From assembly GCA_963575745.1 (NCBI GenBank), contig CAUYUJ010000303.1:124001-188000 (forward strand): a DNA stretch of 64,000 bases, read 5' to 3'. The position numbers and the translations under genes are program-made. The DNA is from Prorocentrum cordatum. Taxonomy: Eukaryota. How positions within the stretch are numbered: the stretch's first letter is position 1; each line of letters begins with the position of its first letter. Positions 1 to 64,000 of this stretch are shown piece after piece. The notes beneath the pieces were generated by a model. The model did no database searches. It was given only the letters and a program-made list of their open reading frames with translations, and was not told where the DNA came from.

Positions 1-7
1 CGGGTTC

Positions 8-802
8 TTGACGACCCAGCATGATCCGTCGTTCCGTGTCTTCGACTACACGAATGGCCTTGGGAAGATGCTTCAGACTTACGTTCCCAAGGCTGAGGCC
101 GTAGAAGACAACATGCGCGCCTTCCTGACGCCACCTGGCGAATCCTTGGCCGCAGTTGCGGATTTCGAGGAAAGGATGGCGCGCAGGGCGCGCGAGGAGT
201 TTGCGCCTCATCCCTTCAGGGTGAAGCAGGGCAAACTCGACGACAAGATATGGCATGGCGCCGTCGGCAGGGCGAGGCACGGAGCGCACTTCCCCCTGGT
301 GGCTTTCACGCGCAATACGTGCCGCAGGTCACCTGAAAGACTCGCCGCGAGGATGGAAAGGCACGCACAGAAGAGGGGCAAGGGGGCCAAAGAAGACGGC
401 AGGAAGGGCGGCAAGAAGGGCAGCTACGCACACACCGCAGTTGCGGGGAAGGGCGCCCGACCCCAGATGGAAACCGCAGTTGCGGGGAGAGACGCTGGGG
501 CTGAGCGAGCAGAGAACACGGCACCGCCGCAAGCTGCCAACGGCGACGATGCGACCCCTTCTTATGCCGCAGTGGCGGCTGGGTCCTGGGGCGCGAGCGG
601 CAGCGGCGCATGGGGGGCGCGCTGGTGGGACTGGCGCTCGAGCGGATGGGGTGCTGATGGCGCGCAGTGGTGGCCCTCTGATGTGGCCGCAGTTGCGGAC
701 AATGCCCCTGAGGGCTCGCCTCCTCAGCATGAAGTCGAGTGGGGCTCGAGCGGGCGAGCGGCCGAGCGCCACCCGTGGACCTGGGAGGCGCAGCGTTGGT
801 GA
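8..802 (+). CDS. Probable 3' part of an uncharacterised, possibly TE-associated protein (start may lie outside the window)
   Basis: 264-aa ORF with a protein-like N-terminal half and a Trp/Gly-rich tail. It is studded with the CCGCAGTTGCGG motif, read as AVA. No recognisable domain. Confidence 0.4.
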   Translation: MTTQHDPSFRVFDYTNGLGKMLQTYVPKAEAVEDNMRAFLTPPGESLAAVADFEERMARRAREEFAPHPFRVKQGKLDDKIWHGAVGRARHGAHFPLVAFTRNTCRRSPERLAARMERHAQKRGKGAKEDGRKGGKKGSYAHTAVAGKGARPQMETAVAGRDAGAERAENTAPPQAANGDDATPSYAAVAAGSWGASGSGAWGARWWDWRSSGWGADGAQWWPSDVAAVADNAPEGSPPQHEVEWGSSGRAAERHPWTWEAQRW

Positions 803-869
803 TGGCCGCAGTTGCGGGCAAGTGGAGCATGGTGTTGATAGCCGCAGTTGCGGACAGTGTACGCAGGAC

Positions 870-3800
870 AAATCATCATCAACATCATCATATCATCAGC
901 CTCTTGTGAAGACGTTCAAAGCAGTGCCGGGGGACTGCTTTCGATCGCCCCCTCGAATCCTTTATAAAGGCTTTCGGATTAGGTCCATTGATTCCGTTCT
1001 CGCTCAGAAGTGCCCTTGTTCCGGTTCTGGATGGCCACGTGGAGCCACTCCCGGTATGGCATTCGAGGGCACTGCCATGGCAAGATCCGGCTGCGGGTGC
1101 CGTGGGTCGTGTGGCAGTACGGGCATGTACGAGGCGCCTTCAGTTCACTTGGCGCCGTCGGTGGGACAGTCTCGAGAAAGCTGCCGGCAGGAGGGCCCGC
1201 GGCGCCGGGGGCGGCGGTGGCGGTGGCCGCATGGCGAAGCTCCTTTCGAGAAACTCCGCGGCGCCGGCCTCCGCGGGCAGCACACTTCTCTTGATGCTTC
1301 GCCAAGTAACTCGGCGTGTATTTCTTCCCGCAGTGTTCGCACACGACCCGCTCAACATGCCGAGGCACGCTTGTGCAAGCTCGCATGTGCGTCTTCAGTC
1401 CGCGGAGCGGGTGCCAGGCGCGGCAGGTAGGGCAGAAACCTTCGCGGTCTTGGCCTGGATCTCCCCATGTCTCGGGCTCGGCCTCCAGAACATTGCGTCG
1501 TTGTTCCCAAGTGTCAGAGTTGGTCTGGCGGCGAACGTCGTCCACCACCTGGGCGCTGAGGTCTGCCCACCTGGCCCGGTCGTTGGCCAGAGGCAGCCAC
1601 CCTGTCGGGCGGTCCACTTCCGCCAAGCCAGCCTTGTCGCAAACAGCACAAATGCGAGACCACCACTGTGTAGCAATAGTCAGTTTGCGAGAGGCCCGCC
1701 CCGACTCAGGGAGAGCACTGCCCACAATACCCCGTTCGATGCGGAGTGGGTCCCGTCGTGCCCAGTGCCCAATGTAACTGAGTTGTTTTTTGACCACCAG
1801 CACTTCCACATCATCGAGGCCCAGCTTGAGACGCACATCCGTCATCGTCTCCTTGCCCTCCATGGCTCTCGTGCCTCCACGCCGAGGGGTCCACACCAGG
1901 CCCCGATAGACTCGATTCAGGAAAACCCGCATTTCCTTGAGAGAGGCGTAGGTGTGAGCACGTACCTCCGCGTTGTAGAGCAAAGAAGCAATGACTGTGG
2001 CCTGGATGACAGCACCTTTTGCTTTCAGAGACAGTCCCAGGCGAGGCATTTGCTTATACATTCGCCTCCACACCAGCCGGGCCGTGTGGACTCGGCGATC
2101 CGTGTCCGTTGTCGTTGCACCGTCCTGAGAGAGCCATCCCCCCACCAACCGTAGATCAGGCACCCATCCCTCAACGTGGGTTTTCTGCGAATCCCCAGTG
2201 AAGCAGATACGTTCTGTTTTGCCTGCGTGCACTTCCTCCCCCAAAGCTTGAAACGTTTCGATTACCTGACGCTCGGTGGCTGCAGCGGTAGACCGTCGAC
2301 ACAGAGCCGTAGAGTCATCTGCAAACCCCAACATACGCAACGTGCCTTCCCACGAAGTCTTCGCACGTCGTCGGCGCAAGTTGTCGGGTCGCCGCAAAGC
2401 CTCGCGGGTGCCCCGCCTAGGGAGAGGGGCGCGGGGTGGGGCAACAACGTACTTCACGCCAGGCAAAGCAGACGGACCCGCAGTGAGAAGCCATAGCCCC
2501 ACATTGTGCACTAGACTGTAGGCGGTACAACTCGACGGACACCCTTCGCGGAATCCACGGGCCAGCCGGTACGGAGCCGAACGTCCCAGCGGTGTCTGCA
2601 CAATATACTCGGTGAGAGAATGAAGCCCTGAAAGTAACTGAATCGCATCCGCAGGGAAGCCCAGGCGCCGACATGTTTCCCAGGCCACAGTCCGAGACGC
2701 GTTTGGGTAGGCCTTTTTGATGTCAAAGGCCAAGAGGCACACAGGGTCGGCGACCGATTCTGTGTCACCAGAAGTGGCCTCCTCCGAAAGGGTCCGGGCA
2801 ATGATAATCATATCCACCGTCTGCCGTTGCGGTCGAAATCCCCACTGACACTGCTCAAGCGCCCCGGCCTCTTCTGCCCACTTGGACATGCGAACCGCTA
2901 AGATTATGGCCGCCCATCTAGACAAGATACTAAGAATAATGATCCCTCGATACTTGTCCAAGTCCGTGATTTCACCTTTTTGTTTCCACAGCAAAAACAC
3001 TAGTCCGATATTGATGTCGTCCCCGATGACCTCAGTCCAGCGGTCGGGCGGGGTGGCCCATAAGTGTAGTAGAACAGCATACAATTCCTTCCAAGCGTCC
3101 CCCGTGAGGCATCGCAACATACCCGCAGTAATTTCGTCGGCCCCCCCTGCAGAGTCCCGCATGCGTTTGAGTTGTGCCCATGCTTCCTCGGGTCCCGGGG
3201 CCGTCCCAAGAGTCTCCCGTAGTTGTGTCGCAGTCGGTGACGATGCCTCCTGCCGAACGACCCGCTGGAAAAACCCTTCCGGTTGGTCGAGAGCTCCGAA
3301 GCCGGGGTCGTTGGGGGCGCCGCCAATCTTCTTGAGGTGGGTGGCAGCCGTCTCGGGTGGAAACGCATGTCGAAGAGCCCCCTCTCGAACGGACAGAAAG
3401 ATACCGAAGTCCCGCATCCCCGCGTAGAAAGCCCCCAGATCGTGGTTCGCCATATGTCGTTCCAGGGTCCGGGCAGTTTCCAGGACACTCTGTGTGCGCC
3501 AACGACGTTCAGCAGCGCGAGTGGTTCGACGCAGTTCCCGGTGGGCCTCCCGGCGCTGTGCCTGGATACCCCGGGTAGGCGCCGCCCGGACCTCCTCCCA
3601 GCTCTGGCGCAACCGTCGATTGGCAGCCTGCATTTGCGGGCGCTGGGAATCCAGCACCGGGCAGACGAGCTGACGCCTCTGCCGGCCCACCAATTTCTCG
3701 GCCTCTTCCCGCATGATGCGGGCTAGACGGTTCCATGGCTTCATGTCGGGATTAGGTTCTGCCAGCCGGCGCTCGACTGCCAAACCGAATTCGGACCGCA

Positions 3801-4978
3801 GGGTCTGCGCCCGGTCCGTCGGTCCTCTCATCGCTGCAAGGTTCAGCTTCCGTGGAGCTGTTGGGGTGGACGACGACGTGTGGGAGGGAGGGGGATGGTA
3901 GGTACCGCGCCCAAGCTGGAGTTGGATCTGTTTGCCGAAGTGGTCCCCGAAACACATAGCAAAAGTCCGTAGATGACGCCAGCGACCCTGGATCGGCGAA
4001 ATGTTGGACACGAAGTAGTCGAGTTCATACATCTGGTGCAACGACGGGTGCCACCAGGTGCCCCGATGACGACACGACATGTGCGAGTCGACGTGCCACA
4101 ACGATTCCTGAACTAGCCAATCCCGGGTGGGACGGGTGTGGGAGGAGGTAGGAGTAGTGGAGATCAGATACTTACCATGACACGAGCTAGTACTGTCTTT
4201 CCCAACATGTGAATTCCAATCCCCTCCGCACACAAACCTGGCCGTGGATGGGAATGCCTCCCGGAGCCCTTCCAGTCTCCTCAGAAACGTCCGTCGTTCC
4301 GCCGCCGGTCGTGCCCCCGTCGGCGCATACACACCCGCAAACACATACTTGTTGCTGTAATTTTACCCCTATGGCCACCCCCCGTCCGTCCTCCGTACGC
4401 TCCAAAGTCGCTCCCGTTGCACACCATTCCCGAGTCATTTCAGGAGAAAGGAGAAGAGCACAATGAGCAGACAGGATAACTGTAAACTCCTCGATGGCAA
4501 GGATGGTAGCTGGACTGGTATGGCCATGCACATCGGACAAGGATGCAAAGTGCCACTTGTGTTGCCGAGCTTGTGTAATGAGGCCCGCAACCTTTCGGCG
4601 AGCATCCAAACGGCAAAAGTCAAGACCTCCCACATTCACAGTCGCAAGGTTTACCTGTCGTGGAAGATCCCCGGTCGAGCGACACCTGTAAAGCCGTTTC
4701 GTGAGCAAGAGCCGCCGCAGCGACTGCAAACGAATCGGTGCTTGTGCGCAAGGCATGGCACCTGTGGCCTGACTGGATTCGCTGAGTGTCACACTGCGGG
4801 CTTTGCCACCACGATCCCTCACAGCAGGTGGAGGCACGCCGGCCTGAAACGTGCCATCGACCCTTCCCAGGGTTTCCCCCAATTTAGCTGAAGTATGGCC
4901 GGCCATATTGAAATAGAAGCGGTGCCCCTACCACGATTGGCCGTTTCCCTCTGAGCCCGGGGAGGTCTTCAGCGTCTC
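870..4978 (-). mobile_element. Non-LTR retrotransposon (RTE-like LINE), family 1
   Basis: APE motifs (LATVNVGG, GGDWNSH, ELDYF, GDH), RT motifs (QWGFRP, AFDIKKAY, GFREGCPSS, FADD), C-terminal CxxC zinc fingers, and an imperfect (TGA)n 3' tail at about 872-898. Confidence 0.9.
979..4906 (-). pseudogene. APE endonuclease-reverse transcriptase-zinc finger polyprotein of LINE family 1, with one frameshift near 4345
   Basis: The N-terminal APE part is in ORF 4187..4906; the rest (1121 aa) is in ORF 979..4344 in another frame. Confidence 0.85.
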
Positions 4979-7900
4979 AGAGCTTGCAGCAGCACGTGGT
5001 AGCACTCAAAGCCCGCCAGCAGGACCACGAGAAAGGCCTGCACCCAGGCGACGCCGACGGCGGCGTCGTAGATGCCCTGCCTCCCGGGGGCCCGCGCCGG
5101 CCGCTGCGCGCGTGGGGCGTGCCGTGGGGTGGGGTCTCGCTGTAGTTGCCGTTCCGGCCAGGGCGCCGGCCTGCGGGCGGCGGCGTGCGTCTGCCGCGGG
5201 CCGCCGCCAGCGCCGCCGAGGCGGCCGTGCAGGCCGGCGCGCGCCCCCGCGGGGGCCGGGCCGGGCGTGCCAGGAGGACCGCGCAGGCGAGCAGCACCGG
5301 GGGCCAGCCTCCGGCTCCGGGGCTGTCGGGCTGCGGGTGCCGCCCTCGCCTCCACCTCCTCCTCTTCCTCCTCCTCCAGCAGCAGGATGGGTGTGCCTCC
5401 TCCTCTGCCTCCTCCTCACCAGCCTCCTCTGCCTCCTCTGCCTCCTCCTCCTCTGCCTCCTCCTCTGCCTCCTCTGCCTCCTCCTCCTCCTCCTCCTCTG
5501 CCTCCTCATCCGCGCGCTCCCCGGAGATACTGCACGATCGGGCCATCGTCCGTGTGGAGCACACCGAACCGCACGCCAGGGACGGGGACGGCCTGGACGG
5601 CCGCGAGGGCATCCAGGAAGGCCGGCTGCACCCGCAACGAATACACGATGATGAATACCCAGGGCCTGTCGGCCATCGGGCCCTCGTGGCGCGGCTTGAA
5701 GCGGAAGAGGGACGCGTCGACCTCTGCAGCTGGCGTCGCGGCGAGGTCGGTGGCAGCCTGCTTGCCCGGGTCGGCCTCCTGCAGCTTGCCCGCCGTCCAC
5801 TCGCATATCGCCTTGAAGAGCATGCTGCGCTGGCTGCCCATGGGATGCGGGGGCAAGGGGCCGTCGGCTGGCTGCTGCTCCTTGCGGTCCTTGTCGGCCT
5901 GGCGCCAGGCGCTCCGCAGCTCCCACACCTCGTCGATGAGCTCCTCGTCCTTGAGCACCACCAAAGCGCCGACGCGGTCGGTGTGCATGTTGAGCTCCCG
6001 CTCGTGGCTGATGCCGAGGGCGACCAGCGCTTCCACGACCTCCTCCATGGGGCCGGGGAGCCCGCGGCCACGGCCGGCGCCTCGCCCCTTGCCGCCGTGC
6101 CCCTTGCCCTTGCCGCCGCCTGCGCCCTGGCCGCCGCCGCCGCCTCCTCGCCTGCGGCCGCCCTTGGCGCCGCCCTTGCCGGCTGGCCGGGCCGCGCCGC
6201 CGCCGGGGGCAGCGGGGGCGGGGGCAGCAGCGGGAGCGCCGCCAGCAGCGCCAGCAGCGGCAGCATCCGCCCGGGGCGCAGCGGGGGCCGGCAGGGCCAG
6301 CCGCCCGGCGGGGGCGGGCGCAGCGGGGTCTGGCAGGGCCAGCTGCCCGGCGGCCTGCGGCATGGCGGCATCTCCTGCCGCCGCGGCCGCGGCCGGCGCG
6401 GGCGCCTCCCGCGGCAAGCCTCGGGGCTGCACGCGCCGGCGCGCCGGCGCCTCCCCGCGAACCTGTTCCGCGTCCCCGGCCCGCTGGCGGCGCGCCGCCA
6501 CGGCCGCGCGCGCAGCTGCGAGCCCGTCCGCGGCCCCGGCTCCCCCGCCAGCTGCAGCCATGGACGGCCGCCCCGGCCGGTCCGACCCTGGGGGGACCAG
6601 CTGCGGCACGGCCGCGTGCAGCGACGGCACGGAGGGAGGGCCAGGGATGTGCGCAGGAAGGACACGCGTACGACCAGGTCTGCCGTTCTGCGTCCGTGCT
6701 TTTCCTGGCCACTTTGTGCATGACCGCGCCGAGCCACACTCGGAAGGGAGCTGCGCGACAATATGCCCAGGGACTGTTGTGCTTACCACCACAGAATGCG
6801 CACCCGGAGCCATCTTTCAGGTAGGGCGCCAGCTCGTCACCAGTGGCGTAAGCGTGGGGGCCTCCTCTTCCTCCTCCCTCCTCTATGCCGCCTCCTTCGC
6901 CCTCGATGCCGCCTCCCTCGCCACCTCCTCTTCCTCCTCCTCCTCTACCTCCTCCTCCTCCTCTGCCTCCTCCTGCTGCTGCCGCCGGAGCGACAAGGTG
7001 GGTGGCGTGGCGCTCCTGCCGCCTGCGTGCCTGGTTCCTGGGCTCGAGCCCCAGGCGCCGTGCGCCCCAGGCGCCCCGGCCTCCAGCTCCGCCAGCGTAG
7101 GCGTCGTCCACGCGAGGGGCCGGCGGCGGAGCAGGCGGCGCCGCGGGGGGCGGCTGCTTGCCCCGGAGGCGCCGGCGGGCGGGCGCCGCAGGAGCGGGCG
7201 GCGGGGGTGGCTGCTGCTGTTGCGACTTGCGGCGGTCTGGGCGAATCCGCATGCCGTCCTGCTGTCCGTCGACAAAACGTGGCGCGAGCCGGCCAGCCGG
7301 CGGCGGGGCGCCGTCGCAGGTCCGAAGATGGTTGCCCAGTTTCGCGCACCAGACTCCGCAGCGGGGGCAGCGTTGCTCGCCGGTGCGGGGGCATCTCTGC
7401 GCGCCCTGCAATTCGGCTCTGTAGGCGGTGGCGCTCTCAGAGTGTCTGTTGGTCCAAGTGTCGGCGTCACACCGCTGGCGCTCGTGCCACACCAAGGTGT
7501 CGGAGAGGCGTTTCCACTCACGCCGGTCGCGTGCGACCTCCATCCAGCGCGCGGGCCATTCCTCCTCTGGCATGCCTGCGAGGCCCATGACGCTGACGAT
7601 CCGCTTCCAGTAAGTGTCCCTGAGCGTGGGGCAACGGGAAGCCAGGGACCCGGCACCCTCCAGAGCCTCCGGGGGCGGAGCGAGCCACAGGCCGAGCATG
7701 TGCTGCTCGAGGCGATCGTTGGGGTAGCGGGCGAGGTGTCCAAGATACCCTAGCTGCCGTTTCAGCACCTGCACCGGGGCGGCGTCGATCCCGGCCTCGA
7801 TCTTCAGGTCTGTACTGGTGCACGCGCCTTCCATGGCGCGGGTGCCGCCTCTACGTCGATCAAAGGTGATGCCGCGGATGACCCGGTTCAGGAAAACCTG

Positions 7901-10441
7901 GTAGGCCTTCAATGACGCAGGGGAGAATGGGCGAACTTCGGAGGCGCACAGCAGGGAGGCCACGACCGTGGCCTGCACCACCGCGCCGCGGAGCCGGCTG
8001 CTGAGCCGCAGTCTGGGCAGCTGCTTGTGCAGGCGTCGCCACACGAGCCGGGCGGCGTGGATGCGTTTGGTGTCGTCCTGCTCCGTGCCACCGTCGGTGT
8101 CGAACCACGCCCCCAGCAGCCGCACCGCCATGAGGAAGCCAGGAGGGGCCGCCTCCGTCTTGGCAGCCGCGCAGAGCCGCTCGGTCTTCCCCGGGTGTAC
8201 CGTCTCGCCAAATCTGGCCATAATCCTGATGACCATGTCCTCGACAGCGCGAGAGCGCTTCTGCCTCGCAAGCACGGCGGTGCCGCCGGCGAAAGCCAGC
8301 AAGTGCACGATGAAGGCGTCGAGGTCGGCCTCGTCCGGCTGCTCCGTGGCGCGCGGCAGAGGCCGGGCGGGGGCGTGATGCAAGTTCACTCGCTGGTCCG
8401 CCTGCAGCTCCTCGCGCAGCCGCCACAGCACGATGTTATGGAACACCGTGTAGAGGATACCGCTGGTGGGGCAGCCCTCGCGGAGCCCGCGGCGCAGCTC
8501 GTAAGTGGAGGAGTCCCCGGCGCTGGTCCTGACCACGTAGAACGTCTGCTCGTGCACGCCTTGGAGCACGTTGAGCATGGCCGGCGGCACGCCCAGACGA
8601 GTGAGCACCTTCCAGCAGAGAGCCCTGGGCACGTTCGGGAACGCCTTCTTCACGTCCACCAGAACAGCGGCAAGAGAATCGTCGGATACCATCTGGCCCG
8701 TCCGAGCGCTCTCCTCGAACAGGATACGCATGATCAGCACGGCGTCCCGCGTGGAGCGGTACTTGCGGTTGCCCCACTGCTCCCGGACGTGGAAACCCGA
8801 GGCTTCGGCCCACTGGGATGCCCTGGTGGCAGCAAGCTTGGCGACGATCCTGGAGAGTATACTGAGCAGGCATATGCCCCTGTAATTATCGAGGTCGGAG
8901 CGAGACCCCTTGTTCTTGAACAAGAGGATGACGACTGCGCGGAGCGGCTCTTGCCCCAGAACCTCGACCCAGTGCTCGTGCGGAGTGTCCCAGAAGAGGC
9001 GGACGAGGCGGCGGACCTCCGAAACCACAGGCGCTCCGGCCGCCTTGATCATGCCGGTCGTGACCTCGTCGTCCCCCGGGGCGCTGCCGCGAAGCCCACG
9101 GATGGCACGATCGATCTCCGGAGACGGCCGCGTCTCGCGGGGGCCGGCCCAACGTCTCTGCATGCGCGTGCCCCTGCTGCCAGAAAGCCTCCGGGAGGTC
9201 GTCGAGCACCTCCTCCGGCACTGGGTTGGGGTCGCCGCCAATATTGAGGAAGTGGTCCTTGCCCTCCTCGGGAGTGCACTCCTCGCGGCCGGTCGTGTCG
9301 CTGTCGGAGAGCCACACGCCGAGGCCCTTCATGCCGCGGTAGAAGGCCCCCGTGTCGTGGCAGGAGGCGGCGTGCTCAAGGTCGGTCACCACGCCGTGCA
9401 CGATCTGGCGCCGGAGGCTCCGTGGGTCCCTCCGGTGCTGGGCGCGGAGGCGGCGATGCTCCTTCCGAGCCTCCTCCTCGGCGCCGGTGCCGATGGCCCG
9501 CCGCGCAGCCTCCCAGCTGCGCTGTTGTGCTCGGCGGTGCGCCCGCTCAGTGGGTCGCAGCCTCTGTAGCACGGGCGCGTCGTCACGCCGTGGGGCACGA
9601 CCCAGAACCTCCTCTGCAGCGATGCGCATGGCGGCGGCGAGCTCGCCCCACGCCGGCCTGTCGGGCTCCCCGAGGGCGCGGCCCGTGGCCTCGCCGAACT
9701 CGGCGCGCAGAGCGGCTGCCTCGGGAGACGGACCCCTCATCAAGTCGTAGCGGGGGCGCCCGGCTGGTCTCGGCTCCAGTGTGAAGCCGTTCACGAGCTC
9801 TCGCACATCGCGGCGCCCCTGGGGCTTGCCAGGAGACCAGTGCGACACAAACTTGGCGAAGTGGTCGCCGAACGGCGTGGCGAAGGTCCGCAGCCGCTTC
9901 CACCGCTTCGCAGACACCGGGCCGTCGGTGATGAAGTAATCATTCTCGTGCCACCGGCCTTGCTCGATGCCTAGCGATCGCCGCGTGGCCCTCTGGCGAC
10001 AAGCGAGGTGGGGATCGACGTGTCGAAGACGAAGATCCTCCAGCACCTTCGTGAAAGCGCGGCTGTGTCTGGCTGTGGGCGCGCTGAGCAGCTTGGGCCC
10101 GATGCCGGGCTCTCCCGCGGCGTCGGCGCCGACATGGGCGTTCCAGTCGCCGCCCATGATGTGCTGGGAGCAGGACGGGATCGCCTCCTGCAGCTCCCGG
10201 AAGTGCTCCTAACTCGTCCCGCACTGCGCGGGGCGCCGCGCCCGTCGGCTGGTAGCCGGTGGTGAAGACGACCTTCCGCCCGTTGATGGGCACCGTGATG
10301 GTGAGCAGGCGGTCGCAGTCCGGCGCGCGCACGACTCCGGCGCCTCCGGCCCGCCAGGCCCTCGACGCGGGGGCCGCCAGCAGCAGCCCGACGCAGCCCC
10401 ACTGTAGCAACAAAAACTCCTCCACTCCAACCAACTGCAAT
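4979..10441 (-). mobile_element. RTE-like LINE family 2, copy A (3' portion; the 5' portion is at 30144-30668), inactivated
   Basis: Near-identical to 30669-36148. Catalytic FADD has become FAGG, there is a 10-nt insertion near 9120 and a frameshift near 10210, and the copy is interrupted at 10441 by a DNA transposon. Confidence 0.93.
5506..6561 (-). CDS. Second, 3'-located ORF of LINE family 2 copy A (about 351 aa: Ala/Pro-rich region, RGG-like box, unknown globular domain)
   Basis: ATG at 6561, GC3-rich codons and a globular-looking segment (PMEEVVEALVALG...PWVFIIVYSL...QYLRG). It is conserved in copy B, and the RT frame over the same bases is low-complexity. Confidence 0.75.
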   Translation of the reverse strand: MAAAGGGAGAADGLAAARAAVAARRQRAGDAEQVRGEAPARRRVQPRGLPREAPAPAAAAAAGDAAMPQAAGQLALPDPAAPAPAGRLALPAPAAPRADAAAAGAAGGAPAAAPAPAAPGGGAARPAGKGGAKGGRRRGGGGGGQGAGGGKGKGHGGKGRGAGRGRGLPGPMEEVVEALVALGISHERELNMHTDRVGALVVLKDEELIDEVWELRSAWRQADKDRKEQQPADGPLPPHPMGSQRSMLFKAICEWTAGKLQEADPGKQAATDLAATPAAEVDASLFRFKPRHEGPMADRPWVFIIVYSLRVQPAFLDALAAVQAVPVPGVRFGVLHTDDGPIVQYLRGARG

Positions 10442-10527
10442 CCCACAGATCCTCGTGCATGAGTATTTCTCAAGCTTCTGTTTGCATGAGTTCTAATTAA
10501 TTGAATGGCTTTTGGGGAATTAGCAAT

Positions 10528-10682
10528 TTATGAATCGATTCTGTGGAATTAACAATTTATGAATCGATTCTGTGGTGTTATGAATCGATTCTGTGGTGTT
10601 ATGAATCGGTTCTGTGGTGCTATGAATCGATTATGTGGTGTTATGAACCGATTCTGTGGTGTTATGAATCGATTCTGTGGAA
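10528..10682. repeat. Subterminal 21-bp tandem repeat (TTATGAATCGATTCTGTGGTG), about 7 copies
   Basis: Directly visible next to the left TIR; subterminal repeats are typical of CACTA-type elements. Confidence 0.9.
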
Positions 10683-10704
10683 TGGACCCTCCCTCCCCCC
10701 CCCC

Positions 10705-10753
10705 CACACACACACGCACACACACACACACATACACACACACACACACGCAA

Positions 10754-10837
<84 letters not shown>

Positions 10838-10838
10838 G
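10705..10838. repeat. (CA)n/(CGCA)n microsatellite
   Basis: Directly visible. Confidence 0.95.
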
Positions 10839-11589
10839 GATCACGTGCTCCCTTTCAGCCCTTTTCCTTCCCCGCTGCCCTCCAGCTAGCTTGCAGCTCT
10901 CTCACGCCGCTGCATCGAGCCATTTCGGTTGAGGGCTGGCTCCCCCGCGCGCGGGGGAGGGGCGCAGGGCCTGAAGGCGGCGCGTGCCACCGTTCGTTTG
11001 TTATTTGTATTACACTCTCTCTCTCTCTCTCTCGTGTGTGTGTCTCTCCCTCTCTCTCTCGATGTCTATCACACTCTGTCGTTGTACACGTAGACGCAGA
11101 ATTCTACACAGATGCATACAACATATCTCACGGTGTCGTGACTCAAGTATGGTGGTGTATGGTATGGACTAGCGCAGTATTTATGTAGACCTCCCTGAAT
11201 CGGTGTACGCTGTACAGGTGTTCGTACGTGCGTGTGCGTGCACATGTATGTATGTATGTATGTATGTATGTATGTTTATGTATGTATGTATGTATGTATG
11301 TACGTATGTATGTATGTGTGTACTACACACATACATACACATGTGCATATGCAAATATGTGTATATATGCATATGTGTGTGGGCGCACCTTTACACATAC
11401 GGACATGATTCAGAAGAGGACGAGGCCAGGTCGGAAGGAGGCCAGGGGATGCCGACCCCCAGGCGATGGCGGGCACAGGAGGTCGGCGCAAGACGGCCAC
11501 AGCCGCGCCAGACCTCCTGGCCATCGCCTTGATGACGCCGGTTGTCGGCGGGTGCTGGTATCTAGGCGGGGCGCCTCCTTGCACCCATG

Positions 11590-12065
11590 AGATTGTGATG
11601 ATTACGATGTTGATGGTGATGGTGATGGCGATGGTGGTGGCGATGAGGATTAGGATGGTGATAATGATGGCGATGATGATGCGGATGATGATAATGATGA
11701 TGATGAGGATGATTGATGATGATGGTGATGATGATGAGGATGTTGATGATGCTGATGCTGATAATGATGGTGATCACGATGACGGCGACATGACGATGAA
11801 AACGGCGATGATGATGATGATTATGATGCTGGGTATTATGATGATGGTGATGATGGTAGTGGCGACGGTAATGGTGATGGTGATGATAGTGAGGAAAAGT
11901 ATGATGATTATGATGGTGATGATGACGATGGTCATAGTGATGAAGATGGTGATGATGTTGATGCTGATGATGCCGATGATGATTAATATGAGGACGCGGA
12001 TGAAGGCGGTGATACTACACACAATGAAGATGCTGCTGATGATGATGGTGGTCATGGCGCTGACG
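11590..12065. repeat. Imperfect (ATG)n microsatellite; similar tracts at 15560-15990 (CAT), 23930-24510 and 28970-29075
   Basis: Directly visible. Confidence 0.9.
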
Positions 12066-12224
12066 ATGCTCCAGCTGCCGCACCGTTAACCCTTCCTCGC
12101 TCCGCCTTCTCCCCTCTGTCCGATGTTTCTCCTCCCCAGTTTCTTGTCCCGTTCCGTCCTCCTCCGCCTCCTCCTCCTCCTCCTCGAGCCTCGTATACTC
12201 TTTGCGTGGCATCCCCCCATGCTG

Positions 12225-12695
12225 AGAGGCTGTGACTCCGTCCCCGACTTCTCGAGCTACCCCCTGGAGTGGGCATCGAGGCCCAACAAGGAGCACTTGA
12301 AGGCGCGGAGCCGCCTTGCAAGTATAGCCAGGAGGGGTATGTCAGGGGATCGCGAACGTATAACCATCAGAGGATAGGGGGATAGCGGGGGTAGAGCAGA
12401 CTCGATCTTACTCGCCATCACCCTCCAATCAATCCATCTCCAATTCCCTCCCCATGCATGTCGAGCCGTGCCCTACCTCCTCGATGTCCGCCTCCCTCAT
12501 CCGCGAAGGCCTGGGACACCCTGTGCAGGCAGCTCCACGAGATCGGCGAAGGCAGGAGGTTCAGCCAGACGTGCATGGAGGCGCGGACGTGCACAAGAGA
12601 GGGAGAAGAGAAGTAGAGAGAGTCAGGTAAAGGGGGGGCGGAGGGAGGTGAAGCTGCAATCTATGTCAATGTTGCGTTGTTATGTGGTTGGCGGA

Positions 12696-12733
<38 letters not shown>

Positions 12734-12941
12734 CCCAACAGAGAGTAAGAGAGAGAGAGAGAGAGTGGGAGAGAGAGATTGCTGCGCGTGTCTCTCTCAG
12801 ATCTCTCACGCTACCGCTCCGACCCAACCTGGAACAGTCTGCCAGCGCTTGGCGCTTATTCCCAATATAGTTGAAGTTCATGCTTCCCCCGATTCCTCTC
12901 GCGAGCGACAGAGAGAGAGAGAGAGAGAGGGAGAGACACGC

Positions 12942-12981
<40 letters not shown>

Positions 12982-15324
12982 AGAGAGAGAGAGAGGGAGA
13001 GAGAGCGAGAGAGAGGGAGAGAGACAGAGACAGAGAGACTAGGGGGAGAGACAGAGAAAGAGAGAGTGAGAGTGAGAGTGAGAGTGCGAGTGAGAGAGGC
13101 GCCCCCTCTCACCGCATCCCCACTCATCACTCCCTGGTGCGGGTGCATCTGCCTGTTCCTAGATCTTTGTAAGCGAGAAGATGTTGTCTATGAGCATGGT
13201 TATGCTCCGTCTCGATATCCGTTTCTTTCTGGTAGGTCTCCATATCAAGCGCGTCGGTGTATTCGTCCATACTTATACATATATATATGTGTATATATAA
13301 TGCAGTTGTACATGTATACACATGTGTGTTTGTTTAGGGATGCGTTATGTGAGCATTTGCCCATCGGTTTCCCTCCAGGAGGCTTGGACCACCGCGTTCG
13401 AGGATCGGGTGAAGGAGCACATCGCCAAGAAGATGATGGAGAAGGACCCCGCCAGTGTCGGCCAGAAGAGAGGCCCGAAGGTGAAGATGGATGGACATCG
13501 GTACCCTGGGGGTCAGGCTGAGGATGAGGATGAGGATGCAGACGGTGTGGGTTCACGCTGTCGAGGGCGGGTCGGGGCACGAAGGATGTGAAGGTTGAAT
13601 TTTCGGGGTCGGGCGGGGGAGGAGACCTCAGAGAAGCATGAGCATGAACATGTCTGTTCACTAAGTGGACCTGGTGACATCAGAGACGGTGGAGAAGGGC
13701 CGACGGGAAAACAGACCGCCTACATGTGTGCATGCACGTGTATACAGACGTACACGCACCCATGTAGGCGGGATGTTTTCCCGTTTCGCTCCGGACGACC
13801 CATATCGGAGCCTCCGCACCCGAAGGTACTTACAATCGCGGGCTGCTCGGAAGATCTTCACCCACTGGCAGAAGCTGAACGGCCACCTCCAGTCGCCGCT
13901 GCGCTCGAAGGCAGACGAGGAGACCCAGGACCGAAGCAGGGAGGGATGCCAGCTAGGGGAGGTGGTTCTGATAGGAGTGACCATGACGAGGGGGCCCTTG
14001 ACAGGAATCGGGAGGACGAGGATGAGGATGATGAGCGTCATGTAGGAGGGTGTTCACATGCATTCCTGTTCGTGCGCGGCTGTGCGGTGGCATCTTTGAT
14101 TGTCCTCGTCGGGCCCCCATCGTAGTGGAATCCACTTCACAATCAGAGGTGCCTGTTGATTGCTACGTCATGTTGGTTGTTACGTCCTACACTCGTGCAA
14201 ACATCGGCCTCAACTTGTTTTCGCATATGCTGTTTATCATGCCATATTTCTGCGGTGTAGCATCGTTTCCCGATTCGTTCATCAAGCAGCCTACACCTAG
14301 GCGCCCCGATATATTAGCCTTGGCCCCGCCCCCCCACCAGGACGGCGAGCCCGACTCCAAGACCATCGACGACGACGACGAGGACATCTGCGAGAACCAG
14401 AAGGCTGAGATCTACAAGGCCATGCTCGAGGACGACAGCGACCTCGAGGGGGGGAGGGGCAGAGGAGTCGCAGGGAGAGGGTGAAAGGAACAGTGGGCAG
14501 CACAGGGCATGATGGGGGGAGGATGGGCAAAGTCGGAGGGCCTGGGAAGGCATGGGGTGGATGGAGGAGGGTGTGCATGTACCAATACGCGCACACATGT
14601 GTGCATATATATATATATATATATTAACCTATACATCTATATCAATATATGGATACATGTCTATGGGTATCCATGTGTATGCATGCATCTGTATACACAC
14701 AAACATACACATATATGTGTGAACATATAAACTGTATGTCGTGAGAGGCGGGTAGAGGGTTGGAGGTCGCGGGAGGCAGGTTGCAATGCGCGTAGCTTCG
14801 GACACACGTTCACCATGTCGGCCCCCCATCTCCCCCGATTGGCTTCCGAGGGAAGCGGAGGATCTCGCCAACGCGACGTCAAGCTCAGCGGCGGCGGCAT
14901 CGGGGATGGCTTCGTGTCCAGGCGCTTCTCAGACGAGGGTCGCGGTTCAGAAATCAGCACACCCCCTCTTGCAAAGCCTGATGAAAAAGGAGAAGACGGC
15001 GAAGCAAATGAAAAACAAAGAAAAAAACACGACAATGAGAAGCGCAACAACATCGCCACTCCAGTACCGATGGGTGCCCTCACTGCCGCTGCCCCGAAGT
15101 CGACCACGAAACCACTGAAAGGTCACCCGTCCTCTGCCGAGGCTTTCGAGGAGACGCCGACTAAGCTTGCCCCGAAGGCGGGCTCGACCCCGAAGACTAC
15201 CCCGAAGGCGACCCCGAAGGCGACCCCGAAGGCGACCAGCCCAGCGGCCGTGGTGCCGATGAAGCGGCCAGCTGGGATCGCGAAGAGGCCTGCGAAGAAG
15301 CAGGCGAACTGGTATGCACCCTGA
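12225..15324 (+). CDS. Multi-exon cargo gene 1 (unknown product, Lys/Pro/Ala-rich basic C-terminus); 5' end uncertain, may be degraded
   Basis: Exon-like blocks bounded by AG acceptors and GC/GT-type donors: CDSVPDFSSYPLEWASRPNKEHLK; EAWTTAFEDRVKEHIAKKMMEKDP; DDPYRSLRTRRYLQSR; DGEPDSKTIDDDDEDICENQ; and a final exon ending TPKATPKATSPAAVVPMKRPAGIAKRPAKKQANWYAP*. Confidence 0.6.
12695..13095. repeat. (GA)n microsatellite tracts; others at 37555, 43605-43686, 47280-47532, 48850-48936, 49120, 49395 and 53950-54165
   Basis: Directly visible. Confidence 0.9.
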
Positions 15325-15995
15325 AATGTCTCGACGCAGCATGCCCTAACCATTAGATCGATGCTGCACGTGTTCGAAATTCGGGGTATCCTTCTCATCG
15401 GGGGTGGGGCAGTGCATAGCAATGTGAGTCGGTGAGTTGTCACGCCTCGCCTCTTCGTATCTTAGCACTCGGCCTGCTGGGCCCAACGCTCACGCGTTGA
15501 AGACCCCACCCCAACGCCCCCCCTCTTCATCAACGTCCGTCGCCTCATATTGCCCTTGCCGTTCCCATCATCATCTCGTTGTCTTGGCTATCATCGCAGT
15601 CGTGTCCGTCGCCATCATCATATCGATCACCATCGTCACCATCCCTAACGTCATCAGCATCAGCACCATCAACAGCATCATCAGCAACATCACCATCACC
15701 ATCACCATCACCATCACTATCACCAGCATAATCACCAACCACATCTTCGCCGCCACCAGCATCACCGTCATCCTAACTATCATCAACATCATCATCATCA
15801 TCAGCAGCAGCAGCAGCCGCAACAGCATCAGCGTCATGATCATCACCATCATCAACATCATACGCACCAACATCTCACAACCAGAATCAGCAGCATCATC
15901 ATCAGCCTCCATATCATCAGCAGCAGCGTCATCATGATCACCAGGGGTATCATCATGGCCACCATGACCACCATCACCACCACCATCATCAGCGC

Positions 15996-17730
15996 ATGGC
16001 CTGCAAGGCGAGCGCCGAGGCCGAGCCGCCAGAGGTGGAAGACGCTGCGCAGGAAGCCGCAGTTGAGGAGAAGGAGGAAGGGGAGGAGGAGGAGGAAGAG
16101 GAGGAGGAGTGGGCGGGCGACCCCGAGGGCATGGCCGTGGACGATGCCGTTGAGGCCGAACCCGAGGAAGGCGAAGCCGATGCTGAGGAGCGCCCCGACG
16201 CTGAGGACGGCGAAGCCGAGGCTGAGGAAGGCGAAGCCGAGGCTGTGGTCGAGGACCCTGACCCCGAGGCAGCCGAGGTCGTTGCCAACGACGAAGGCGA
16301 GGAGGAGGAGGAGGAGAAAGCATGCGAGGAGGATATCGATACGGTCAAGGAGCTCGGCATCGCCGAGCCTGCAGCGCTGAAGGTGATGTGGCCCCGAGGT
16401 GAGATCCCGAGCAGGTTGCTGGACGGCTACGTCGAGCACGACAACGTGAGGTACCATCTGAGGACGAGGCGCAGGAACAGCGAGGGCTACAGCATACTGG
16501 AGCATGTGACCGTGGACGCCGAGGGCAACAAGCTGACGCCGAGCTACAAGCAGTTCCTCCAGGTGTCTGACAAGACGTGGCTGGTCCCAGACGACTGCCG
16601 TCGCCAGAACAGCGACATACTGTCGCAGGCGCCTCTATTTCATTACGCGCCACCGTTGAGGTAGGAGGGGGAGGCAAACATGAAAACTAAATGCATGAGG
16701 ATTGGGGGAACGGAAATGCCGAGGGAGGTGGATGACGAGGTACAGCTCCCACTGCCCTGCTCCTCCTCCCCGCCCCCCGCGCAATTCCTCCTGCTCCCTG
16801 GTGCCCCTTCCTGTTGTCCTTCTTCCGTTGCTGGCGCCATCGCCCATCGCCCCTAGATCACCGTGTCGGGTCGGCGCGCGCCCGCCTCGACATAGCATGC
16901 GCCCTATCTAACAGATGGTCCTCGCCAAGTGCATCGACGACCAGACCATCAAGAAGGAGTACGCCATCGGCAGGAGGAACGAGTTTCTGGAGATGACAGG
17001 CCGCGACATCTTACTCAGTCGGTGCTTCGAGGTCGATTAGGATCGGACGGGGGGCGTAGCTCGCATGCCGGAGGGGGGGATGGCAGCTCGACGCATCGGA
17101 CAGTCCATGCATGCAAGGCGTGGGCACGCAGGCGCGTGCCCCACTCGATTCGGTAGATGTTGTAGTTTGAGAGCGAGGGGGAGGGAGGGCGATGCTTAAG
17201 AGCGGTAAGAGAGAATGGAACCACGTCGAGCGAGCACGGGAGCGGATGAGAGAGAGCGAGAGGGAGAGAGACTGCGGGAAAGTGAGAGAGATAATATATC
17301 GAGACATGGGCTGACAGGTGTCTATACATATGTATATAGAAAGAGGGGCTGCGATCTGTATACATACATACATACATACATACATACATACGTGCATACA
17401 TATATACATTCAGACATACATACATACGTACATATATACATGCATACATACAGGTGTGCGTACATAGATGTCGATATATACATATATATATATATATGTA
17501 TAGGCATATGCACAACTACACGTTTACAAGACAGACGCGCAGAGGGAGAGGGACATATGGATAGAGCGATCTACACAACAAACCACAATACACATATATA
17601 CATATATATATGTTTATATCGAGAGAAGACACCACCATACGAAGAACTACACGGCTGCATCCATGGCGAACGAGCGTTCCATGTGTTTGAAAAGCATTGT
17701 GTCGAGCAATTCCTTGGACACATCGGGTGA
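15996..17730 (+). CDS. Multi-exon cargo gene 2 (acidic N-terminus, unknown product)
   Basis: First exon 15996 to about 16628 (MACKASAEAEP...QNSDILSQ) ending at a GC donor; exon at about 16914-16999 (MVLAKCIDDQTIKKEYAIGRRNEFLEMT); probable last exon ...PYEELHGCIHGERAFHVFEKHCVEQFLGHIG*. Confidence 0.6.
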
Positions 17731-19569
17731 GGGGCAATGTTGTTAAATCCCTGTCTGACTGTCTGGGGTTTGGGTTGGGGACCTCGGTTGACGGGGGCGG
17801 GTGTGTTTTGCGAACCCCCTGGGGCAATAAGGAGAGCCCGCGGATCCATATAGGGGTGGATGCGCGTCGGAAGATAGCCCGAGCGAGAGCAGAGGGGGAA
17901 TGCTGGGCAGGGGCGTCTCGCTGAACATCTGCCTGTCGATCTACTTCGGCGGCGTCTTTGAGAGGGGGCCCATTATCGCCCGAGCCCCCGCTGCTTTTTG
18001 ACAGATCGAGTGCCGACGTCACTCACGACAAAAACATATGTACATGAGCTTGGCTGGCAATTGCAACGCCGTGCCCCCTGGGCGCCCCAACCCCCGCCAC
18101 GACGCCCATGCGTCGATGTATCGACTGACCCCCGTGAGCGATTCGGAGCCCTCGGTGTGGTTCAGGCTACTCCAATATCCCCTCCCCTCCCGATGCCCTC
18201 CGAACAAGACCCGTCTGCCTCATCCAATGTTCCGTGCCCTCGTCCGACCCTGCCCCTCCCGCGCCGCACTTTGCGCAGGCGCGCGCTGCTCAAGCGCGCA
18301 ACTGTGCGAGCCAGATCGGTGCCACCACCACCCCAGCTCCGCGCACGTGGAGTGCGCGACTCCTCTTTGGTGAACGGGGTGACACCTATATAAAACATAT
18401 GTAGGTATATCTATATATATACACATGAAGAACTAAATACATAAACCTATTCATATGTTTGTATGTCCGTATGCATGTGTGTACGTATGTACGTACGTAT
18501 AAGGCGGTATGGATACGCAGGTGCAGGTGCCAATGTTTATGAACATGCACGTGCGTATGTATATGTATAAGTTTACGTAGTTGTATGCGTAACGTTGTAC
18601 ATATGCATGTGCCTGGTTGTTCGTCCGTGTTTACACCGTACATGCTTACTTGGATAAGCATGGTGTGTGTTTATATGTATGTATACATAGGTATGTGTGT
18701 GTGCGTGCTCTGGCGGGTTCGCGCATCTATCTGCAACCACCTGCGTGCACATCGCGTCGACGCAGCGCTGCAACATGCGCGCGCGCGTGGCACGCGCGCG
18801 TTGCCCATGTACGCGGCGCACAAATTGTATACGATGTACATGTTGCGGGTCAAGTCTGCTCAGCCCCTCCCCCACCGACGTCCCAAATAACCCCCTCACC
18901 AATGCCCCTGCACGCGCCGCCGCCCACCCAGTCCCGCCCCCGCCCCCTGCCCCCCGTCGAACCCAGCTAGCCCCCCCTCGAACACCAAGCCCTCTAGCAT
19001 TAAGCGTTCAAACGTGTACTAGGTGTAGGTTGGCGTGGGAGGCGCGCGCGGGGGGGGGGAACACGCTCGGATGTGGGTGTGGGGGGGGGGGGGGGGGGGG
19101 GGGGGGGCGCGTGCATGTGGCCCCCGCCCGTAGCCGAGGTGCTGGCGAAGATCTTCGGCGACAGCGCAACGACGTGGTGATCTCCAGCGGCTACGCAGTA
19201 CAACACCCACGCAGGCGGTCGAACGGCTGCGGGTTGTGGAGGCGGCCGAACGCAATTCGCGTTGGGGGGGGGGGGGGGCTGCGCGGGGTGGCCACTAGGG
19301 TCGCGTGGGCGCATGGCGGCGGCGCGCGCAGCTGCAGTGGCGCATCGTTGGGGCTGCACGCGCAACTCCAATCATGCGCCCACGCAGCTGCGCGTGCCCC
19401 GCGACGCGCCCCCCGACCCCCGAGGCCACTTCGCCGTGCCTCACCTGACGCGCGCTGCGCGTGGCCGCCTCCGCGATCGCGCAAGCGTTGCCGTGTTTTT
19501 TTGTTGCTGTTCTCATGCGAATCATGTTGGTTCCATGCGTTTCAACGTTCAGATTTGTTTCTGATGTCT

Positions 19570-20775
19570 CACGCGTTGTCATGTGTTTTCATGTGTTTTC
19601 ATGTGTTGTCATGTGTTTTCATGTGGTTTCATGTGTTTCGATGTTCCTGTGTTTTCATGTGTTTTCAAGTGTTGTCATGTGCTTTCATGTGTTTTCATGT
19701 GTTCTCATGTGTTTTCATGTGTTCCGATGTTCCTGTGTTTTCATGTGTTTTCATGTGTTTTCATGTGTTGTCATGTGTTGTCATGTGTTTTCATGTGTTG
19801 TCATGTGTTTTCATGTGTTGTCATGTGTTGTCATGTGTTTTCATGTGTTTTCGCGTGTTTTCATGTGTTTTCATGGGTTCGCATGTTCCTGTGTTTTCAT
19901 GTGTTTTCACGTGTTGTCATGTGTTGTCATGTGTTTTCATGTGTTTTCATGTGTTGTCATGTGTTTTCATGTGTTGTCATGTGTTTTCATGTGTTGTCAT
20001 GTGTTTTCATGTGTTTTCATGTGTTTTCATTTGTTTTCACGTGTTTGTATGTTCCTGTGTTTTCATGTGTTTTCATGTGTTCTCATGTGTTCTCATGTGT
20101 TTTCATGTGTTTTCATGTGTTGTCATGTGTTTTCATGTGTTGTCATGTGTTTTCATGTGTTGTCATGTGTCTTCATGTGTTTTCATGTGTTGTCATGTGT
20201 TGTCATGTGTTTTCATGTGTTGTCATGTGTTTTCATGTGTTGCCATGTGTTTTCATGTGTTGTCATGTGTTTTCATGTGTTTTCATGTGTTTTCATGTGT
20301 TTGCATGTTCCTGTGTTTTCATGTGTTTTCATGTGTTGTCATGTGTGTTCATGTGTTTTCATGTGTTTTCATGTGTTGTCATGTGTTTTCATGTGCTGTC
20401 ATGTGTTTTCATGTGTTGTCATGTGTTGGCATGTGTTTTCATGTTTTTTCATGTGTTTGCATGTTCCTGTGTTTTCAAGTGTTTTCATGTGTTTTCATGT
20501 GTTTTCATGTGTTGTCATGTGTTTTCATGTGTTGTCATGTGTTTTCATGTGTTGTCATGTGTTTTCATGTGTTGTCATGTGTTTTCATGTGTTGTCATGT
20601 GTTTTCATGTGTTGTCATGTGTTTTCATGTGTTGTCATGTGTTTTCATGTGTTGTCATGTGTGTTTTCCTGTGTTTTCCTGTGTTGTCATGTGTTTGTAT
20701 GTTCCTGTGGTTTCATGTGGTTTCATGTGTTTTCATGTGTTTTCATGTGTTTTCATGTGTTCTCACGTGTTTGCA
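19570..20775. repeat. 10-bp minisatellite CATGTGTTTT/CATGTGTTGT, about 1.2 kb
   Basis: Directly visible; it produces the Cys/Val/Phe pseudo-ORFs in the track. Confidence 0.97.
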
Positions 20776-21209
20776 TTGTTCCACATCCGCGTGCACTTAA
20801 GTGCACCCCGACGCCGCCCTTGCCATGTTGTGTTGTTTGCGTGTGCGTTCGTAGTTTTTTTTTATGTATACGTACATATAGGAAAGAAGAAAAAAAAGGC
20901 GGCGCGCAGGGGGAGGGGGGGGGAATGCCCCCGCTTGGAGCAGTTCGCGCGCTTGCGCCAGGCGTGCCCCGAGCGGTCCTGTCGCCTGTCGGAGCTGCCC
21001 CCCCCCCGCCCGCCCCCCGCGCGCGCGCCACGTGCGTGCCCGCGCGTAGCCTGCGCGCGAGTGCATGTGCATACTTGATTTGACGGACGCGCGCGCAAGT
21101 ACACTTGGGCGACTACGCGTGCGCATACCCGAGTGTGCGTGCACGTGTGCGCATATATGGGCGTGCAGACATGCAAAGGCAATGTGCGTATTGTACGTAC
21201 ACATATAGT

Positions 21210-21510
21210 GTTCATACATACACGTATACATACATACATACATACATACATGCATGCATACATACATACCTACATACATAGCTACATACATAGATACATA
21301 CATACATACATACATACATACATGCATACCTGCGTACATACATACATACATACATACATACATACATACATCCATACCTACCTACCTACCTACATACATA
21401 CATACATATATACATATATACATACATACATACATACATACATGCATACATGCATACCTGCGCACATACATACATACATACATACATACATGCATACATA
21501 CATGCATAAA
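21210..21510. repeat. (CATA)n microsatellite; also at 11245-11340 and 17360-17450
   Basis: Directly visible. Confidence 0.95.
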
Positions 21511-21806
21511 CAAATATACATGGCTGAACATATGTATATAGACATCTATACGTGTGTATGTGTATATATAAAAATATATGCGTACATGTATAGTGTATAC
21601 AGCTATACATCACGCCATGCGTGACCCCCGGAACCCGCGACCAAGGTCGGACGGCCGTTCTGGTAAAACCCCACCCATCCCACACCCCGAACCCCTCCTG
21701 AAAGTAGCCGCCAACGCGGCCCGTACCCCCAAGTCGCAGGCACATTCGGTCCTTGCCTGTTCAGATCCGTCCGGTGCATTGGATGGGGCGGGGGCCCAGG
21801 TGACGG

Positions 21807-24800
21807 ATGCCGCCCAAGAAGGAGAAGAACAAAAAGGTCCGATCAGATCTTTAAATTGGGACGCACGCGTGCGTCCACGCATATACACGTTCACACATGT
21901 GTGAACGTGCGTGTATGCGTGGACGCACGCGTGCGTCCCAAAGATCTGATCGGACCTTTTTGAAGGCCACGGACCGCACCAGCACGGCAGCAAAAGAGAA
22001 GAGAAAGGACAAGTCGTCTCATGAAAATGCGATGGCCAAGATGAGGCACCTTGGGTGTGTAAACCACGGGAACGACACACACAGACACGCAGTTTTGACA
22101 TCTTGGTTCCTTCTGATTTCTCACGTTGGGTTCTGGAGGGGTGGTCGCGGGCGCGATGGCCCCGATCGTACCCTGAGGTACCACGTGGAGAAGACGCGGC
22201 CCGAGTTGAAGAGACAGTTCAAGCGTCTCAACCGCGAGAAGAAAAAATAATGGTTGAAAAAATGGATGGCCGAAGGCCGCGACAGGGCAGACTTGGGACA
22301 ACAGTGCACAACATAACATGGACTGGCAAGTATGAGAGATGAGGAAGTAGAGGAGGAAACAGCGCGGGAGGGAGAAACACATTTGAGGGAAGAGGAAGCA
22401 GGAGGAAGGAGGGGTAGGGTGAGTAGGACGTAGGAGGGAGGAGGTGTAGGGCGAATAGGAAGCAGGAGGAAGTAAGAGGAATGAGGGGAAATATTGAGTT
22501 GTGACGGCCGACGATGACGTACCCTTCCTCCCCGCATGCCAGGCGATTTCGACTGGGTGAAGTCCGAGAAGAAGGAGTCAATGTACAGCGACGGGGGCCA
22601 GGGGACCCGCGGGCGCTGGTACACCAAGGACGATTTGTCGCGCATGTTCGGGTGGGACAATTCCGCGCCCACCTCCGACATGAGCGTGAGGATGCGCTGT
22701 TTGTTTCGGGGGGGAGGGGGAAGGGAAGCTAGAACTGATGAGGGGTGCACTCGAGATGTCGCACTCCGTTCGTCCTGTTTCCATTTGTCCTGTTGCTGCT
22801 TCGGCCGTGCCAGCGGCGCTTCAGATGCTTGGCGCGCACGCCCCCCTCGAGGTCCCAGCTGTTATGCCCATAGCTTGTCATCTTAAGTCAGCGAGCCCCA
22901 CGTTCGCCGACAGCCCCCCCCCCCCGTGAAGGGTAAAGTATCTCCTGCTGATTTCGAATGGACGCCTCCCCTCAATTCAGCCCCCCCTCCGACTATGATC
23001 TAACTACTCCGCTCGCAGGGCCGAGCAGCGCGCCCTGGCGCAGATCGCCACGTGCGAGCAGTTCAAACGCACTCGCGTGAAGGAGGGGCGGGGAGATGCT
23101 CTCATCATCGTCACAAGTGTTATCGATCCGATCCGAGTCCATAGATGGATCGATTCATTCCGAGTTGGACTACGATGGGGGGATAACGAGCGTCGGCGGC
23201 GCCGACGATCACTCATTGGAAAATCGGGGCAGGTCGACCCCGACCACGGAGACGTGATGTACAAGCGCTACGATGACGAGGAGTTTGACACGCAGGCCGT
23301 GCCTTGCGATTGCTCTTACGTTCCTTTCCCCACCCGCCCTGCATCGCCCCCTCCTACTATACTGCGCATGGAAACCACTTGCTACACACCAAGGCCGTTG
23401 CCATAACCCTGTGTACATGCAGATTGCTTGCCGTGCTGCGCGGCACGCACATCCCCCTGCTAAGCCGATGTGCCGTGCGACGTGGCTGCTGTGAGTGAGC
23501 GAGTGGCATGTCTCCACTTCTTCCTCCCACCTTCCCTCTGCGCCGCTGCTCGGGCCCACGCGCAAGCTCGAGCGCTGCGCCCTCCCCCGCAGGGCAAGCG
23601 CAAAGAGATCTCGACCACCATGGGCACCGACAAGCAGGCGCTCGACAAGCGCCAGAAGGCTATGGTCAAGGCCAGCGGGCCAGGAGGGGAGGGAAGGAGA
23701 GTCGCAGGAAACTGGTGAGAAGGATAGTGCACGCGAGCATAAGGAGGACCGGGGTAATGCAGAGTCGGCAAAAGGTAATGATAGCGATGATGAGGGTAAT
23801 GGCGAAGGGGCTGGGGGGAATCAGGGAGATACACCAGCATCATGAGCGGCAGCAGGGTGAGTGGGATGCCGATGCGGGAGGACTCGTGATGAAGATGGCG
23901 AGGTTTGAGCTTACTGCCATTGGGGAGTGATGGTGCTATGATGGTGCTGCTGCTGAGGATGATGGTGATGATGAGGCGGAGTAGGAGGAGATGGAGGAGG
24001 ATGCGGAGGAAATGAGGATGAAGATGGGCATGCTGATGTTGATGATGATGGTGATGGCGATGGTGATGATGATGCTCACCATGATGATGAGGATGACGAT
24101 GACGATGCTGATGATGATAACGAGGATGCTTATGACGATGGCGATGATGATGATGATGCTAGCAACAATAACGATGCTGATGATGATGTTGGTGATGCTG
24201 ATTATGCTGATGCTGATGATGACAATGATGGTGGTCGTGATGCTGATGCTGATGATAGTGGTGATGGTGATGGCGATGGTGATTGCGATGATGACGATGA
24301 TGATGATTATGATTATGGTGATGATGCAGATGGTGATGTTGATGATGCGCCTGCGTCACCAAATATGTGGCTTTTCAAACGCGTGGATGCCGACTGATGT
24401 CCTGAGGGGCAACGGCGATACTGAGTGTGATGACGACAGCGGTGCTGATGATGCTGCTGATGACTATGCAGATGAAGATGGCGGTGGTGCTGGTGTTGAT
24501 GATGATGCGGATGCATGTGGTTGGTCTATTCGGATGACGCGGGGCAGGACGCACAAACAAACCATCATTGCAGCTGCGAGGCCGAGAGCGACAGCGACGA
24601 TGACGAGTCGGGCAGCAGCTACAGCTACACGTCGGAGGACCGACGCCAGGGTTGCTCGGTCGGCAGCTCCTCCCGATCACCCCACACACATACACAAACA
24701 CGCACGCACACACACACCACACAATTATATAGATGTACGTATATACAAACACCTAAAGATTATACATGCATATATGAACATGTGAATCTACACGTGTATG

Positions 24801-25848
24801 CATGTGTAAACAAAAAAACGTATATCTTAATCTACCTAAATGTATGCACATATGCATGCACGTCCGTGCGTGCCACGCCTGGTGCCCTCAACCCATCTTC
24901 TAATGCATGACCATCATTCCCGATCCCATCACCATCAACTCCTGTCCCCACCCCCACCCTCCCCCATCGCCTCCACGTGGATCCGTCTCGGTGCTCCCGC
25001 CCCCTCCCCCGCCCCCCAGTCGCGCCCTGCCGCGCCGCTCTCATCTCAACATTTCCCTCCCTCAAATGTGTATGTTCCCTGTCACCCCTGCTGCCCCATG
25101 CAACCGTCATCCGGGCGTCCCCATCCCAGGAACAGGCGGCTGCGGGTGCTGCGCCTTCAAACCCAGCGACTGCCAAGCTGGGCGAGCTTGTCAATGTGCT
25201 GGCTATCTTGCAGGGCTGGAAGGCCCCTCCTGGGAGGGAGGTTGTGTTAACGTCAGTAAGCACTAGTTCAGAGTTCTTCACTCGGCCCTCGCGTTGACTT
25301 GCTCGTTGAGCGGGGGCAAGCAGGAGACAGGAGGAACACATCAACTGTGCGAGCGCTTCGGGCAGCAATGCCCCTGCTTGCGCGCTCGTGTCATGCTTGG
25401 CAGGCGGCGGACCACGCCTGGCTCAAGCACTGGGACACCCCGCTCAAGGAGTCCATCAAGAACCTGATGATATACGAGAAGGTCCTGAAAGAGATGGCAC
25501 AGGGCGGGTCGTCCAGCGCTGCGACGGCGATGGAGGAGAGATGATGACGAGGACACGCAGGTGGCATGAGGCTTGAAGGGTTCAAGGAAGGAGGGGAACT
25601 GATCGAGGGAGGGAGGGCTCGGGCGGGGGAGGAACGCAGAGGCATGCATGGGGGCGACATCCAGGTACCCCGAGATAGCATGATCGCCTCAGTCTGCACC
25701 CCTCGCGAATTGAAATCGGCGAGTCAGGTCTTCGAAGGAGTTCCCCACAGCCTGCACGGCGATCGAGGACGCAACGAAGCTGCACGGCAACCTCGTGCCG
25801 ATCATGCAGTCCGTGGCGGCGGCGCTCGAGAGCGCTAAGAAGAAGTAG
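21807..25848 (+). pseudogene. Multi-exon cargo gene 3 (about 10-11 short exons, charged protein), with apparent in-frame stops near 22248 and 25711
   Basis: Reconstructed exons: MPPKKEKNKK | ATDRTSTAAK...AKMR | YHVEKTRPELKRQFK | DFDWVKSEKKES...RWYTKDDL | AEQRALAQIATC | VDPDHGDVMYKRYDDEEFDTQ | GKRKEISTT | ... | AADHAWLKHWDTPLKE | ...ALESAKKK*. Confidence 0.65.
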
Positions 25849-26699
25849 GGGCAGGCCGCAGGTTGCCCCCAGGATTTGAACGCAGAGCGTACGTTGTCGC
25901 TCAAGAGGTTACCCCTAGGATCGAACCATGTCGGTTCAAGAAATTTCTAGGTTTTGACCGCGGTTCGGCATCTGACCCTGGAAATGAGCTCTGCGTTCTG
26001 GCCCAGCACCCGCCTCGGGAAGGAGGCTGCGCTTTTCTTTCAGCGTCACAATGCTGCCTGCCCCTCTCGTTATACAGGTTTTCTTACCCATGAATCCTGG
26101 GGGCGTCGCCGTGTCCAGAGAGGGGGGCCCACACCCATCCCTTGAAGTAGATGCAGCGGCATTGTGATGCGCCGTAGTTTGAACGGCGCATGCGGCTTGT
26201 GGATACGATCGACAAGCGTGTCGCAGCGATAGTGGAAAAGATTGTGCGAGCCCGGCGGGTATTGCGATAATGAGTTGGTCATGTTGTTTGTATCACGTGC
26301 ATTGTGATTTGCGAGGCGCGGGGTCATCCACATCCACCGCCTGAGGAACCGACCTCCGCTGAGACGGGCGATGGACGTCCACGCATGTGAAGAACGGTCG
26401 GTTTCCCAGGCGGTGGCTGCTGATGCACCCCGTCCTCGGCGTCCTCGGATTCATGATACTTAGTTCCATGCACGGTACAGTTGCGACAACATGTTGCACG
26501 CCAGAAGTGTTCGGTGAGTTTCCCGCCCCAGCGCTGGGTCGGCTCCTGTCGATTCCTCCTGGCTCCCCCGTGCCCTCTACGAGAAGCGGCGGCGGGGTGG
26601 TGATCGTCTGGTCCAGCGCAGTTTCTGCTTCACGTGCCATCGCCTCGAGCCACGCTCGCAGATCGAGCCCCCGCCCATCCAAAGTGAGTGTCTCTCGGC

Positions 26700-28958
26700 A
26701 TGGCTGGGCGAGCCGCTGGCGAGGGTATATTGCTTGAGGTGGGCAGCGGGCTCTCTGCGCCATCGAGGTCGCGCGTTCCCGAGTCTCGAGCTCCCAGGCC
26801 TGATGGGGGCGCAGGGCTGAGACGCTACTTGCTTTCGAAGTACAGGAGTGGGCACATGACGGCGAAGGACGTGTGCAGTATAGCATTATATTCGTCGGCT
26901 GCTGGATCTCAGGGAGTGTCTGATTTGGCCCGGAGCCCAGATAATCGGCACCACACGGGGCATTTGAGACGTGTAGTGGATGCTGCGACCAAGGACAAAG
27001 CAAGGAGAAAAAAACACTCACCCTTATCATCGTCCCCTTTACTACCCGCTTCCCACTTTCACTCTCCGCCCTCCCCGTTCCACTTACCTCCTCTCGTACT
27101 GGTGGATATGGATATGGGTGGGCTGTCGTTTTCTCCACAGGACTCGTTCTACACAGCTGAAATCCCCATGTGGGACTCTGAATGCGAGGAGCGTCGGCTC
27201 CGCAAGTTCCCCTTCAGTCTTCCACACGAGCGTTTCGCTGCAGAGTTCGAGAAGAACCCCAGTGATTTCGACGTCGCCAAGGCGCGGAGATGGCACGCAT
27301 AATTCTGACCATACGGCCTCCTGGGGCCAGTTTGTTTTGGGCGGGCGGCAGTGGGGGCAGCGTTGTTTAAGCGAATCCATGAGGTGGCCTCGGGTGTGTT
27401 TTGGTGTGGTGTGGGATTATGCGTGCCGCCTCAGATAGAGCAGCACGATCTGCCCAGCACGTACGCGAACCACCCCGTGACCTTGGAGCACGGGTGCAAG
27501 TCGTTCCCGATCGGCTATTTTTCAGACGGTGTTCCACACACTAAGAACGATAGTTTCATAGCACACTATTGGAATAACATGTATACTGCGCGCAGATATC
27601 TTATCTGCGCCGTCCGAAAGAAGGACCTATGTAGATGTGGGTGTAAGGGCTGGTGTACTTTCAGAGGGATTTTACGCGTGATCGTTTGGAGCATGCAGGC
27701 GTTAGCATCTGGCCTTCATCCCGAGTTTGATCACAATGGGTACCCGTTCACAGATCAGGCGCGCTGGGCCCACCGTGGGTTCGAGATTGCCGAGGGCGCT
27801 CGGGCTGCCCTCTGCGAATACAGGGCGGACCTACTGGAAATGACCGCCCTGCTCGGCTTCAAGACGCGGCAGAACCCGACCACGCCCTGCCTGGCATGCC
27901 GCACCACGCGCGCGGACATGTTCAACTTCCCTGTGAGCATGAACCGCTGCCGCTGGGCACAGAGAGATAATGCAGACTATACCAGAAGCGTTCTAGCTGC
28001 CATGACACAGCGGATGGTGGCCGATCCAGACCAACTCCAACGACTAGTATCCAAGATGGCCCACGGTGAAGTTCACGGGGGGTTTGCGCTGACAGAACCA
28101 TTTCCCGAGTTGCAGTTGCTGGCTGGTCATAGGGTTGTCGAGGGCGAGGTTGTCCAGGACATTGCTACCATAGCAGACCTCCCCACTCCAATTATGCTTA
28201 CTTTTTTTTACTCGAAGACTGATGTTGGCATCAACTTAGTGTGCTCCCTGTTTAAGATCAGGGGGTTTGGAGTGGAGAGCATCCATTTAGATGGCATGCA
28301 CATACTAGATTTAGGCGTTGCTCAATACCTAGCGGGCCTCGTGCTGCACACACTTATAAGAGGTAAGTTCGCCCAGTCGTCGGCCTCCAGAGAGGAGGCG
28401 CGGCACGCTGCAAACATGCGGCACCTTCGCCGCAGAATGAAAGTATTTTATAACATGAGACGGGTTCACAAGAATAACTTGTCGCGCATCCAGCATCTTC
28501 ACTGGAAACAAATTAAAGGAGACCCGCCAATATTAAAGGCCAAGGCGGCACAGACGCGACTACTAGTGCCATTGCTTCCAACACTGTGCAGGGAATACAA
28601 GCGATTTCTCGGCCACAAGGGCCACCACTTGCACATGGCTTGCACTGCGCTTGCCGAAGTGTACAGTACTATACAACGAGCTCGCGGCCGAACGATGTCT
28701 GATGTCGAATACAATACCATGGCCAATGCCACTATACGTTTTCTTAAGTTATGGCAGTTGTGTGAAGGACACCAGGTATAAAAACACCATGGTTTTTTTG
28801 ATTTAATCCGTAGGGCGAAAGACCACGGGAACCCAGCCAAGTACTGGTGCTACGCAGACGAAAGCATGAACAGATGTATGGGGACCGTGGCCAAAGCTCT
28901 GCATCACGGTCCAAATTTTTACTTTGCGTTCCTGCAGCGCATCCTTATAGAGCTATGA
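26700..28958 (+). pseudogene. CMC/EnSpm-like DDE transposase in three exons (26700-26993, 27141-27281, 27435-28958), with a premature TAA at 28779-28781
   Basis: Motifs GYFSDGVP, YRADLLE, PCLAC, LDGMHILDLGV and KAAQTR. After the stop the frame continues KHHGFFDL...HGNPAKYWCYADESMN, matching the EnSpm/Tnp2-type C-terminal catalytic Glu region. Introns are GA-AG and GC-AG. Confidence 0.8.
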
Positions 28959-29329
28959 TCGGGCGCCGCATCGTGACCATGATCACCCGCATTACACCCA
29001 CCACCGTGATCATCATTATCGTCATCACCATCATCGCCAGCATCATCATTATCATCATCACCATTTAACACCATCATATGTATTCAATGAAATGTATGCG
29101 GTGCCCCGTAGCTCCGTTTCACACGCCCTGTAGCACGGTTTCACACGCATGCCAATTTGCAGGCCGACTTGAGGCTTGAACGTGCGATTGACGTAGAACA
29201 CCCCAAGGAGAATACGCATTCCTACGTGCATGTACGTGTGTGCGCTGGCACACTAAATGCCGATGTCCCCTCTTGCTCCCACGTACTCCTCTTCTGTTCT
29301 ATGTCCTCGTTCCCCTCATGATCTTCCTC

Positions 29330-29625
29330 CACCCCCCCCCTCCTCCTCCTCCTCCTCCTCCTCCTCCTCCTCCTCTTCCTCCTCTTCCTCCTCCTCCTCC
29401 TCCTCCTCCTCCTCCTCCTCCCTCCGCCGCCTCCTTTTCGTCGTCCTCCCCCTCCTCCCCCTCCTCCCCCTCCTCCTTCTCCTCCTCCTCCTCCTCCTCC
29501 TCCTCCTCCCCCTCCTCTTCCTTTCCTTCCTCCTCTTCCACCTCTTCCTCCTCCTCCTCCTCCTCCGCTTTCCTCCTCCTCCTCCTCCTCCTCCCCCTCC
29601 TCTTCCTTTTCCCCCTCCTCCTCCT
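29330..29625. repeat. (CCT)n polypyrimidine tract
   Basis: Directly visible. Confidence 0.95.
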
Positions 29626-30143
29626 GCGTATTTTCCCACTGGGGTGCTATTCGACGTCGATGGCTCTGCGTGAGTTTCACCTACGCGCAGCAGGGATATC
29701 TGCGCAGGAGCCCGAGTAAAGCTCGATCCGCCGAGGGTGCCCTGGACAAAGTCGCCGCGCGAGGTGGGGCAGCTCATGCAATGTTGCCTGCGCCTGTGAC
29801 CGTCCCTTGTCTTCTCACCAATTCATTCTTCTGCTCCACCTATTCGCTCTTCTGCTCCATGGAAATAAGGGAGGAGGAACGACAAGGGAAAAACAGGAGG
29901 ACGAGACAAATAAGGGAGGAGGAACAACAGGGGAAAAACAGGAGGACGAAACATAAAAACAGGAAGGGCACGGAACAGGAGAGGAAGGGGAACAAATAAT
30001 TACTTACATGTGAATGGCTTTTCTGGGAATTAGCGTTCGTGAATTGGTTGTTCCGAATTGAATGGCTTTTCTTGAATTGAATCGGTTGATTTCTCATGCA
30101 AGTGCGCATGCTCCAATTTTTCTCATGCGCCCAGATCTGTGGG

Positions 30144-30668
30144 ATTGATCCCCTTCCGAAGAACAATGTATGTCTGATAAGAAAGCAAGATCCCACCTCC
30201 CCTCCCTGGCAGCAGACACAATACTGGCAGTTTTGTGGCGATTATCGTTGCGAAAGACATCCCAACCCTGTGTGTTGAACGTCACAAGCCTCAACTCGGC
30301 GCCCGGCTGTCTCTGATGAGCCGGTCGATGGAGGTGGCGTCTCGGCGCGCCGTTCTCCTCGGCACGCAACGGCATGATGCGAAGAGGTTTGGCCCCTCCC
30401 CGCCCCACGATGGCCTTGCGAGATTCAGGCACCTGGCGAGAGAACAGAACACCATTCTTTCCACGATACCTGGGAGGAGGGGCGCCGGCCCACATCGCCC
30501 CTTCCACCCTCGCAGCTGTGCGCTGCTGTGGCGACCCGTTAGCAGAGGCCATCTTGGCGGGCGGTCGCACGTCACCCATCCTGGCCGCAGTGTCTCTCAG
30601 CAACGACGCCTCAGCGGCGCGCAGCCCCGCGGGGCCCGGCGCAGCCGATGAAGGCGAAGAGGTGGGTC
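30144..30668 (-). mobile_element. 5' portion of LINE family 2 copy A, separated from its body by the 19.7-kb insertion
   Basis: Near-identical to 36147-36670; encodes the start of the APE domain (LRLVTFNTQG...FLSDIH). Confidence 0.93.
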
Positions 30669-30693
30669 AGCTTGCAGTAGCATGTGGTAGCAC

Positions 30694-33600
30694 TCAAAGC
30701 CCGCCAGCAGGACCGCGAGGAAGGCCTGCACCCAGGCGACGCCGCCGATGGCGTCGTAGATGCCCTGCCTCCCGGGGGCCCGCGCCGGCCGCAGCGCGCG
30801 TGGGGCGTGCCGTGGGGTGGGGTCTCGCTGTAGTTGCCGTTCCGGCCAGGGCGCCGGCCTGCGGGCGGCGGCGTGCGTCTGCCGCGGGCCGCCGCCAGCG
30901 CCGCCGAGGCGGCCGTGCAGGCCGGCGCGCGCCCCCGCGGGGGCCGGGCCGGGCGTGCCAGGAGGACCGCGCAGGCGAGCAGCACCGGGGGCCAGCCTCC
31001 GGCTCCAGGGCTGTCGGGCTGCGGGTGCCGCCCTCGCCTCCACCTCCTCCTCTTCCTCCTCCTCCAGCAGCAGGATGGGTGTGCCTCCTCCTCTGCCTCC
31101 TCCTCTCCAGCCTCCTCTGCCTCCTCTGCCTCCTCCTCCTCTGCCTCCTCCACTGCCTCCTCTGCCTCCTCCTCCTCCTCCCCCTCCTCCTCTGCCTCCT
31201 CATCAGCGCGCTCCTCGGAGATACTGCACGATCGGGCCATCGTCCGTGTGGAGCACACCGAACCGCACGCCAGGGACGGTGACGGCCTGGACGGCCGCGG
31301 GGGCATCCAGGAAGGCCGGCTGCACCCGCAACGAGTACACGATGATGAATACCCAGGGCCTGTCGGCCATCGGGTCCTCGTGGCGCGGCTTGAAGCGGAA
31401 GAGGGACGCGTCGACCTCTGCAGCCGGCGTCGCGGCGAGGTCGGTGGCAGCCTGCTTGCCCGGGTCGGCCTCCTGCAGCTTGCCCGCCGTCCACTCGCAT
31501 ATCGCCTTGAAGAGCATGCTGCGCTGGCTGCCCATGGGATGCGGGGGCAAGGGGCCGTCGGCTGGCTGCTGCTCCTTGCGGTCCTTGTCGGCCTGGCGCC
31601 AGGCGCTCCGCAGCTCCCACACCTCGTCGATGAGCTCCTCGTCCTTGAGCACCACCAAGGCGCCGACGCGGTCGGTGTGCATGTTGAGCTCCCGCTCGTG
31701 GCTGATGCCGAGGGCGACCAGCGCTTCCACGACCTCCTCCATGGGGCCGGGGAGCCCGCGGCCGCGGCCGGCGCCTCGCCCCTTGCCGCCGTGCCCCTTG
31801 CCCTTGCCGCCGCCTGCGCCCTGGCCGCCGCCGCCGCCTCCTCGCCTGCGGCCGCCCTTGGCGCCGCCCTTGCCGGCTGGCCGGGCCGCGCCGCCGCCGG
31901 GGGCAGCGGGGGCGGGGGCAGCAGCGGGAGCGCCGCCAGCAGCGCCAGCAGCGGCAGCAGCCGCCCGGGGCGCAGCGGGGGCCGGCAGGGCCAGCCGCCC
32001 GGCGGGGGCGGGCGCAGCGGGGTCTGGCAGGGCCAGCTGCCCGGCGGCCTGCGGCATGGCGGCATCTCCTGCCGCCGCGGCCGCGGCCGGCGCGGGCGCC
32101 TCCCGCGGCAAGCCGCGGGGCTGCACGCGCCGGCGCGCCGGCACCTCCCCGCGAACCTGCTCCGCGCCCCCGGCCCGCTGGCGGCGCGCCGCCACGGCCG
32201 CGCGCGCAGCTGCGAGCCCGTCCGCGGCCCCGGCTCCCCCGCCAGTTGCAGCCATGGACGGCCGCCCCTGCCGGTCCGACCCTGGGGAGACCAGCTGCGG
32301 CACGGCGGAGATCGCATTGCACCTTGCGCGCGGCGACGGCGCGGAGGGAGGGCCAGGGATGTGCGCAGGAAGGGCACGCGTACGACCAGGTCTGCCGTTC
32401 TGCGTCCGTGTTTTTCCTGGCCACTTTGCGCATGACCGCGCCGAGCCACACTCGGAAGGGAGCTGCACGACAATATGCCCAGGGACTGTTGTGCTTACCG
32501 CCACAGAATGCGCACCCGGAGCCGTCTTTCAGGTAGGGCGCAAGCTCGTCGCCAGTGGCGTAAGCATGGGGGCCTCCTCTTCCTCCTCCCTCCTCTATGC
32601 CGCCTCCCTCGCCCTCGATGCCGCCTCCCTCGCCACCTCCTCTTCCTCCTCCTCCTCTACCTCCTCCTCTGCCTCCTCTGCCTCCTCCTGCTGCTGCCGC
32701 CGGAGCGACAAGGTGGGTGGCGTGGCGCTCCTGCCGCCTGCGTGCCTGGTTCCTGGGCTCAAGCCCCAGGCGCCGTGCGCCCCAGGCGCCCCGGCCTCCA
32801 GCTCCGCCAGCGTAGGCGTCGTCCACGTGAGGGGCCGGCGGCGGAGCAGGCGGCGCCGCGGGAGGCGGCTGCTTGCCCCGGAGGCGCCGGCGGGCGGGCG
32901 CCGCAGGAGCGGGCGGCGGGGGTGGCTGCTGCTGTTGCGCCTTGCGGCGGTCTGGGCGGATCCGCATGCCGTCCTGCTGTCCGTCGACAAAACGTGGCGC
33001 GAGACGGCCAGCCGGCGGCGGGGTGCCGTCGCAGGTCCGAAGATGATTGCCCAGTTTCGCGCACCAGACCCCGCAGCGGGGGCAGCGTTGCTCGCCGGTG
33101 CGGGGGCATCTCTGCGCGCCCTGCAATTCGGCTCTGTAGGCGGTGGCGCTCTCAGAGTGTCTGTTGGCCCAAGTGTCGGCGTCACACCGCTGGCGCTCGT
33201 GCCACACCAAGGTGTCGGAGAGGCGTTTCCACTCACGCCGGTCGCGTGCGACCTCCATCCAGCGCACGGGCCATTCCTCCTCTGGCATGCCTGTGAGGCC
33301 CATGACGCTGACGATCCGCTTCCAGTAAGTGTCCCTGAGCGTGGGGCAACGGGAAGCCAGGGACCCGGCACCCTCCTGAGCTTCCGGGGGCGGAGCGAGC
33401 CACAGGCCTAGCTTGTGCTGCTCGAGGCGATCGTTGGGGTAGCGGGCGAGGTGTCCGAGGTACCCTAGCTGCCGTTTCAGCACCTGCACCGGGACGGCGT
33501 CGATCCCGGCCTCGATCCTCAGGTCTGTACTGGTGCACGCGCCCTCCATGGCGCGGGTGCCGCCTCGACGTCGATCAAAGGTGATGCCGCGGATGACCCG

Positions 33601-36600
33601 GTTCAGGAAAACCTGGTAGGCCTTCAATGACGCAGGGGAGAATGGGCGAACTTCGGAGGCGCACAGCAGGGAGGCCACGACCGTGGCCTGCACCACCGCG
33701 CCGCGGAGCCGGCTGCTGAGCCGCAGTCTGGGCAGCTGCTTGTGCAGGCGTCGCCACGCGAGCCGGGCGGCGTGAATGCGCTTGGTGTCGTCCTGCTCCG
33801 TGCCGCCGTCGGTGTCGAACCACGCCCCCAGCAGCCGCACCGCCATGAGAAAGCCAGGAGGGGCCGCCTCCGTCTTGGCAGCCGCGCAGAGCCGCTCGGT
33901 CTTCCCCGGGTGTACCGTCTCGCCAAATCTGGCCATGATCCTGATGACCATGTCCTCGACAGCGCGAGAGTGCTTCTGCCTCGTAAGCACGGTAGTGTCG
34001 TCGGCGAAAGCCAGCAAGTGCACGATGAAGGCGTCGAGGTCGGCCTCGTCCGGCTGCTCCGTGGCGCGCGGCAGAGGCCGGGCGGGGGTGTGATGCAAGT
34101 TCACCCGCTGGTCCGCCTGCAGCTCCTCGCGCAGCCGCCACAGCACGATGTTATGGAACACCGTGTAGAGGATACCGCTGGTGGGGCAGCCCTCGCGGAG
34201 CCCGCGGCGCAGCTCGTAAGTGGAGGAGTCCCCGGCGCTGGTCCTGACCACGTAGAACGTCTGCTCGTGCACGCCTTGGAGCACGTTGAGCATGGCCGGC
34301 GGCACGCCCAGGCGAGTGAGCACCCTCCAGCAGAGAGCCCTGGGCACGTTCGGGAACGCCTTCTTCACGTCCACCAGGACAGCGGCAAGAGAATCGTCGG
34401 ATACCATCTGGCCCGCCCGAGCGCTCCCCTCGAACAGGATACGCATGATCAGCACGGCGTCCCGCGTGGAGCGGTACTTGCGGTTGCCCCACTGCTCCCG
34501 GACGTGAAGGCCCGAGGCTTCGGCCCACTGGGACACCCTGGTGGCAGCAAGCTTGGCGACGATCCTGGAAAGCATACTGAGCAGGCAGATGCCCCTGTAA
34601 TTGTCGAGGTCGGAGCGAGACCCCTTGTTCTTGAACAAGAGGATGACGACTGCGCGGAGCGGCTCTTGCCCCAGCACCTCGACCCAGTGCTCGTGCGGAG
34701 TGTCCCAGAAGAGGCGGACGAGGCGGCAGACCTCCGAAACCACAGGCGCTCCGGCCGCCTTGACCATGCCGATCGTGACCTCGTCGTCCCCCGGGGCGCT
34801 GTCGCGAAGCCCACGGATGGCGCGATCGATCTCCGCGTCTCGCGGGGGCCGGCCCAACGTCTCTGCATGCGCGCGCCCCTGCTGCCAGAAAGCCTCCGGG
34901 AGGTCGTCGAGCACCTCCTCCGGCACTGGGTTGGGGTCGCCGCCAATATTGAGGAAGTGGTCCTTGCCCTCCTCGGGAGTGTACTCCTCGCGGCCGGTCG
35001 TGTTGCTGTCGGAGAGCCACACGCCGAGGTCCTTCATGCCGCGGTAGAAGGCCCCCGTGTCGTGGCAGGAGGCGGCGTGCTCAAGGTCGGTCACCACGCC
35101 GTGCACGATCTGGCGCCGGAGGCTCCGTGGGTCCCTCCGGTGCTGGGCGCGGAGGCGGCGATGCTCCTTCCGAGCCTCCTCCTCGGCGCCGGTGCCGATG
35201 GCCCGCCGCACAGCCTCCCAGCTGCGCTGTTGTGCTCGGCGGTGCGCCTGCTCGGTGGGTCGCAGCCTCTGTAGCACGGGCACGTCGTCACGCCGTGGGG
35301 CACGACCCAGAACCTCCTCTGCAGCGGTGCGCATGGCGGCGGCGAGCTCGCCCCACGCCGGCCTGTCGGGCTCCCCGAGGGCGCGGCCCGTGGCCTCGCC
35401 GAACTCGGCGCGCAGAGCGGCTGCCTCGGGAGACGGACCCCTCATCAAGTCGTAGCGGAGGCGCCCGGCTGGTCTCGGCTCCAGTGTGAAGCCGTTCACG
35501 AGCTCTCGCACATCGCGGCGCCCCTGGGGCTTGCCAGGAGGCCAGTACGACACAAACTTGGCGAAGTGGTCGCCGAACGGCATGGCGAAGGTCCGCAGCC
35601 GCTTCCACCGCTTCGCAGACACCGGGCCGTCGGTGATGAAGTAATCATTCTCGTGCCACCGGCCTTGCTCGATGCCTAGCGATCGCCACGTGGCCCTCTG
35701 ACGACAAGCGAGGTGGGAATCGACGCGTCGAAGACGATGATCCTCCAGCACCTTCGTGAAAGCGCGGCTGTGCCTGGCTGTGGGCGTGCTGAGCAGCTTG
35801 GGCCCGATGCCGGGCTCTCCCGCGGCGTCGGCGCCGACGTGGGCGTTCCAGTCGCCGCCCATGATGCGCTGGGAGCAGGACGGGATCACCTCCTGCAGCT
35901 CCCGGAAGTGCTCCAGGAACTCGTCCCGCATTGCGCGGGGCGCCGCGCCCGTCGGCTGGTAGCCGGTGGTGAAGACGACCTTCCGCCCGTTGATGGGCAC
36001 GGTGATGGTGAGCAGGCGGTCGCAGTCCGGCACGCGCACGACTCCGGCGCCTCCGGCCCGCCAGGCCCTCGACGCGGGGGCCGCCAGCATGAGCCCGACG
36101 CAGCCCCACTGTAGCAACAAAAACTCCTCCACTCCAACCAACTGCAATTGATCCCCTTCCGAAGAACAATGTATGTCTGATAAGAAAGCAAGGTCCCACC
36201 TCCCCTCCCTGGCAGCAGACACAATACTGGCAGTTTTGTGGCGATTATCGTTGCGAAAGACATCCCAACCCTGTGTGTTGAACGTCACAAGCCTCCACTC
36301 GGCGCCCGGCTGTCTCTGATGAGCCGGTCGATGGAGGTGGCGTCTCGGCGCGCCGTTCTCCTCGGCGCGCAACGGCATGATGCGAAGAGGTTTGGCCCCT
36401 CCCCGCCCCACGATGGCCTTGCGAGATTCGGGCACCTGGCGAGAGAACAGAACGCCATTCTTTCCACGATGCCTGGGAGGAGGGACGCCGGCCCACATCG
36501 CCCCTTCCACCCTCACAGCTGTACGCTGCTGTGGCGACCCGTTAGCAGAGGCCATCTTGGCGGGCGGTCGCACGTCACCCATCCTGGCCTCAGTGTCTCT

Positions 36601-36606
36601 CAGCAC
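30694..36606 (-). CDS. APE endonuclease-reverse transcriptase-zinc finger polyprotein (credible protein sequence ends near 32300)
   Basis: TFNTQG, GGDWNAH, ENDYF, GDH; NYRGICLLS, VDVKKAF, GLREGCPTS, FADD; CPRC..H..C, CAFC..H..C and CPSC fingers. Confidence 0.9.
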   Translation of the reverse strand: MLRDTEARMGDVRPPAKMASANGSPQQRTAVRVEGAMWAGVPPPRHRGKNGVLFSRQVPESRKAIVGRGGAKPLRIMPLRAEENGAPRRHLHRPAHQRQPGAEWRLVTFNTQGWDVFRNDNRHKTASIVSAAREGRWDLAFLSDIHCSSEGDQLQLVGVEEFLLLQWGCVGLMLAAPASRAWRAGGAGVVRVPDCDRLLTITVPINGRKVVFTTGYQPTGAAPRAMRDEFLEHFRELQEVIPSCSQRIMGGDWNAHVGADAAGEPGIGPKLLSTPTARHSRAFTKVLEDHRLRRVDSHLACRQRATWRSLGIEQGRWHENDYFITDGPVSAKRWKRLRTFAMPFGDHFAKFVSYWPPGKPQGRRDVRELVNGFTLEPRPAGRLRYDLMRGPSPEAAALRAEFGEATGRALGEPDRPAWGELAAAMRTAAEEVLGRAPRRDDVPVLQRLRPTEQAHRRAQQRSWEAVRRAIGTGAEEEARKEHRRLRAQHRRDPRSLRRQIVHGVVTDLEHAASCHDTGAFYRGMKDLGVWLSDSNTTGREEYTPEEGKDHFLNIGGDPNPVPEEVLDDLPEAFWQQGRAHAETLGRPPRDAEIDRAIRGLRDSAPGDDEVTIGMVKAAGAPVVSEVCRLVRLFWDTPHEHWVEVLGQEPLRAVVILLFKNKGSRSDLDNYRGICLLSMLSRIVAKLAATRVSQWAEASGLHVREQWGNRKYRSTRDAVLIMRILFEGSARAGQMVSDDSLAAVLVDVKKAFPNVPRALCWRVLTRLGVPPAMLNVLQGVHEQTFYVVRTSAGDSSTYELRRGLREGCPTSGILYTVFHNIVLWRLREELQADQRVNLHHTPARPLPRATEQPDEADLDAFIVHLLAFADDTTVLTRQKHSRAVEDMVIRIMARFGETVHPGKTERLCAAAKTEAAPPGFLMAVRLLGAWFDTDGGTEQDDTKRIHAARLAWRRLHKQLPRLRLSSRLRGAVVQATVVASLLCASEVRPFSPASLKAYQVFLNRVIRGITFDRRRGGTRAMEGACTSTDLRIEAGIDAVPVQVLKRQLGYLGHLARYPNDRLEQHKLGLWLAPPPEAQEGAGSLASRCPTLRDTYWKRIVSVMGLTGMPEEEWPVRWMEVARDRREWKRLSDTLVWHERQRCDADTWANRHSESATAYRAELQGAQRCPRTGEQRCPRCGVWCAKLGNHLRTCDGTPPPAGRLAPRFVDGQQDGMRIRPDRRKAQQQQPPPPPAPAAPARRRLRGKQPPPAAPPAPPPAPHVDDAYAGGAGGRGAWGARRLGLEPRNQARRRQERHATHLVAPAAAAGGGRGGRGGGRGGGGRGGGEGGGIEGEGGGIEEGGGRGGPHAYATGDELAPYLKDGSGCAFCGGKHNSPWAYCRAAPFRVWLGAVMRKVARKNTDAERQTWSYACPSCAHPWPSLRAVAARKVQCDLRRAAAGLPRVGPAGAAVHGCNWRGSRGRGRARSCARGRGGAPPAGRGRGAGSRGGAGAPARAAPRLAAGGARAGRGRGGRRCRHAAGRRAAGPARPRCARPRRAAGPAGPRCAPGGCCRCWRCWRRSRCCPRPRCPRRRRGPASRQGRRQGRPQARRRRRRPGRRRRQGQGARRQGARRRPRPRAPRPHGGGRGSAGRPRHQPRAGAQHAHRPRRRLGGAQGRGAHRRGVGAAERLAPGRQGPQGAAASRRPLAPASHGQPAQHALQGDMRVDGGQAAGGRPGQAGCHRPRRDAGCRGRRVPLPLQAAPRGPDGRQALGIHHRVLVAGAAGLPGCPRGRPGRHRPWRAVRCAPHGRWPDRAVSPRSALMRRQRRRGRRRRRQRRQWRRQRRRRQRRQRRLERRRQRRRHTHPAAGGGGRGGGGGEGGTRSPTALEPEAGPRCCSPARSSWHARPGPRGGARRPARPPRRRWRRPAADARRRPQAGALAGTATTARPHPTARPTRAAAGAGPREAGHLRRHRRRRLGAGLPRGPAGGL
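31203..32255 (-). CDS. Second, 3'-located ORF of LINE family 2 copy B (about 350 aa)
   Basis: ATG at 32255; near-identical to 5506-6561. Confidence 0.75.
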   Translation of the reverse strand: MAATGGGAGAADGLAAARAAVAARRQRAGGAEQVRGEVPARRRVQPRGLPREAPAPAAAAAAGDAAMPQAAGQLALPDPAAPAPAGRLALPAPAAPRAAAAAAGAAGGAPAAAPAPAAPGGGAARPAGKGGAKGGRRRGGGGGGQGAGGGKGKGHGGKGRGAGRGRGLPGPMEEVVEALVALGISHERELNMHTDRVGALVVLKDEELIDEVWELRSAWRQADKDRKEQQPADGPLPPHPMGSQRSMLFKAICEWTAGKLQEADPGKQAATDLAATPAAEVDASLFRFKPRHEDPMADRPWVFIIVYSLRVQPAFLDAPAAVQAVTVPGVRFGVLHTDDGPIVQYLRGAR

Positions 36607-36952
36607 CGACGCCTCAGCGGCGCGCAGCCCCGCGGGGCCCGGCGCAGCCGATGAAGGCGAAGAGGTGGGTCAGCTCGCTGAGAGCTTGCAGTAGCACGTA
36701 AACTTCGAGAACACTTCGGACTCGGCTTCTACTTTTTGGGCCACCTTTTTTTTTTTGTTTCTTCATGGCCTGGAGCATCTGGACGGCCCTGCGGACTCGG
36801 TTGGCGCGGGTCGCCGCCGCGCCCCGCTCACCCGCGCCGGTGGCGAGGACCAGCAGGAGCAGACCGGCGCGCATGGCTGCGGAGACTGCGGCGGCTACAA
36901 TGGGGCACTGCAGCGCGGTGGGATGGCCCGTGGGGGCTTGGCTCGAGATTGC

Positions 36953-36973
36953 CTTGAGCCAAAATGGCTACGG
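36953..36973 (-). other. Dinoflagellate spliced-leader (DinoSL) sequence
   Basis: The minus strand reads CCGTAGCCATTTTGGCTCAAG, an exact match to nt 2-22 of DCCGTAGCCATTTTGGCTCAAG. Confidence 0.95.
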
Positions 36974-37070
36974 GCCGTCTTTGGGCCCGCTTGGGGCCGT
37001 CTTGGAGGCCATCTTGGGCGTCTTGGAGGCCACTTGCGCCGTCTTGGGGTCCGCTTGGGGCCGTCTTGCC
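36974..37070. repeat. 10-11 bp degenerate tandem repeat (GGCCGTCTTGG) immediately upstream of the SL
   Basis: Directly visible. Confidence 0.85.
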
Positions 37071-37551
37071 GATGGAAAGCTGAAAAGAAGCGAATATTTG
37101 GGCATCTTCGGGCCTTCCTGGAAGTACCCTTCCCGAACTGCGCTCTCGTGAAAGGGGCTTCTGGGGTAGGGTGCGGTAACTCGGGTGCACTCCCAGGCGC
37201 CACGGCCGCCTTCCATGGTCGGGGAGGTCGCTGGCCCCGCGCCGCCGATGGCTTCAAATCCTCAGGGCGCATGTCCCCCAAATGCTCGTGTGCACAGGTC
37301 GCAGGGCGCACCCCCCCCCCCCCAATGCTCGTTTGATTCGGTGCTGGCGCGCATCCCCTCGACCGCCAGGCCGCCAGTCCCAGGGCCGGTGCCCCTCAAA
37401 TGTTCCTTTGATCCGGCGATGGCGTGCACCCCTTTGGTCGCCAGGCGGTCAAAGGCTTTCGCGATGTAAACGTTGTCACCAGCGCAAGGAGCAATATATC
37501 GGATCAGCGCATCAGTCAGATGCATTTCAATAGGTACATCATTGTAGAGCG

Positions 37552-37586
<35 letters not shown>

Positions 37587-37849
37587 AGAGAGAAAGGAAG
37601 AGGAGACAGAGAAAGAGGGAACACATGCCCCCCACCACCACTCCTCCCGCCGCCCGCAGCTCATTGGCTCGACCCAGACACGAAGGCTCTGCGCGACAAG
37701 ATGCGCATCGCAGATGCAAATCTGCCCTGGTAGGGCGGGGCTCCCGGCCTCACACTCCTTTCCGATTTCCTGGCGTCGGCCGTGGGTCGGCCAGCGCTTC
37801 CTGGAGCTCTGGCAGCGCGGCCGCAAGTTCGGAGCAGAAGGCGCCCGGC

Positions 37850-39620
37850 CCAGACAAGTTCGCAGCCGCCCTTCTTGCGCCACTCACGAGCCTTGGGTGG
37901 AACGTGAATTTGCCCGGCTTCACGCAACAAAAAGGTAATGCTGTTGTTTCCAGGAGTTCCCAAGCTGACAGGTTTAAGCATCAATCCCTGCGCGTTGGTT
38001 CTCGAGCTTCCAGCTACCGCCCAGAGGTTCTGGCGGAGGACAAATGGAAGGCCCATCTTATTGTGGACCTCCGGCAGGGGAGAATCACCGAGCTTCTTCC
38101 CGAAGCACCCGCGCGTTATGGAATGCTCGAGCAAAAGCAGCGAATCGCCTGCGCGTGGGGTCATGGCTGCTTGTCCTCGACCGACAATATTGTTATGTTA
38201 ATTGGCGCGTGGAGGTGCAATATGCTTTGCTGCTTGGCTGTTACTTGCCATCGACGCGACAAATTGGTTATTCCAATGTTTGACCGTTTGGCCCGTCAAA
38301 TGCGCCTGGCGCGAACGACGAAAACGTCAGTGAAGTTCAGACGGGGGCTTGGCATCTCTCGAACGTGTGCATTTTCTTTCTCGGCGAGGACCTTCGAGGA
38401 GCATCCTCGACCACGTACGAAACCGAAAAAAAAAACACACACAGGGAATGGACGTCCGAGCGATGGCCAGGGGGTTGACTTGCCCGACTTTGTTGGCGAT
38501 TTGTTTGGGAAATGCAGGGACCGAGGGCAACGCGTGGCGCCAATGTTGCGCTGCCGTCGACTTCCTCCTCTCGTGCGCGATCCCCATCAGTTCGAAACCC
38601 TCGGGCGTTGAGCCCCAGCAGTGGATAGGGGGGGTGTTCGACGCAGTCGAATGCGTCGTGGCGGCGTTCTCTGCGAAGTGTGACAAATTCGGCAAAGCGT
38701 GCGCCGACGTGTTTCGAAGAAGGAAAAACCACATAAGCATAAACTGTTGGTGGCGTTCCGCGCGGATTTCTTGGATCCGCGCTGGGCCCCCCCCAGCGTC
38801 GCCTGCGGCGCCGCCCCTGGCGCGCTCCGCGCGCCAAGGAGGGGGTCCAGCGCAGATCCAAGAAATCCGCGCGGAGCGGTTATGGCGTTTTTTCGTCCTC
38901 GAGTGTTGCAGTCGGATAACAACCGCTCACTGCGCCGCAAAGCCCTCGCGGAATTCGCTGGACTCGCCTCCCACCTCGCGGAGCTGCTGCTGCAGTCGAG
39001 GCGACAGATGCACGCGATTTGGGCAGATAACATTACTTCGGCAAATGTATACGCTGCGCGGCGGTCTCCATCGCGAAGTCGGACTCTCTGGCCCACTTGT
39101 CAGAACAGAGCCGGGATACCACTCGATATTTGCAGCGCATTTTCGCCACGTCCTCGTTCTGGGCCTTATTCTGTTCGGGCGGCGATGCGCCACTGTGGGG
39201 CTACAGTTCGCCCGAGTTCCAGCGCTGGCAGGAGCCCGTGGCGCGCGGCAAGATCCTTGCGATCGAGACGGACGCCAGCACTGAACATGGGTGGAGCTAC
39301 CACTGGTGCAGCTGCGGTAGGGTCGTCTCTGGAGACTGCCCGTCTAACTTTGCAGCCGCGCAGGGCTTCCCAGAAGCAGACGCAATCAATCATAATGAAT
39401 TATGGGTGGTTGTCGAGCGTGTCCGCCGAGAACGTCTCGTTCTCCTCGGTTGGAAGGACTTTTTCTTCGTCGACAACACCCCCACGATCCATTATGCCAA
39501 CGCGCGTTGCGGCCGATCCCTGATTTGGAACGGCTCGCCCAAGCTTCGGAGGACTCCGAATGCGCTTCTTCATGTTGGGTTCTGGCAGTACATTTGCCGG
39601 GAAAAATAGAGCAACTGCGG
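37850..39620 (+). pseudogene. Degraded DIRS-like retroelement RT/RNase H remnant
   Basis: RNase H motifs IETDASTEHGW, INHNELWVV and FFVDNTPTIHYAN in ORF 39097..39609. Upstream fragments LGWNVN, LIVDLRQGRI and RKALAEFAGLASH resemble the DIRS RT C-terminus and connection region. Confidence 0.55.
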
Positions 39621-41078
39621 ACGCAGGCGTTCCGGATATGCCACATTTGCACCCCCCTGGAGCACGGGCCCGTTCCGTTTGGCCATGCTCCGCGTTGACT
39701 TGTTTGCCGAGGTTCAACGCAGGTTGGGCGTCATTTGCACCTCCCTGGTCCCCTCTGGAAACGTCCAGAACGCATGGCATTCGAGCCCGACCTGGCCGGT
39801 CACGTGGCGTAGGCGCGCCCCCCCGCGCGCTTGCTTCGGCGTGCCTGGAGCACTTCGCGCGCGTTCGCGCGTCGAATCCCAGCGCCCACATTTTGCTGTG
39901 GATCCCTGAGGACGCAGGGGCGCCGTGGTTCTGGCCCCGCGTGTGCGAACTCGGCCTCCCAGGTCCGATCTGTCCCGGCTTCGCATCGGCCCTGGCGAAC
40001 TCGGGCGAGCCTTGAGCTGTTCCGTCCCTGCCACCTGGCTCCCCAATCGGAGGCAGCGCGCGCACGCTTGAGCACGTCCTTTGCTCGCGTCGTGCCTCTA
40101 CACTCCCGCATCCGCCTAACCGAATACCTTCGAGAATAAACGCTAGGGGAAAATAAAGTTCGGGGTTCAGGGGGAGATAATAAAAGTAGCCCACCAGACC
40201 TCAGCATAATCTCGAAGTAAGAGATGATCCAGAGGAGACCAAGCCGAGCACGTTTTGAGACATCCTTGGCGTTTAGTCTTCATAGAAATATCCTCAACAA
40301 TGGCTTATCTCGCTGGAGACATCCTCGACAAATCCCTTGTTTCGCTTGAGACATCCACGAATTATTGTTTATTTAGCTTGAGACACCGTCAAATTATTGC
40401 TTATTTCGCTTGAGACATCCTCGAACTAATTGTGTTTTCGCTTGACACATCATCAAACTATTGCGGATTTCGCCTGAACATCCTGAAACTATTTCGTATT
40501 TCGCTTGAGACATCCTGAAACTATTGCTTATTTCGCTTGAGACATCCTCAAACTATTGCTTATTTCGCTTGAGGCATCCTCGAAATAATTGTGTTTTTCG
40601 CTTGAAGCATCCTCAAACGATTGCTGCTTTCGCCTGGAACATCCTGAAACTATTGCGTATTTCGCTTGAGACATCCTGAAACTATTGCTTATTTCGCTTG
40701 AGACATCCTCAAACGATTGCTTGAGACATCTTCAAACTATTGCGTATTTCGCTCGAGACACCCTCAAACTATTGCATATTTCGCTCGAGACACCCTCGAA
40801 CTAACTTGCTTAGTTCGCTTGATACATCCTCGAAATAATGGTGTTTCGCGTGAGACATCCTCAAACTGTTGCTTAGTTCGCTGGAGGCATCCTCAAATTA
40901 TTGCTTGAGACATCCTGAAACTTTGCGCATTTCGCTTGAGACATCTTCAAACTATGGCTTATTTCGCTTGAGACACCCTCAAACCATTGTTTATTTCGCT
41001 TGACATCCTCGAACTAATTGTGTTTTTCGCTTGAGACTTCCTCGGAAATATGCTCTTTTCGCTCGATGGTTCTCGCGG

Positions 41079-43601
41079 TTAAAGCTTCATGCACGCGAGC
41101 TCGAAGTCCTTGGCTGCCCTCGACAAAAAGCCTTTGTGGCGCACTTGCTTGAAGTGCTCGCCCATGCCGGCTCGGCAGCCTTTACTGCCATCCTTGAGCT
41201 GCAAGCATTTCTTGCACTCCTTGGCCGCTTGCAGCGCTGCCTCGAGGTTGGCGTGCTTGGGCTCGGGCACGAACGGATCCGGGGCCTTGCCCTTGGCCTT
41301 GGCCTTGCCCTTGGGCTTGGCGTCGCTCGCGTTCTTCAGCTTCTCGATCCACTCGTTACCTCGGGCGCAGATGTCGCTGATGCTGCTTGGCGGCTGGCGG
41401 CCCTCGCCGCGGAGCTCGCGCAGGGCGCGCTCGAACCACCTCGTCACCCACAACCCGCAGGACCACCCATCCACAGGGTATCTCGAGTTGCTCGGAGGGG
41501 GGCACTCCACCTCAGGCCCAAAGAGCTTGCGCAGGATTCTCGCGGCCGCCTCCTTGGCGGACTCGGACGGCACCTTGAGAGAGTCTCGGTACTCGATGGC
41601 CACGTCCTGGAATTCCTCCTTGGTCACCTTGCGGTACGTGTAGTGCATCGGGCTGTCGGGCCGGACGCAGGTGAGCAGAACCTTGGCGTTCTCGATCCTT
41701 TCGCGCCAGGCCTTCTGCTCCTCTTGCGCCTCGGCAGCGGCCGCGTCGTCGCCATGGTCTTCTCGAGCCCAGAGAACAGCAATCGTCGGCTCGATTAGCT
41801 CGACGCCTGGCGGCTGGCCAACTCGTTCCGCGATCTCGCGAATGAGAGCCTTCATCGTGCCGAGCTCGAGGGTCCTGTTCTTCTCGACGAACTCGCAGTT
41901 GGCGATGGCTAGGTGCTTGGCCAGCTCGGTGCGCCTGGCCTTCCTCAGGGTTCGGTAATCCATCTTGGCGGGCTTGGCCTTCGTCCACTCCTCCTCGACC
42001 ACGACCTCCCAGGCTCGAGGGCCGACGGATGGGGGCGAACTCCGCTCGGTTTCCGCTGCCCTCCCGCTCGGCTTCCGCGCGAGTTCCCTTCCGCTCGGTT
42101 TCTGCGCCAACTTCCGCTCGGCTTCCGCTTGCCCTTCTGCTCGGCTTCCGCTCGCGCCCCATTGGCCCTCGAGCCTGGCTGGAGCGGATCTGGAAGATCG
42201 CCGACGTCTCGACCTCGAGCACTCGGAACTGGCACTCGCCCTCGGTGTCCATGACGCCCCAGACGTCCTGGGTTCTCCCGCGCCTCCCCTCGTGGACGCA
42301 CTCCTCGTTGACGCGGATGCTCTCGCCGTGCCAGGGCGAGTCCTTGCACTCCTTGAGGCCCGCTTGGCCTCTCTTCTTGTCCTGGGCGCTCTGGTTCCGC
42401 TTGGCCTTCCCCTTCTGCTTGATGTTCTCTGCGAAGCTCCCCATCGGCTCGGGGGCTCGCCCCGACAGCTTCGCCTTGGCGATGCCTCGGCTCTTGCTGT
42501 CGAGGGCGCATCGGCCATCCTGGTTGCGCTTCGCCTTGTTCCACTTGGCCGCCAGCTTGCCCACGCACTGGCTTCGGAACTTGCTCGCCCACTTGTTCTT
42601 GCGTTTTTTCCCCGACGGTGGCGCACTCGGTCCGTGAGGGCGTGCGGGAACTGGATATCCTTGATGCGCTCCTCGGGCGGCCTGAGCACGTCTCGCTGCC
42701 TGTCTGTGAGCTCGAGGCGCAGCTCTGCAAGCTCGAGGAGGCAGGGGTTCTCGTCGTCCCCGTAGTCCTTCGGCAAGTCCTCGACTCGGAAGCACTCGCC
42801 GCCCAGTGCGCTCCAGTCGGGAATCGGGGGGACGTTCTCGGGCCAGCTCGCAACCGCGTCGAGTCTCTCCTTGGCCAGTCTCGGCTCGATGCCTCGGCCA
42901 GGCTCGGTGGAGTAGCTCCACGGCTCCTCGCTTGTGACGACCTTCAGCTCGGTCTGCTCGGTCGGCCTCGCCGCGGCTCCTCCCTCCTCCTTCTTCTCCT
43001 CCTTATCCTCTGAGACATCTTCGTCTACTTGTTTCGCTTGAGATATCCTCGACGAATCACTCGTTTCGCTTGAGACATCCTCGTCGAACCTCTCGGTTCG
43101 CTTGAGACATCCTCGAGCACTTGCTGTTTCCGCTTGAGACATCATTAAGAAACGTATCGTTTCGCTTGAGAAATCCTTCAGTATATGTTTGTTTCGCTTG
43201 AGACATCCTCGAGTATGTGCTTGTTTCGCTTGAGACATCCTCGGAATAGCTCACCCGCCTCTGTGCCCCTGGATAATCAACCGCTGCGATAATAAAGTTC
43301 AGGCGGGCGGAGGAATGGAGAAAGCGATATACAAAAACAAAATTAAAAAGAAACAATATGAAGCGAAAAAGAAAATGGAGAAAAAAACAACACACACCAA
43401 AAGACAAGAACACAGAGGAGGAGGAAGAGGAAGATAAGGAAAAACCTCAAGTTCAAATGTATTAGATTTTATTTACAAGCGCTTTATGACAATTAAAATG
43501 TTTAAGTGCTCGTGCAGGTAGCTCATGTGCTTCATTTTCCATGGATAACCAACCCCAGGGATAAAACAGTTCAGAGGGGGGGGGGGGGGGGGGGGGGGGG
43601 G

Positions 43602-43689
<88 letters not shown>

Positions 43690-46600
43690 AGCAAGAAAAA
43701 GAAAGGAAGGACTGAGAGAGAGAAGATATATTTAAAAAGAAAAGTGGACTAATAAATAAAAGGGATAAAGAAAAGAGGAAAGGAGGAAAAACATCTGGAC
43801 ATTCAAATGTATTAAATCTTAGTTACAAGCGCTTTATGAAAATTAAAATGCTTCAGTGCTCGCGCAGGGTAGCTCATGCGCCTCACTGTCCGTGGATAAT
43901 CAAGCCCAGGGATAAACAAGTTCAGTTGCACATGGGGAGAGATAGAGAGAGAAAGAGATAGAGAGTCAGACAGAAACACAAACTAAGAGAAACATGTAGA
44001 AATACAAAAGGAAAAGAGAGAAAGAAGACACACATGAAAAATGAACATAAAAGGAAGAAAAACAAATGAAGAGGAGAAGTAGAAGAGGAGAGGAGAACGA
44101 TTGCTTAGTTATTTTGCTGGAGACATCCTCAAATTATTGCTTGGGACATCTTCAAGCTATTGCGTATTTCGCTTGAGAATCCTCGAACTATTGCATATTT
44201 CGCTTGAAACACCCTCAAACTATTGCTTATTTCGCTTGAGACATCCTCGAACTAATTGCGTTTCGCGTGAGACATCCTCAAACTATTGCCTATTTCGCTG
44301 GAGGCATCCTCAAACTATTGCTTGAGACATCCTAAAACTATCGTTATTTCGATTGGAATATCCTCATATTATTGCATATTTCATGTGAGACATCTTCAAA
44401 ATATTATCTATTTCGCTTGAGACATCTCAAATTATTGCTTATTTCGCTTGACACAACATCGAAGACATGCTTGGGCTCATCTTGGGATCCTTCTCGGCAA
44501 TCCTCGAAGGGTTTTCTTGAATTCGCTGGGGGTTGAAGCTCAAGGCTCGAGATATTCCTCTTCCTTGTTCCCCTCTTTCTCCTCCTCCTCCTCGCCGAGC
44601 GACTCCCTCTCCTCATCCTCGTCCTCCTCCTCCTCTTCCTCTTCTCCTCCTCCGTCCCTCCTCCTCCTCCTCCTCCATCTCCTCCTCCTCCTCTTCTCAT
44701 CCTCCCCCTCCTCCTCGTCGTCCGCCCCTCCCGGCCTCGCTGCGAGCATCTGGTTCGCTTGCGTGCCTTGCAGTGGGGCGGTTTCGGCGTTCTTCTCGCG
44801 GAAGCGCTTGCGCGCCTCGGAGATGCAGTAGATGCACTCGCATGACCCCCAATTGCTCGGGCACTTGTAGTTCTTCTCGGGCTCGGCCTTGACCTTCTGC
44901 ATCCAGTCTTGCTCGATCGCCCAGTGGATCTCGGACTTCACCTCGCGAATGGTTGCCTTGAGCTGCGAGTGCTCGTGCGTGTCGGGTTCCTGGAGGAAGC
45001 TCGTCACGTCTGGAGCCATCGGCGCGTAGACGATCTGCTTGAGCCACGCTCGGAGCGCGACGGCCTCGGCCCACTGGCTCGAGAGACAGTCGGCGAACAC
45101 GAGAGCTTGGCCGTGCTCGGCTTGGATAAAGTCGATCGCCCAGATCGCTATGAGCTCGTCGGTCCAAGCTCGAGGCTGGCCCCAGATGTCAATCTGTTCG
45201 AAGATCTCGGCGCGCTGCTCGGGGTCAAACTCGAGGAGGGCTTGGCGCCAACCCTTGAGAATCTGGCCGATGTTCTCGCCTGCTCGGAAGACCTCGGCCT
45301 CGCCGTCGCTTCGCTCGTAGCTGACGTCGCGGAGCCACTTGCCGCTCTCGAGGTCCACATCGGAGATCTTGCAGTGCCTCGCACAGGGCACTGGCAGGAT
45401 CGAGCGTTTCTTGTTCGACTTTGGGCCCTTGGTTGGGTCAAACCAATTCGCGACGCCCGATATGTTGATCATCGTGAGGCGATACTTGTCGCCTGCGCTG
45501 GAGTACGCTTGCTCTACTTGCTCCTTCTGGTCGCCGTGCTCCTCGTAGAACTTGGTTTTCTCCATCCCCCAAGCTGCCTTGTCTGCCCCGGTCTGCGTCT
45601 CGCGGAACTTGCGGCGGAGCTTCTCGATTCGAGCCTTGTGGCTAGGACCCTCGAGCTCGTTCTCGTGGAGGTAGATCTTCTCCTCGCCCCTGAGCTTGAG
45701 CCACGGCGCGGTGGCGTCGACCACGACGACGCTCGTGGCATGCCTGTTCTCGATGAAGCTCTCGGTGCCCCCGACGAACATGGCGAGTTCCTCGGCCGTG
45801 CCCCTGGAAACGAGGTGGATGAAGCGGTCGCTCGTGGCCCACGTCAACTTGGCCTTGGACTCGGAAAGGCCCTTGTTGCGCTGCTCGGAGAGGCGTTGGC
45901 CTTTCCGTCCGACTGCGTGGAGCCTCGGGAGAACGGCCCCCCCGATCCACTTGGAGTCCTTGCGGCAGAGGTTGTTGATATTGAAGGTCTGGAGCCGCTT
46001 GGTGACTCGGGCGAGGATCTGGGAGTTGAAGAAGGCGTGGCTCACGTCCTTGAGGTGCTCTTGTTTGTCTCTCTCCCACTCGAGCTCGTACTTGAGTCTC
46101 GTTAGGATCGTCTTGTGGCGGACCTCGTGGCCGCACATGCGTTCTCGTTTGAACCAGGCCTCGAGTCGGCCCATGACTCCCTCGAGGGGGCGCTTGGGGC
46201 ATGCTCGGCCAGGAGTATAGCTTTGGATCCTCGCGCCTTGGCTCTTGCCTGCCTTGACCCCGTTTGGCCGAACTCGGCCGCAGGCTCGGAGGCCGTTCTT
46301 GCCGAGCCTCTCCGAGGCGACCAGCTTCTCGAAAGCCGCTCTCTTCTCGGCCCAGCTCTTGACCGTGAGGTAGGGCCAGTGCCATTTCTCGATGAGCTGC
46401 GCCTTGACGTTGCTCGGCAGCTGGCCGATGTCCGCGACCTCGCGCTTCTCGGCCTGCTTGCGCCAGCCGAGGGCGACTTGGAGCTTGCACTGTGCTGCTG
46501 GGTCTCGGCGCAGGGTGGGAGCTGCTCGGGGCTTGTGCGCCCCCGTGTACTTGCGATTCGTGCCCTCGGGTCTGCCGCCCTTGGTCGGTCCTCGGGCGAC

Positions 46601-46870
46601 GCCTCGGCCGAAGTCGGCGGGGTCGAGCACCTTGCCCTCGGCGTTCGCCTTCGCTCGGCGCTCAGCTGCGGCTGCGAGGCGTTCCTTCTCGGCCTGATCC
46701 GTCTCGAGCCTCTTGTGCTCGAGATCCTTGAAGAAATTGCTCTTGGCCTCCTCGGACAAGTGAGGCGAGGCTCGAGGCTTCTCGCGGGAGGTCGGAGTGT
46801 CCGCCGGGCTCGGACTTGAAAGGCCCCACAAGCTCGACAAGCTTGACTGCCGCTTGACAGGCGTGCTCAT
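41079..46870 (-). pseudogene. pogo-family (DDE_1) transposase fused to a Ulp1-like (peptidase C48) domain; exons 46870-44736, 42966-42175 and 42005-41079; 1-nt frameshift near 42608
   Basis: CENP-B-like HTH region (LEAWFKRERMCGHEV); DDE_1 motifs VVDATAPW, DKYRLT, WGQPRAWTD, LVFADC and PDVTSFLQEPDTHEHSQLK. The last exon has MHYTY, YRDSL and DGWSCGLW (His-Asp-Cys triad). Two GC-AG introns join the frames. Confidence 0.78.
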
Positions 46871-47049
46871 CGTACGTGAGGCGCGACAGGCTCGAAAGGC
46901 TTGCTGGAGTGGTGGCCTGCTCGAGAGGTTCGAAAGCCTTGCTCGAAAGGCTTGAGCCAAAGAGGCGAATCACGAATGTTGTTCTCGAGTCGATGCTTGT
47001 CGAGTCGATGCTTGGACATCGCTGCTGGATCTGCTTGAAATAAGCATCT

Positions 47050-47289
47050 GGTGCTGTTGCTTGAGATTTCCTCGAGTCAACATTTGGCCTCGCTCGAGAC
47101 GTTCTTGCAGAATTGTTCGCCTCGCCTCAGACATCCTTGAACACATGCTTGATTCGCTTGAGACATCTTCGAAGAAACACTGGGTTCGTTTGAGACATTC
47201 TCGAAGGTCTCATTGTCTGGTTCTGCTCTCTGAGCAGCCATCTGCTTGATCAGCTCTGCTTCAGCAGCTCAGCTTGAGCAGGGAGAGAT

Positions 47290-47376
<87 letters not shown>

Positions 47377-47393
47377 GGAGAGAGGGAGGGAGG

Positions 47394-47486
<93 letters not shown>

Positions 47487-47492
47487 AAAAAG

Positions 47493-47532
<40 letters not shown>

Positions 47533-47775
47533 TCTCAAGGATAATCATTTTGCTTGAGATTTCCTCGAATCAACATTTGGCCTCCCTCGAGACGTTCTTG
47601 CAGACTTTTTCGCATCGCCTCAGACATCCTTGAAAACATGCTTGATTCGCTTGAGACATCTTCGAAGAAACACTGGGTTCGCTTGAGACATTCTCGAAGG
47701 TCTCATTGCATGGTTCTGCTTTCTGAGCAGCCATCTGCCTGAGAAGCTCTGCTTCAGCAGCTCACCTTGAGCAGA
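47050..47775. repeat. ~230-bp direct duplication (47058-47285 and 47551-47775) separated by (GA)n
   Basis: Near-identical sequences, also evident from the paired 62-aa ORFs in the track. Confidence 0.9.
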
Positions 47776-47943
47776 GAGAGATAGTGAGAGAAAGAGGAGA
47801 GAGGGAGAGAGAGAGGGAGAGAGAGAGGGATAGAGAGAGAGAGAGAGGTGAGTCTATCTCTCTCTCTCTCTCTCTCTCTCCCCCGCCGCGCGTCCCTCTG
47901 AGGTTTATTATCGTCGGCAGTTTTACATATATATAACATCGGC

Positions 47944-48731
47944 TGAGGTTTATTATCGTCGGCAGTTTTTTATCATCGGCAGTGGTCAATAGCAACTCCT
48001 GAGCTCTCCCGGAACACGGCGGCACGCAAATGATATGCATTTTTTTGAAAAGCTTCATTTTGAAAATTATTTTCTAAATTGCGAATTCCATTGTAATCCT
48101 TTCAAAATTGCGAAATCGAGCCGTCAGGCGCTTGAATGCCGCATTGCGTTCGAGATGTAAGCGAAAGCGCGTGCGACGCAATTTTCTCATGGCGCGTTTT
48201 TTTTTTTCAAGCAAGCTTTATTTTGACAGAACTATTATATTCGGTTGCGAATTACATCGAAATCCTTTCGAAATTGCGAATTCGAACCCACGCGCGCCTG
48301 AATGCCACACTGCGTTCGCTATTTGGGCAAAAGCGCACGCGACGCATTTATGAGAAAGTTGCGTCGCGCGCGCTTTTGCCCGAATATCGAACGCAGTGTG
48401 GCATTCAGGCGCGCGCGGGTTCGAATTCGCAATTTCGAGAGGATTTCAATGGAATTCGCAACCAAATATCGTATTTTTTTTTTTTTGTCAAAATAAGGTT
48501 TTCACGCTTTCGCCTAAATCTCGAGCGCAGTGCGGCATTCCAGCGCCTGGCGGCTCGATTTCGCAAATTCGAAAAGATTCCAATGAAATTCGCAATTTAA
48601 AAAATATTTTTTCAAAATGAAGCTTTTCAGACAAATGCGTATCATTTGCGCGCCGCCGTGTTCCGGGGGAGCTCGGGAGTTGCTATTGACCACTGCCGAT
48701 GATAAAAAACTGCCGACGATAATAAACCTCA
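47944..48731. repeat. ~790-bp fold-back (near-complete imperfect palindrome), MITE-like
   Basis: Ends TGAGGTTTATTATCGTCGGCAG and CTGCCGACGATAATAAACCTCA; outer arms of about 230 bp, plus an inner palindrome centred near 48352. Confidence 0.9.
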
Positions 48732-48849
48732 AGAGGTTGTGCTGAGGGGTTGCGCTGCAGGGTTGTGCTGCAGGGTTGCGCTGCAGGGTTGTGCTGGAGG
48801 GTTGTGCTGGAGGGTTGTGCTGGAGGGTCGTGCCGGGGGGTTGCGCAGG

Positions 48850-48939
<90 letters not shown>

Positions 48940-49111
48940 AATATATATAAAACGCATTTCGCATATTTTTTTCAAAAAACATCTTATAATAAAGAAGAAG
49001 AATAATAAGAATGATAATAAGAAGAAGAGAAGACATATAGAAAGAAAGAAAGATAGAGGAGGAGGAGGAAAAGCAAGTTTCAAATCCATCAGATTTTTTT
49101 AGAAGCGCTCT

Positions 49112-49172
<61 letters not shown>

Positions 49173-49380
49173 GAGAAGAAGAAGAAGAAGAGGAGATAAT
49201 GAAAAGCAAGGGAGGAAGGAAAGGATGAGAGGAAAGGAGAAGACAGGAGAGGAGCAAGAGGAGAGAGAGATAGAGAAACAGAGATAGGATAAATACAGGA
49301 AAAACAAAAAGAACATGTTTTCCATGGATAATCAACCCCAGTGATAAACAAGTTCAGGGGGGCGCGGGGGGGAGAGAGAG

Positions 49381-49443
<63 letters not shown>

Positions 49444-49727
49444 AAAAAAAAAAAAAAACGAAAATGAAGAGGAGAAGAAACATTCAAGAGGAGAAGTAGA
49501 GGAGGAGAGGAAGAGGAAACACAAGCATTTCAAGTTCCAAATCTATTAGATTTTTTTACAAAGGCTTTATGAAAATTGTTGTCTTAGTGCTCGCGTAGGA
49601 GCTCATGCGCCCCACTCTCCGTGGATAATCAACCCCAGGGATAAACAAGTTCAGGGGCGCATGGGGAGAGAGAAATATAGAAAGCGAGAAATGAAGAAAA
49701 CAAGGAGAGAGTTGAGGGAAATACATA

Positions 49728-49806
<79 letters not shown>

Positions 49807-51100
49807 AAAAGGAAAATACGAAATGGGGAGGAGAAATAGAAGAGGAGAGGAAGAGGAAAAGCAAAACTTTCAAGATTCAACTATATCAGATTTTATGTAT
49901 ACGCGCTTGCGCAGGTAGCTCATGCGGCTCACTTGCCACGGATAATCAACACCAGGGATGAACAAGTTCAGGGGGGCATGGGGAGAGAGAGAGAGAGAGA
50001 GAGAGAGGAACAAAAAAAGAAATACATAAAGACATACATAAATAAATTACAATATAAATTGAGAAAAAAAACAAAAGAAGGAGAAGAGAAGAGGAAGAAA
50101 CAGAGCAACAATTTCAAGTTCCAAATCTATTAGATTTAATTTACAAGCGCTTTCTGAAACTTTTTTTGAGCGCTCGTGCAGGGTAGCTCATGCGCCTCAC
50201 TTTCCATGGATAATCAACCCCAGGGGTAAACAAGTTCAGGCGGAGAGAGGGGGGGGAGATGGACAGAAACATAGAGAGACAAAGAAACAAAGGAAACATA
50301 AATAAGGAAACATGAAAGACATCAGCAACCAAACAATGAAATATGATGTATTTCGATTGAGATATCCTCAAAGTATGGCTTATGTCGTTGGATGCATTCT
50401 TCAAATGATTGCTTGTTTCGCTTGAGACATCCTCGAGGCAGTCTTGAAACACCTCGAGGCACCCTTGAGACATCCTTGACATAATTGCTTGGTTCGCTTG
50501 ACACATCCTTGAACAGTTGTTTATTTGCTAGAGACATCCTTCAGTATATGATTGGTTCGCTTGGCTTGTTTCGCTTGAGACATCCTCGACAAGCTTGTCG
50601 AATCGCTTGAGGCATCCTCGAGTATATGCTTGTTTCGCTTGAGACATCCTCGACAAGCTTTTCGAATCGCTTGAGACATCCTCGCAAAATTGCTGGTTTC
50701 GCTTGAGACATCCTTGAAACATTGCTCGTTTCGTTTGAGTCTGCCTCCCAAAACTCTTGGATTCGCTTGATACATCCTCACAGACTTGCTGTTTTCGCTT
50801 GAGACATCCTTAAGAAACGTATCGTTTCGCTGGAGGCATCCTTCAGTATATGCTTGTTTCGCTTCAGACATCCTCGAGACAGTCTTGAAACACCTTGAGA
50901 CATCCTTGAGACATCCATGAAACAATTGCTTGGTTCGCTTGACACATCCTTGAACAGTTGTTCATTTGCTAGAGACATCCTTGCACAAATGCTTGTTCTC
51001 TTGGGGCTCTCCTGATTTCATCGAGGGTCGAGCCTCGAGGCTGAGGCTCTCGAGATTTTTCCTCTCGCTAAGCATCGCTGGACTGCTGGCCTCGGCTAAC

Positions 51101-51511
51101 CTAGCGAGGCTGGGGCTCGTCGCCCTGGGGCCCCGCGAGCTCGCCCGAGTTGAACCTCTCGGCCCTCCAAGAGGCATGAAGCTCGGCCTCTTGGGCGGGG
51201 TCGAGGCGGGTCTCGAACTCCGTCTCGCTCCAGAAACTCTCGGGCTTGAGCGTCGTCTCCATATTGACCTCCGTCTCGACCTGGACGACTGCGTCGAGCC
51301 TGCCGGCGCTCGCATTCCACTCGATCTGCGCCCTCGACGGCTTCTTCGAGACTGTCGGCTTGGATTCCCTCGAAACTGCCTGCGCTGGCTTCTTGGCGAC
51401 AATAGGCTTGGACCCCCTCGCGGCCTGCGCTGGCTTCTTGGACGCCGTCGCTTGATTGGCTATGCCGTTTCGGGCTTGCTCGTTCTGGGCGCGTTTCTCG
51501 CTCGCACCCAA
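51101..51511 (-). CDS. Small intronless ORF (Lys/Ala/Pro-rich repeats, then a short globular part); start codon unclear, possibly degraded
   Basis: KKPAQA repeats, protein-like composition, and an SL-like motif directly upstream. Confidence 0.4.
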   Translation of the reverse strand: MGASEKRAQNEQARNGIANQATASKKPAQAARGSKPIVAKKPAQAVSRESKPTVSKKPSRAQIEWNASAGRLDAVVQVETEVNMETTLKPESFWSETEFETRLDPAQEAELHASWRAERFNSGELAGPQGDEPQPR

Positions 51512-52138
51512 AAGTCTTCAGCTCGAGTGAGCTACGGAGAAAGACGCCCTCGAAAGCGCGTTCGCCTTGCTTGAGACATCCTCGAAATACCTTAGCTTCG
51601 CTGGTGACATGCTCGAATAAATATTTGCTTCGCTTGGGACATCCTCGGCAGATCTTTTATTTTGCTGGAGACCCCCTCGAATATATGCTTGTTTCCTTGG
51701 AGACCTCGTCCAACAATTGCTTGAGACATCCTTATACTATTGGCTATTTCGCTTGAGACATCCTGAGGCGATTGTTTATTTCGCTTGAAACATTCTCAAG
51801 ACATGTCTTATTTTGCTTTAAGCACCCTTGAAATGATTATTTGGCCCGCTCGAGACACCCCTGCAAACTTATTGGTTTCGCTTGAGGCAACCTCGAATAC
51901 ATGTCTGCTCGCTGGCGACATCATCGGAAAATGTCTTGCTTCGCTCCTGTTCCTCCTCTTGCTCCTCCTCCTCCCCCTCCTCCTCCCCCTCCTCTCCCTC
52001 CTCCTCCTCCTCCTGCTCCTCCTTCTCCTCCTCCTCCTCCTGCTCCTCCTTCGCTAAAGGCCATTAGGTAATCCTTGGCCCCGTCTCGACGCTCTCTTCG
52101 TTGTTTTCTCGAAGCTTTGTGGGCGTCGGTGTCTAACT

Positions 52139-52803
52139 TCAGCGCCCCTCGAGGTCCCGCTGGCTCTGCTTGTGCCCATGCGACGCGAAGGCTAGCGCCT
52201 CGGCGTCTGAGGCGGGCTCGGTCGTCCCAGTGTCGGGGCTGGAAAAAACAACGTAAGCCTCGGATTCCTCTCCGAGGCGCTTGCTCTCCTCGGGCAAGAG
52301 CTCCTGGCGCTTGACTTCCTCGGGCACGAGCTCCTGGCGATTGCTGTCCTCGTCGTCGGGCACCTCGGGCTCTCGAGAGCTCTCCTCGGGCAGTTGCTCC
52401 TGGCGCTTGCTCTCCTCGGGCGCTAGCTCCTGGGGCCTGCTGTCCTCCTCGTCAAGCTCGGCGGTCTCGCCCCCGGCTTCCTTGGGCATCTCGGACTCTC
52501 GAAATTTCGGACTCTCGGCCTCGGCCTCGAGCTCGTCGCCGCTGTGCTCGACCTCGGCCTCGTGCTGCTGCGTGTTCTCGGTCAGGTGCTGCTGCGTGTT
52601 CTCGGGCGGCCGTGGGGGCCCGAGCTCTTGCCGCAGCCCCTCGAACATGTCTTGGGCGCTCTCAAATGGGAGGCTCTCCTCGGGAAAGATTCTCGCCAAT
52701 CTCTCGGGGGAAGAGCAGCGTTCTCGGGGAAGATGTCTCGCCAACGGCTCTCGTGGCGGTCAGCCGTGGATCTCGGCGATCTCGATCGAGACCGTTGGTT
52801 CAT
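52139..52803 (-). pseudogene. Intronless acidic repeat protein (MNQRSRSRSP...; PEESKRQE repeats) with a frameshift near 52708
   Basis: ATG at 52803 lies about 40 nt downstream of an SL-like motif and joins ORF 52139..52744 by a one-base shift in a G/C run. Confidence 0.55.
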
Positions 52804-53152
52804 TGTCGACTTGGAGCAAGTAGTTATCTTGGAGAGCTCGAAATCTTGAGCCGCCAAATGGCTACGGAGCTTGTTGTTCGGTCTCTTGGGGTTCTCTGGT
52901 GTCCTCTTGGGTTTCTCGGGGTTCTCTTGTTGTCCTTTTCCTAAGTTCGCCTTGCGTTTTCTTGGCGTTTGTACCTCCTTGCATCCTCGACAATTGCTTA
53001 AGACGTTCTCAAATAATTGCTCATTTCGCTTGAAACATCCTCGAATGCATGCTTGTTTCGCTGCAATAATTGCTCGCTTCGCTGGAGAATTCCTTGAACA
53101 GTTGCTTATTTCGTTGGAATCTTCCTGGTCCTCCTCTTCCTCCTCCCCCCCC

Positions 53153-53185
<33 letters not shown>

Positions 53186-53367
53186 TCCCCCCCTCGCACT
53201 CCTGTTCTCCCTTTGGGGGGTGGCGGCACTTGAGGAAATTCTTGTCCTCTTGGGGTTTTCCTGGCTTCCCCGAGGCTCTCGAAATGTTTTCCTTGCGAGA
53301 AGCGTCGCTTTACTAAAATTCCTCGAATGAGACGAGCCTCGGCTATCTCGAGAAGGCTTGGGCGATG

Positions 53368-53793
53368 CTAGGGCGGGCCCTCGAGCGCCCGCGTGCGCTG
53401 GAGCCGCTCGGGCAGCAAGTGTAGAGCAGGCGTGTGGACCGACTCGGGGTCGCCGTCCTCGGGCCCCTCGTCCTCGGGCTCGTCGTCCTCGGGTTCCTCG
53501 TCCTCGGGCTGCGGTGCCGACTTGCGGCGCTTGGCTTTCTGGTAGGCTCGCCTCTCCTCTTCGTCACTGCTGCTCGAGATCTCGCGCGGGTGTCTGCCGC
53601 GCTTCTGGCCCTTGTCGTCCTCGAGCGGCTTCTCGCTGCCGCTTCCCTTGGCGTCCTGAAGCGGTTTCTCTTCCTTCTTGAGGTTCTCGCGCTTCAGGTT
53701 CTTAGGCTTCTCGACCTTATCGGGATTCTCGGCATTGGCACCCTGGGGTAGCTTGGCGCGTGCCTCTTGCTCGATGAAGCTCGGCTGAGACAT
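53368..53793 (-). CDS. Intronless small charged protein (about 141 aa), unknown function
   Basis: ATG at 53793, Lys/Glu-rich with the NLS-like stretch KAKRRK, and an SL-like motif about 60 nt upstream. Confidence 0.5.
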   Translation of the reverse strand: MSQPSFIEQEARAKLPQGANAENPDKVEKPKNLKRENLKKEEKPLQDAKGSGSEKPLEDDKGQKRGRHPREISSSSDEEERRAYQKAKRRKSAPQPEDEEPEDDEPEDEGPEDGDPESVHTPALHLLPERLQRTRALEGPP

Positions 53794-55061
53794 CCTCGAG
53801 GTTCTAGCCGGGGCGCCCTGGCGCGTCGGGGTCGGATGCTCGTAACTTGAAAGCTTGAGCAATGAAGCAACTACGGATAGATTTCTCGTTTCGCTTGAAA
53901 CATTCCAGAACAAACGTGTTCCGCTTGAGACATCTTCTGGTGAAGGAAGAAAGAGAGAGAGAGAGAGAGAGAGAGAAACAAAAAAGAGAAAGAGAAAGAG
54001 AAAGAGAAAGAGAAAGAGAAAGAGAAAGAGAGAGAGAGAGAGATAGAGAGAGAGAGAGGGAGAGAGAGAGAGAGAGAGATAATGAAAATCAAGAGAGGAA
54101 GGAGAGGAGGAGAGGAAAGGGGGAGACCGGAGAGGAGCAAGAGGAGAGAGAGAGAGAGAGAGATAGAGAAACAGAAAGCGAAAAAAGACAGAGAGGAAAT
54201 AATATTAATAATATTAAAAACCTATCAGATTTTCCATGGATAATCAATCCCAGGGATAAACAAGTCCAGGGGGGCACTGGGGGAGAGAGACAGAGAGATA
54301 GAAAGAGAGAGAGAGAAGAAACAATGAAAATGAAGAGGAGAAGAACAGTTCAAGAGGAGAAGTAGAAGAGGAGAGGCAGAGGAAAAGCAACAATTTCAAG
54401 TTCCAAATCTATTAGACTTTATTTACAAGCGCTTTATGAAACTTGTTGTTTTAGTGCTCGTGTAGGAGCTCATGTGCCTCACTTCCCGTGGATAATCAAC
54501 CCCGGGGATAAACAAGTTCAGGGGCGCGTGGGGAGAGAGAAAGATATAAAGAGAGAAATAAAGAAAACAGAGAGAGAGAGTTGGGGGAAATACATGCAAG
54601 ACATATTTAAAAAAAAAAAGACAAGAAGAAATGAGGAGGAGAAGTAGAAGAGGAGAGGAAGAGGAAAAGCAACAATTTCAATATTCAAATTTATCAGATT
54701 TTATTTCTAAGCGCTTTATGAAAATTGATTGTTTTAAGTGCTCGTGAAGGGTAGCTCATGTGCCTCACTTGCCACTGATAATCAACACCAGGGATAAACA
54801 AGTTCAGGGGGCATGGGGAGAGAGAGGAAACAAACAAAGAAATAAAGAATATACAAAGAAATAAATATATATATTAAGAGAAAGAATGATAATATAAGAG
54901 GAATAAACAGAGCAACAATTTCAAGTTCCAAATCTACAAGATTTAATGTGCAAGCGCTTTCTGAAAATTGTTGTTTTGAGTGCTCGTGTAGGGTAGCTGA
55001 TGTGCCTCACTTACCATGGATAATCAACCCCAGGGATAAACAAGTTCAGGGGCGCATGGGG

Positions 55062-55101
<40 letters not shown>

Positions 55102-55503
55102 AACAGACAGATATATAAAAAAAGAAAAGGCGAGAGAAACAGAGGACGAGAGAGAGACCGAGAAGGAAGTAGGAGGCAGGAAAGGAAGAGAAGAGCAAGA
55201 GGCCAAGAAGAAGACAAGCTCGTTTCGCCTGAAGCATCCTTGCAATCTTGCAGGGATTCTCTTGGGATCCTTCTCGGAGATCCTCTTGGCGCCCCCTTGC
55301 GCCCCTCGAAGGTCCACCGAGGCCCGAGGCCCTTGCAGTCTCGAGATGTCAGCTCGAGGCCCACTGGAGCTCGAGAGCGTCGAGGTTCGAGGCGCGCCTC
55401 GACGCTCGTCGCTGTGCGGGGGGGAAGGAGGGAGGGAGGGGGGAAGGGAAAAGCACGGCAGCGACGACGGCAGCGACGCCGGCAGAGACGACGACGGCGA
55501 CGG

Positions 55504-55534
<31 letters not shown>

Positions 55535-55734
55535 CACGACGCCGACGACGACGACAGCGACGACGACGACGCCGCCGTCGTCGCTGCCCCCGTCGTCGCT
55601 GCCGTCGCCGCCGCCGCTTCCATCCTCTCTCTCCCCCTCCCCCCCCCTCTCACCTCTCGCCCTCTCCCTCCCTCCCCCCCTCCCTCCTCGCTCGCTCCCC
55701 CCTCCTTCTCTCCTCTCTCTCTCTCTCTCTCTCT

Positions 55735-55783
<49 letters not shown>

Positions 55784-56089
55784 CCCCTCCCCCCTCCAAC
55801 GTCCTCTAGCAATATCTTGTTTCGCTTGAGACATCCTCAAACAAATCTCGCGTTTCGCTTGAGACATCCTCGAAAATTCCTCGCTTTGCTTGAGACATCC
55901 TCCTTGTTTCGCTTGAGACATCCTCAAACAAATCTCGCGTTTCGCTTGAGACATCCTCGAAAATTCCTCGCTTTGCTTCAGACATCCTCCTTGTTTCGCT
56001 TGAGACATCCTCGGCGAATATCTCGTTTCGCTTGCGATATCCTCGAGCAATTGCTTGCGTCGCTCGAGAGTTCCTCTCCCCCCTCCCCC

Positions 56090-56395
56090 CTCCGTCCTCG
56101 ATCGATCCTCGGATCGAGAGTCCAAGATTCTCGAGCCAGGGATCCGAGATCTTGTGATCTCGGATCAACGATGGCTCGAGGCTCTCGGAGCCTCGATCCG
56201 AAGATCTATCGAGGATCGCGCCTCGAAGAGGAGGGAGACATTGAGACAGAGGGTCGATCCTGGATCGATCCTCCGATCGAGAGTCCAGAGTTCTCGGGCC
56301 AGGGATCCGAGATCTTGTGATCTCGGATCAACGATGGCCCGAGGCTCTCGGAGCCTCGATCCGAAGATCGATCGAGGATCGAGCCTCGATGGAGT
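56090..56395. repeat. GATC/TCGA-saturated ~165-bp tandem duplication
   Basis: Copies start near 56112 and 56276. Confidence 0.85.
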
Positions 56396-56563
56396 CACGC
56401 TCGATTTTACTCTTGAGAGGGGGCTGACGAAGCCTCTCGGAGAACGCCTCTCGAAAAACTCGAGGGAGCTGGGCGCTCATCGCCGCTCGCTCCTTGCAAA
56501 ACTGATCTCGAGGAAGCTGGGCCTTGCTCGCCCATCACTCCTCGACCAGGCCTCTCGTGAGCC

Positions 56564-57556
56564 TCAGGCCTCTCGATCGGGCTTCTCGGGCTCGCGCTTC
56601 TCCTTGGCTTCCTTGCGAATCTCGAAATTATTGGTGAATTTCCTCGAGTAGAACTCCTGGGCGAACGTGGTCTCCTTCTTGTACTTCTCCTTGGCCGCTT
56701 CATCTATGTCGAGCTTGGCGCGCTTGGCCTTGTACGCGTGCTCGTCGACCACGTACTTGCTCGAAGCAGTCTCGGCGATCTGCTCGACCCACCTGACGAC
56801 CGCGTCGGTCATAGTGACTCGATTGTCCTTGGCATCCTTGTCCCACCCGAAGGTGAAGTACTCCTCGGCCTTCTCGGGCAAAATGAGAAGCGGCTTGTAC
56901 TCCTCGGCGCCCTCGCTGCTCGGCAGCACCGGGCGGAACTGCTTGTCGAGCGGGGGAATCCTCTCGAAAAGCGCTTGGAGGTCCTGGGGGATCTCGCCGA
57001 TGGCCTTCTCGAAATTCTTGGTTGTCTCCTCGTCCATGGCTCTCGCCTCGTCCAGGAGCTCCTTGCGGAAGCTTGGACAGTACTTCCACAACTCGTCGCA
57101 GCTTGTGTCTTGGGGGTCGAAGGGGTTGCAATGCGCCTCGCTGCCCTCGATGAGGGTCTTGAAGAAGACGACCGTCAGCATCTCGGCCATTCTCGTGTCC
57201 TTGGCGTGGAAGAGACCCTTGTAGGTCGCCCTCTCGAGGCCGCCTTTCTTGAGAACCGCCTCGAGCATGTGCAGCTTGCTGTTCTTGCCCCAAACGGCGC
57301 TCTCGCCACGCTGGTACGCGCTCGTCATTCTCGCCGCGTCCGTGGCCTCGCCGCTCGAGTGGCACTGGCGCATTTCTGCGCAGCCAGCTTTGTCCGCCAA
57401 CCACTCGAGGGTCTCGTTGTTCTTCTTGCTCTCCTTCAAGAGCTCGGCCAAGAGCTCGTTGGTCTTCTTGGTCTCCTCGATCAACATCTTGAAGCTCGTG
57501 GCGGTGGGAACCTCGGCCTCGGCGGAGGAAGCGGCGGCGCCCTTGATCAGAGTCAT
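56564..57556 (-). CDS. Intronless ~330-aa protein of unknown function (N-terminal coiled-coil-like segment, globular core)
   Basis: Long open frame with strong GC3 codon bias, ATG at 57556, and an SL-like motif about 80 nt upstream. Confidence 0.75.
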   Translation of the reverse strand: MTLIKGAAASSAEAEVPTATSFKMLIEETKKTNELLAELLKESKKNNETLEWLADKAGCAEMRQCHSSGEATDAARMTSAYQRGESAVWGKNSKLHMLEAVLKKGGLERATYKGLFHAKDTRMAEMLTVVFFKTLIEGSEAHCNPFDPQDTSCDELWKYCPSFRKELLDEARAMDEETTKNFEKAIGEIPQDLQALFERIPPLDKQFRPVLPSSEGAEEYKPLLILPEKAEEYFTFGWDKDAKDNRVTMTDAVVRWVEQIAETASSKYVVDEHAYKAKRAKLDIDEAAKEKYKKETTFAQEFYSRKFTNNFEIRKEAKEKREPEKPDREA

Positions 57557-58852
57557 GGGCTCGAAGGCTCGCACGGGCAGGCTGAGGCTCGAGGCTCGAA
57601 GGCTTGGAGCCTGCAGCTCGAAAGGCTCGAATAGCTCGAGCCACAACGGTTGCGGTGCCATCGTCGTCGTCGTCGTCGTTTGCGTGCGGTCGTGCCGCCA
57701 TGTTAATTGGTCTGCGCCACCTCGGCATCGCTCCCAAAATTCTTGGTTTCGCTTGAGACATCCTCACAGAATTGCTGTTTTCGCTTGAGACATCCTTAAG
57801 AAACGTATCGTTTCGCTTGGGTCATCCTTCAGTATATGCTTATTTCGCTTGAGACATCCTCGAGTATATGCTTGTTTCGCTTGAGACATTCTCGACAAGC
57901 TTCTCGAATCGCTTGAGACATCTTCGAGTATAGCTAGTTTCGCTTGAGACCCTCTCGACAAGCTTGTCGAATTGCTTGAGACATCCTCACGGAATTGCTG
58001 GTTTCGCTTGAAACATCATTGAAACATTGCTCGTTTCGTTTGAGTCTGCCTCCCAAAATTCTTGGTTTCGCTTGAGACATCCTCACATAATTGCTGTTTT
58101 CGCTTGAGACATCCTTAAGAAACGTATCGTTTCGCTTGAGACACCCTTCAGTATATGCTTGTTTCGCTTGAGACATCCTCGAGTATATGCTTGTTTCGCT
58201 TGAGACATCCTCGACAAGCTTCTCGAATCGCTTGAGACTTCCTCACAGAATTGCTGGTTTCGCTTGAGACATCCTTGAAACATTGTTCGTTTCGTTTGAG
58301 CCTGCCTCCCAAAATTCTTGGTTTCGCTTGAGACATCCTCACAGAATTGCTGTTTTCGCTTGAGACATCCTTAAGAAACGTATCGTTTCGCTTGAGACAT
58401 CCTTCAGTATATGCTTGTTTCGCTTGAGACATCCTCGAGTATATGCTTGTTTCGCTTGAGACATCCTCGGCAAGCTTCTCGAATCGCTCGAGACATCCTC
58501 GAGTATATGCTTGTTTCGCTTGAGACATCCTCGACGAGCTTCTCGAATCGCTTGAGACGTCCTCACAGAATTACTGGTTTCGCTTGAGACATCCTTGAAA
58601 CATTGCTCGTTTCGTTTGAGCCTGCCTCCCAAAATTCTTGGTTTCGCGTCAGACATCCTGAAAAAGTGTGATCTCTTCGCTTGATGTTGCTATTTCAACA
58701 TAACTTGATCTTGCTATCTCAACATAACGTTCCGAGGTGATAATGAAGTTCGGCTTCAACGCTCGCCGCCCAATTTGAATTTTATATAGGGAGACGATAA
58801 TAAACTCTAATGACTTAAGGGGGGGGGAACTTGATTATCATCGGCATGCGGC

Positions 58853-59635
58853 TACCGACCTCCAGCGTCCGTCAGCTCAGCATTCCGTCCGCCGGTTTTC
58901 AGCATCCCACTCTCCATTTCCACCACCTACCGACCTCCAGCGCCCACCAGCTCAGCATTTCGACCTCCGGCTGTTAGCATCCGGCTCTCCGTTTCCACCT
59001 CCACTTACCGACCTCCAGCTTCCATGATCGCAGCATTCCGACCTCAAGCTTTTAGCATCCGTCTCTCCACATCCAGTTCCACCTATCGACCTCCAGAGCC
59101 CACCAGCTCATCATTCCGACGCTAACCTCTAGCGTCCACCTCTCCACTTCCAGCTCCACCTATCGACCTCCAGCGTCCACCAGCTCAGCACTCCGACTTC
59201 AATCTCCAGCATCCGACTCTACACCTCCGCATTCACCTACTGACTTCCAGCGCCCATCAGCTCAACAGTACGACCTTCCACCTCTTAGCGTACACCTCTC
59301 CACTTCCAGCTCCACCTATCGACCTCCAATATTCACCAGCTCAGCACTCCGACCACCAACCTCGCGCATCCGAATTTCCACTCCCACCTTCATCAATCGA
59401 CCTCCAGCGTCCATCAACCCAACACTACGACCTCCATTCTCTAGCATGCAACTCTCCACTGCCAACTCTGTCTATCGACTTCGGCGTCCATCAACTCAGA
59501 ATTTTAACCTCCAACCTCCAGCATCCGACTCTCGACTTCCACCACCAATCAACCGCCAACGTCCACCAGCACAACATTCAGACCTCCAACCTCTCACATT
59601 TGACTTCCCACTTCCACCCCCAATCGACCTCTAGC
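58853..59635. repeat. ~77-bp C-rich degenerate tandem repeat, about 10 copies
   Basis: TAYCGACCTCCAGC recurs near 58853, 58928, 59006, 59084, 59161, 59238, 59317, 59396, 59473 and 59622. Confidence 0.9.
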
Positions 59636-59659
59636 TGATCCCTTGGGTGTGTCACAGAG

Positions 59660-60350
59660 TGCGTATGGGCCTTCGTTTGCACGTGGTGATATGTTTCTTG
59701 AGTGGTACCTGAAGGATGTGACACAGAGTTCATGAGAACACCAGTGCTCCCACACCCATGTGCAGTGGATTGGAGGTCCGAGGAGTTCAACTCGAACGTG
59801 TTTTGCTATGAGTTCGAGATCACAGAAAGGACGATGACACTCACGGGTTTCTCCGACAGTCTCACACCACAAGAACTACGATTTCAAGGAGACGGCGTGG
59901 TTACACCATGAGAAAACGGATGAGTGGGGACGGTCGGGAAATCAGCTCCTGAAGTACACAATGTCCTGAGTAGACCCCCGACGCGCGCAGCTTCTCATGC
60001 GAGGCCATGGCCTCACCCGCCCCGCCCTTAAGGGGCCCGGGCGCATGCCCGCACAGGCGATCCGTATCCGTATCCGTATCCGTGCCAGGACAAATGCAGG
60101 CCCATATGCGGCGTCGTAAGTGTAACCATCGCTGCACGAGAACCGGGGCGCTCCCAGAATCGAATGGGGTGGCCCGCCCGGCCCTCATTTCCATCATTTT
60201 TCTTCTCTCACTTCCACCATGGTCAGGAGTCAGGACTATTCTCGGACGTCGACGTGCTGTTACGCTGGAAGGTGACATCGAGACGTGGTCGGCCTGTGTC
60301 CAGCGCGTCACAGCTGAGCCGCAACAGTTCATGGAGCAATTGAACATACA
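59660..60350 (+). pseudogene. Possible degraded exons of an unidentified gene
   Basis: Balanced composition and protein-like fragments (PVLPHPCAVDWRSEEFNSNVFCYEFEITERTMTLTGF; VRTILGRRRAVTLEGDIETWSACVQ) interrupted by stops. Confidence 0.3.
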
Positions 60351-63300
60351 CGGCTGGGCAGAGGAACGCTGCTCTCGGGCCGGACGAAAGGGGGGGATTG
60401 GGAAAGGGGGGTTCCGAAATTTGCTGCATGCAGCTGGTTTCGGCCTCACCGAGGGGCCCATTCCTCGATACATAGCCGCCTCCGGCGCCGGGAGGCGCCG
60501 AGAAAATCAGCTACGCGAGCTGCTTTAATCCCCCCTTTGCTATCCACCCCTTTCGCCCGACCCGATGCTCCCGACTGCAACATTGGAGTCACATGCTGGA
60601 GAGGATGAGTGGTGGGCGATGGGTGCGAAGGGCGCGCCATTGGGATCCCGACGGGCGCAGAGCCCGGGGACGCCCGCTGTCGAGATGGGCCGATCCAAGT
60701 TCCGCTGAGCTCTTCGGGCACGCTGCCGCGCGCACGCACGGCACGTGCTCGGCGTCCTGTCCTGTCTGGCTGTGTAGTCGAAGGCCAGTCTGTCAGATTG
60801 GATTGGGCCCCAAGGGCCAATCTGGCCCGGCCAAACTGGATGATTTGGGTTATTCGCCAGACTGGATTCGCGTTGGCTACCTCGCCAGATTGCCCCCGTT
60901 TGCCAGATTGGGCCTGCCACATTGACGCCAGATTGGCTTCGACTACCCAGACGTGCTCGGCGTCCTGTCCTGTCCGGTCCTCCCCGACGCCTCCCCTCCC
61001 CGCCCCTCCCTGCACGGCCAGTCGGCACCGGAGCCGCACGGCGGGAGGGCGGCGCGAGGGGAGGCAAGGCAAGGGAGGGGAGGCGAGGAGGGAGAGAGGC
61101 GAGAGCAGCGGCGGCGACGGCGGCGATCGCCGTTGGCGGCGGCACCGTACCACCGCCCGCTGCACCTCCGCCCGCGGTGCCCCCACCCGAGCGCGCGGCA
61201 GGAAGAACGGGGGGCGAAAGAGGAGCGAAGTGCAGGGGGTGAGGTAGCATGAGTGGTTTGAGCTTTTTCCTCCGCTCCTCTCCTCGGCCCCCCCCTTTCT
61301 CCCGCTTCACCGCCGCACCCCCAGCAAGGGGCGAAATCGTGGGCCTGCACGGGGAACGGCGGGGAACGTTGCGGTGCGGGTTACGCGGCCGATGATGTGA
61401 AAACATGGCGTCCACAGAAATCGGCCACGCGGTTGGGACAGAAACAAATGATGATAACACAGTTGCCCCCCAAAGCCCCTTCTGATGGGGGTCTGCCCAG
61501 GACCCGGCCAAAGCCGAAAGTGCGTGCGACCATTCGAAAAGCGAAGAACGCTTCGCTTCGCCTCCCCTTCGCCACGGAGGCGGCAGGCCTGCGCGCGGAC
61601 GCCTCCGCTCGCGCGCGCCCTGACGCCGCGCGCCGGGCCCGCAGGACGGGCAGGGCGCCGCCGCGGCGAGGAGCACCATAGAGGCCCCCCCCGCGCGGGG
61701 GGCGGCCACGCCCGCGCGGGTCGCCGCCGCCGCCGTCGGTCGTCGGCTCGCGGGGGCCCTCGGCGGGCGCCCCGCTCTCGGAGGCCCTCCGGGGGCCCTG
61801 CGGGGCCCTCGGAGGGCCTCGGAGGCCCCCGCGGGCGCCCCGGCAGGCTCTCGGAGGCCCTCTGGGGGCCTGCCAGGGCCCTCGGAGGGCCTCGGAGGCC
61901 CGCCGAGGCGCCTTGGGAGGCAGGCTTCCTGCAGGTTCTGGCAGGTTTGCTGCGGGGCCTCGCCACCCACCTCAGAGCCCCGAATCATCCGGGGTAACTC
62001 GGGTCAGGGCTAACTCGGGTTCGTGTTTTGGGAATCCAAACCCGAGTTACCCCGGACCCGAGTTACCCCGGATAACTCGGGCGCCCAACCACCCCAAGCC
62101 ACACCTCTCGGGGAGGGGGGGGGCGGCGGGGCCCGAAGGGGAGCTCTGGAACTTCACGCAGGTCGGGGCTCGCTTGCACGCCTCTTCGGCCCAGCGCTGC
62201 TGGAAGTGGTGGCGGAGGGGGCGGGGGACACGTCATGCAGGTTTGTGGAAGTCGATTAATGGAGAAGAAGCGTGCTGCCAAATAATTTCCAGATGTCTAC
62301 AATATGTTTCAAACATGATTTGAGTATGTTAAAACATAAGTGAAACGTTTTTAGAGCATATTCTACACAGTTTAAACACATGTTTAATTCAATGCTGGGA
62401 TTGTTGGAGTGTCCATTGTCATGGCATCCACAAGGTTTGCCAGAATCTGATTCCGAGTGCCGTTCCACCCGCGTGGGCCCTCGCAGGCTCCCGCGGGGGC
62501 TGCCTCGCCCCGCGCCTGTCGCCGCCGCCACCGCCGTCGACCTTCGGAAGCCCCTAAGAAAATTCGGGGGTGGACAGACCTCCTACCCTGACACGTCGAT
62601 TAGCGCATTGGCCGTTTTCGGTTCGCGAGGGGGCGTCGCAGCCGTCATGTTTGCGGGTCCAGTTCCGTCGGTTTCGGTCCCGGGTCGTTTTCACTACGGG
62701 GAGGTTTATTAAAGGAAGGTTTGTCCACCGCCGAAAAATAGAGACCGGCAACCGTTTGAGACAGTTTCTTTACCCCCTGGCGATAACAGGCGTCACGGAA
62801 GGGGCCGGGGAGGGGGGAGGAGGCGGGTCATCGGACGGAGGATTAGTCTGTTCCAAGGCGTTTTGGAATGTTCTCAGAGCGTTTCGGAACGCTCTGAGAA
62901 GGCGGCGCGGCGCCCGAGGCATGATCCTCCAGAGCCGCCAGATTTCAGAGATCCTCAGTTTCTCCTCACCCGAGTGTGTCCGCGTCGTGGTTTCGTCCTA
63001 GGTCACGTCACGATCTGGCCCAGCGCCGTCTGGGAATGCTTCTGCCAGAACGGCTCATTCCCGGACGGCGCCAGCGAAGGGGTGAAAAGCGGGGCGGGTC
63101 CCAGGCACGATTGCTAATGATGTAAACAACTATTTCGAAGGACTCTCACGTCTGGTGCCGCAGACCTCGAGACACCACTGGCGACCCCTCCCGGGACCCG
63201 CCGGGACGCCGGGGGGGGGGCGGGGGGGTTCTGACGTGGGACCCCCCCCCACCACACCAAAGACGCGGCTCCCCGCTGGCCGCCCCCCATGGGGCCACCC

Positions 63301-64000
63301 CCCATGGGGCCCGGGGACCAGCCGGGACCCCAAGACGGTTGGGCGAAACTGCGACCCGGGACCACCCCCGCACCGACCACCCCCCTTGCCCCACCACACC
63401 ACAGGCGGGACCTCCATCGGGACTCCCGCTGGCGACCCCTCCAGGGACCCGCCGGGACCATGGGGACCGCCCCCCCCCGGGACCTCCCGCCGTCAGGGAA
63501 GGGAAAAAGGGAAGTTCCTGAAGTTCCTTGGGAAAGCGACGACGAAGACGAGGACTGCGTCTCACACACGCCGAAGGGTGTCGGCGGATTTGTTCTGCTC
63601 ATTCTGAGCATGGCTCGCTCAGCCCATCAACCATAAAAGCATAGCCATCTACAGCCATCAACAATACACGCTCTCCTTGGCAAAATAGTAGCTGCAATAC
63701 GAACAACGACACTGCAACCCCATGATCAGCAACGACGACATTAACCGCAATCGCATCAGCAAAGCCGGCAGATGTACCCGATAACGCAAGTCTTCGTTCC
63801 AGGTCGGAGCCCCTTTTATGCTAAATCATAGTTGGGGAACATCAGCAACGTTTGAGAATCCCTTGCAAGAAATGCAGCTGAGTCCACGTGAGCGGCGTCG
63901 CGCGCACATGGCGAAACCCGTCAAAAACCACGGGTTTCCCAAGTAAGTCAAGATCGAGGTTCCCGAAGCAGAAAACAATGTTTGTGCAAACTGAGAGTTC

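Follow-up and report, generated by a model that had tools for sequence, protein, structure and literature searches.

Hairpin-closed introns in a Prorocentrum cordatum transposase gene share the architecture of dinoflagellate introner elements

The window, the whole 64-kb stretch of Prorocentrum cordatum DNA analysed here, is by its sequence dinoflagellate nuclear DNA: it carries a perfect spliced-leader relic, matching the motif at 21 of 21 positions (36953-36973, minus strand; no match in 100 shuffles), and displays AG|G-type exon/intron junctions with GT, GC and GA donors. GA and GC donors at AG|G junctions are usual in dinoflagellates. The transposase gene comprises three exons. Homolog alignments obtained by tblastn begin at 26688-26802, and those of P0005 and P0007 span 26688/26802-28955 with exactly two gaps, corresponding to introns T1 and T2 (Table 1); joining the exons at the GA..AG and GC..AG borders gives the residue spacing of the homologs. 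The AF2 model of the protein (pLDDT 85.4) finds its best Foldseek match in the RAG1 core (E 5.5e-4, TM 0.37-0.42 over ~460 columns); a Pfam search of the transposase returned no matches, and the Atlas provided Plavaka as a weak lead and nothing else. Exon 3 contains an in-frame TAA at 28779-28781, where homologs have Tyr or His, in addition to the natural TGA stop at 28956-28958, and the window copy may therefore be dead. Frameshifts are found in P0001, the closest relative, and in several related loci. The window probably holds a single DNA transposon copy, now degenerate, with a candidate RAG1/Transib-like fold in its transposase. A preliminary description of this DNA had placed transposon genes across 12300-26000; the ORFs of that region are without detectable homologs, and no similarity was found between them and the flanks of related transposase loci.

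Table 1. Positions of the transposase exons, introns, hairpin arms and other hairpins in the window
Feature	Position	Strand	Properties and evidence
Stand-alone hairpin, 37-nt arms	13703..13784	+	repeat search; duplex test
Putative GT..AG intron in unverified small basic ORF	21837..21965	+	near-perfect palindrome; reading frame closes across
Hairpin, 43-nt arms, 77% complementary	26312..26438	+	~250 nt upstream of transposase ORF
Transposase exon 1	26688..26993	+	tblastn of P0005, P0007, P0009; 5' limit uncertain
Intron T1	26994..27140	+	147 nt, GA..AG, phase 0; gap in homolog alignments
T1 5' arm, GGAGAAAA then ACACTCACCC	27004..27023	+	MFE structure
T1 3' arm, GGGTGGG.CTGT then TTTTCTCC	27114..27136	+	MFE structure
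Transposase exon 2	27141..27281	+	tblastn; translation
Intron T2	27282..27434	+	153 nt, GC..AG, phase 0; gap in homolog alignments
T2 outer 5' arm, GAGATGGCACGCATAAT	27287..27303	+	sequence; MFE structure
T2 outer 3' arm, ATTATGCGTGCCGCCTC	27416..27432	+	sequence; MFE structure; ends 2 nt before intron end
Transposase exon 3	27435..28958	+	tblastn; AF2 model; Foldseek
Weaker hairpin over transposase stop codon and start of 3' flank	28950..29114	+	scan z -6.3; outer pair; tentative

Both transposase introns fold into hairpins. T2, which contains stop codons, adopts one hairpin in its MFE structure, spanning positions 6-151 of its 153 nt. The 17 positions of its outer arms form 15 Watson-Crick pairs and one G.U pair with a single mismatch and, aligned by eye, the repeat extends to the last intron base (16 of 19 positions). 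The duplex between the first and last 35 nt of T2 has an energy of -41.4 kcal/mol (z -5.3), reached by none of 500 dinucleotide shuffles, and the MFE of the whole intron, -72.7 kcal/mol (z -3.9), by none of 300. T1 is in frame and without a stop codon, so that read-through is possible in the window copy. Its stem pairs GGAGAAAA (27004-27011) with TTTTCTCC (27129-27136) and continues inwards with CACTCACCC/GGGTGGG, while the 3' arm stops 4 nt short of the intron end. The T1 end duplex has a z of -6.0 (0/500 shuffles as strong) and its MFE a z of -3.2 (1/300 as low). The 5-nt direct repeat AGGAC lies on both sides of T1; the direct repeat of T2 is AG only. Both intervals had been cited in the preliminary description as introns closed by inverted repeats, with a call to compare their pairing energies with shuffled sequence; they are indeed insertions relative to homologs, P0005 and P0007 in the case of T2, and their end pairing lies far beyond that of shuffles.

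Eight insertions in the transposase family could be defined by homology, and five of them form significant hairpins, the exceptions being L008_i1, L008_i2 and L007_i. For T1, T2, L010_i1, L010_i2 and L001_i alike, none of 500 shuffles reached the observed duplex; the result was unchanged for L010_i2 with corrected boundaries (830-968), and an alternative L001 intron (1156-1231) was equalled by one shuffle in 500. When ends were mismatched, 0 to 1.6% of 182 non-cognate pairs equalled the cognate energies. Of 699 intervals of 150 nt drawn at random from the window, four had a z of -4.5 or lower, each within the CATG satellite, and perfect inverted repeats of at least 8 nt were present in 2.1% of 5000 random intervals. 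The base of the helix is at most 12 nt from the donor and at most 4 nt from the acceptor in all four of T1, T2, L010_i1 and L010_i2. Sense and antisense strands fold equally in five of six hairpins; the complementarity thus represents a DNA-level palindrome with no specific sign of RNA selection. T2 sense RNA, at -72.7 kcal/mol, includes 17 G.U pairs, against -43.5 kcal/mol and one G.U pair in antisense. Comparison by blastn revealed no second copy of any intron sequence in the 64-kb window and 25 related loci, and zero cross-hits among the introns, bearing out the previous statement that the stems differ from intron to intron.

The palindrome at 21830-21962, unlisted in the preliminary description, is 133 nt long, its arms matching at 100% over 23 nt and at 97% over 31 nt, and extends 7 nt into the exon upstream of the putative intron 21837-21965. 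This intron has an MFE z of -18, a duplex z of -10.4, a 16-nt perfect inverted repeat and the direct repeat AAGG. The hairpin at 13703-13785 is real (arms 86% complementary; duplex z -6.3, 0/500 shuffles), but the proposal that it closes an intron is not supported; no AG is present at its 3' edge. The best frame-compatible intron nearby, 13481/13483-13826, has unpaired ends (z -0.1 to -0.2), and no homologs of the surrounding ORFs were found. Two further pairs previously thought to close introns are at chance level: the sequences near 12305 and 12525 are present, with a z of -1.6 equalled by 37 of 500 shuffles, and the pair at 22046/22170 has a duplex z of +0.4 (314/500 shuffles) and an MFE z of +0.3. 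None of the eight other putative introns in 22046-25750 displays end pairing, which means that end pairing is not general in the locus; the claim that introns here are repeatedly closed in this way is overstated, holding for three of 11 delimitable candidates (21837-27434) and not for the other eight. The hairpin at 28950-29114 is tentative because it comes from a multiple-testing scan.

L010, a diverged transposase copy from a metagenome, has introns at both window codon positions and in the same phases, with matching donor types (GA/GA and GC/GC). Neither L010_i1 (140 nt) nor L010_i2 (139 nt) has a length divisible by three, and both thus had to be removed. Both are full-length hairpins whose sequence is unrelated to that of the window introns. 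The overlapping 160 codons, in which no introns were found beyond the two shared positions, present a pN of 0.31 and a pS of 0.76, with silent sites saturated. A pN this far below pS on either side of the two insertions implies protein expression from the interrupted gene, and this comparison indicates that the transposase gene was functional with both introns present. T1 and L010_i1 have the 3' end CCACAG in common. In P0001 an ORF begins inside the T2 counterpart, and its translation at that place is similar to that of the window, with ~10 residues identical, a resemblance that points to inheritance of T2. Orthologous arms of the window and L010 are dissimilar (z 0.1, -0.2, 1.2 and -0.4), whereas arm-to-arm complementarity within each copy reaches z 2.3, 5.4, 10.2 and 10.2. 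If one ancestral palindrome had simply decayed neutrally, arm complementarity could not lie above ortholog similarity; the presence of orthologous hairpins despite sequence turnover is a hint that the hairpin has been maintained or regenerated. As to compensatory changes, which the preliminary description had proposed to seek, the sole stem alignable by hand between window and L010, GGAGAAAA/TTTTCTCC versus GGCAAAAA/TTTTTGCT, displays two double-sided changes; column-wise covariation is uncountable because MAFFT/RNAalifold alignments of two ortholog pairs are meaningless.

The definition of introner elements, drawn up for Amoebophrya (Farhat et al. 2021, PMC7789003), was extended to P. cordatum and other free-living dinoflagellates (10.1101/2022.07.25.501386). 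These elements are described as having inverted repeats of 8-20 nt that link the intron ends and direct repeats of 3-5 nt that overlap the boundaries; the stem-loop, predicted to join the exon boundaries, is reported in canonical and non-canonical introns, and no family-specific inverted-repeat motif is recorded in these accounts (PMC7789003; 10.1101/2022.07.25.501386). With both repeats sought no more than 30 nt from the intron ends (inverted 8-20 nt, direct 3-5 nt), T1 (longest perfect inverted repeat 8 nt) and 21837-21965 carry the two, and T2 (12 nt) the inverted repeat only. L010_i1 (7 nt perfect; direct repeat AGGA) and L010_i2 (5 nt perfect; CAGGC) reach an inverted repeat of at least 8 nt only with imperfect arms. 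The AGG part of the direct repeats results from the AG|G splice context. The hairpin-closed transposase introns match this published architecture, and so belong with a known kind. They differ from introner elements in that pairing takes in nearly the full intron length, the arms measuring ~45-60 nt as opposed to 8-20 nt at the ends, and in that the host gene is a transposase; the hairpin is also kept at orthologous positions with unrelated sequence, a point not among the features listed above. Weighing on the introner reading are the TAA in the copy, the readability of T1, the missing direct repeat of T2, the absence of CT at +5/+6 from the window introns, the stem-free neighbouring putative introns, the equal folding of both strands in most hairpins, and the finding of no second intron copy in the window and 25 related loci, which leaves membership of a mobile, repeated introner family a conjecture.

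Similarities extend to the introner-like elements of Symbiodiniaceae and Polarella glacialis, whose inverted repeats are reported to end at the 3' splice site; in Symbiodinium, a 4-nt direct repeat GHNN provides the 5' splice site and CT occupies +5/+6, while GA donors are described as typical of recent gains and GC donors of older ones (10.1101/2020.10.14.339549). The T2 repeat likewise runs to the last intron base, and the first four bases of T1 resemble the first four of the downstream exon (GACA/GACT, 3/4); the same comparison gives 3/4 for L010_i2 (GCCA/GCAA) and L008_i1 (GACC/GATC), 2/4 for L010_i1 and 0/4 for T2. Unlike these elements, the window introns lack CT at +5/+6 (AA in T1, GG in T2; L010_i2 has CC), T2 has no TSD and the T1 repeat leaves out the last 4 nt of the intron. 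Euglenid nonconventional introns have TIR-like end pairing and TSD-like junction repeats, with a proposed MITE origin, together with pyrimidine|purine borders, short CAG/CTG pairing between +4..+6 and -8..-6, and release as circles (PMC11282704). Paired TIR-like ends and TSD-like junction repeats are found here too; the G[A/C]..AG borders and the dinoflagellate spliced leader in the window set T1 and T2 apart from euglenid nonconventional introns. Pairing of ITRs in mRNA is the excision signal of SOS splicing in C. elegans and human cells, irrespective of repeat sequence; according to the same source, excision is heterogeneous, rarely GU-AG, and leaves indels, and the insertions are exonic (PMC12779559). 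For T1 and T2, in contrast, the protein is restored only by one exact in-phase junction that uses an AG acceptor. Mirtrons likewise are short introns that fold over their entire length into a single hairpin based at the splice sites. At 76-153 nt, the hairpins described here exceed typical mirtrons in length, and their stems begin 5-12 nt in from the donor.

These comparisons suggest that T1 and T2 are probably introner-element-type dinoflagellate introns in a degenerate transposase copy. An introner or other hairpin-generating origin, already raised in the preliminary description, fits both the evidence and the dinoflagellate introner literature as far as described (PMC7789003; 10.1101/2020.10.14.339549; 10.1101/2022.07.25.501386). 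T1 and T2 would have arisen by insertion of sequences bearing terminal inverted repeats, with short direct repeats at the exon/intron boundaries; in the pre-mRNA the two arms would pair, turning almost the entire intron into one hairpin, so that the donor, 5-12 nt off the helix base, would come to lie next to the acceptor AG, 2-4 nt off it. A spliceosome that accepts GT, GC and GA donors would then remove the hairpin, and the stem may aid splicing. The proposal that the stems rescue weak GC/GA donors starts from a wrong premise: such donors are standard and efficiently spliced in dinoflagellates, with a reported median splicing efficiency above 99% and GC possibly the preferred boundary (10.1101/2020.10.14.339549); a possible structural role as such gains some indirect support from L010.

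One rival reading has the hairpin functionally required and kept by selection, with end pairing forming part of intron recognition or excision and the arms co-evolving; removal could then proceed by structure-assisted spliceosomal splicing or by a euglenid-like or animal SOS-like structure-triggered pathway. This is possible, albeit doubtful. The introns of the window and L010 agree in position, phase and donor despite the pS of 0.76, their arms are complementary within each copy although dissimilar between orthologs, one stem has changed on both sides twice, and T2 folds much better in sense than in antisense. Against these points, the ortholog pairs number just two, with covariation beyond counting, strand asymmetry is absent in five of six hairpins, three of eight family introns and all eight neighbouring putative introns are without a stem, and efficient splicing is published for all donor classes (10.1101/2020.10.14.339549). 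The equal folding of both strands of these Watson-Crick symmetric palindromes argues instead for a DNA-level mutational process that makes and keeps hairpins with no RNA role, tolerated within the gene only in introns; template switching or fold-back repair at quasi-palindromes and inverted duplication at breaks are candidates. It is documented that template switching gives rise to RNA hairpins and preserves them (10.1101/2021.04.15.439925). Palindromes just as strong occur outside demonstrable introns (13703-13784, 26312-26438, 38754-38878, 48228-48478 and 61977-62084), and the 7-nt exon overrun of 21830-21962 is predicted by local inverted duplication and not by a pre-formed element with a direct-repeat TSD. 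We nevertheless regard this explanation as rather improbable, as it accounts neither for the helix base near donor and acceptor in four of four cases nor for the GHNN-type direct repeats, and near-perfect palindromes, not arms of 77-88% complementarity, would be expected after recent homogenisation.

If different hairpin-bearing introners had inserted independently in the window and L010, each time choosing a shared favoured target, nothing would have been maintained; this would explain the absence of sequence similarity within both intron pairs. Dinoflagellate intron gain is reported at ~1 per kb per unit dS with constrained targets, AGGH and GHNN (10.1101/2020.10.14.339549). The match of both L010 introns in codon, phase and donor dinucleotide, the common CCACAG end, the lack of any other intron in the overlapping codons and the P0001 ORF, which speaks for T2 inheritance, make such coincidence unlikely. 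Still less probable, and indeed very unlikely, is that the intervals are not introns but disruptive palindromic insertions in dead transposon copies with incidental end pairing. This would agree with the in-frame stop of the window copy and the frameshifts in P0001 and several loci, but not with a pN that, in two diverged copies, lies far below pS in the exons on either side of each insertion, with L010 intron lengths that would break the frame, or with G[A/C]..AG boundaries in the AG|G context of dinoflagellate introns.

On the introner reading, the two diverged copies offer a handle on whether introner terminal repeats are insertion scars or are used in splicing, and the transposase family, with many paralogs and introns at fixed positions, would suit a direct covariation test given genome and RNA data. 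We tentatively propose, while considering it on the whole rather unlikely, that the end-closing introner hairpin is a maintained, sequence-independent recognition feature and not a decaying insertion relic, excision being RNA-structure-dependent. If true, introns of this class would be excised via their structure, which would help the spliceosome at GA/GC donors or else engage an SOS-like or euglenid-like pathway, and the transposon's own transposase gene would rely on structure-dependent excision. Bulk gain of new introns is at present best modelled by introner-type introns, and introners inside a transposase gene would make mobile elements themselves targets of intron gain.

Alignment of two full-length protein homologs of the transposase, P0005 and P0007, to positions 26688/26802-28955 proceeds in a single frame and reveals exactly two large gaps, which correspond to the putative introns T1 and T2 of the transposase gene. 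The residue spacing of the homologs is regained when the sequence is joined at GA..AG for T1 and at GC..AG for T2. Almost all of T2 (nt 6-151 of 153) folds as a single hairpin (MFE of -72.7 kcal/mol, z-score of -3.9; equalled by 0 of 300 dinucleotide shuffles), and in T1 a pyrimidine-rich loop separates nt 11-30 from nt 114-143, with which they pair (MFE z-score of -3.2; equalled by 1 of 300 shuffles). The duplex formed by the first and last 35 nt displays z-scores of -6.0 for T1 and -5.3 for T2, values that none of 500 shuffles reach. Thus, the stems reported for these two introns in the preliminary description are real, stronger than chance and located at intron ends that were defined independently of them. 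When the 5' end of one intron was paired with the 3' end of another (182 mismatched pairs), 1.6% reached the energy of T1 and 0% that of T2. Of 699 intervals of 150 nt taken at random from the window, four had a z-score of -4.5 or below, all located in the CATG-rich satellite at 19.5-20.8 kb, whose hairpin scores are spurious because CATG is self-complementary; the strongest interval outside the satellite was T2 itself.

Introns, insertions and repeats of the window and of the related metagenome locus L010 (L010 features in locus coordinates)
Feature	Position	Strand	Description
T1	26994-27140	+	147 nt, GA..AG, phase 0; gap in homolog alignment
T2	27282-27434	+	153 nt, GC..AG, phase 0; gap in homolog alignment
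L010_i1	549-688		140 nt, GA..AG; CCACAG at end as in T1
L010_i2	830-968		139 nt, GC..AG
Putative GA..AG intron	13930-14340		7-nt direct repeat CCAGGAC at flanks; AG|GAC junction type as in T1
Reverse-transcriptase element, three copies	979-4362, 4981-10441, 30669-36148	-	Two copies 97% identical over 5.5 kb
10-bp satellite (CATGTGTTTT/CATGTGTTGT)	19480-20780		CATG-rich, ~1.3 kb
32-bp repeat arrays (TTTCGCTTGAGACATCCTC...)	40270-58750		At ~40.3, 43.0, 44.2, 47.1, 50.5, 55.8 and 57.7-58.7 kb

No Pfam match was found for ORF 27351-28781 or its upstream pieces, and Pfam searches with 18 members of the family revealed no transposase family. Among the 34 homologs are proteins from metagenomes and others from transcriptomes, the latter labelled Pyramimonas sp. 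and Alexandrium andersonii, and no relatives were found among viral contigs and genome contigs. An alignment of 18 sequences gave an AlphaFold model (mean pLDDT of 85.4) that has the RAG1 core recombinase as its best solved-structure matches (E of 5.5e-4, TM of 0.37-0.42), and the region 27435-28778 (+) encodes invariant D, C and H residues, including CxCxC...C and DxMHxxDLG motifs. On the basis of the predicted structure "transposase" is a reasonable name for the ORF, its family membership being tentative; the protein may represent a so far undescribed superfamily, RAG1/Transib-like or CMC-like, with a wide distribution among marine protists. At 28779-28781 the window copy contains an in-frame TAA in place of the Tyr or His of homologs, and it is probably a decaying pseudogene. 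No terminal inverted repeats of the transposon were identified between 25801-26700 and 28901-29700.

A scan of metagenome contigs for relatives of the transposase identified 25 loci. The N-terminal region is intron-less in three of them (L002, L003 and L005), and L010, a diverged copy, contains two insertions at exactly the codon positions and phases of T1 and T2. Both are full-length hairpins (MFE z-scores of -5.7 and -8.1; duplex z-scores of -5.9 and -5.4; 0 of 500 shuffles). The insertion of a further locus, L001, occupies another position and also forms a hairpin (MFE z-score of -5.3 over 1146-1231 or -4.9 over 1156-1231, its exact borders being uncertain), and the two insertions of L008 and the single one of L007 are not hairpins, so that five of the eight homology-defined insertions in the family are significant hairpins. 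In P0001, the closest relative, the ORF starts inside the counterpart of T2, where the translation is recognisably similar. Long poly-G and poly-C runs were observed in L010 (1130-1242) and in the window at 19070-19110 and 19260-19280.

Overall, two of the five examples of stem-closed introns put forward previously hold up, a third is a genuine hairpin that could not be tied to splice sites, and the remaining two lie at chance level. The hairpin at 13703-13784 has 37-nt arms that are 86% complementary (z-score of -6.3). The ends of the frame-compatible intron around it (13481/13483-13826) are unpaired (z-score of ~-0.1), and the surrounding ORFs have no homologs. The pairs 12305/12524 (z-score of -1.6, 37 of 500 shuffles) and 22046/22170 (z-score of +0.4, 314 of 500 shuffles) do not differ from chance. 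End pairing was absent from all eight putative introns modelled, from reading frames only, between 22046 and 25750 (z-scores between -1.0 and +1.4). Introns described as "repeatedly" closed thus amount to three of the 11 that can be delimited over the range of that claim. A near-perfect 133-nt palindrome at 21830-21962, absent from the preliminary description, matches the position of a putative phase-0 GT..AG intron (21837-21965) within a small basic ORF (MFE z-score of -18, duplex z-score of -10.4). As was claimed, the stems differ from intron to intron and are unrelated in sequence by blastn.

The putative GA..AG intron at 13930-14340 contains a sub-terminal hairpin (13969-14145; z-score of -4.1) in the window-wide duplex-energy scan, which comprised 76,525 overlapping tests and revealed ~25 intervals with a z-score of -5 or below. 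None of the three scan hits that fall inside a reverse-transcriptase ORF is an insertion relative to homologs; chance alone can thus produce hits near a z-score of -5, and no excess of hairpins across the genome is claimed. Certainty is limited to the strongest palindromes (13703-13784, 21830-21962, 26312-26438, 38754-38878, 48228-48478 and 61977-62084), which show that palindromes are not confined to demonstrable introns. Those at 48228-48478, 38754-38878 and 61977-62084 (MFE of -193, -109 and -77 kcal/mol, respectively) are outside any verifiable gene. Comparison of the two 97%-identical reverse-transcriptase elements revealed no indels reflecting presence or absence of a hairpin.

Upstream of the transposase gene, ORF 22536-22886 has no homologs among longer proteins, ORF 15996-16661 has none among 1.84 billion representatives, and tblastx of 12001-26600 against the 25 related loci gave no match. 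Exon models over 12300-25850 consequently have no basis other than reading frames, GC3 and AG|G junctions, and several of their phases close solely with alternative GA/GC donors.

The window is repeat-rich eukaryotic DNA with a GC content of 42-74% in 2-kb bins. A perfect 21/21 match to the dinoflagellate spliced-leader motif (0 matches in 100 shuffles) is located at 36953-36973 (-), ~280 nt upstream of reverse-transcriptase ORF 30694-36669(-) (RVT_1), and may be the relic of a retroposed trans-spliced transcript or of an SL-capped retroelement RNA. This match, combined with the AG|G junctions of exons and the GT, GC and GA donors observed in the region, assigns the window to the nuclear genome of a dinoflagellate, where GC and GA donors are not "weak" exceptions. 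A euglenid origin, also considered, was rejected on the strength of the spliced-leader match. The Roy et al. preprint (10.1101/2020.10.14.339549) describes such donors as standard in dinoflagellates and efficiently spliced, which does not fit the earlier proposal that structure rescues weak donors, and GA donors as typical of young introns.

The alternative proposal of an introner-type origin fits. PMC7789003 describes Amoebophrya introns whose ends are joined by inverted repeats of 8-20 nt and whose boundaries carry direct repeats of 3-5 nt (11-30% of non-canonical and 1-15% of canonical introns); the predicted hairpins join exon boundaries and have no family-specific repeat motifs. The preprint 10.1101/2022.07.25.501386 applies this introner definition to Prorocentrum cordatum as well. 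The operational combination of repeats is present in T1 (8-nt inverted repeat and AGGAC) and in putative intron 21837-21965 (16-nt inverted repeat and AAGG), and T2 has a 12-nt inverted repeat but no direct repeat. GHNN-type repeats were observed in T1 (GACA/GACT), L010_i2 (GCCA/GCAA) and the first L008 insertion, L008_i1 (GACC/GATC). Pairing likewise brings the ends together in euglenid nonconventional introns (PMC11282704) and in animal SOS splicing (PMC12779559), but the non-canonical borders of the former and the heterogeneous non-GU-AG junctions of the latter are not found here. The hairpin introns of the window are a further instance of the described introner class and not a new mechanism; their splicing is inferred.

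Over 160 aligned exon codons, the window and L010 copies share 54% protein identity, with a pN of 0.31 and a pS of 0.76, indicating that silent sites are saturated and that the protein was under purifying selection. Expression of the interrupted gene must therefore have involved removal of its insertions, and neither L010 insertion has a length that is a multiple of three. Orthologous arms display no similarity (alignment z-scores of 0.1, -0.2, 1.2 and -0.4), whereas the arms within each copy are still complementary (z-scores of 2.3, 5.4, 10.2 and 10.2). Neutral decay of a single ancestral palindrome would cap arm complementarity at the level of ortholog similarity and is thus rejected.

This leaves selection on pairing, homogenisation or re-creation of the arms at the DNA level through template switching, and insertion at the same sites on independent occasions. 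Strand asymmetry of folding is a sign of RNA-level constraint; it was observed in T2 (-72.7 with 17 G.U pairs in sense, -43.5 in antisense), the only one of six hairpins to display it. No covariation counts are claimed, as the orthologous intron sequences of each pair cannot be aligned and the alignments of them submitted to RNAalifold are meaningless. The most interesting residue of the analysis is the retention of hairpins at orthologous intron positions even though their sequence has turned over completely.

Follow-up and report, generated by a model that had tools for sequence, protein, structure and literature searches.

Relict spliced-leader motifs before five co-oriented gene units in a 32-bp satellite of Prorocentrum cordatum: probable traces of retroposed mRNAs

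Five consecutive units on the minus strand of a 64,000-nt stretch of the Prorocentrum cordatum genome (contig CAUYUJ010000303.1, positions 124,001 to 188,000; hereafter the window) are each preceded by a motif similar to the dinoflagellate spliced leader (SL, DinoSL). One of the units is a transposase-like gene (gene T) and the other four are short open reading frames (ORF1 to ORF4). The question raised by this locus is how the five motifs came to be there, whether by chance, by the activity of a transposon, by selection for a present function or by the retroposition of mRNAs.

All five motifs of the preliminary description were recovered on the minus strand, four of them 41-80 nt before an ATG. 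The clearest relict SL of the region precedes ORF2 (52845..52868, TCCGTAGCCATTTGGCGGCTCAAG) and is located 41 nt 5' of the ATG at 52803, with an edit distance of 3 from the SL (one T lost and a GGC duplicated). In the relict before ORF3 (53854..53877, TCCGTAGTTGCTTCATTGCTCAAG), 60 nt 5' of the ATG at 53793, the TCCGTAG and GCTCAAG ends are unchanged and 10 nt stand in place of the middle, and in the one before ORF1 (51516..51538, TCCGTAGCTCACTCGAGCTGAAG) 13 of the 14 end positions are retained and 9 nt replace the middle. These three relicts share the exact frame (T)CCGTAG...GCT[C/G]AAG, with 13-14 of 14 end positions surviving and the changes concentrated in the middle 8 nt; the preliminary description had already reported kept ends and a drifted middle for three copies. 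The motif before ORF4 (57635..57656, ACCGCAACCGTTGTGGCTCGAG), 78 nt 5' of the ATG at 57556, matches the SL at 17 of 22 positions (edit distance 5), with substitutions scattered along its length. The one before gene T (46951..46966, GCCTCTTTGGCTCAAG), ending at 46951 and 80 nt 5' of the ATG at 46870, is truncated at its 5' side and matches the 3' part of the SL at 14 of 16 positions. Weak hints of a possible second truncated relict just downstream were also obtained (tail fractions 0.115, 0.055, 0.082, 0.833 and 0.028). A canonical SL is present at 36953-36974 (minus strand), 78 nt 5' of another ATG, which shows that SL-tagging is general in this window. All five units have DinoSL-derived sequence on the coding strand in the 500 bp before the ORF, always at the boundary between array and ORF, the motifs at 46951 and 57635 being individually weak. 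The claim that every gene carries its own motif holds for the five units, with the reservation that no ATG is found close to the ORF1 motif.

A first reading is that the motifs match the SL by chance or through sequence composition, given that a 32-bp satellite makes CTCAAG abundant on the minus strand (102 observed, about 16 expected) and that CTCGAG is over-represented in the window (89 per strand, about 16 expected). In line with this, TTGGCTCAAG with up to one mismatch is not enriched in the window (9 observed versus 5.6 expected), and matches at a plain edit distance of 6 are common, since 24 occur in the window, 20 others among them being at least as good as the motifs at 51516 and 46951. 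However, the split structure of three relicts is almost never produced by simulations. The hexamer CCGTAG occurs 15 times in the window (10 on the plus strand, 5 on the minus strand), and in four cases it is followed by GCTCAAG with a gap of 8-10 nt and at most one mismatch; all four are on the minus strand and correspond to the canonical SL and to the motifs at 51516, 52845 and 53854. These four sites compare with 0.28 expected in the whole window and a maximum of 2 in 100 order-1 simulations. On the minus strand of 40200-58700, three sites were observed versus 0.017 expected, with a maximum of 1 in 300 order-3 simulations that were composition-matched and trained on the same strand and region; an order-5 model, which is over-fitted, gave an expectation of 0.19 and a maximum of 3.

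A ranking of 1066 bins of 120 nt from both strands by one generic semiglobal SL score pointed in the same direction. Counting, for each motif, the bins that reach or exceed its score gave 1 for the canonical SL, 2 for ORF2 (score 34), 3 for ORF4 (score 24), 6 for ORF1, 8 for gene T and 21 for ORF3, so that all five bins preceding the ORFs are in the top 21 of 1066 and four of them in the top 8. Where arrays meet something other than a gene start (gene T 3' part, array-to-spacer), no SL match scoring 18 or more was found, and the 57635 motif, taken as up to 5 mismatches in 21 positions, has a window-wide expectation of 0.19. The five SL-like motifs exceed chance, those at 46951 and 57635 being weaker when taken alone. 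A chance origin is already contradicted for three of the motifs and, considering also that all of them lie on the coding strand where the array gives way to the ORF, is extremely improbable for the set. The enrichment over simulated sequence proposed as a check in the preliminary description was obtained for the split form of the SL but not for TTGGCTCAAG with up to one mismatch.

The four ORFs were confirmed to be continuous and co-oriented, with 32-bp arrays between the genes. ORF4 (56564..57556, minus strand, 330 aa) belongs over its full length to a large, unnamed family of all-helical proteins, with 97 representatives at E<=1e-3 and 46 at E<=1e-10, for which neither a Pfam match nor a fold match was found. 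ORF2 (52139..52803, minus strand) encodes an acidic protein with close relatives, and a 1-nt frameshift near 52690 with respect to one of them (P0011, 86% identical) is the only interruption in the frames of ORF2 to ORF4. In another dinoflagellate genome an ORF4-like and an ORF2-like part are joined in a single gene model (P0012), and the two are thus neighbours or fused elsewhere too. ORF3 (53368..53793, minus strand, 141 aa) is a low-complexity orphan with only two weak matches that cover 31% of the query, and its ATG lies inside a 12-mer identical to the core of the 32-bp repeat (GAGGATGTCTCA, 53786-53797). ORF1 (51101..51511, minus strand) is an orphan of 136 open codons that lacks an ATG close to its motif and 5' end; the frame is open from 51511 onwards and reaches its first in-frame ATG only after about 250 nt. 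Both ORF1 and ORF3 lack homologues and may not be genes.

Gene T consists of a 5' part encoding a DDE transposase/integrase-like protein (44732..46870, minus strand) and a 3' part (41079..42971, minus strand), the latter with one frameshift near 42600 and another between 42214 and 42008 when compared with its homologues. The two parts are separated by a block of 1,769 nt (42967..44735, minus strand) composed of a (GGA)n tract, a 32-bp array, three spacer units, a CT microsatellite and a second 32-bp array, and bounded by the 9-bp direct repeat GCGAGGCCG at 44740-44732 and 42971-42963. With the 1,769 nt removed, gene T reads ...AARP followed by TEQTELKVV, as its homologues do, and a GC...AG register would restore the frame. 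The block recalls the introner-like insertions of dinoflagellate genes (Farhat et al. 2021, PMC7789003), in that the flanking direct repeat supplies the putative GC...AG register and the predicted exact excision would restore the frame, but it contains satellite arrays, microsatellites and spacer units and is not a compact element with inverted repeats.

The 'pogo' label given to gene T in the preliminary description holds only in part, with support from structure prediction but not from sequence searches. No Pfam family was found for the gene T protein at E<=0.01, no relevant family for nine members of its family at E<=1 (neither DDE_1, DDE_3, HTH_Tnp_Tc5 nor CENP-B_N), and a PDB sequence search with the family gave no match. 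The structure model (pLDDT 72.7) retrieved nothing with Foldseek at E<=1e-3, whereas the best 28 matches listed by VIA-align were all integrases or transposases (Z 9.3-6.6), values only slightly over the background of 7-8 stated for the tool. In this model the RNase-H-like catalytic core aligned with integrase cores at Z 9.3-8.1, with Mos1 at Z 8.1 over 167 residues, with Metnase at Z 8.0 over 171 and with Sleeping Beauty at Z 7.8 over 182, and the N-terminal part matches the DNA-binding domain of CENP-B, a pogo-derived DNA binder (Z 6.0). The model thus assigns to gene T a DDE fold of the RNase-H type with a CENP-B-like N-terminal part. The conserved motifs VVVDATA, ADCLSSQW and LQEPD, with spacing D...D-34-E or D-36-D, may represent the catalytic triad. 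Unlike the Tc1/mariner/pogo (ITm) DDE/D transposases and retroviral-type integrases that are its nearest known counterparts, gene T lacks sequence matches in Pfam and the PDB as well as terminal inverted repeats, and it has a long C-terminal extension of about 600 aa.

In one of the two proposals of the preliminary description, the four ORFs are the cargo of a pogo-like DNA transposon that serially acquired reverse-transcribed mRNAs as cassettes between 32-bp arrays acting as boundaries. A transposase/integrase fold in gene T, which adjoins four SL-tagged ORFs in the same orientation, would fit this proposal, as would the pairing of ORF4-like and ORF2-like parts in P0012. However, no pair of terminal inverted repeats brackets 41079-46966 or 41079-57656, that is, gene T or the five-gene domain. 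The only long inverted repeat found is a 788-bp foldback at 47944-48731, the remainder being microsatellites. Gene T is itself SL-tagged, as its relatives in other organisms are, and is damaged by the 1,769-nt block and the two frameshifts, and about 4.2 kb of unrelated repeats plus the foldback separate it from ORF1. The 32-bp arrays are also found within gene T and on both outer sides of the five-gene domain, downstream of gene T and upstream of ORF4, so they are not cassette boundaries and do not delimit a cargo. Pack-MULEs and Helitrons are DNA transposons that capture genes. The locus is comparable to them in that a transposase-like gene adjoins unrelated host-like ORFs, but here no termini enclose the ORFs, every ORF has its own mRNA-derived leader and gene T is leader-tagged too. 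A cassette-acquiring transposon is consequently very unlikely, and this part of the preliminary description was not sustained.

The relatives of gene T also bear on this point. In L007 (37% identity) a relict SL, TCCGTAGCAATTTTGGCTCAAG, with one mismatch, is located 17 nt before the ATG; a second relict lies on the opposite strand pointing away, and the upstream neighbour is divergent, in contrast to a co-oriented cassette. In L003 the relict TTTTGGCTCAAG is found 33 nt before an in-frame ATG, and the 5' flank of L002 has no SL relict, so that three of the four loci of the gene T family with a 5' flank at hand carry one. The 46951 motif, not significant by itself, appears to be supported by the relicts before the ATGs in L007 and L003. 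The contigs with metagenome relatives of this gene are at most 3.9 kb long and contain no neighbouring genes. For ORF2, a single contig (run X1) links position 52866 to a 32-bp array via 13 other letters, a hint that another copy of ORF2 may lose similarity exactly at the start of the SL relict.

The 32-bp satellite (core GGATGTCTCAAGCGAAAC) fills much of the space around the units. On the minus strand, arrays are located upstream of ORF4 (57746..58659, with a 256-bp higher-order repeat), downstream of ORF4 (55816..56046), between ORF2 and ORF1 (51569..51950), downstream of ORF1 (50421..51003) and downstream of gene T (40290..41063), and shorter runs were seen by eye at 53878-53938, 52982-53120, 47055-47212 and 47580-47700. 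A purine-only (GGA)n tract closes the 3' end of the ORF2 unit (51944..52050, minus strand), and similar tracts are found at 53138-53203 (ORF3) and about 56073-56100 (ORF4). Around ORF3, and only there, the array phase is about 10 of 32 before the relict and 14 of 32 at its return beyond the purine tract, a nearly continuous phase such as a simple insertion into the array would give; the ORF1 unit splits one repeat core, as judged by eye. No poly(A) remnants were seen at the 3' ends of the units, three of the five ending in purine-rich (GGA)n or G-rich tracts, and no target-site duplications were recognised around them.

The five motifs are, with good probability, relict DinoSLs before retroposed mRNA copies whose gene units lie in the 32-bp satellite. 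It agrees with what the preliminary description gave as established, namely that relict SLs mark retroposed dinoflagellate mRNAs, and the position-specific enrichment and the relicts before gene T relatives favour it. Each gene unit would go back to a mature mRNA, SL-capped and free of introns, whose reverse transcript re-entered the genome; its 22-nt leader would have become genomic DNA just 5' of the 5'UTR and decayed unevenly afterwards. The units, all in a single orientation, would sit in a locally abundant satellite that fills the spacers, and gene T would be one more SL-tagged unit, damaged, and not the organiser of the other four. Retroposition and insertion into a pre-existing array are the events that we infer, and present-day expression would presumably depend on fresh trans-splicing at or downstream of the relict.

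Published work provides precedents for this origin. The re-integration of transcripts gives rise to relict DinoSLs according to Stephens et al. (2020, PMC7245778), Slamovits and Keeling (2008) are cited in PMC5585692 and PMC7245778 as a source for relict-DinoSL retrogenes, and in Symbiodinium more than 20% of the genes have a relict DinoSL within 500 bp upstream, as stated by Song et al. (2017, PMC5585692). The units resemble such retrogenes in having, on the coding strand, a 22-nt sequence derived from the SL a few tens of nt ahead of the ATG, in their continuous, co-oriented ORFs and in a decay that ranges from near-perfect to 5'-truncated. They differ from known cases in that five of them follow one another, interspersed with a single 32-bp satellite, and in the lack of A-rich tail remnants. 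Five adjacent co-oriented retrogenes in one satellite represent more order than random reinsertion predicts, which counts against retroposition, and the ends-kept, middle-lost pattern of three relicts is not expected under uniform decay.

This pattern leads to another explanation, compatible with a retroposed origin because it concerns the present role of the relicts, namely that they are retained as core promoters or as trans-splice acceptors, CCGTAG and CTCAAG both ending in AG. Use of a relict as promoter or leader, the second proposal of the preliminary description, is a hypothesis already published by Song et al. (2017, PMC5585692), who place the best-kept relicts at -50 to -100; the four motifs 41-80 nt before ATGs are in or next to this zone of proposed promoter use, and an AG inside the relict is described there as a potential acceptor for a new SL. 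Selection on both ends would lead to their survival and to the loss of the Sm-like middle, as in the three relicts with 9-10 unrelated nt replacing the middle 8. Against this, the same authors argue that the TTT(T/G) middle is preferentially retained, exactly the TTTT/TTGG part lost here, and the remaining two relicts decay otherwise, one by 5' truncation and one by scattered substitutions. With three cases only, the T-run and the AGCC/GGCT palindrome may be mere indel hot spots, and losing one T and doubling GGC is enough to account for the 52845 copy. Retention for a function is therefore a possible but rather unlikely explanation. Less likely still is a broader conjecture in which the 32-bp satellite would be more than a passive filler: reverse-transcribed, SL-capped mRNAs would land there preferentially and in one orientation, or find a safe harbour there, and build up 'retrogene nests', the copies being expressed by read-through and re-trans-splicing, with the AG-ending relict ends selected as acceptor or promoter and the Sm-like middle purged.

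Relict SLs are the standard marker of retroposition in dinoflagellates, and the finding therefore mainly confirms a known pattern in this window. The decay of three relicts, with ends kept and middle lost, opposes the published promoter-motif idea, as an observation from a single locus that falls short of establishing the point. Also at the level of a single locus, and short of being established, an unannotated family of DDE-transposase-like genes seems to spread through mRNA copies and not by its own transposition, as the SL relicts carried by gene T copies suggest. Five leader-tagged units within one satellite, here seen at one locus, are a setting from which a whole-genome analysis could test where retrocopies land and survive.

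SL-like motifs have been found on the minus strand, with the letters and coordinates assigned to them in the preliminary description, upstream of all five units of the domain: gene T, labelled there as 'pogo' (motif at 46951), ORF1 (51516-51538), ORF2 (52845), ORF3 (53854) and ORF4 (57635). The ATGs of gene T, ORF2, ORF3 and ORF4 (46870, 52803, 53793 and 57556) follow at 80, 41, 60 and 78 nt, respectively, and the ORF1 motif precedes a frame open from 51511, with no nearby ATG. In the window, which has 58% G+C, the canonical 22-nt dinoflagellate spliced leader (SL) CCGTAGCCATTTTGGCTCAAG at 36953-36974 (minus strand) was the only SL match within 3 mismatches, and none of 100 shuffles contained one. 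Edit distances of up to 5 were restricted to 3 sites, 36953 (0), 52845 (3) and 57635 (5), and distance 6 yielded 24 matches (10 on the plus strand and 14 on the minus strand); by plain edit distance the motifs at 51516 and 46951, both at distance 6, were not special, and that at 53854 was not found at all. A split-SL pattern, in which CCGTAG is followed 8-10 nt further on by GCTCAAG (no more than 1 mismatch allowed), was present at 4 of the 15 CCGTAG hexamers of the window: the minus-strand sites of the canonical SL and of the motifs at 51516, 52845 and 53854. Simulations gave 0.28 expected per window (maximum 2 in 100). On the minus strand of 40200-58700 alone, 3 were observed versus 0.017 expected with an order-3 model (maximum 1 in 300), an over-fitted order-5 model giving 0.19 expected and a maximum of 3. 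When 120-nt bins (1066 in all) were each given a generic semiglobal SL score, the number of bins equalling or exceeding the motif was 1 for the canonical SL, 2 for ORF2, 3 for ORF4, 6 for ORF1, 8 for gene T and 21 for ORF3. No enrichment was detected for TTGGCTCAAG with at most 1 mismatch (9 observed, 5.6 expected), and the expectation of 0.19 across the window for the 57635 motif counts against the observation. The observation stands because of these tests in combination and because all five motifs lie where a repeat array meets an ORF, in coding-strand orientation; equal-scoring matches were not as common elsewhere.

Signs of an additional truncated relic shortly after each SL-like motif are suggestive at most (tail fractions of 0.115, 0.055, 0.082, 0.833 and 0.028). 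The bases right after several relics read NNTTCGAGC (46940-46950, 52836-52844, 57625-57634 and L007:1057-1066, the latter in a metagenome locus with a gene T relative), with the 5' UTR forms cctTTCGAGC, aTTTCGAGC, ctaTTCGAGC and ccgTTCGAGC. The minus strand contains TTCGAGC 12 times and the plus strand 2 times, and the position of this word after the relics may reflect an acceptor-site context or composition alone. CTCGAG is found 89 times per strand in the whole window (about 16 expected), and in two relics CTCAAG is altered towards CTCGAG or an internal CTCGAG is present. The canonical SL at 36953-36974, which matches at 21/21 positions with C as first base, is located 78 nt upstream of an ATG at 36874 (minus strand), followed by a short signal-peptide-like ORF and an A run AAACAAAAAAAAAAA near 36750-36765 that abuts a 550-bp LTR-like repeat; 36750-36974 (minus strand) has the appearance of a short processed copy running from SL to poly(A). 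A reverse-transcriptase element (Pfam RVT_1) is present in duplicate (4981-10441 and 30669-36148, 97% alike, with ORFs of 1385 and 1962 aa), and the second copy is enclosed by the LTR-like 550-bp direct repeats (30144-30693 and 36147-36697, 96.7% alike).

The 32-bp arrays share a single orientation and a common core GGATGTCTCAAGCGAAAC; the minus strand has 102 copies of CTCAAG and the plus strand 16. Sharing this hexamer with the SL, the 32-bp repeat might conceivably derive from it. The arrays were proposed to separate cassettes, and they do flank every unit, but they also occur inside gene T and beyond the domain, so they are a spacer satellite and not cassette borders. Where an array junction is not followed by a gene start, no SL-like motif scoring at least 18 was found. 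Across the ORF3 unit the array phase runs on almost unbroken and, on visual inspection, one repeat core is divided by the ORF1 unit; both observations fit insertion of the units into an array that already existed, whereas the other junctions are too degenerate to be informative. The automated array-phase test was usable for ORF3 alone, since the local alignments ran too far in the case of ORF4 and ORF1 and were weak in that of ORF2 and gene T. Other repeats include a 788-bp foldback (47944-48731) with arms 87-95% complementary and ends GAGGTTTATTATCGTCGGCAG, a similar word near 58790-58840, a 78/156-bp tandem repeat (58852-59594, about 9.6 copies) directly upstream of a 32-bp array, and a 10-bp satellite GTTTTCATGT with about 123 copies (19575-20780).

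The 5' ORF of gene T (44540-46870) encodes 776 aa with no Pfam match and has 8 unnamed relatives (35-66% identity), the long ones extending into the product of 41079-42971, and therefore both parts are one gene, split by 1,769 nt and with two frameshifts in its 3' part. Profile searches revealed no Pfam relative and no PDB sequence relative, and the core model (pLDDT 72.7) gave no Foldseek match at E<=1e-3. In the exhaustive structural comparison, integrases of retroviral type and DDE transposases filled the first 28 rows (Z 9.3-6.6), among them Mos1, Metnase and Sleeping Beauty, which aligned over 167-182 residues; the N-terminal part resembled the CENP-B DNA-binding domain (Z 6.0). The modelled protein is thus DDE-transposase-like, plausibly of the Tc1/mariner/pogo kind; the original 'pogo' label is only partly right. 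A C-terminal VDGWSCGLW, reminiscent of Ulp1/C48, was dropped as a candidate motif because there was no such Pfam match. The splitting block (42967-44735) comprises a (GGA)n tract, a 32-bp array, three 150-nt spacer units, a CT microsatellite and a second 32-bp array, and is bounded by a 9-bp direct repeat GCGAGGCCG. Removal through a GC...AG register would be exact and join AARP to TEQTELKVV as in the homologues; the block could represent an intron of introner-like type or an insertion that disables the gene.

The spacer unit of about 150 nt, starting CCCCTGAACTTGTTTATCCCTGGGGTTGATTATCC, is repeated at 43271-43925, 49326-50230 and 54260-55049 (minus strand), and its motif architecture is also present beside gene T relatives of other organisms (L005:24-52; L007 at about 335-370 and 745-780), with covarying half-sites (TTTATCC/TTATCC in the window, TTTATACC/TTTATACC in L005 and TTTTATTC/TTTATTCC in L007). 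Rfam and tRNA scans of the window gave no match, and therefore the unit is not a known RNA family; its motif is possibly conserved as a site of protein binding or as an element end.

ORF4 (56564-57556) belongs over its full length to a large unnamed family; 97 representatives were found at E<=1e-3, mostly of 315-390 aa and aligned end to end, and no Pfam family was significant. Its predicted fold is all-helical, and structure comparison of the model was uninformative (no Foldseek match at E<=1e-3). Its 3' UTR contains a 163-bp tandem duplication (56095-56389, 1.8 copies, 93% alike). Comparison of ORF2 with P0011, a relative 86% identical, places the protein start at ATG 52803 and reveals a 1-nt frameshift in the window copy. 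A cluster look-up supplied a name for P0012 alone. In P0012, which is a gene model of a different dinoflagellate genome, an ORF4-like 3' half (35% identity, E=1e-18) is combined with an ORF2-like part, and therefore both are neighbours or fused elsewhere too; two genes merged by the gene model seem likelier, because full-length ORF4 relatives stop where ORF4 stops. For one window ORF, the closest named relative is a gene model carrying the label Prorocentrum cordatum / Polarella glacialis. The window is regarded as dinoflagellate nuclear DNA. No real homologues were found for ORF3 (2 weak partial matches only), whose ATG lies inside a 12-mer identical to the satellite core, or for ORF1 (best protein-atlas score 0.84, under the lead threshold).

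In a survey of two Symbiodinium genomes, more than 20% of the genes carry relict DinoSLs in the 500 bp upstream, with the best preservation at -50 to -100, and the TTT(T/G) middle has been proposed as a promoter (Song et al. 2017, PMC5585692). The present locus fits this kind, and the known mechanism, retroposition of SL-bearing mRNAs, quite probably explains the observation; the promoter function suggested for the SL-like copies is a hypothesis already published in that survey. The alternative, a transposon serially collecting SL-tagged cassettes, is without support: no inverted repeats bracketing gene T or the five-gene domain were found, and the arrays are not cassette borders. None of the papers listed by literature searches describes such a transposon in its title or at the start of its abstract. 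Features left unexplained are the side-by-side arrangement of five co-oriented units, the purine-only tracts found at the units instead of A-rich tails, and the drifted middle with conserved SL ends, confirmed in three motifs, which is opposite to the trend published in PMC5585692. The novelty of the locus is modest.

DNA runs contained copies of all units, 90-97% alike, on short contigs whose likeness ranged over 85-99%. A single contig joint suggests, as a hint only, that another ORF2 copy parts from the window locus exactly at the relic start. In one run (X5) gene T was covered and the ORF1, ORF2 and ORF4 bins were almost without cover, a pattern that is not evidence on linkage. Gene T relatives are encoded at 8 metagenome loci. 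One of them (L007) carries a near-perfect SL (1 mismatch) ending 17 nt upstream of the ATG of an ORF that reaches the contig end, and a second relic on the opposite strand, pointing away from the ORF; another (L003) carries the SL 3' part (12 nt) 33 nt upstream of an in-frame ATG. The sole further locus with a 5' flank (L002) has no relic in it. Given the relics at L007 and L003, the weak 46951 motif is best read as a decayed SL relic at the corresponding place, and the family of transposase-like genes appears to multiply through mRNA copies that carry the leader.
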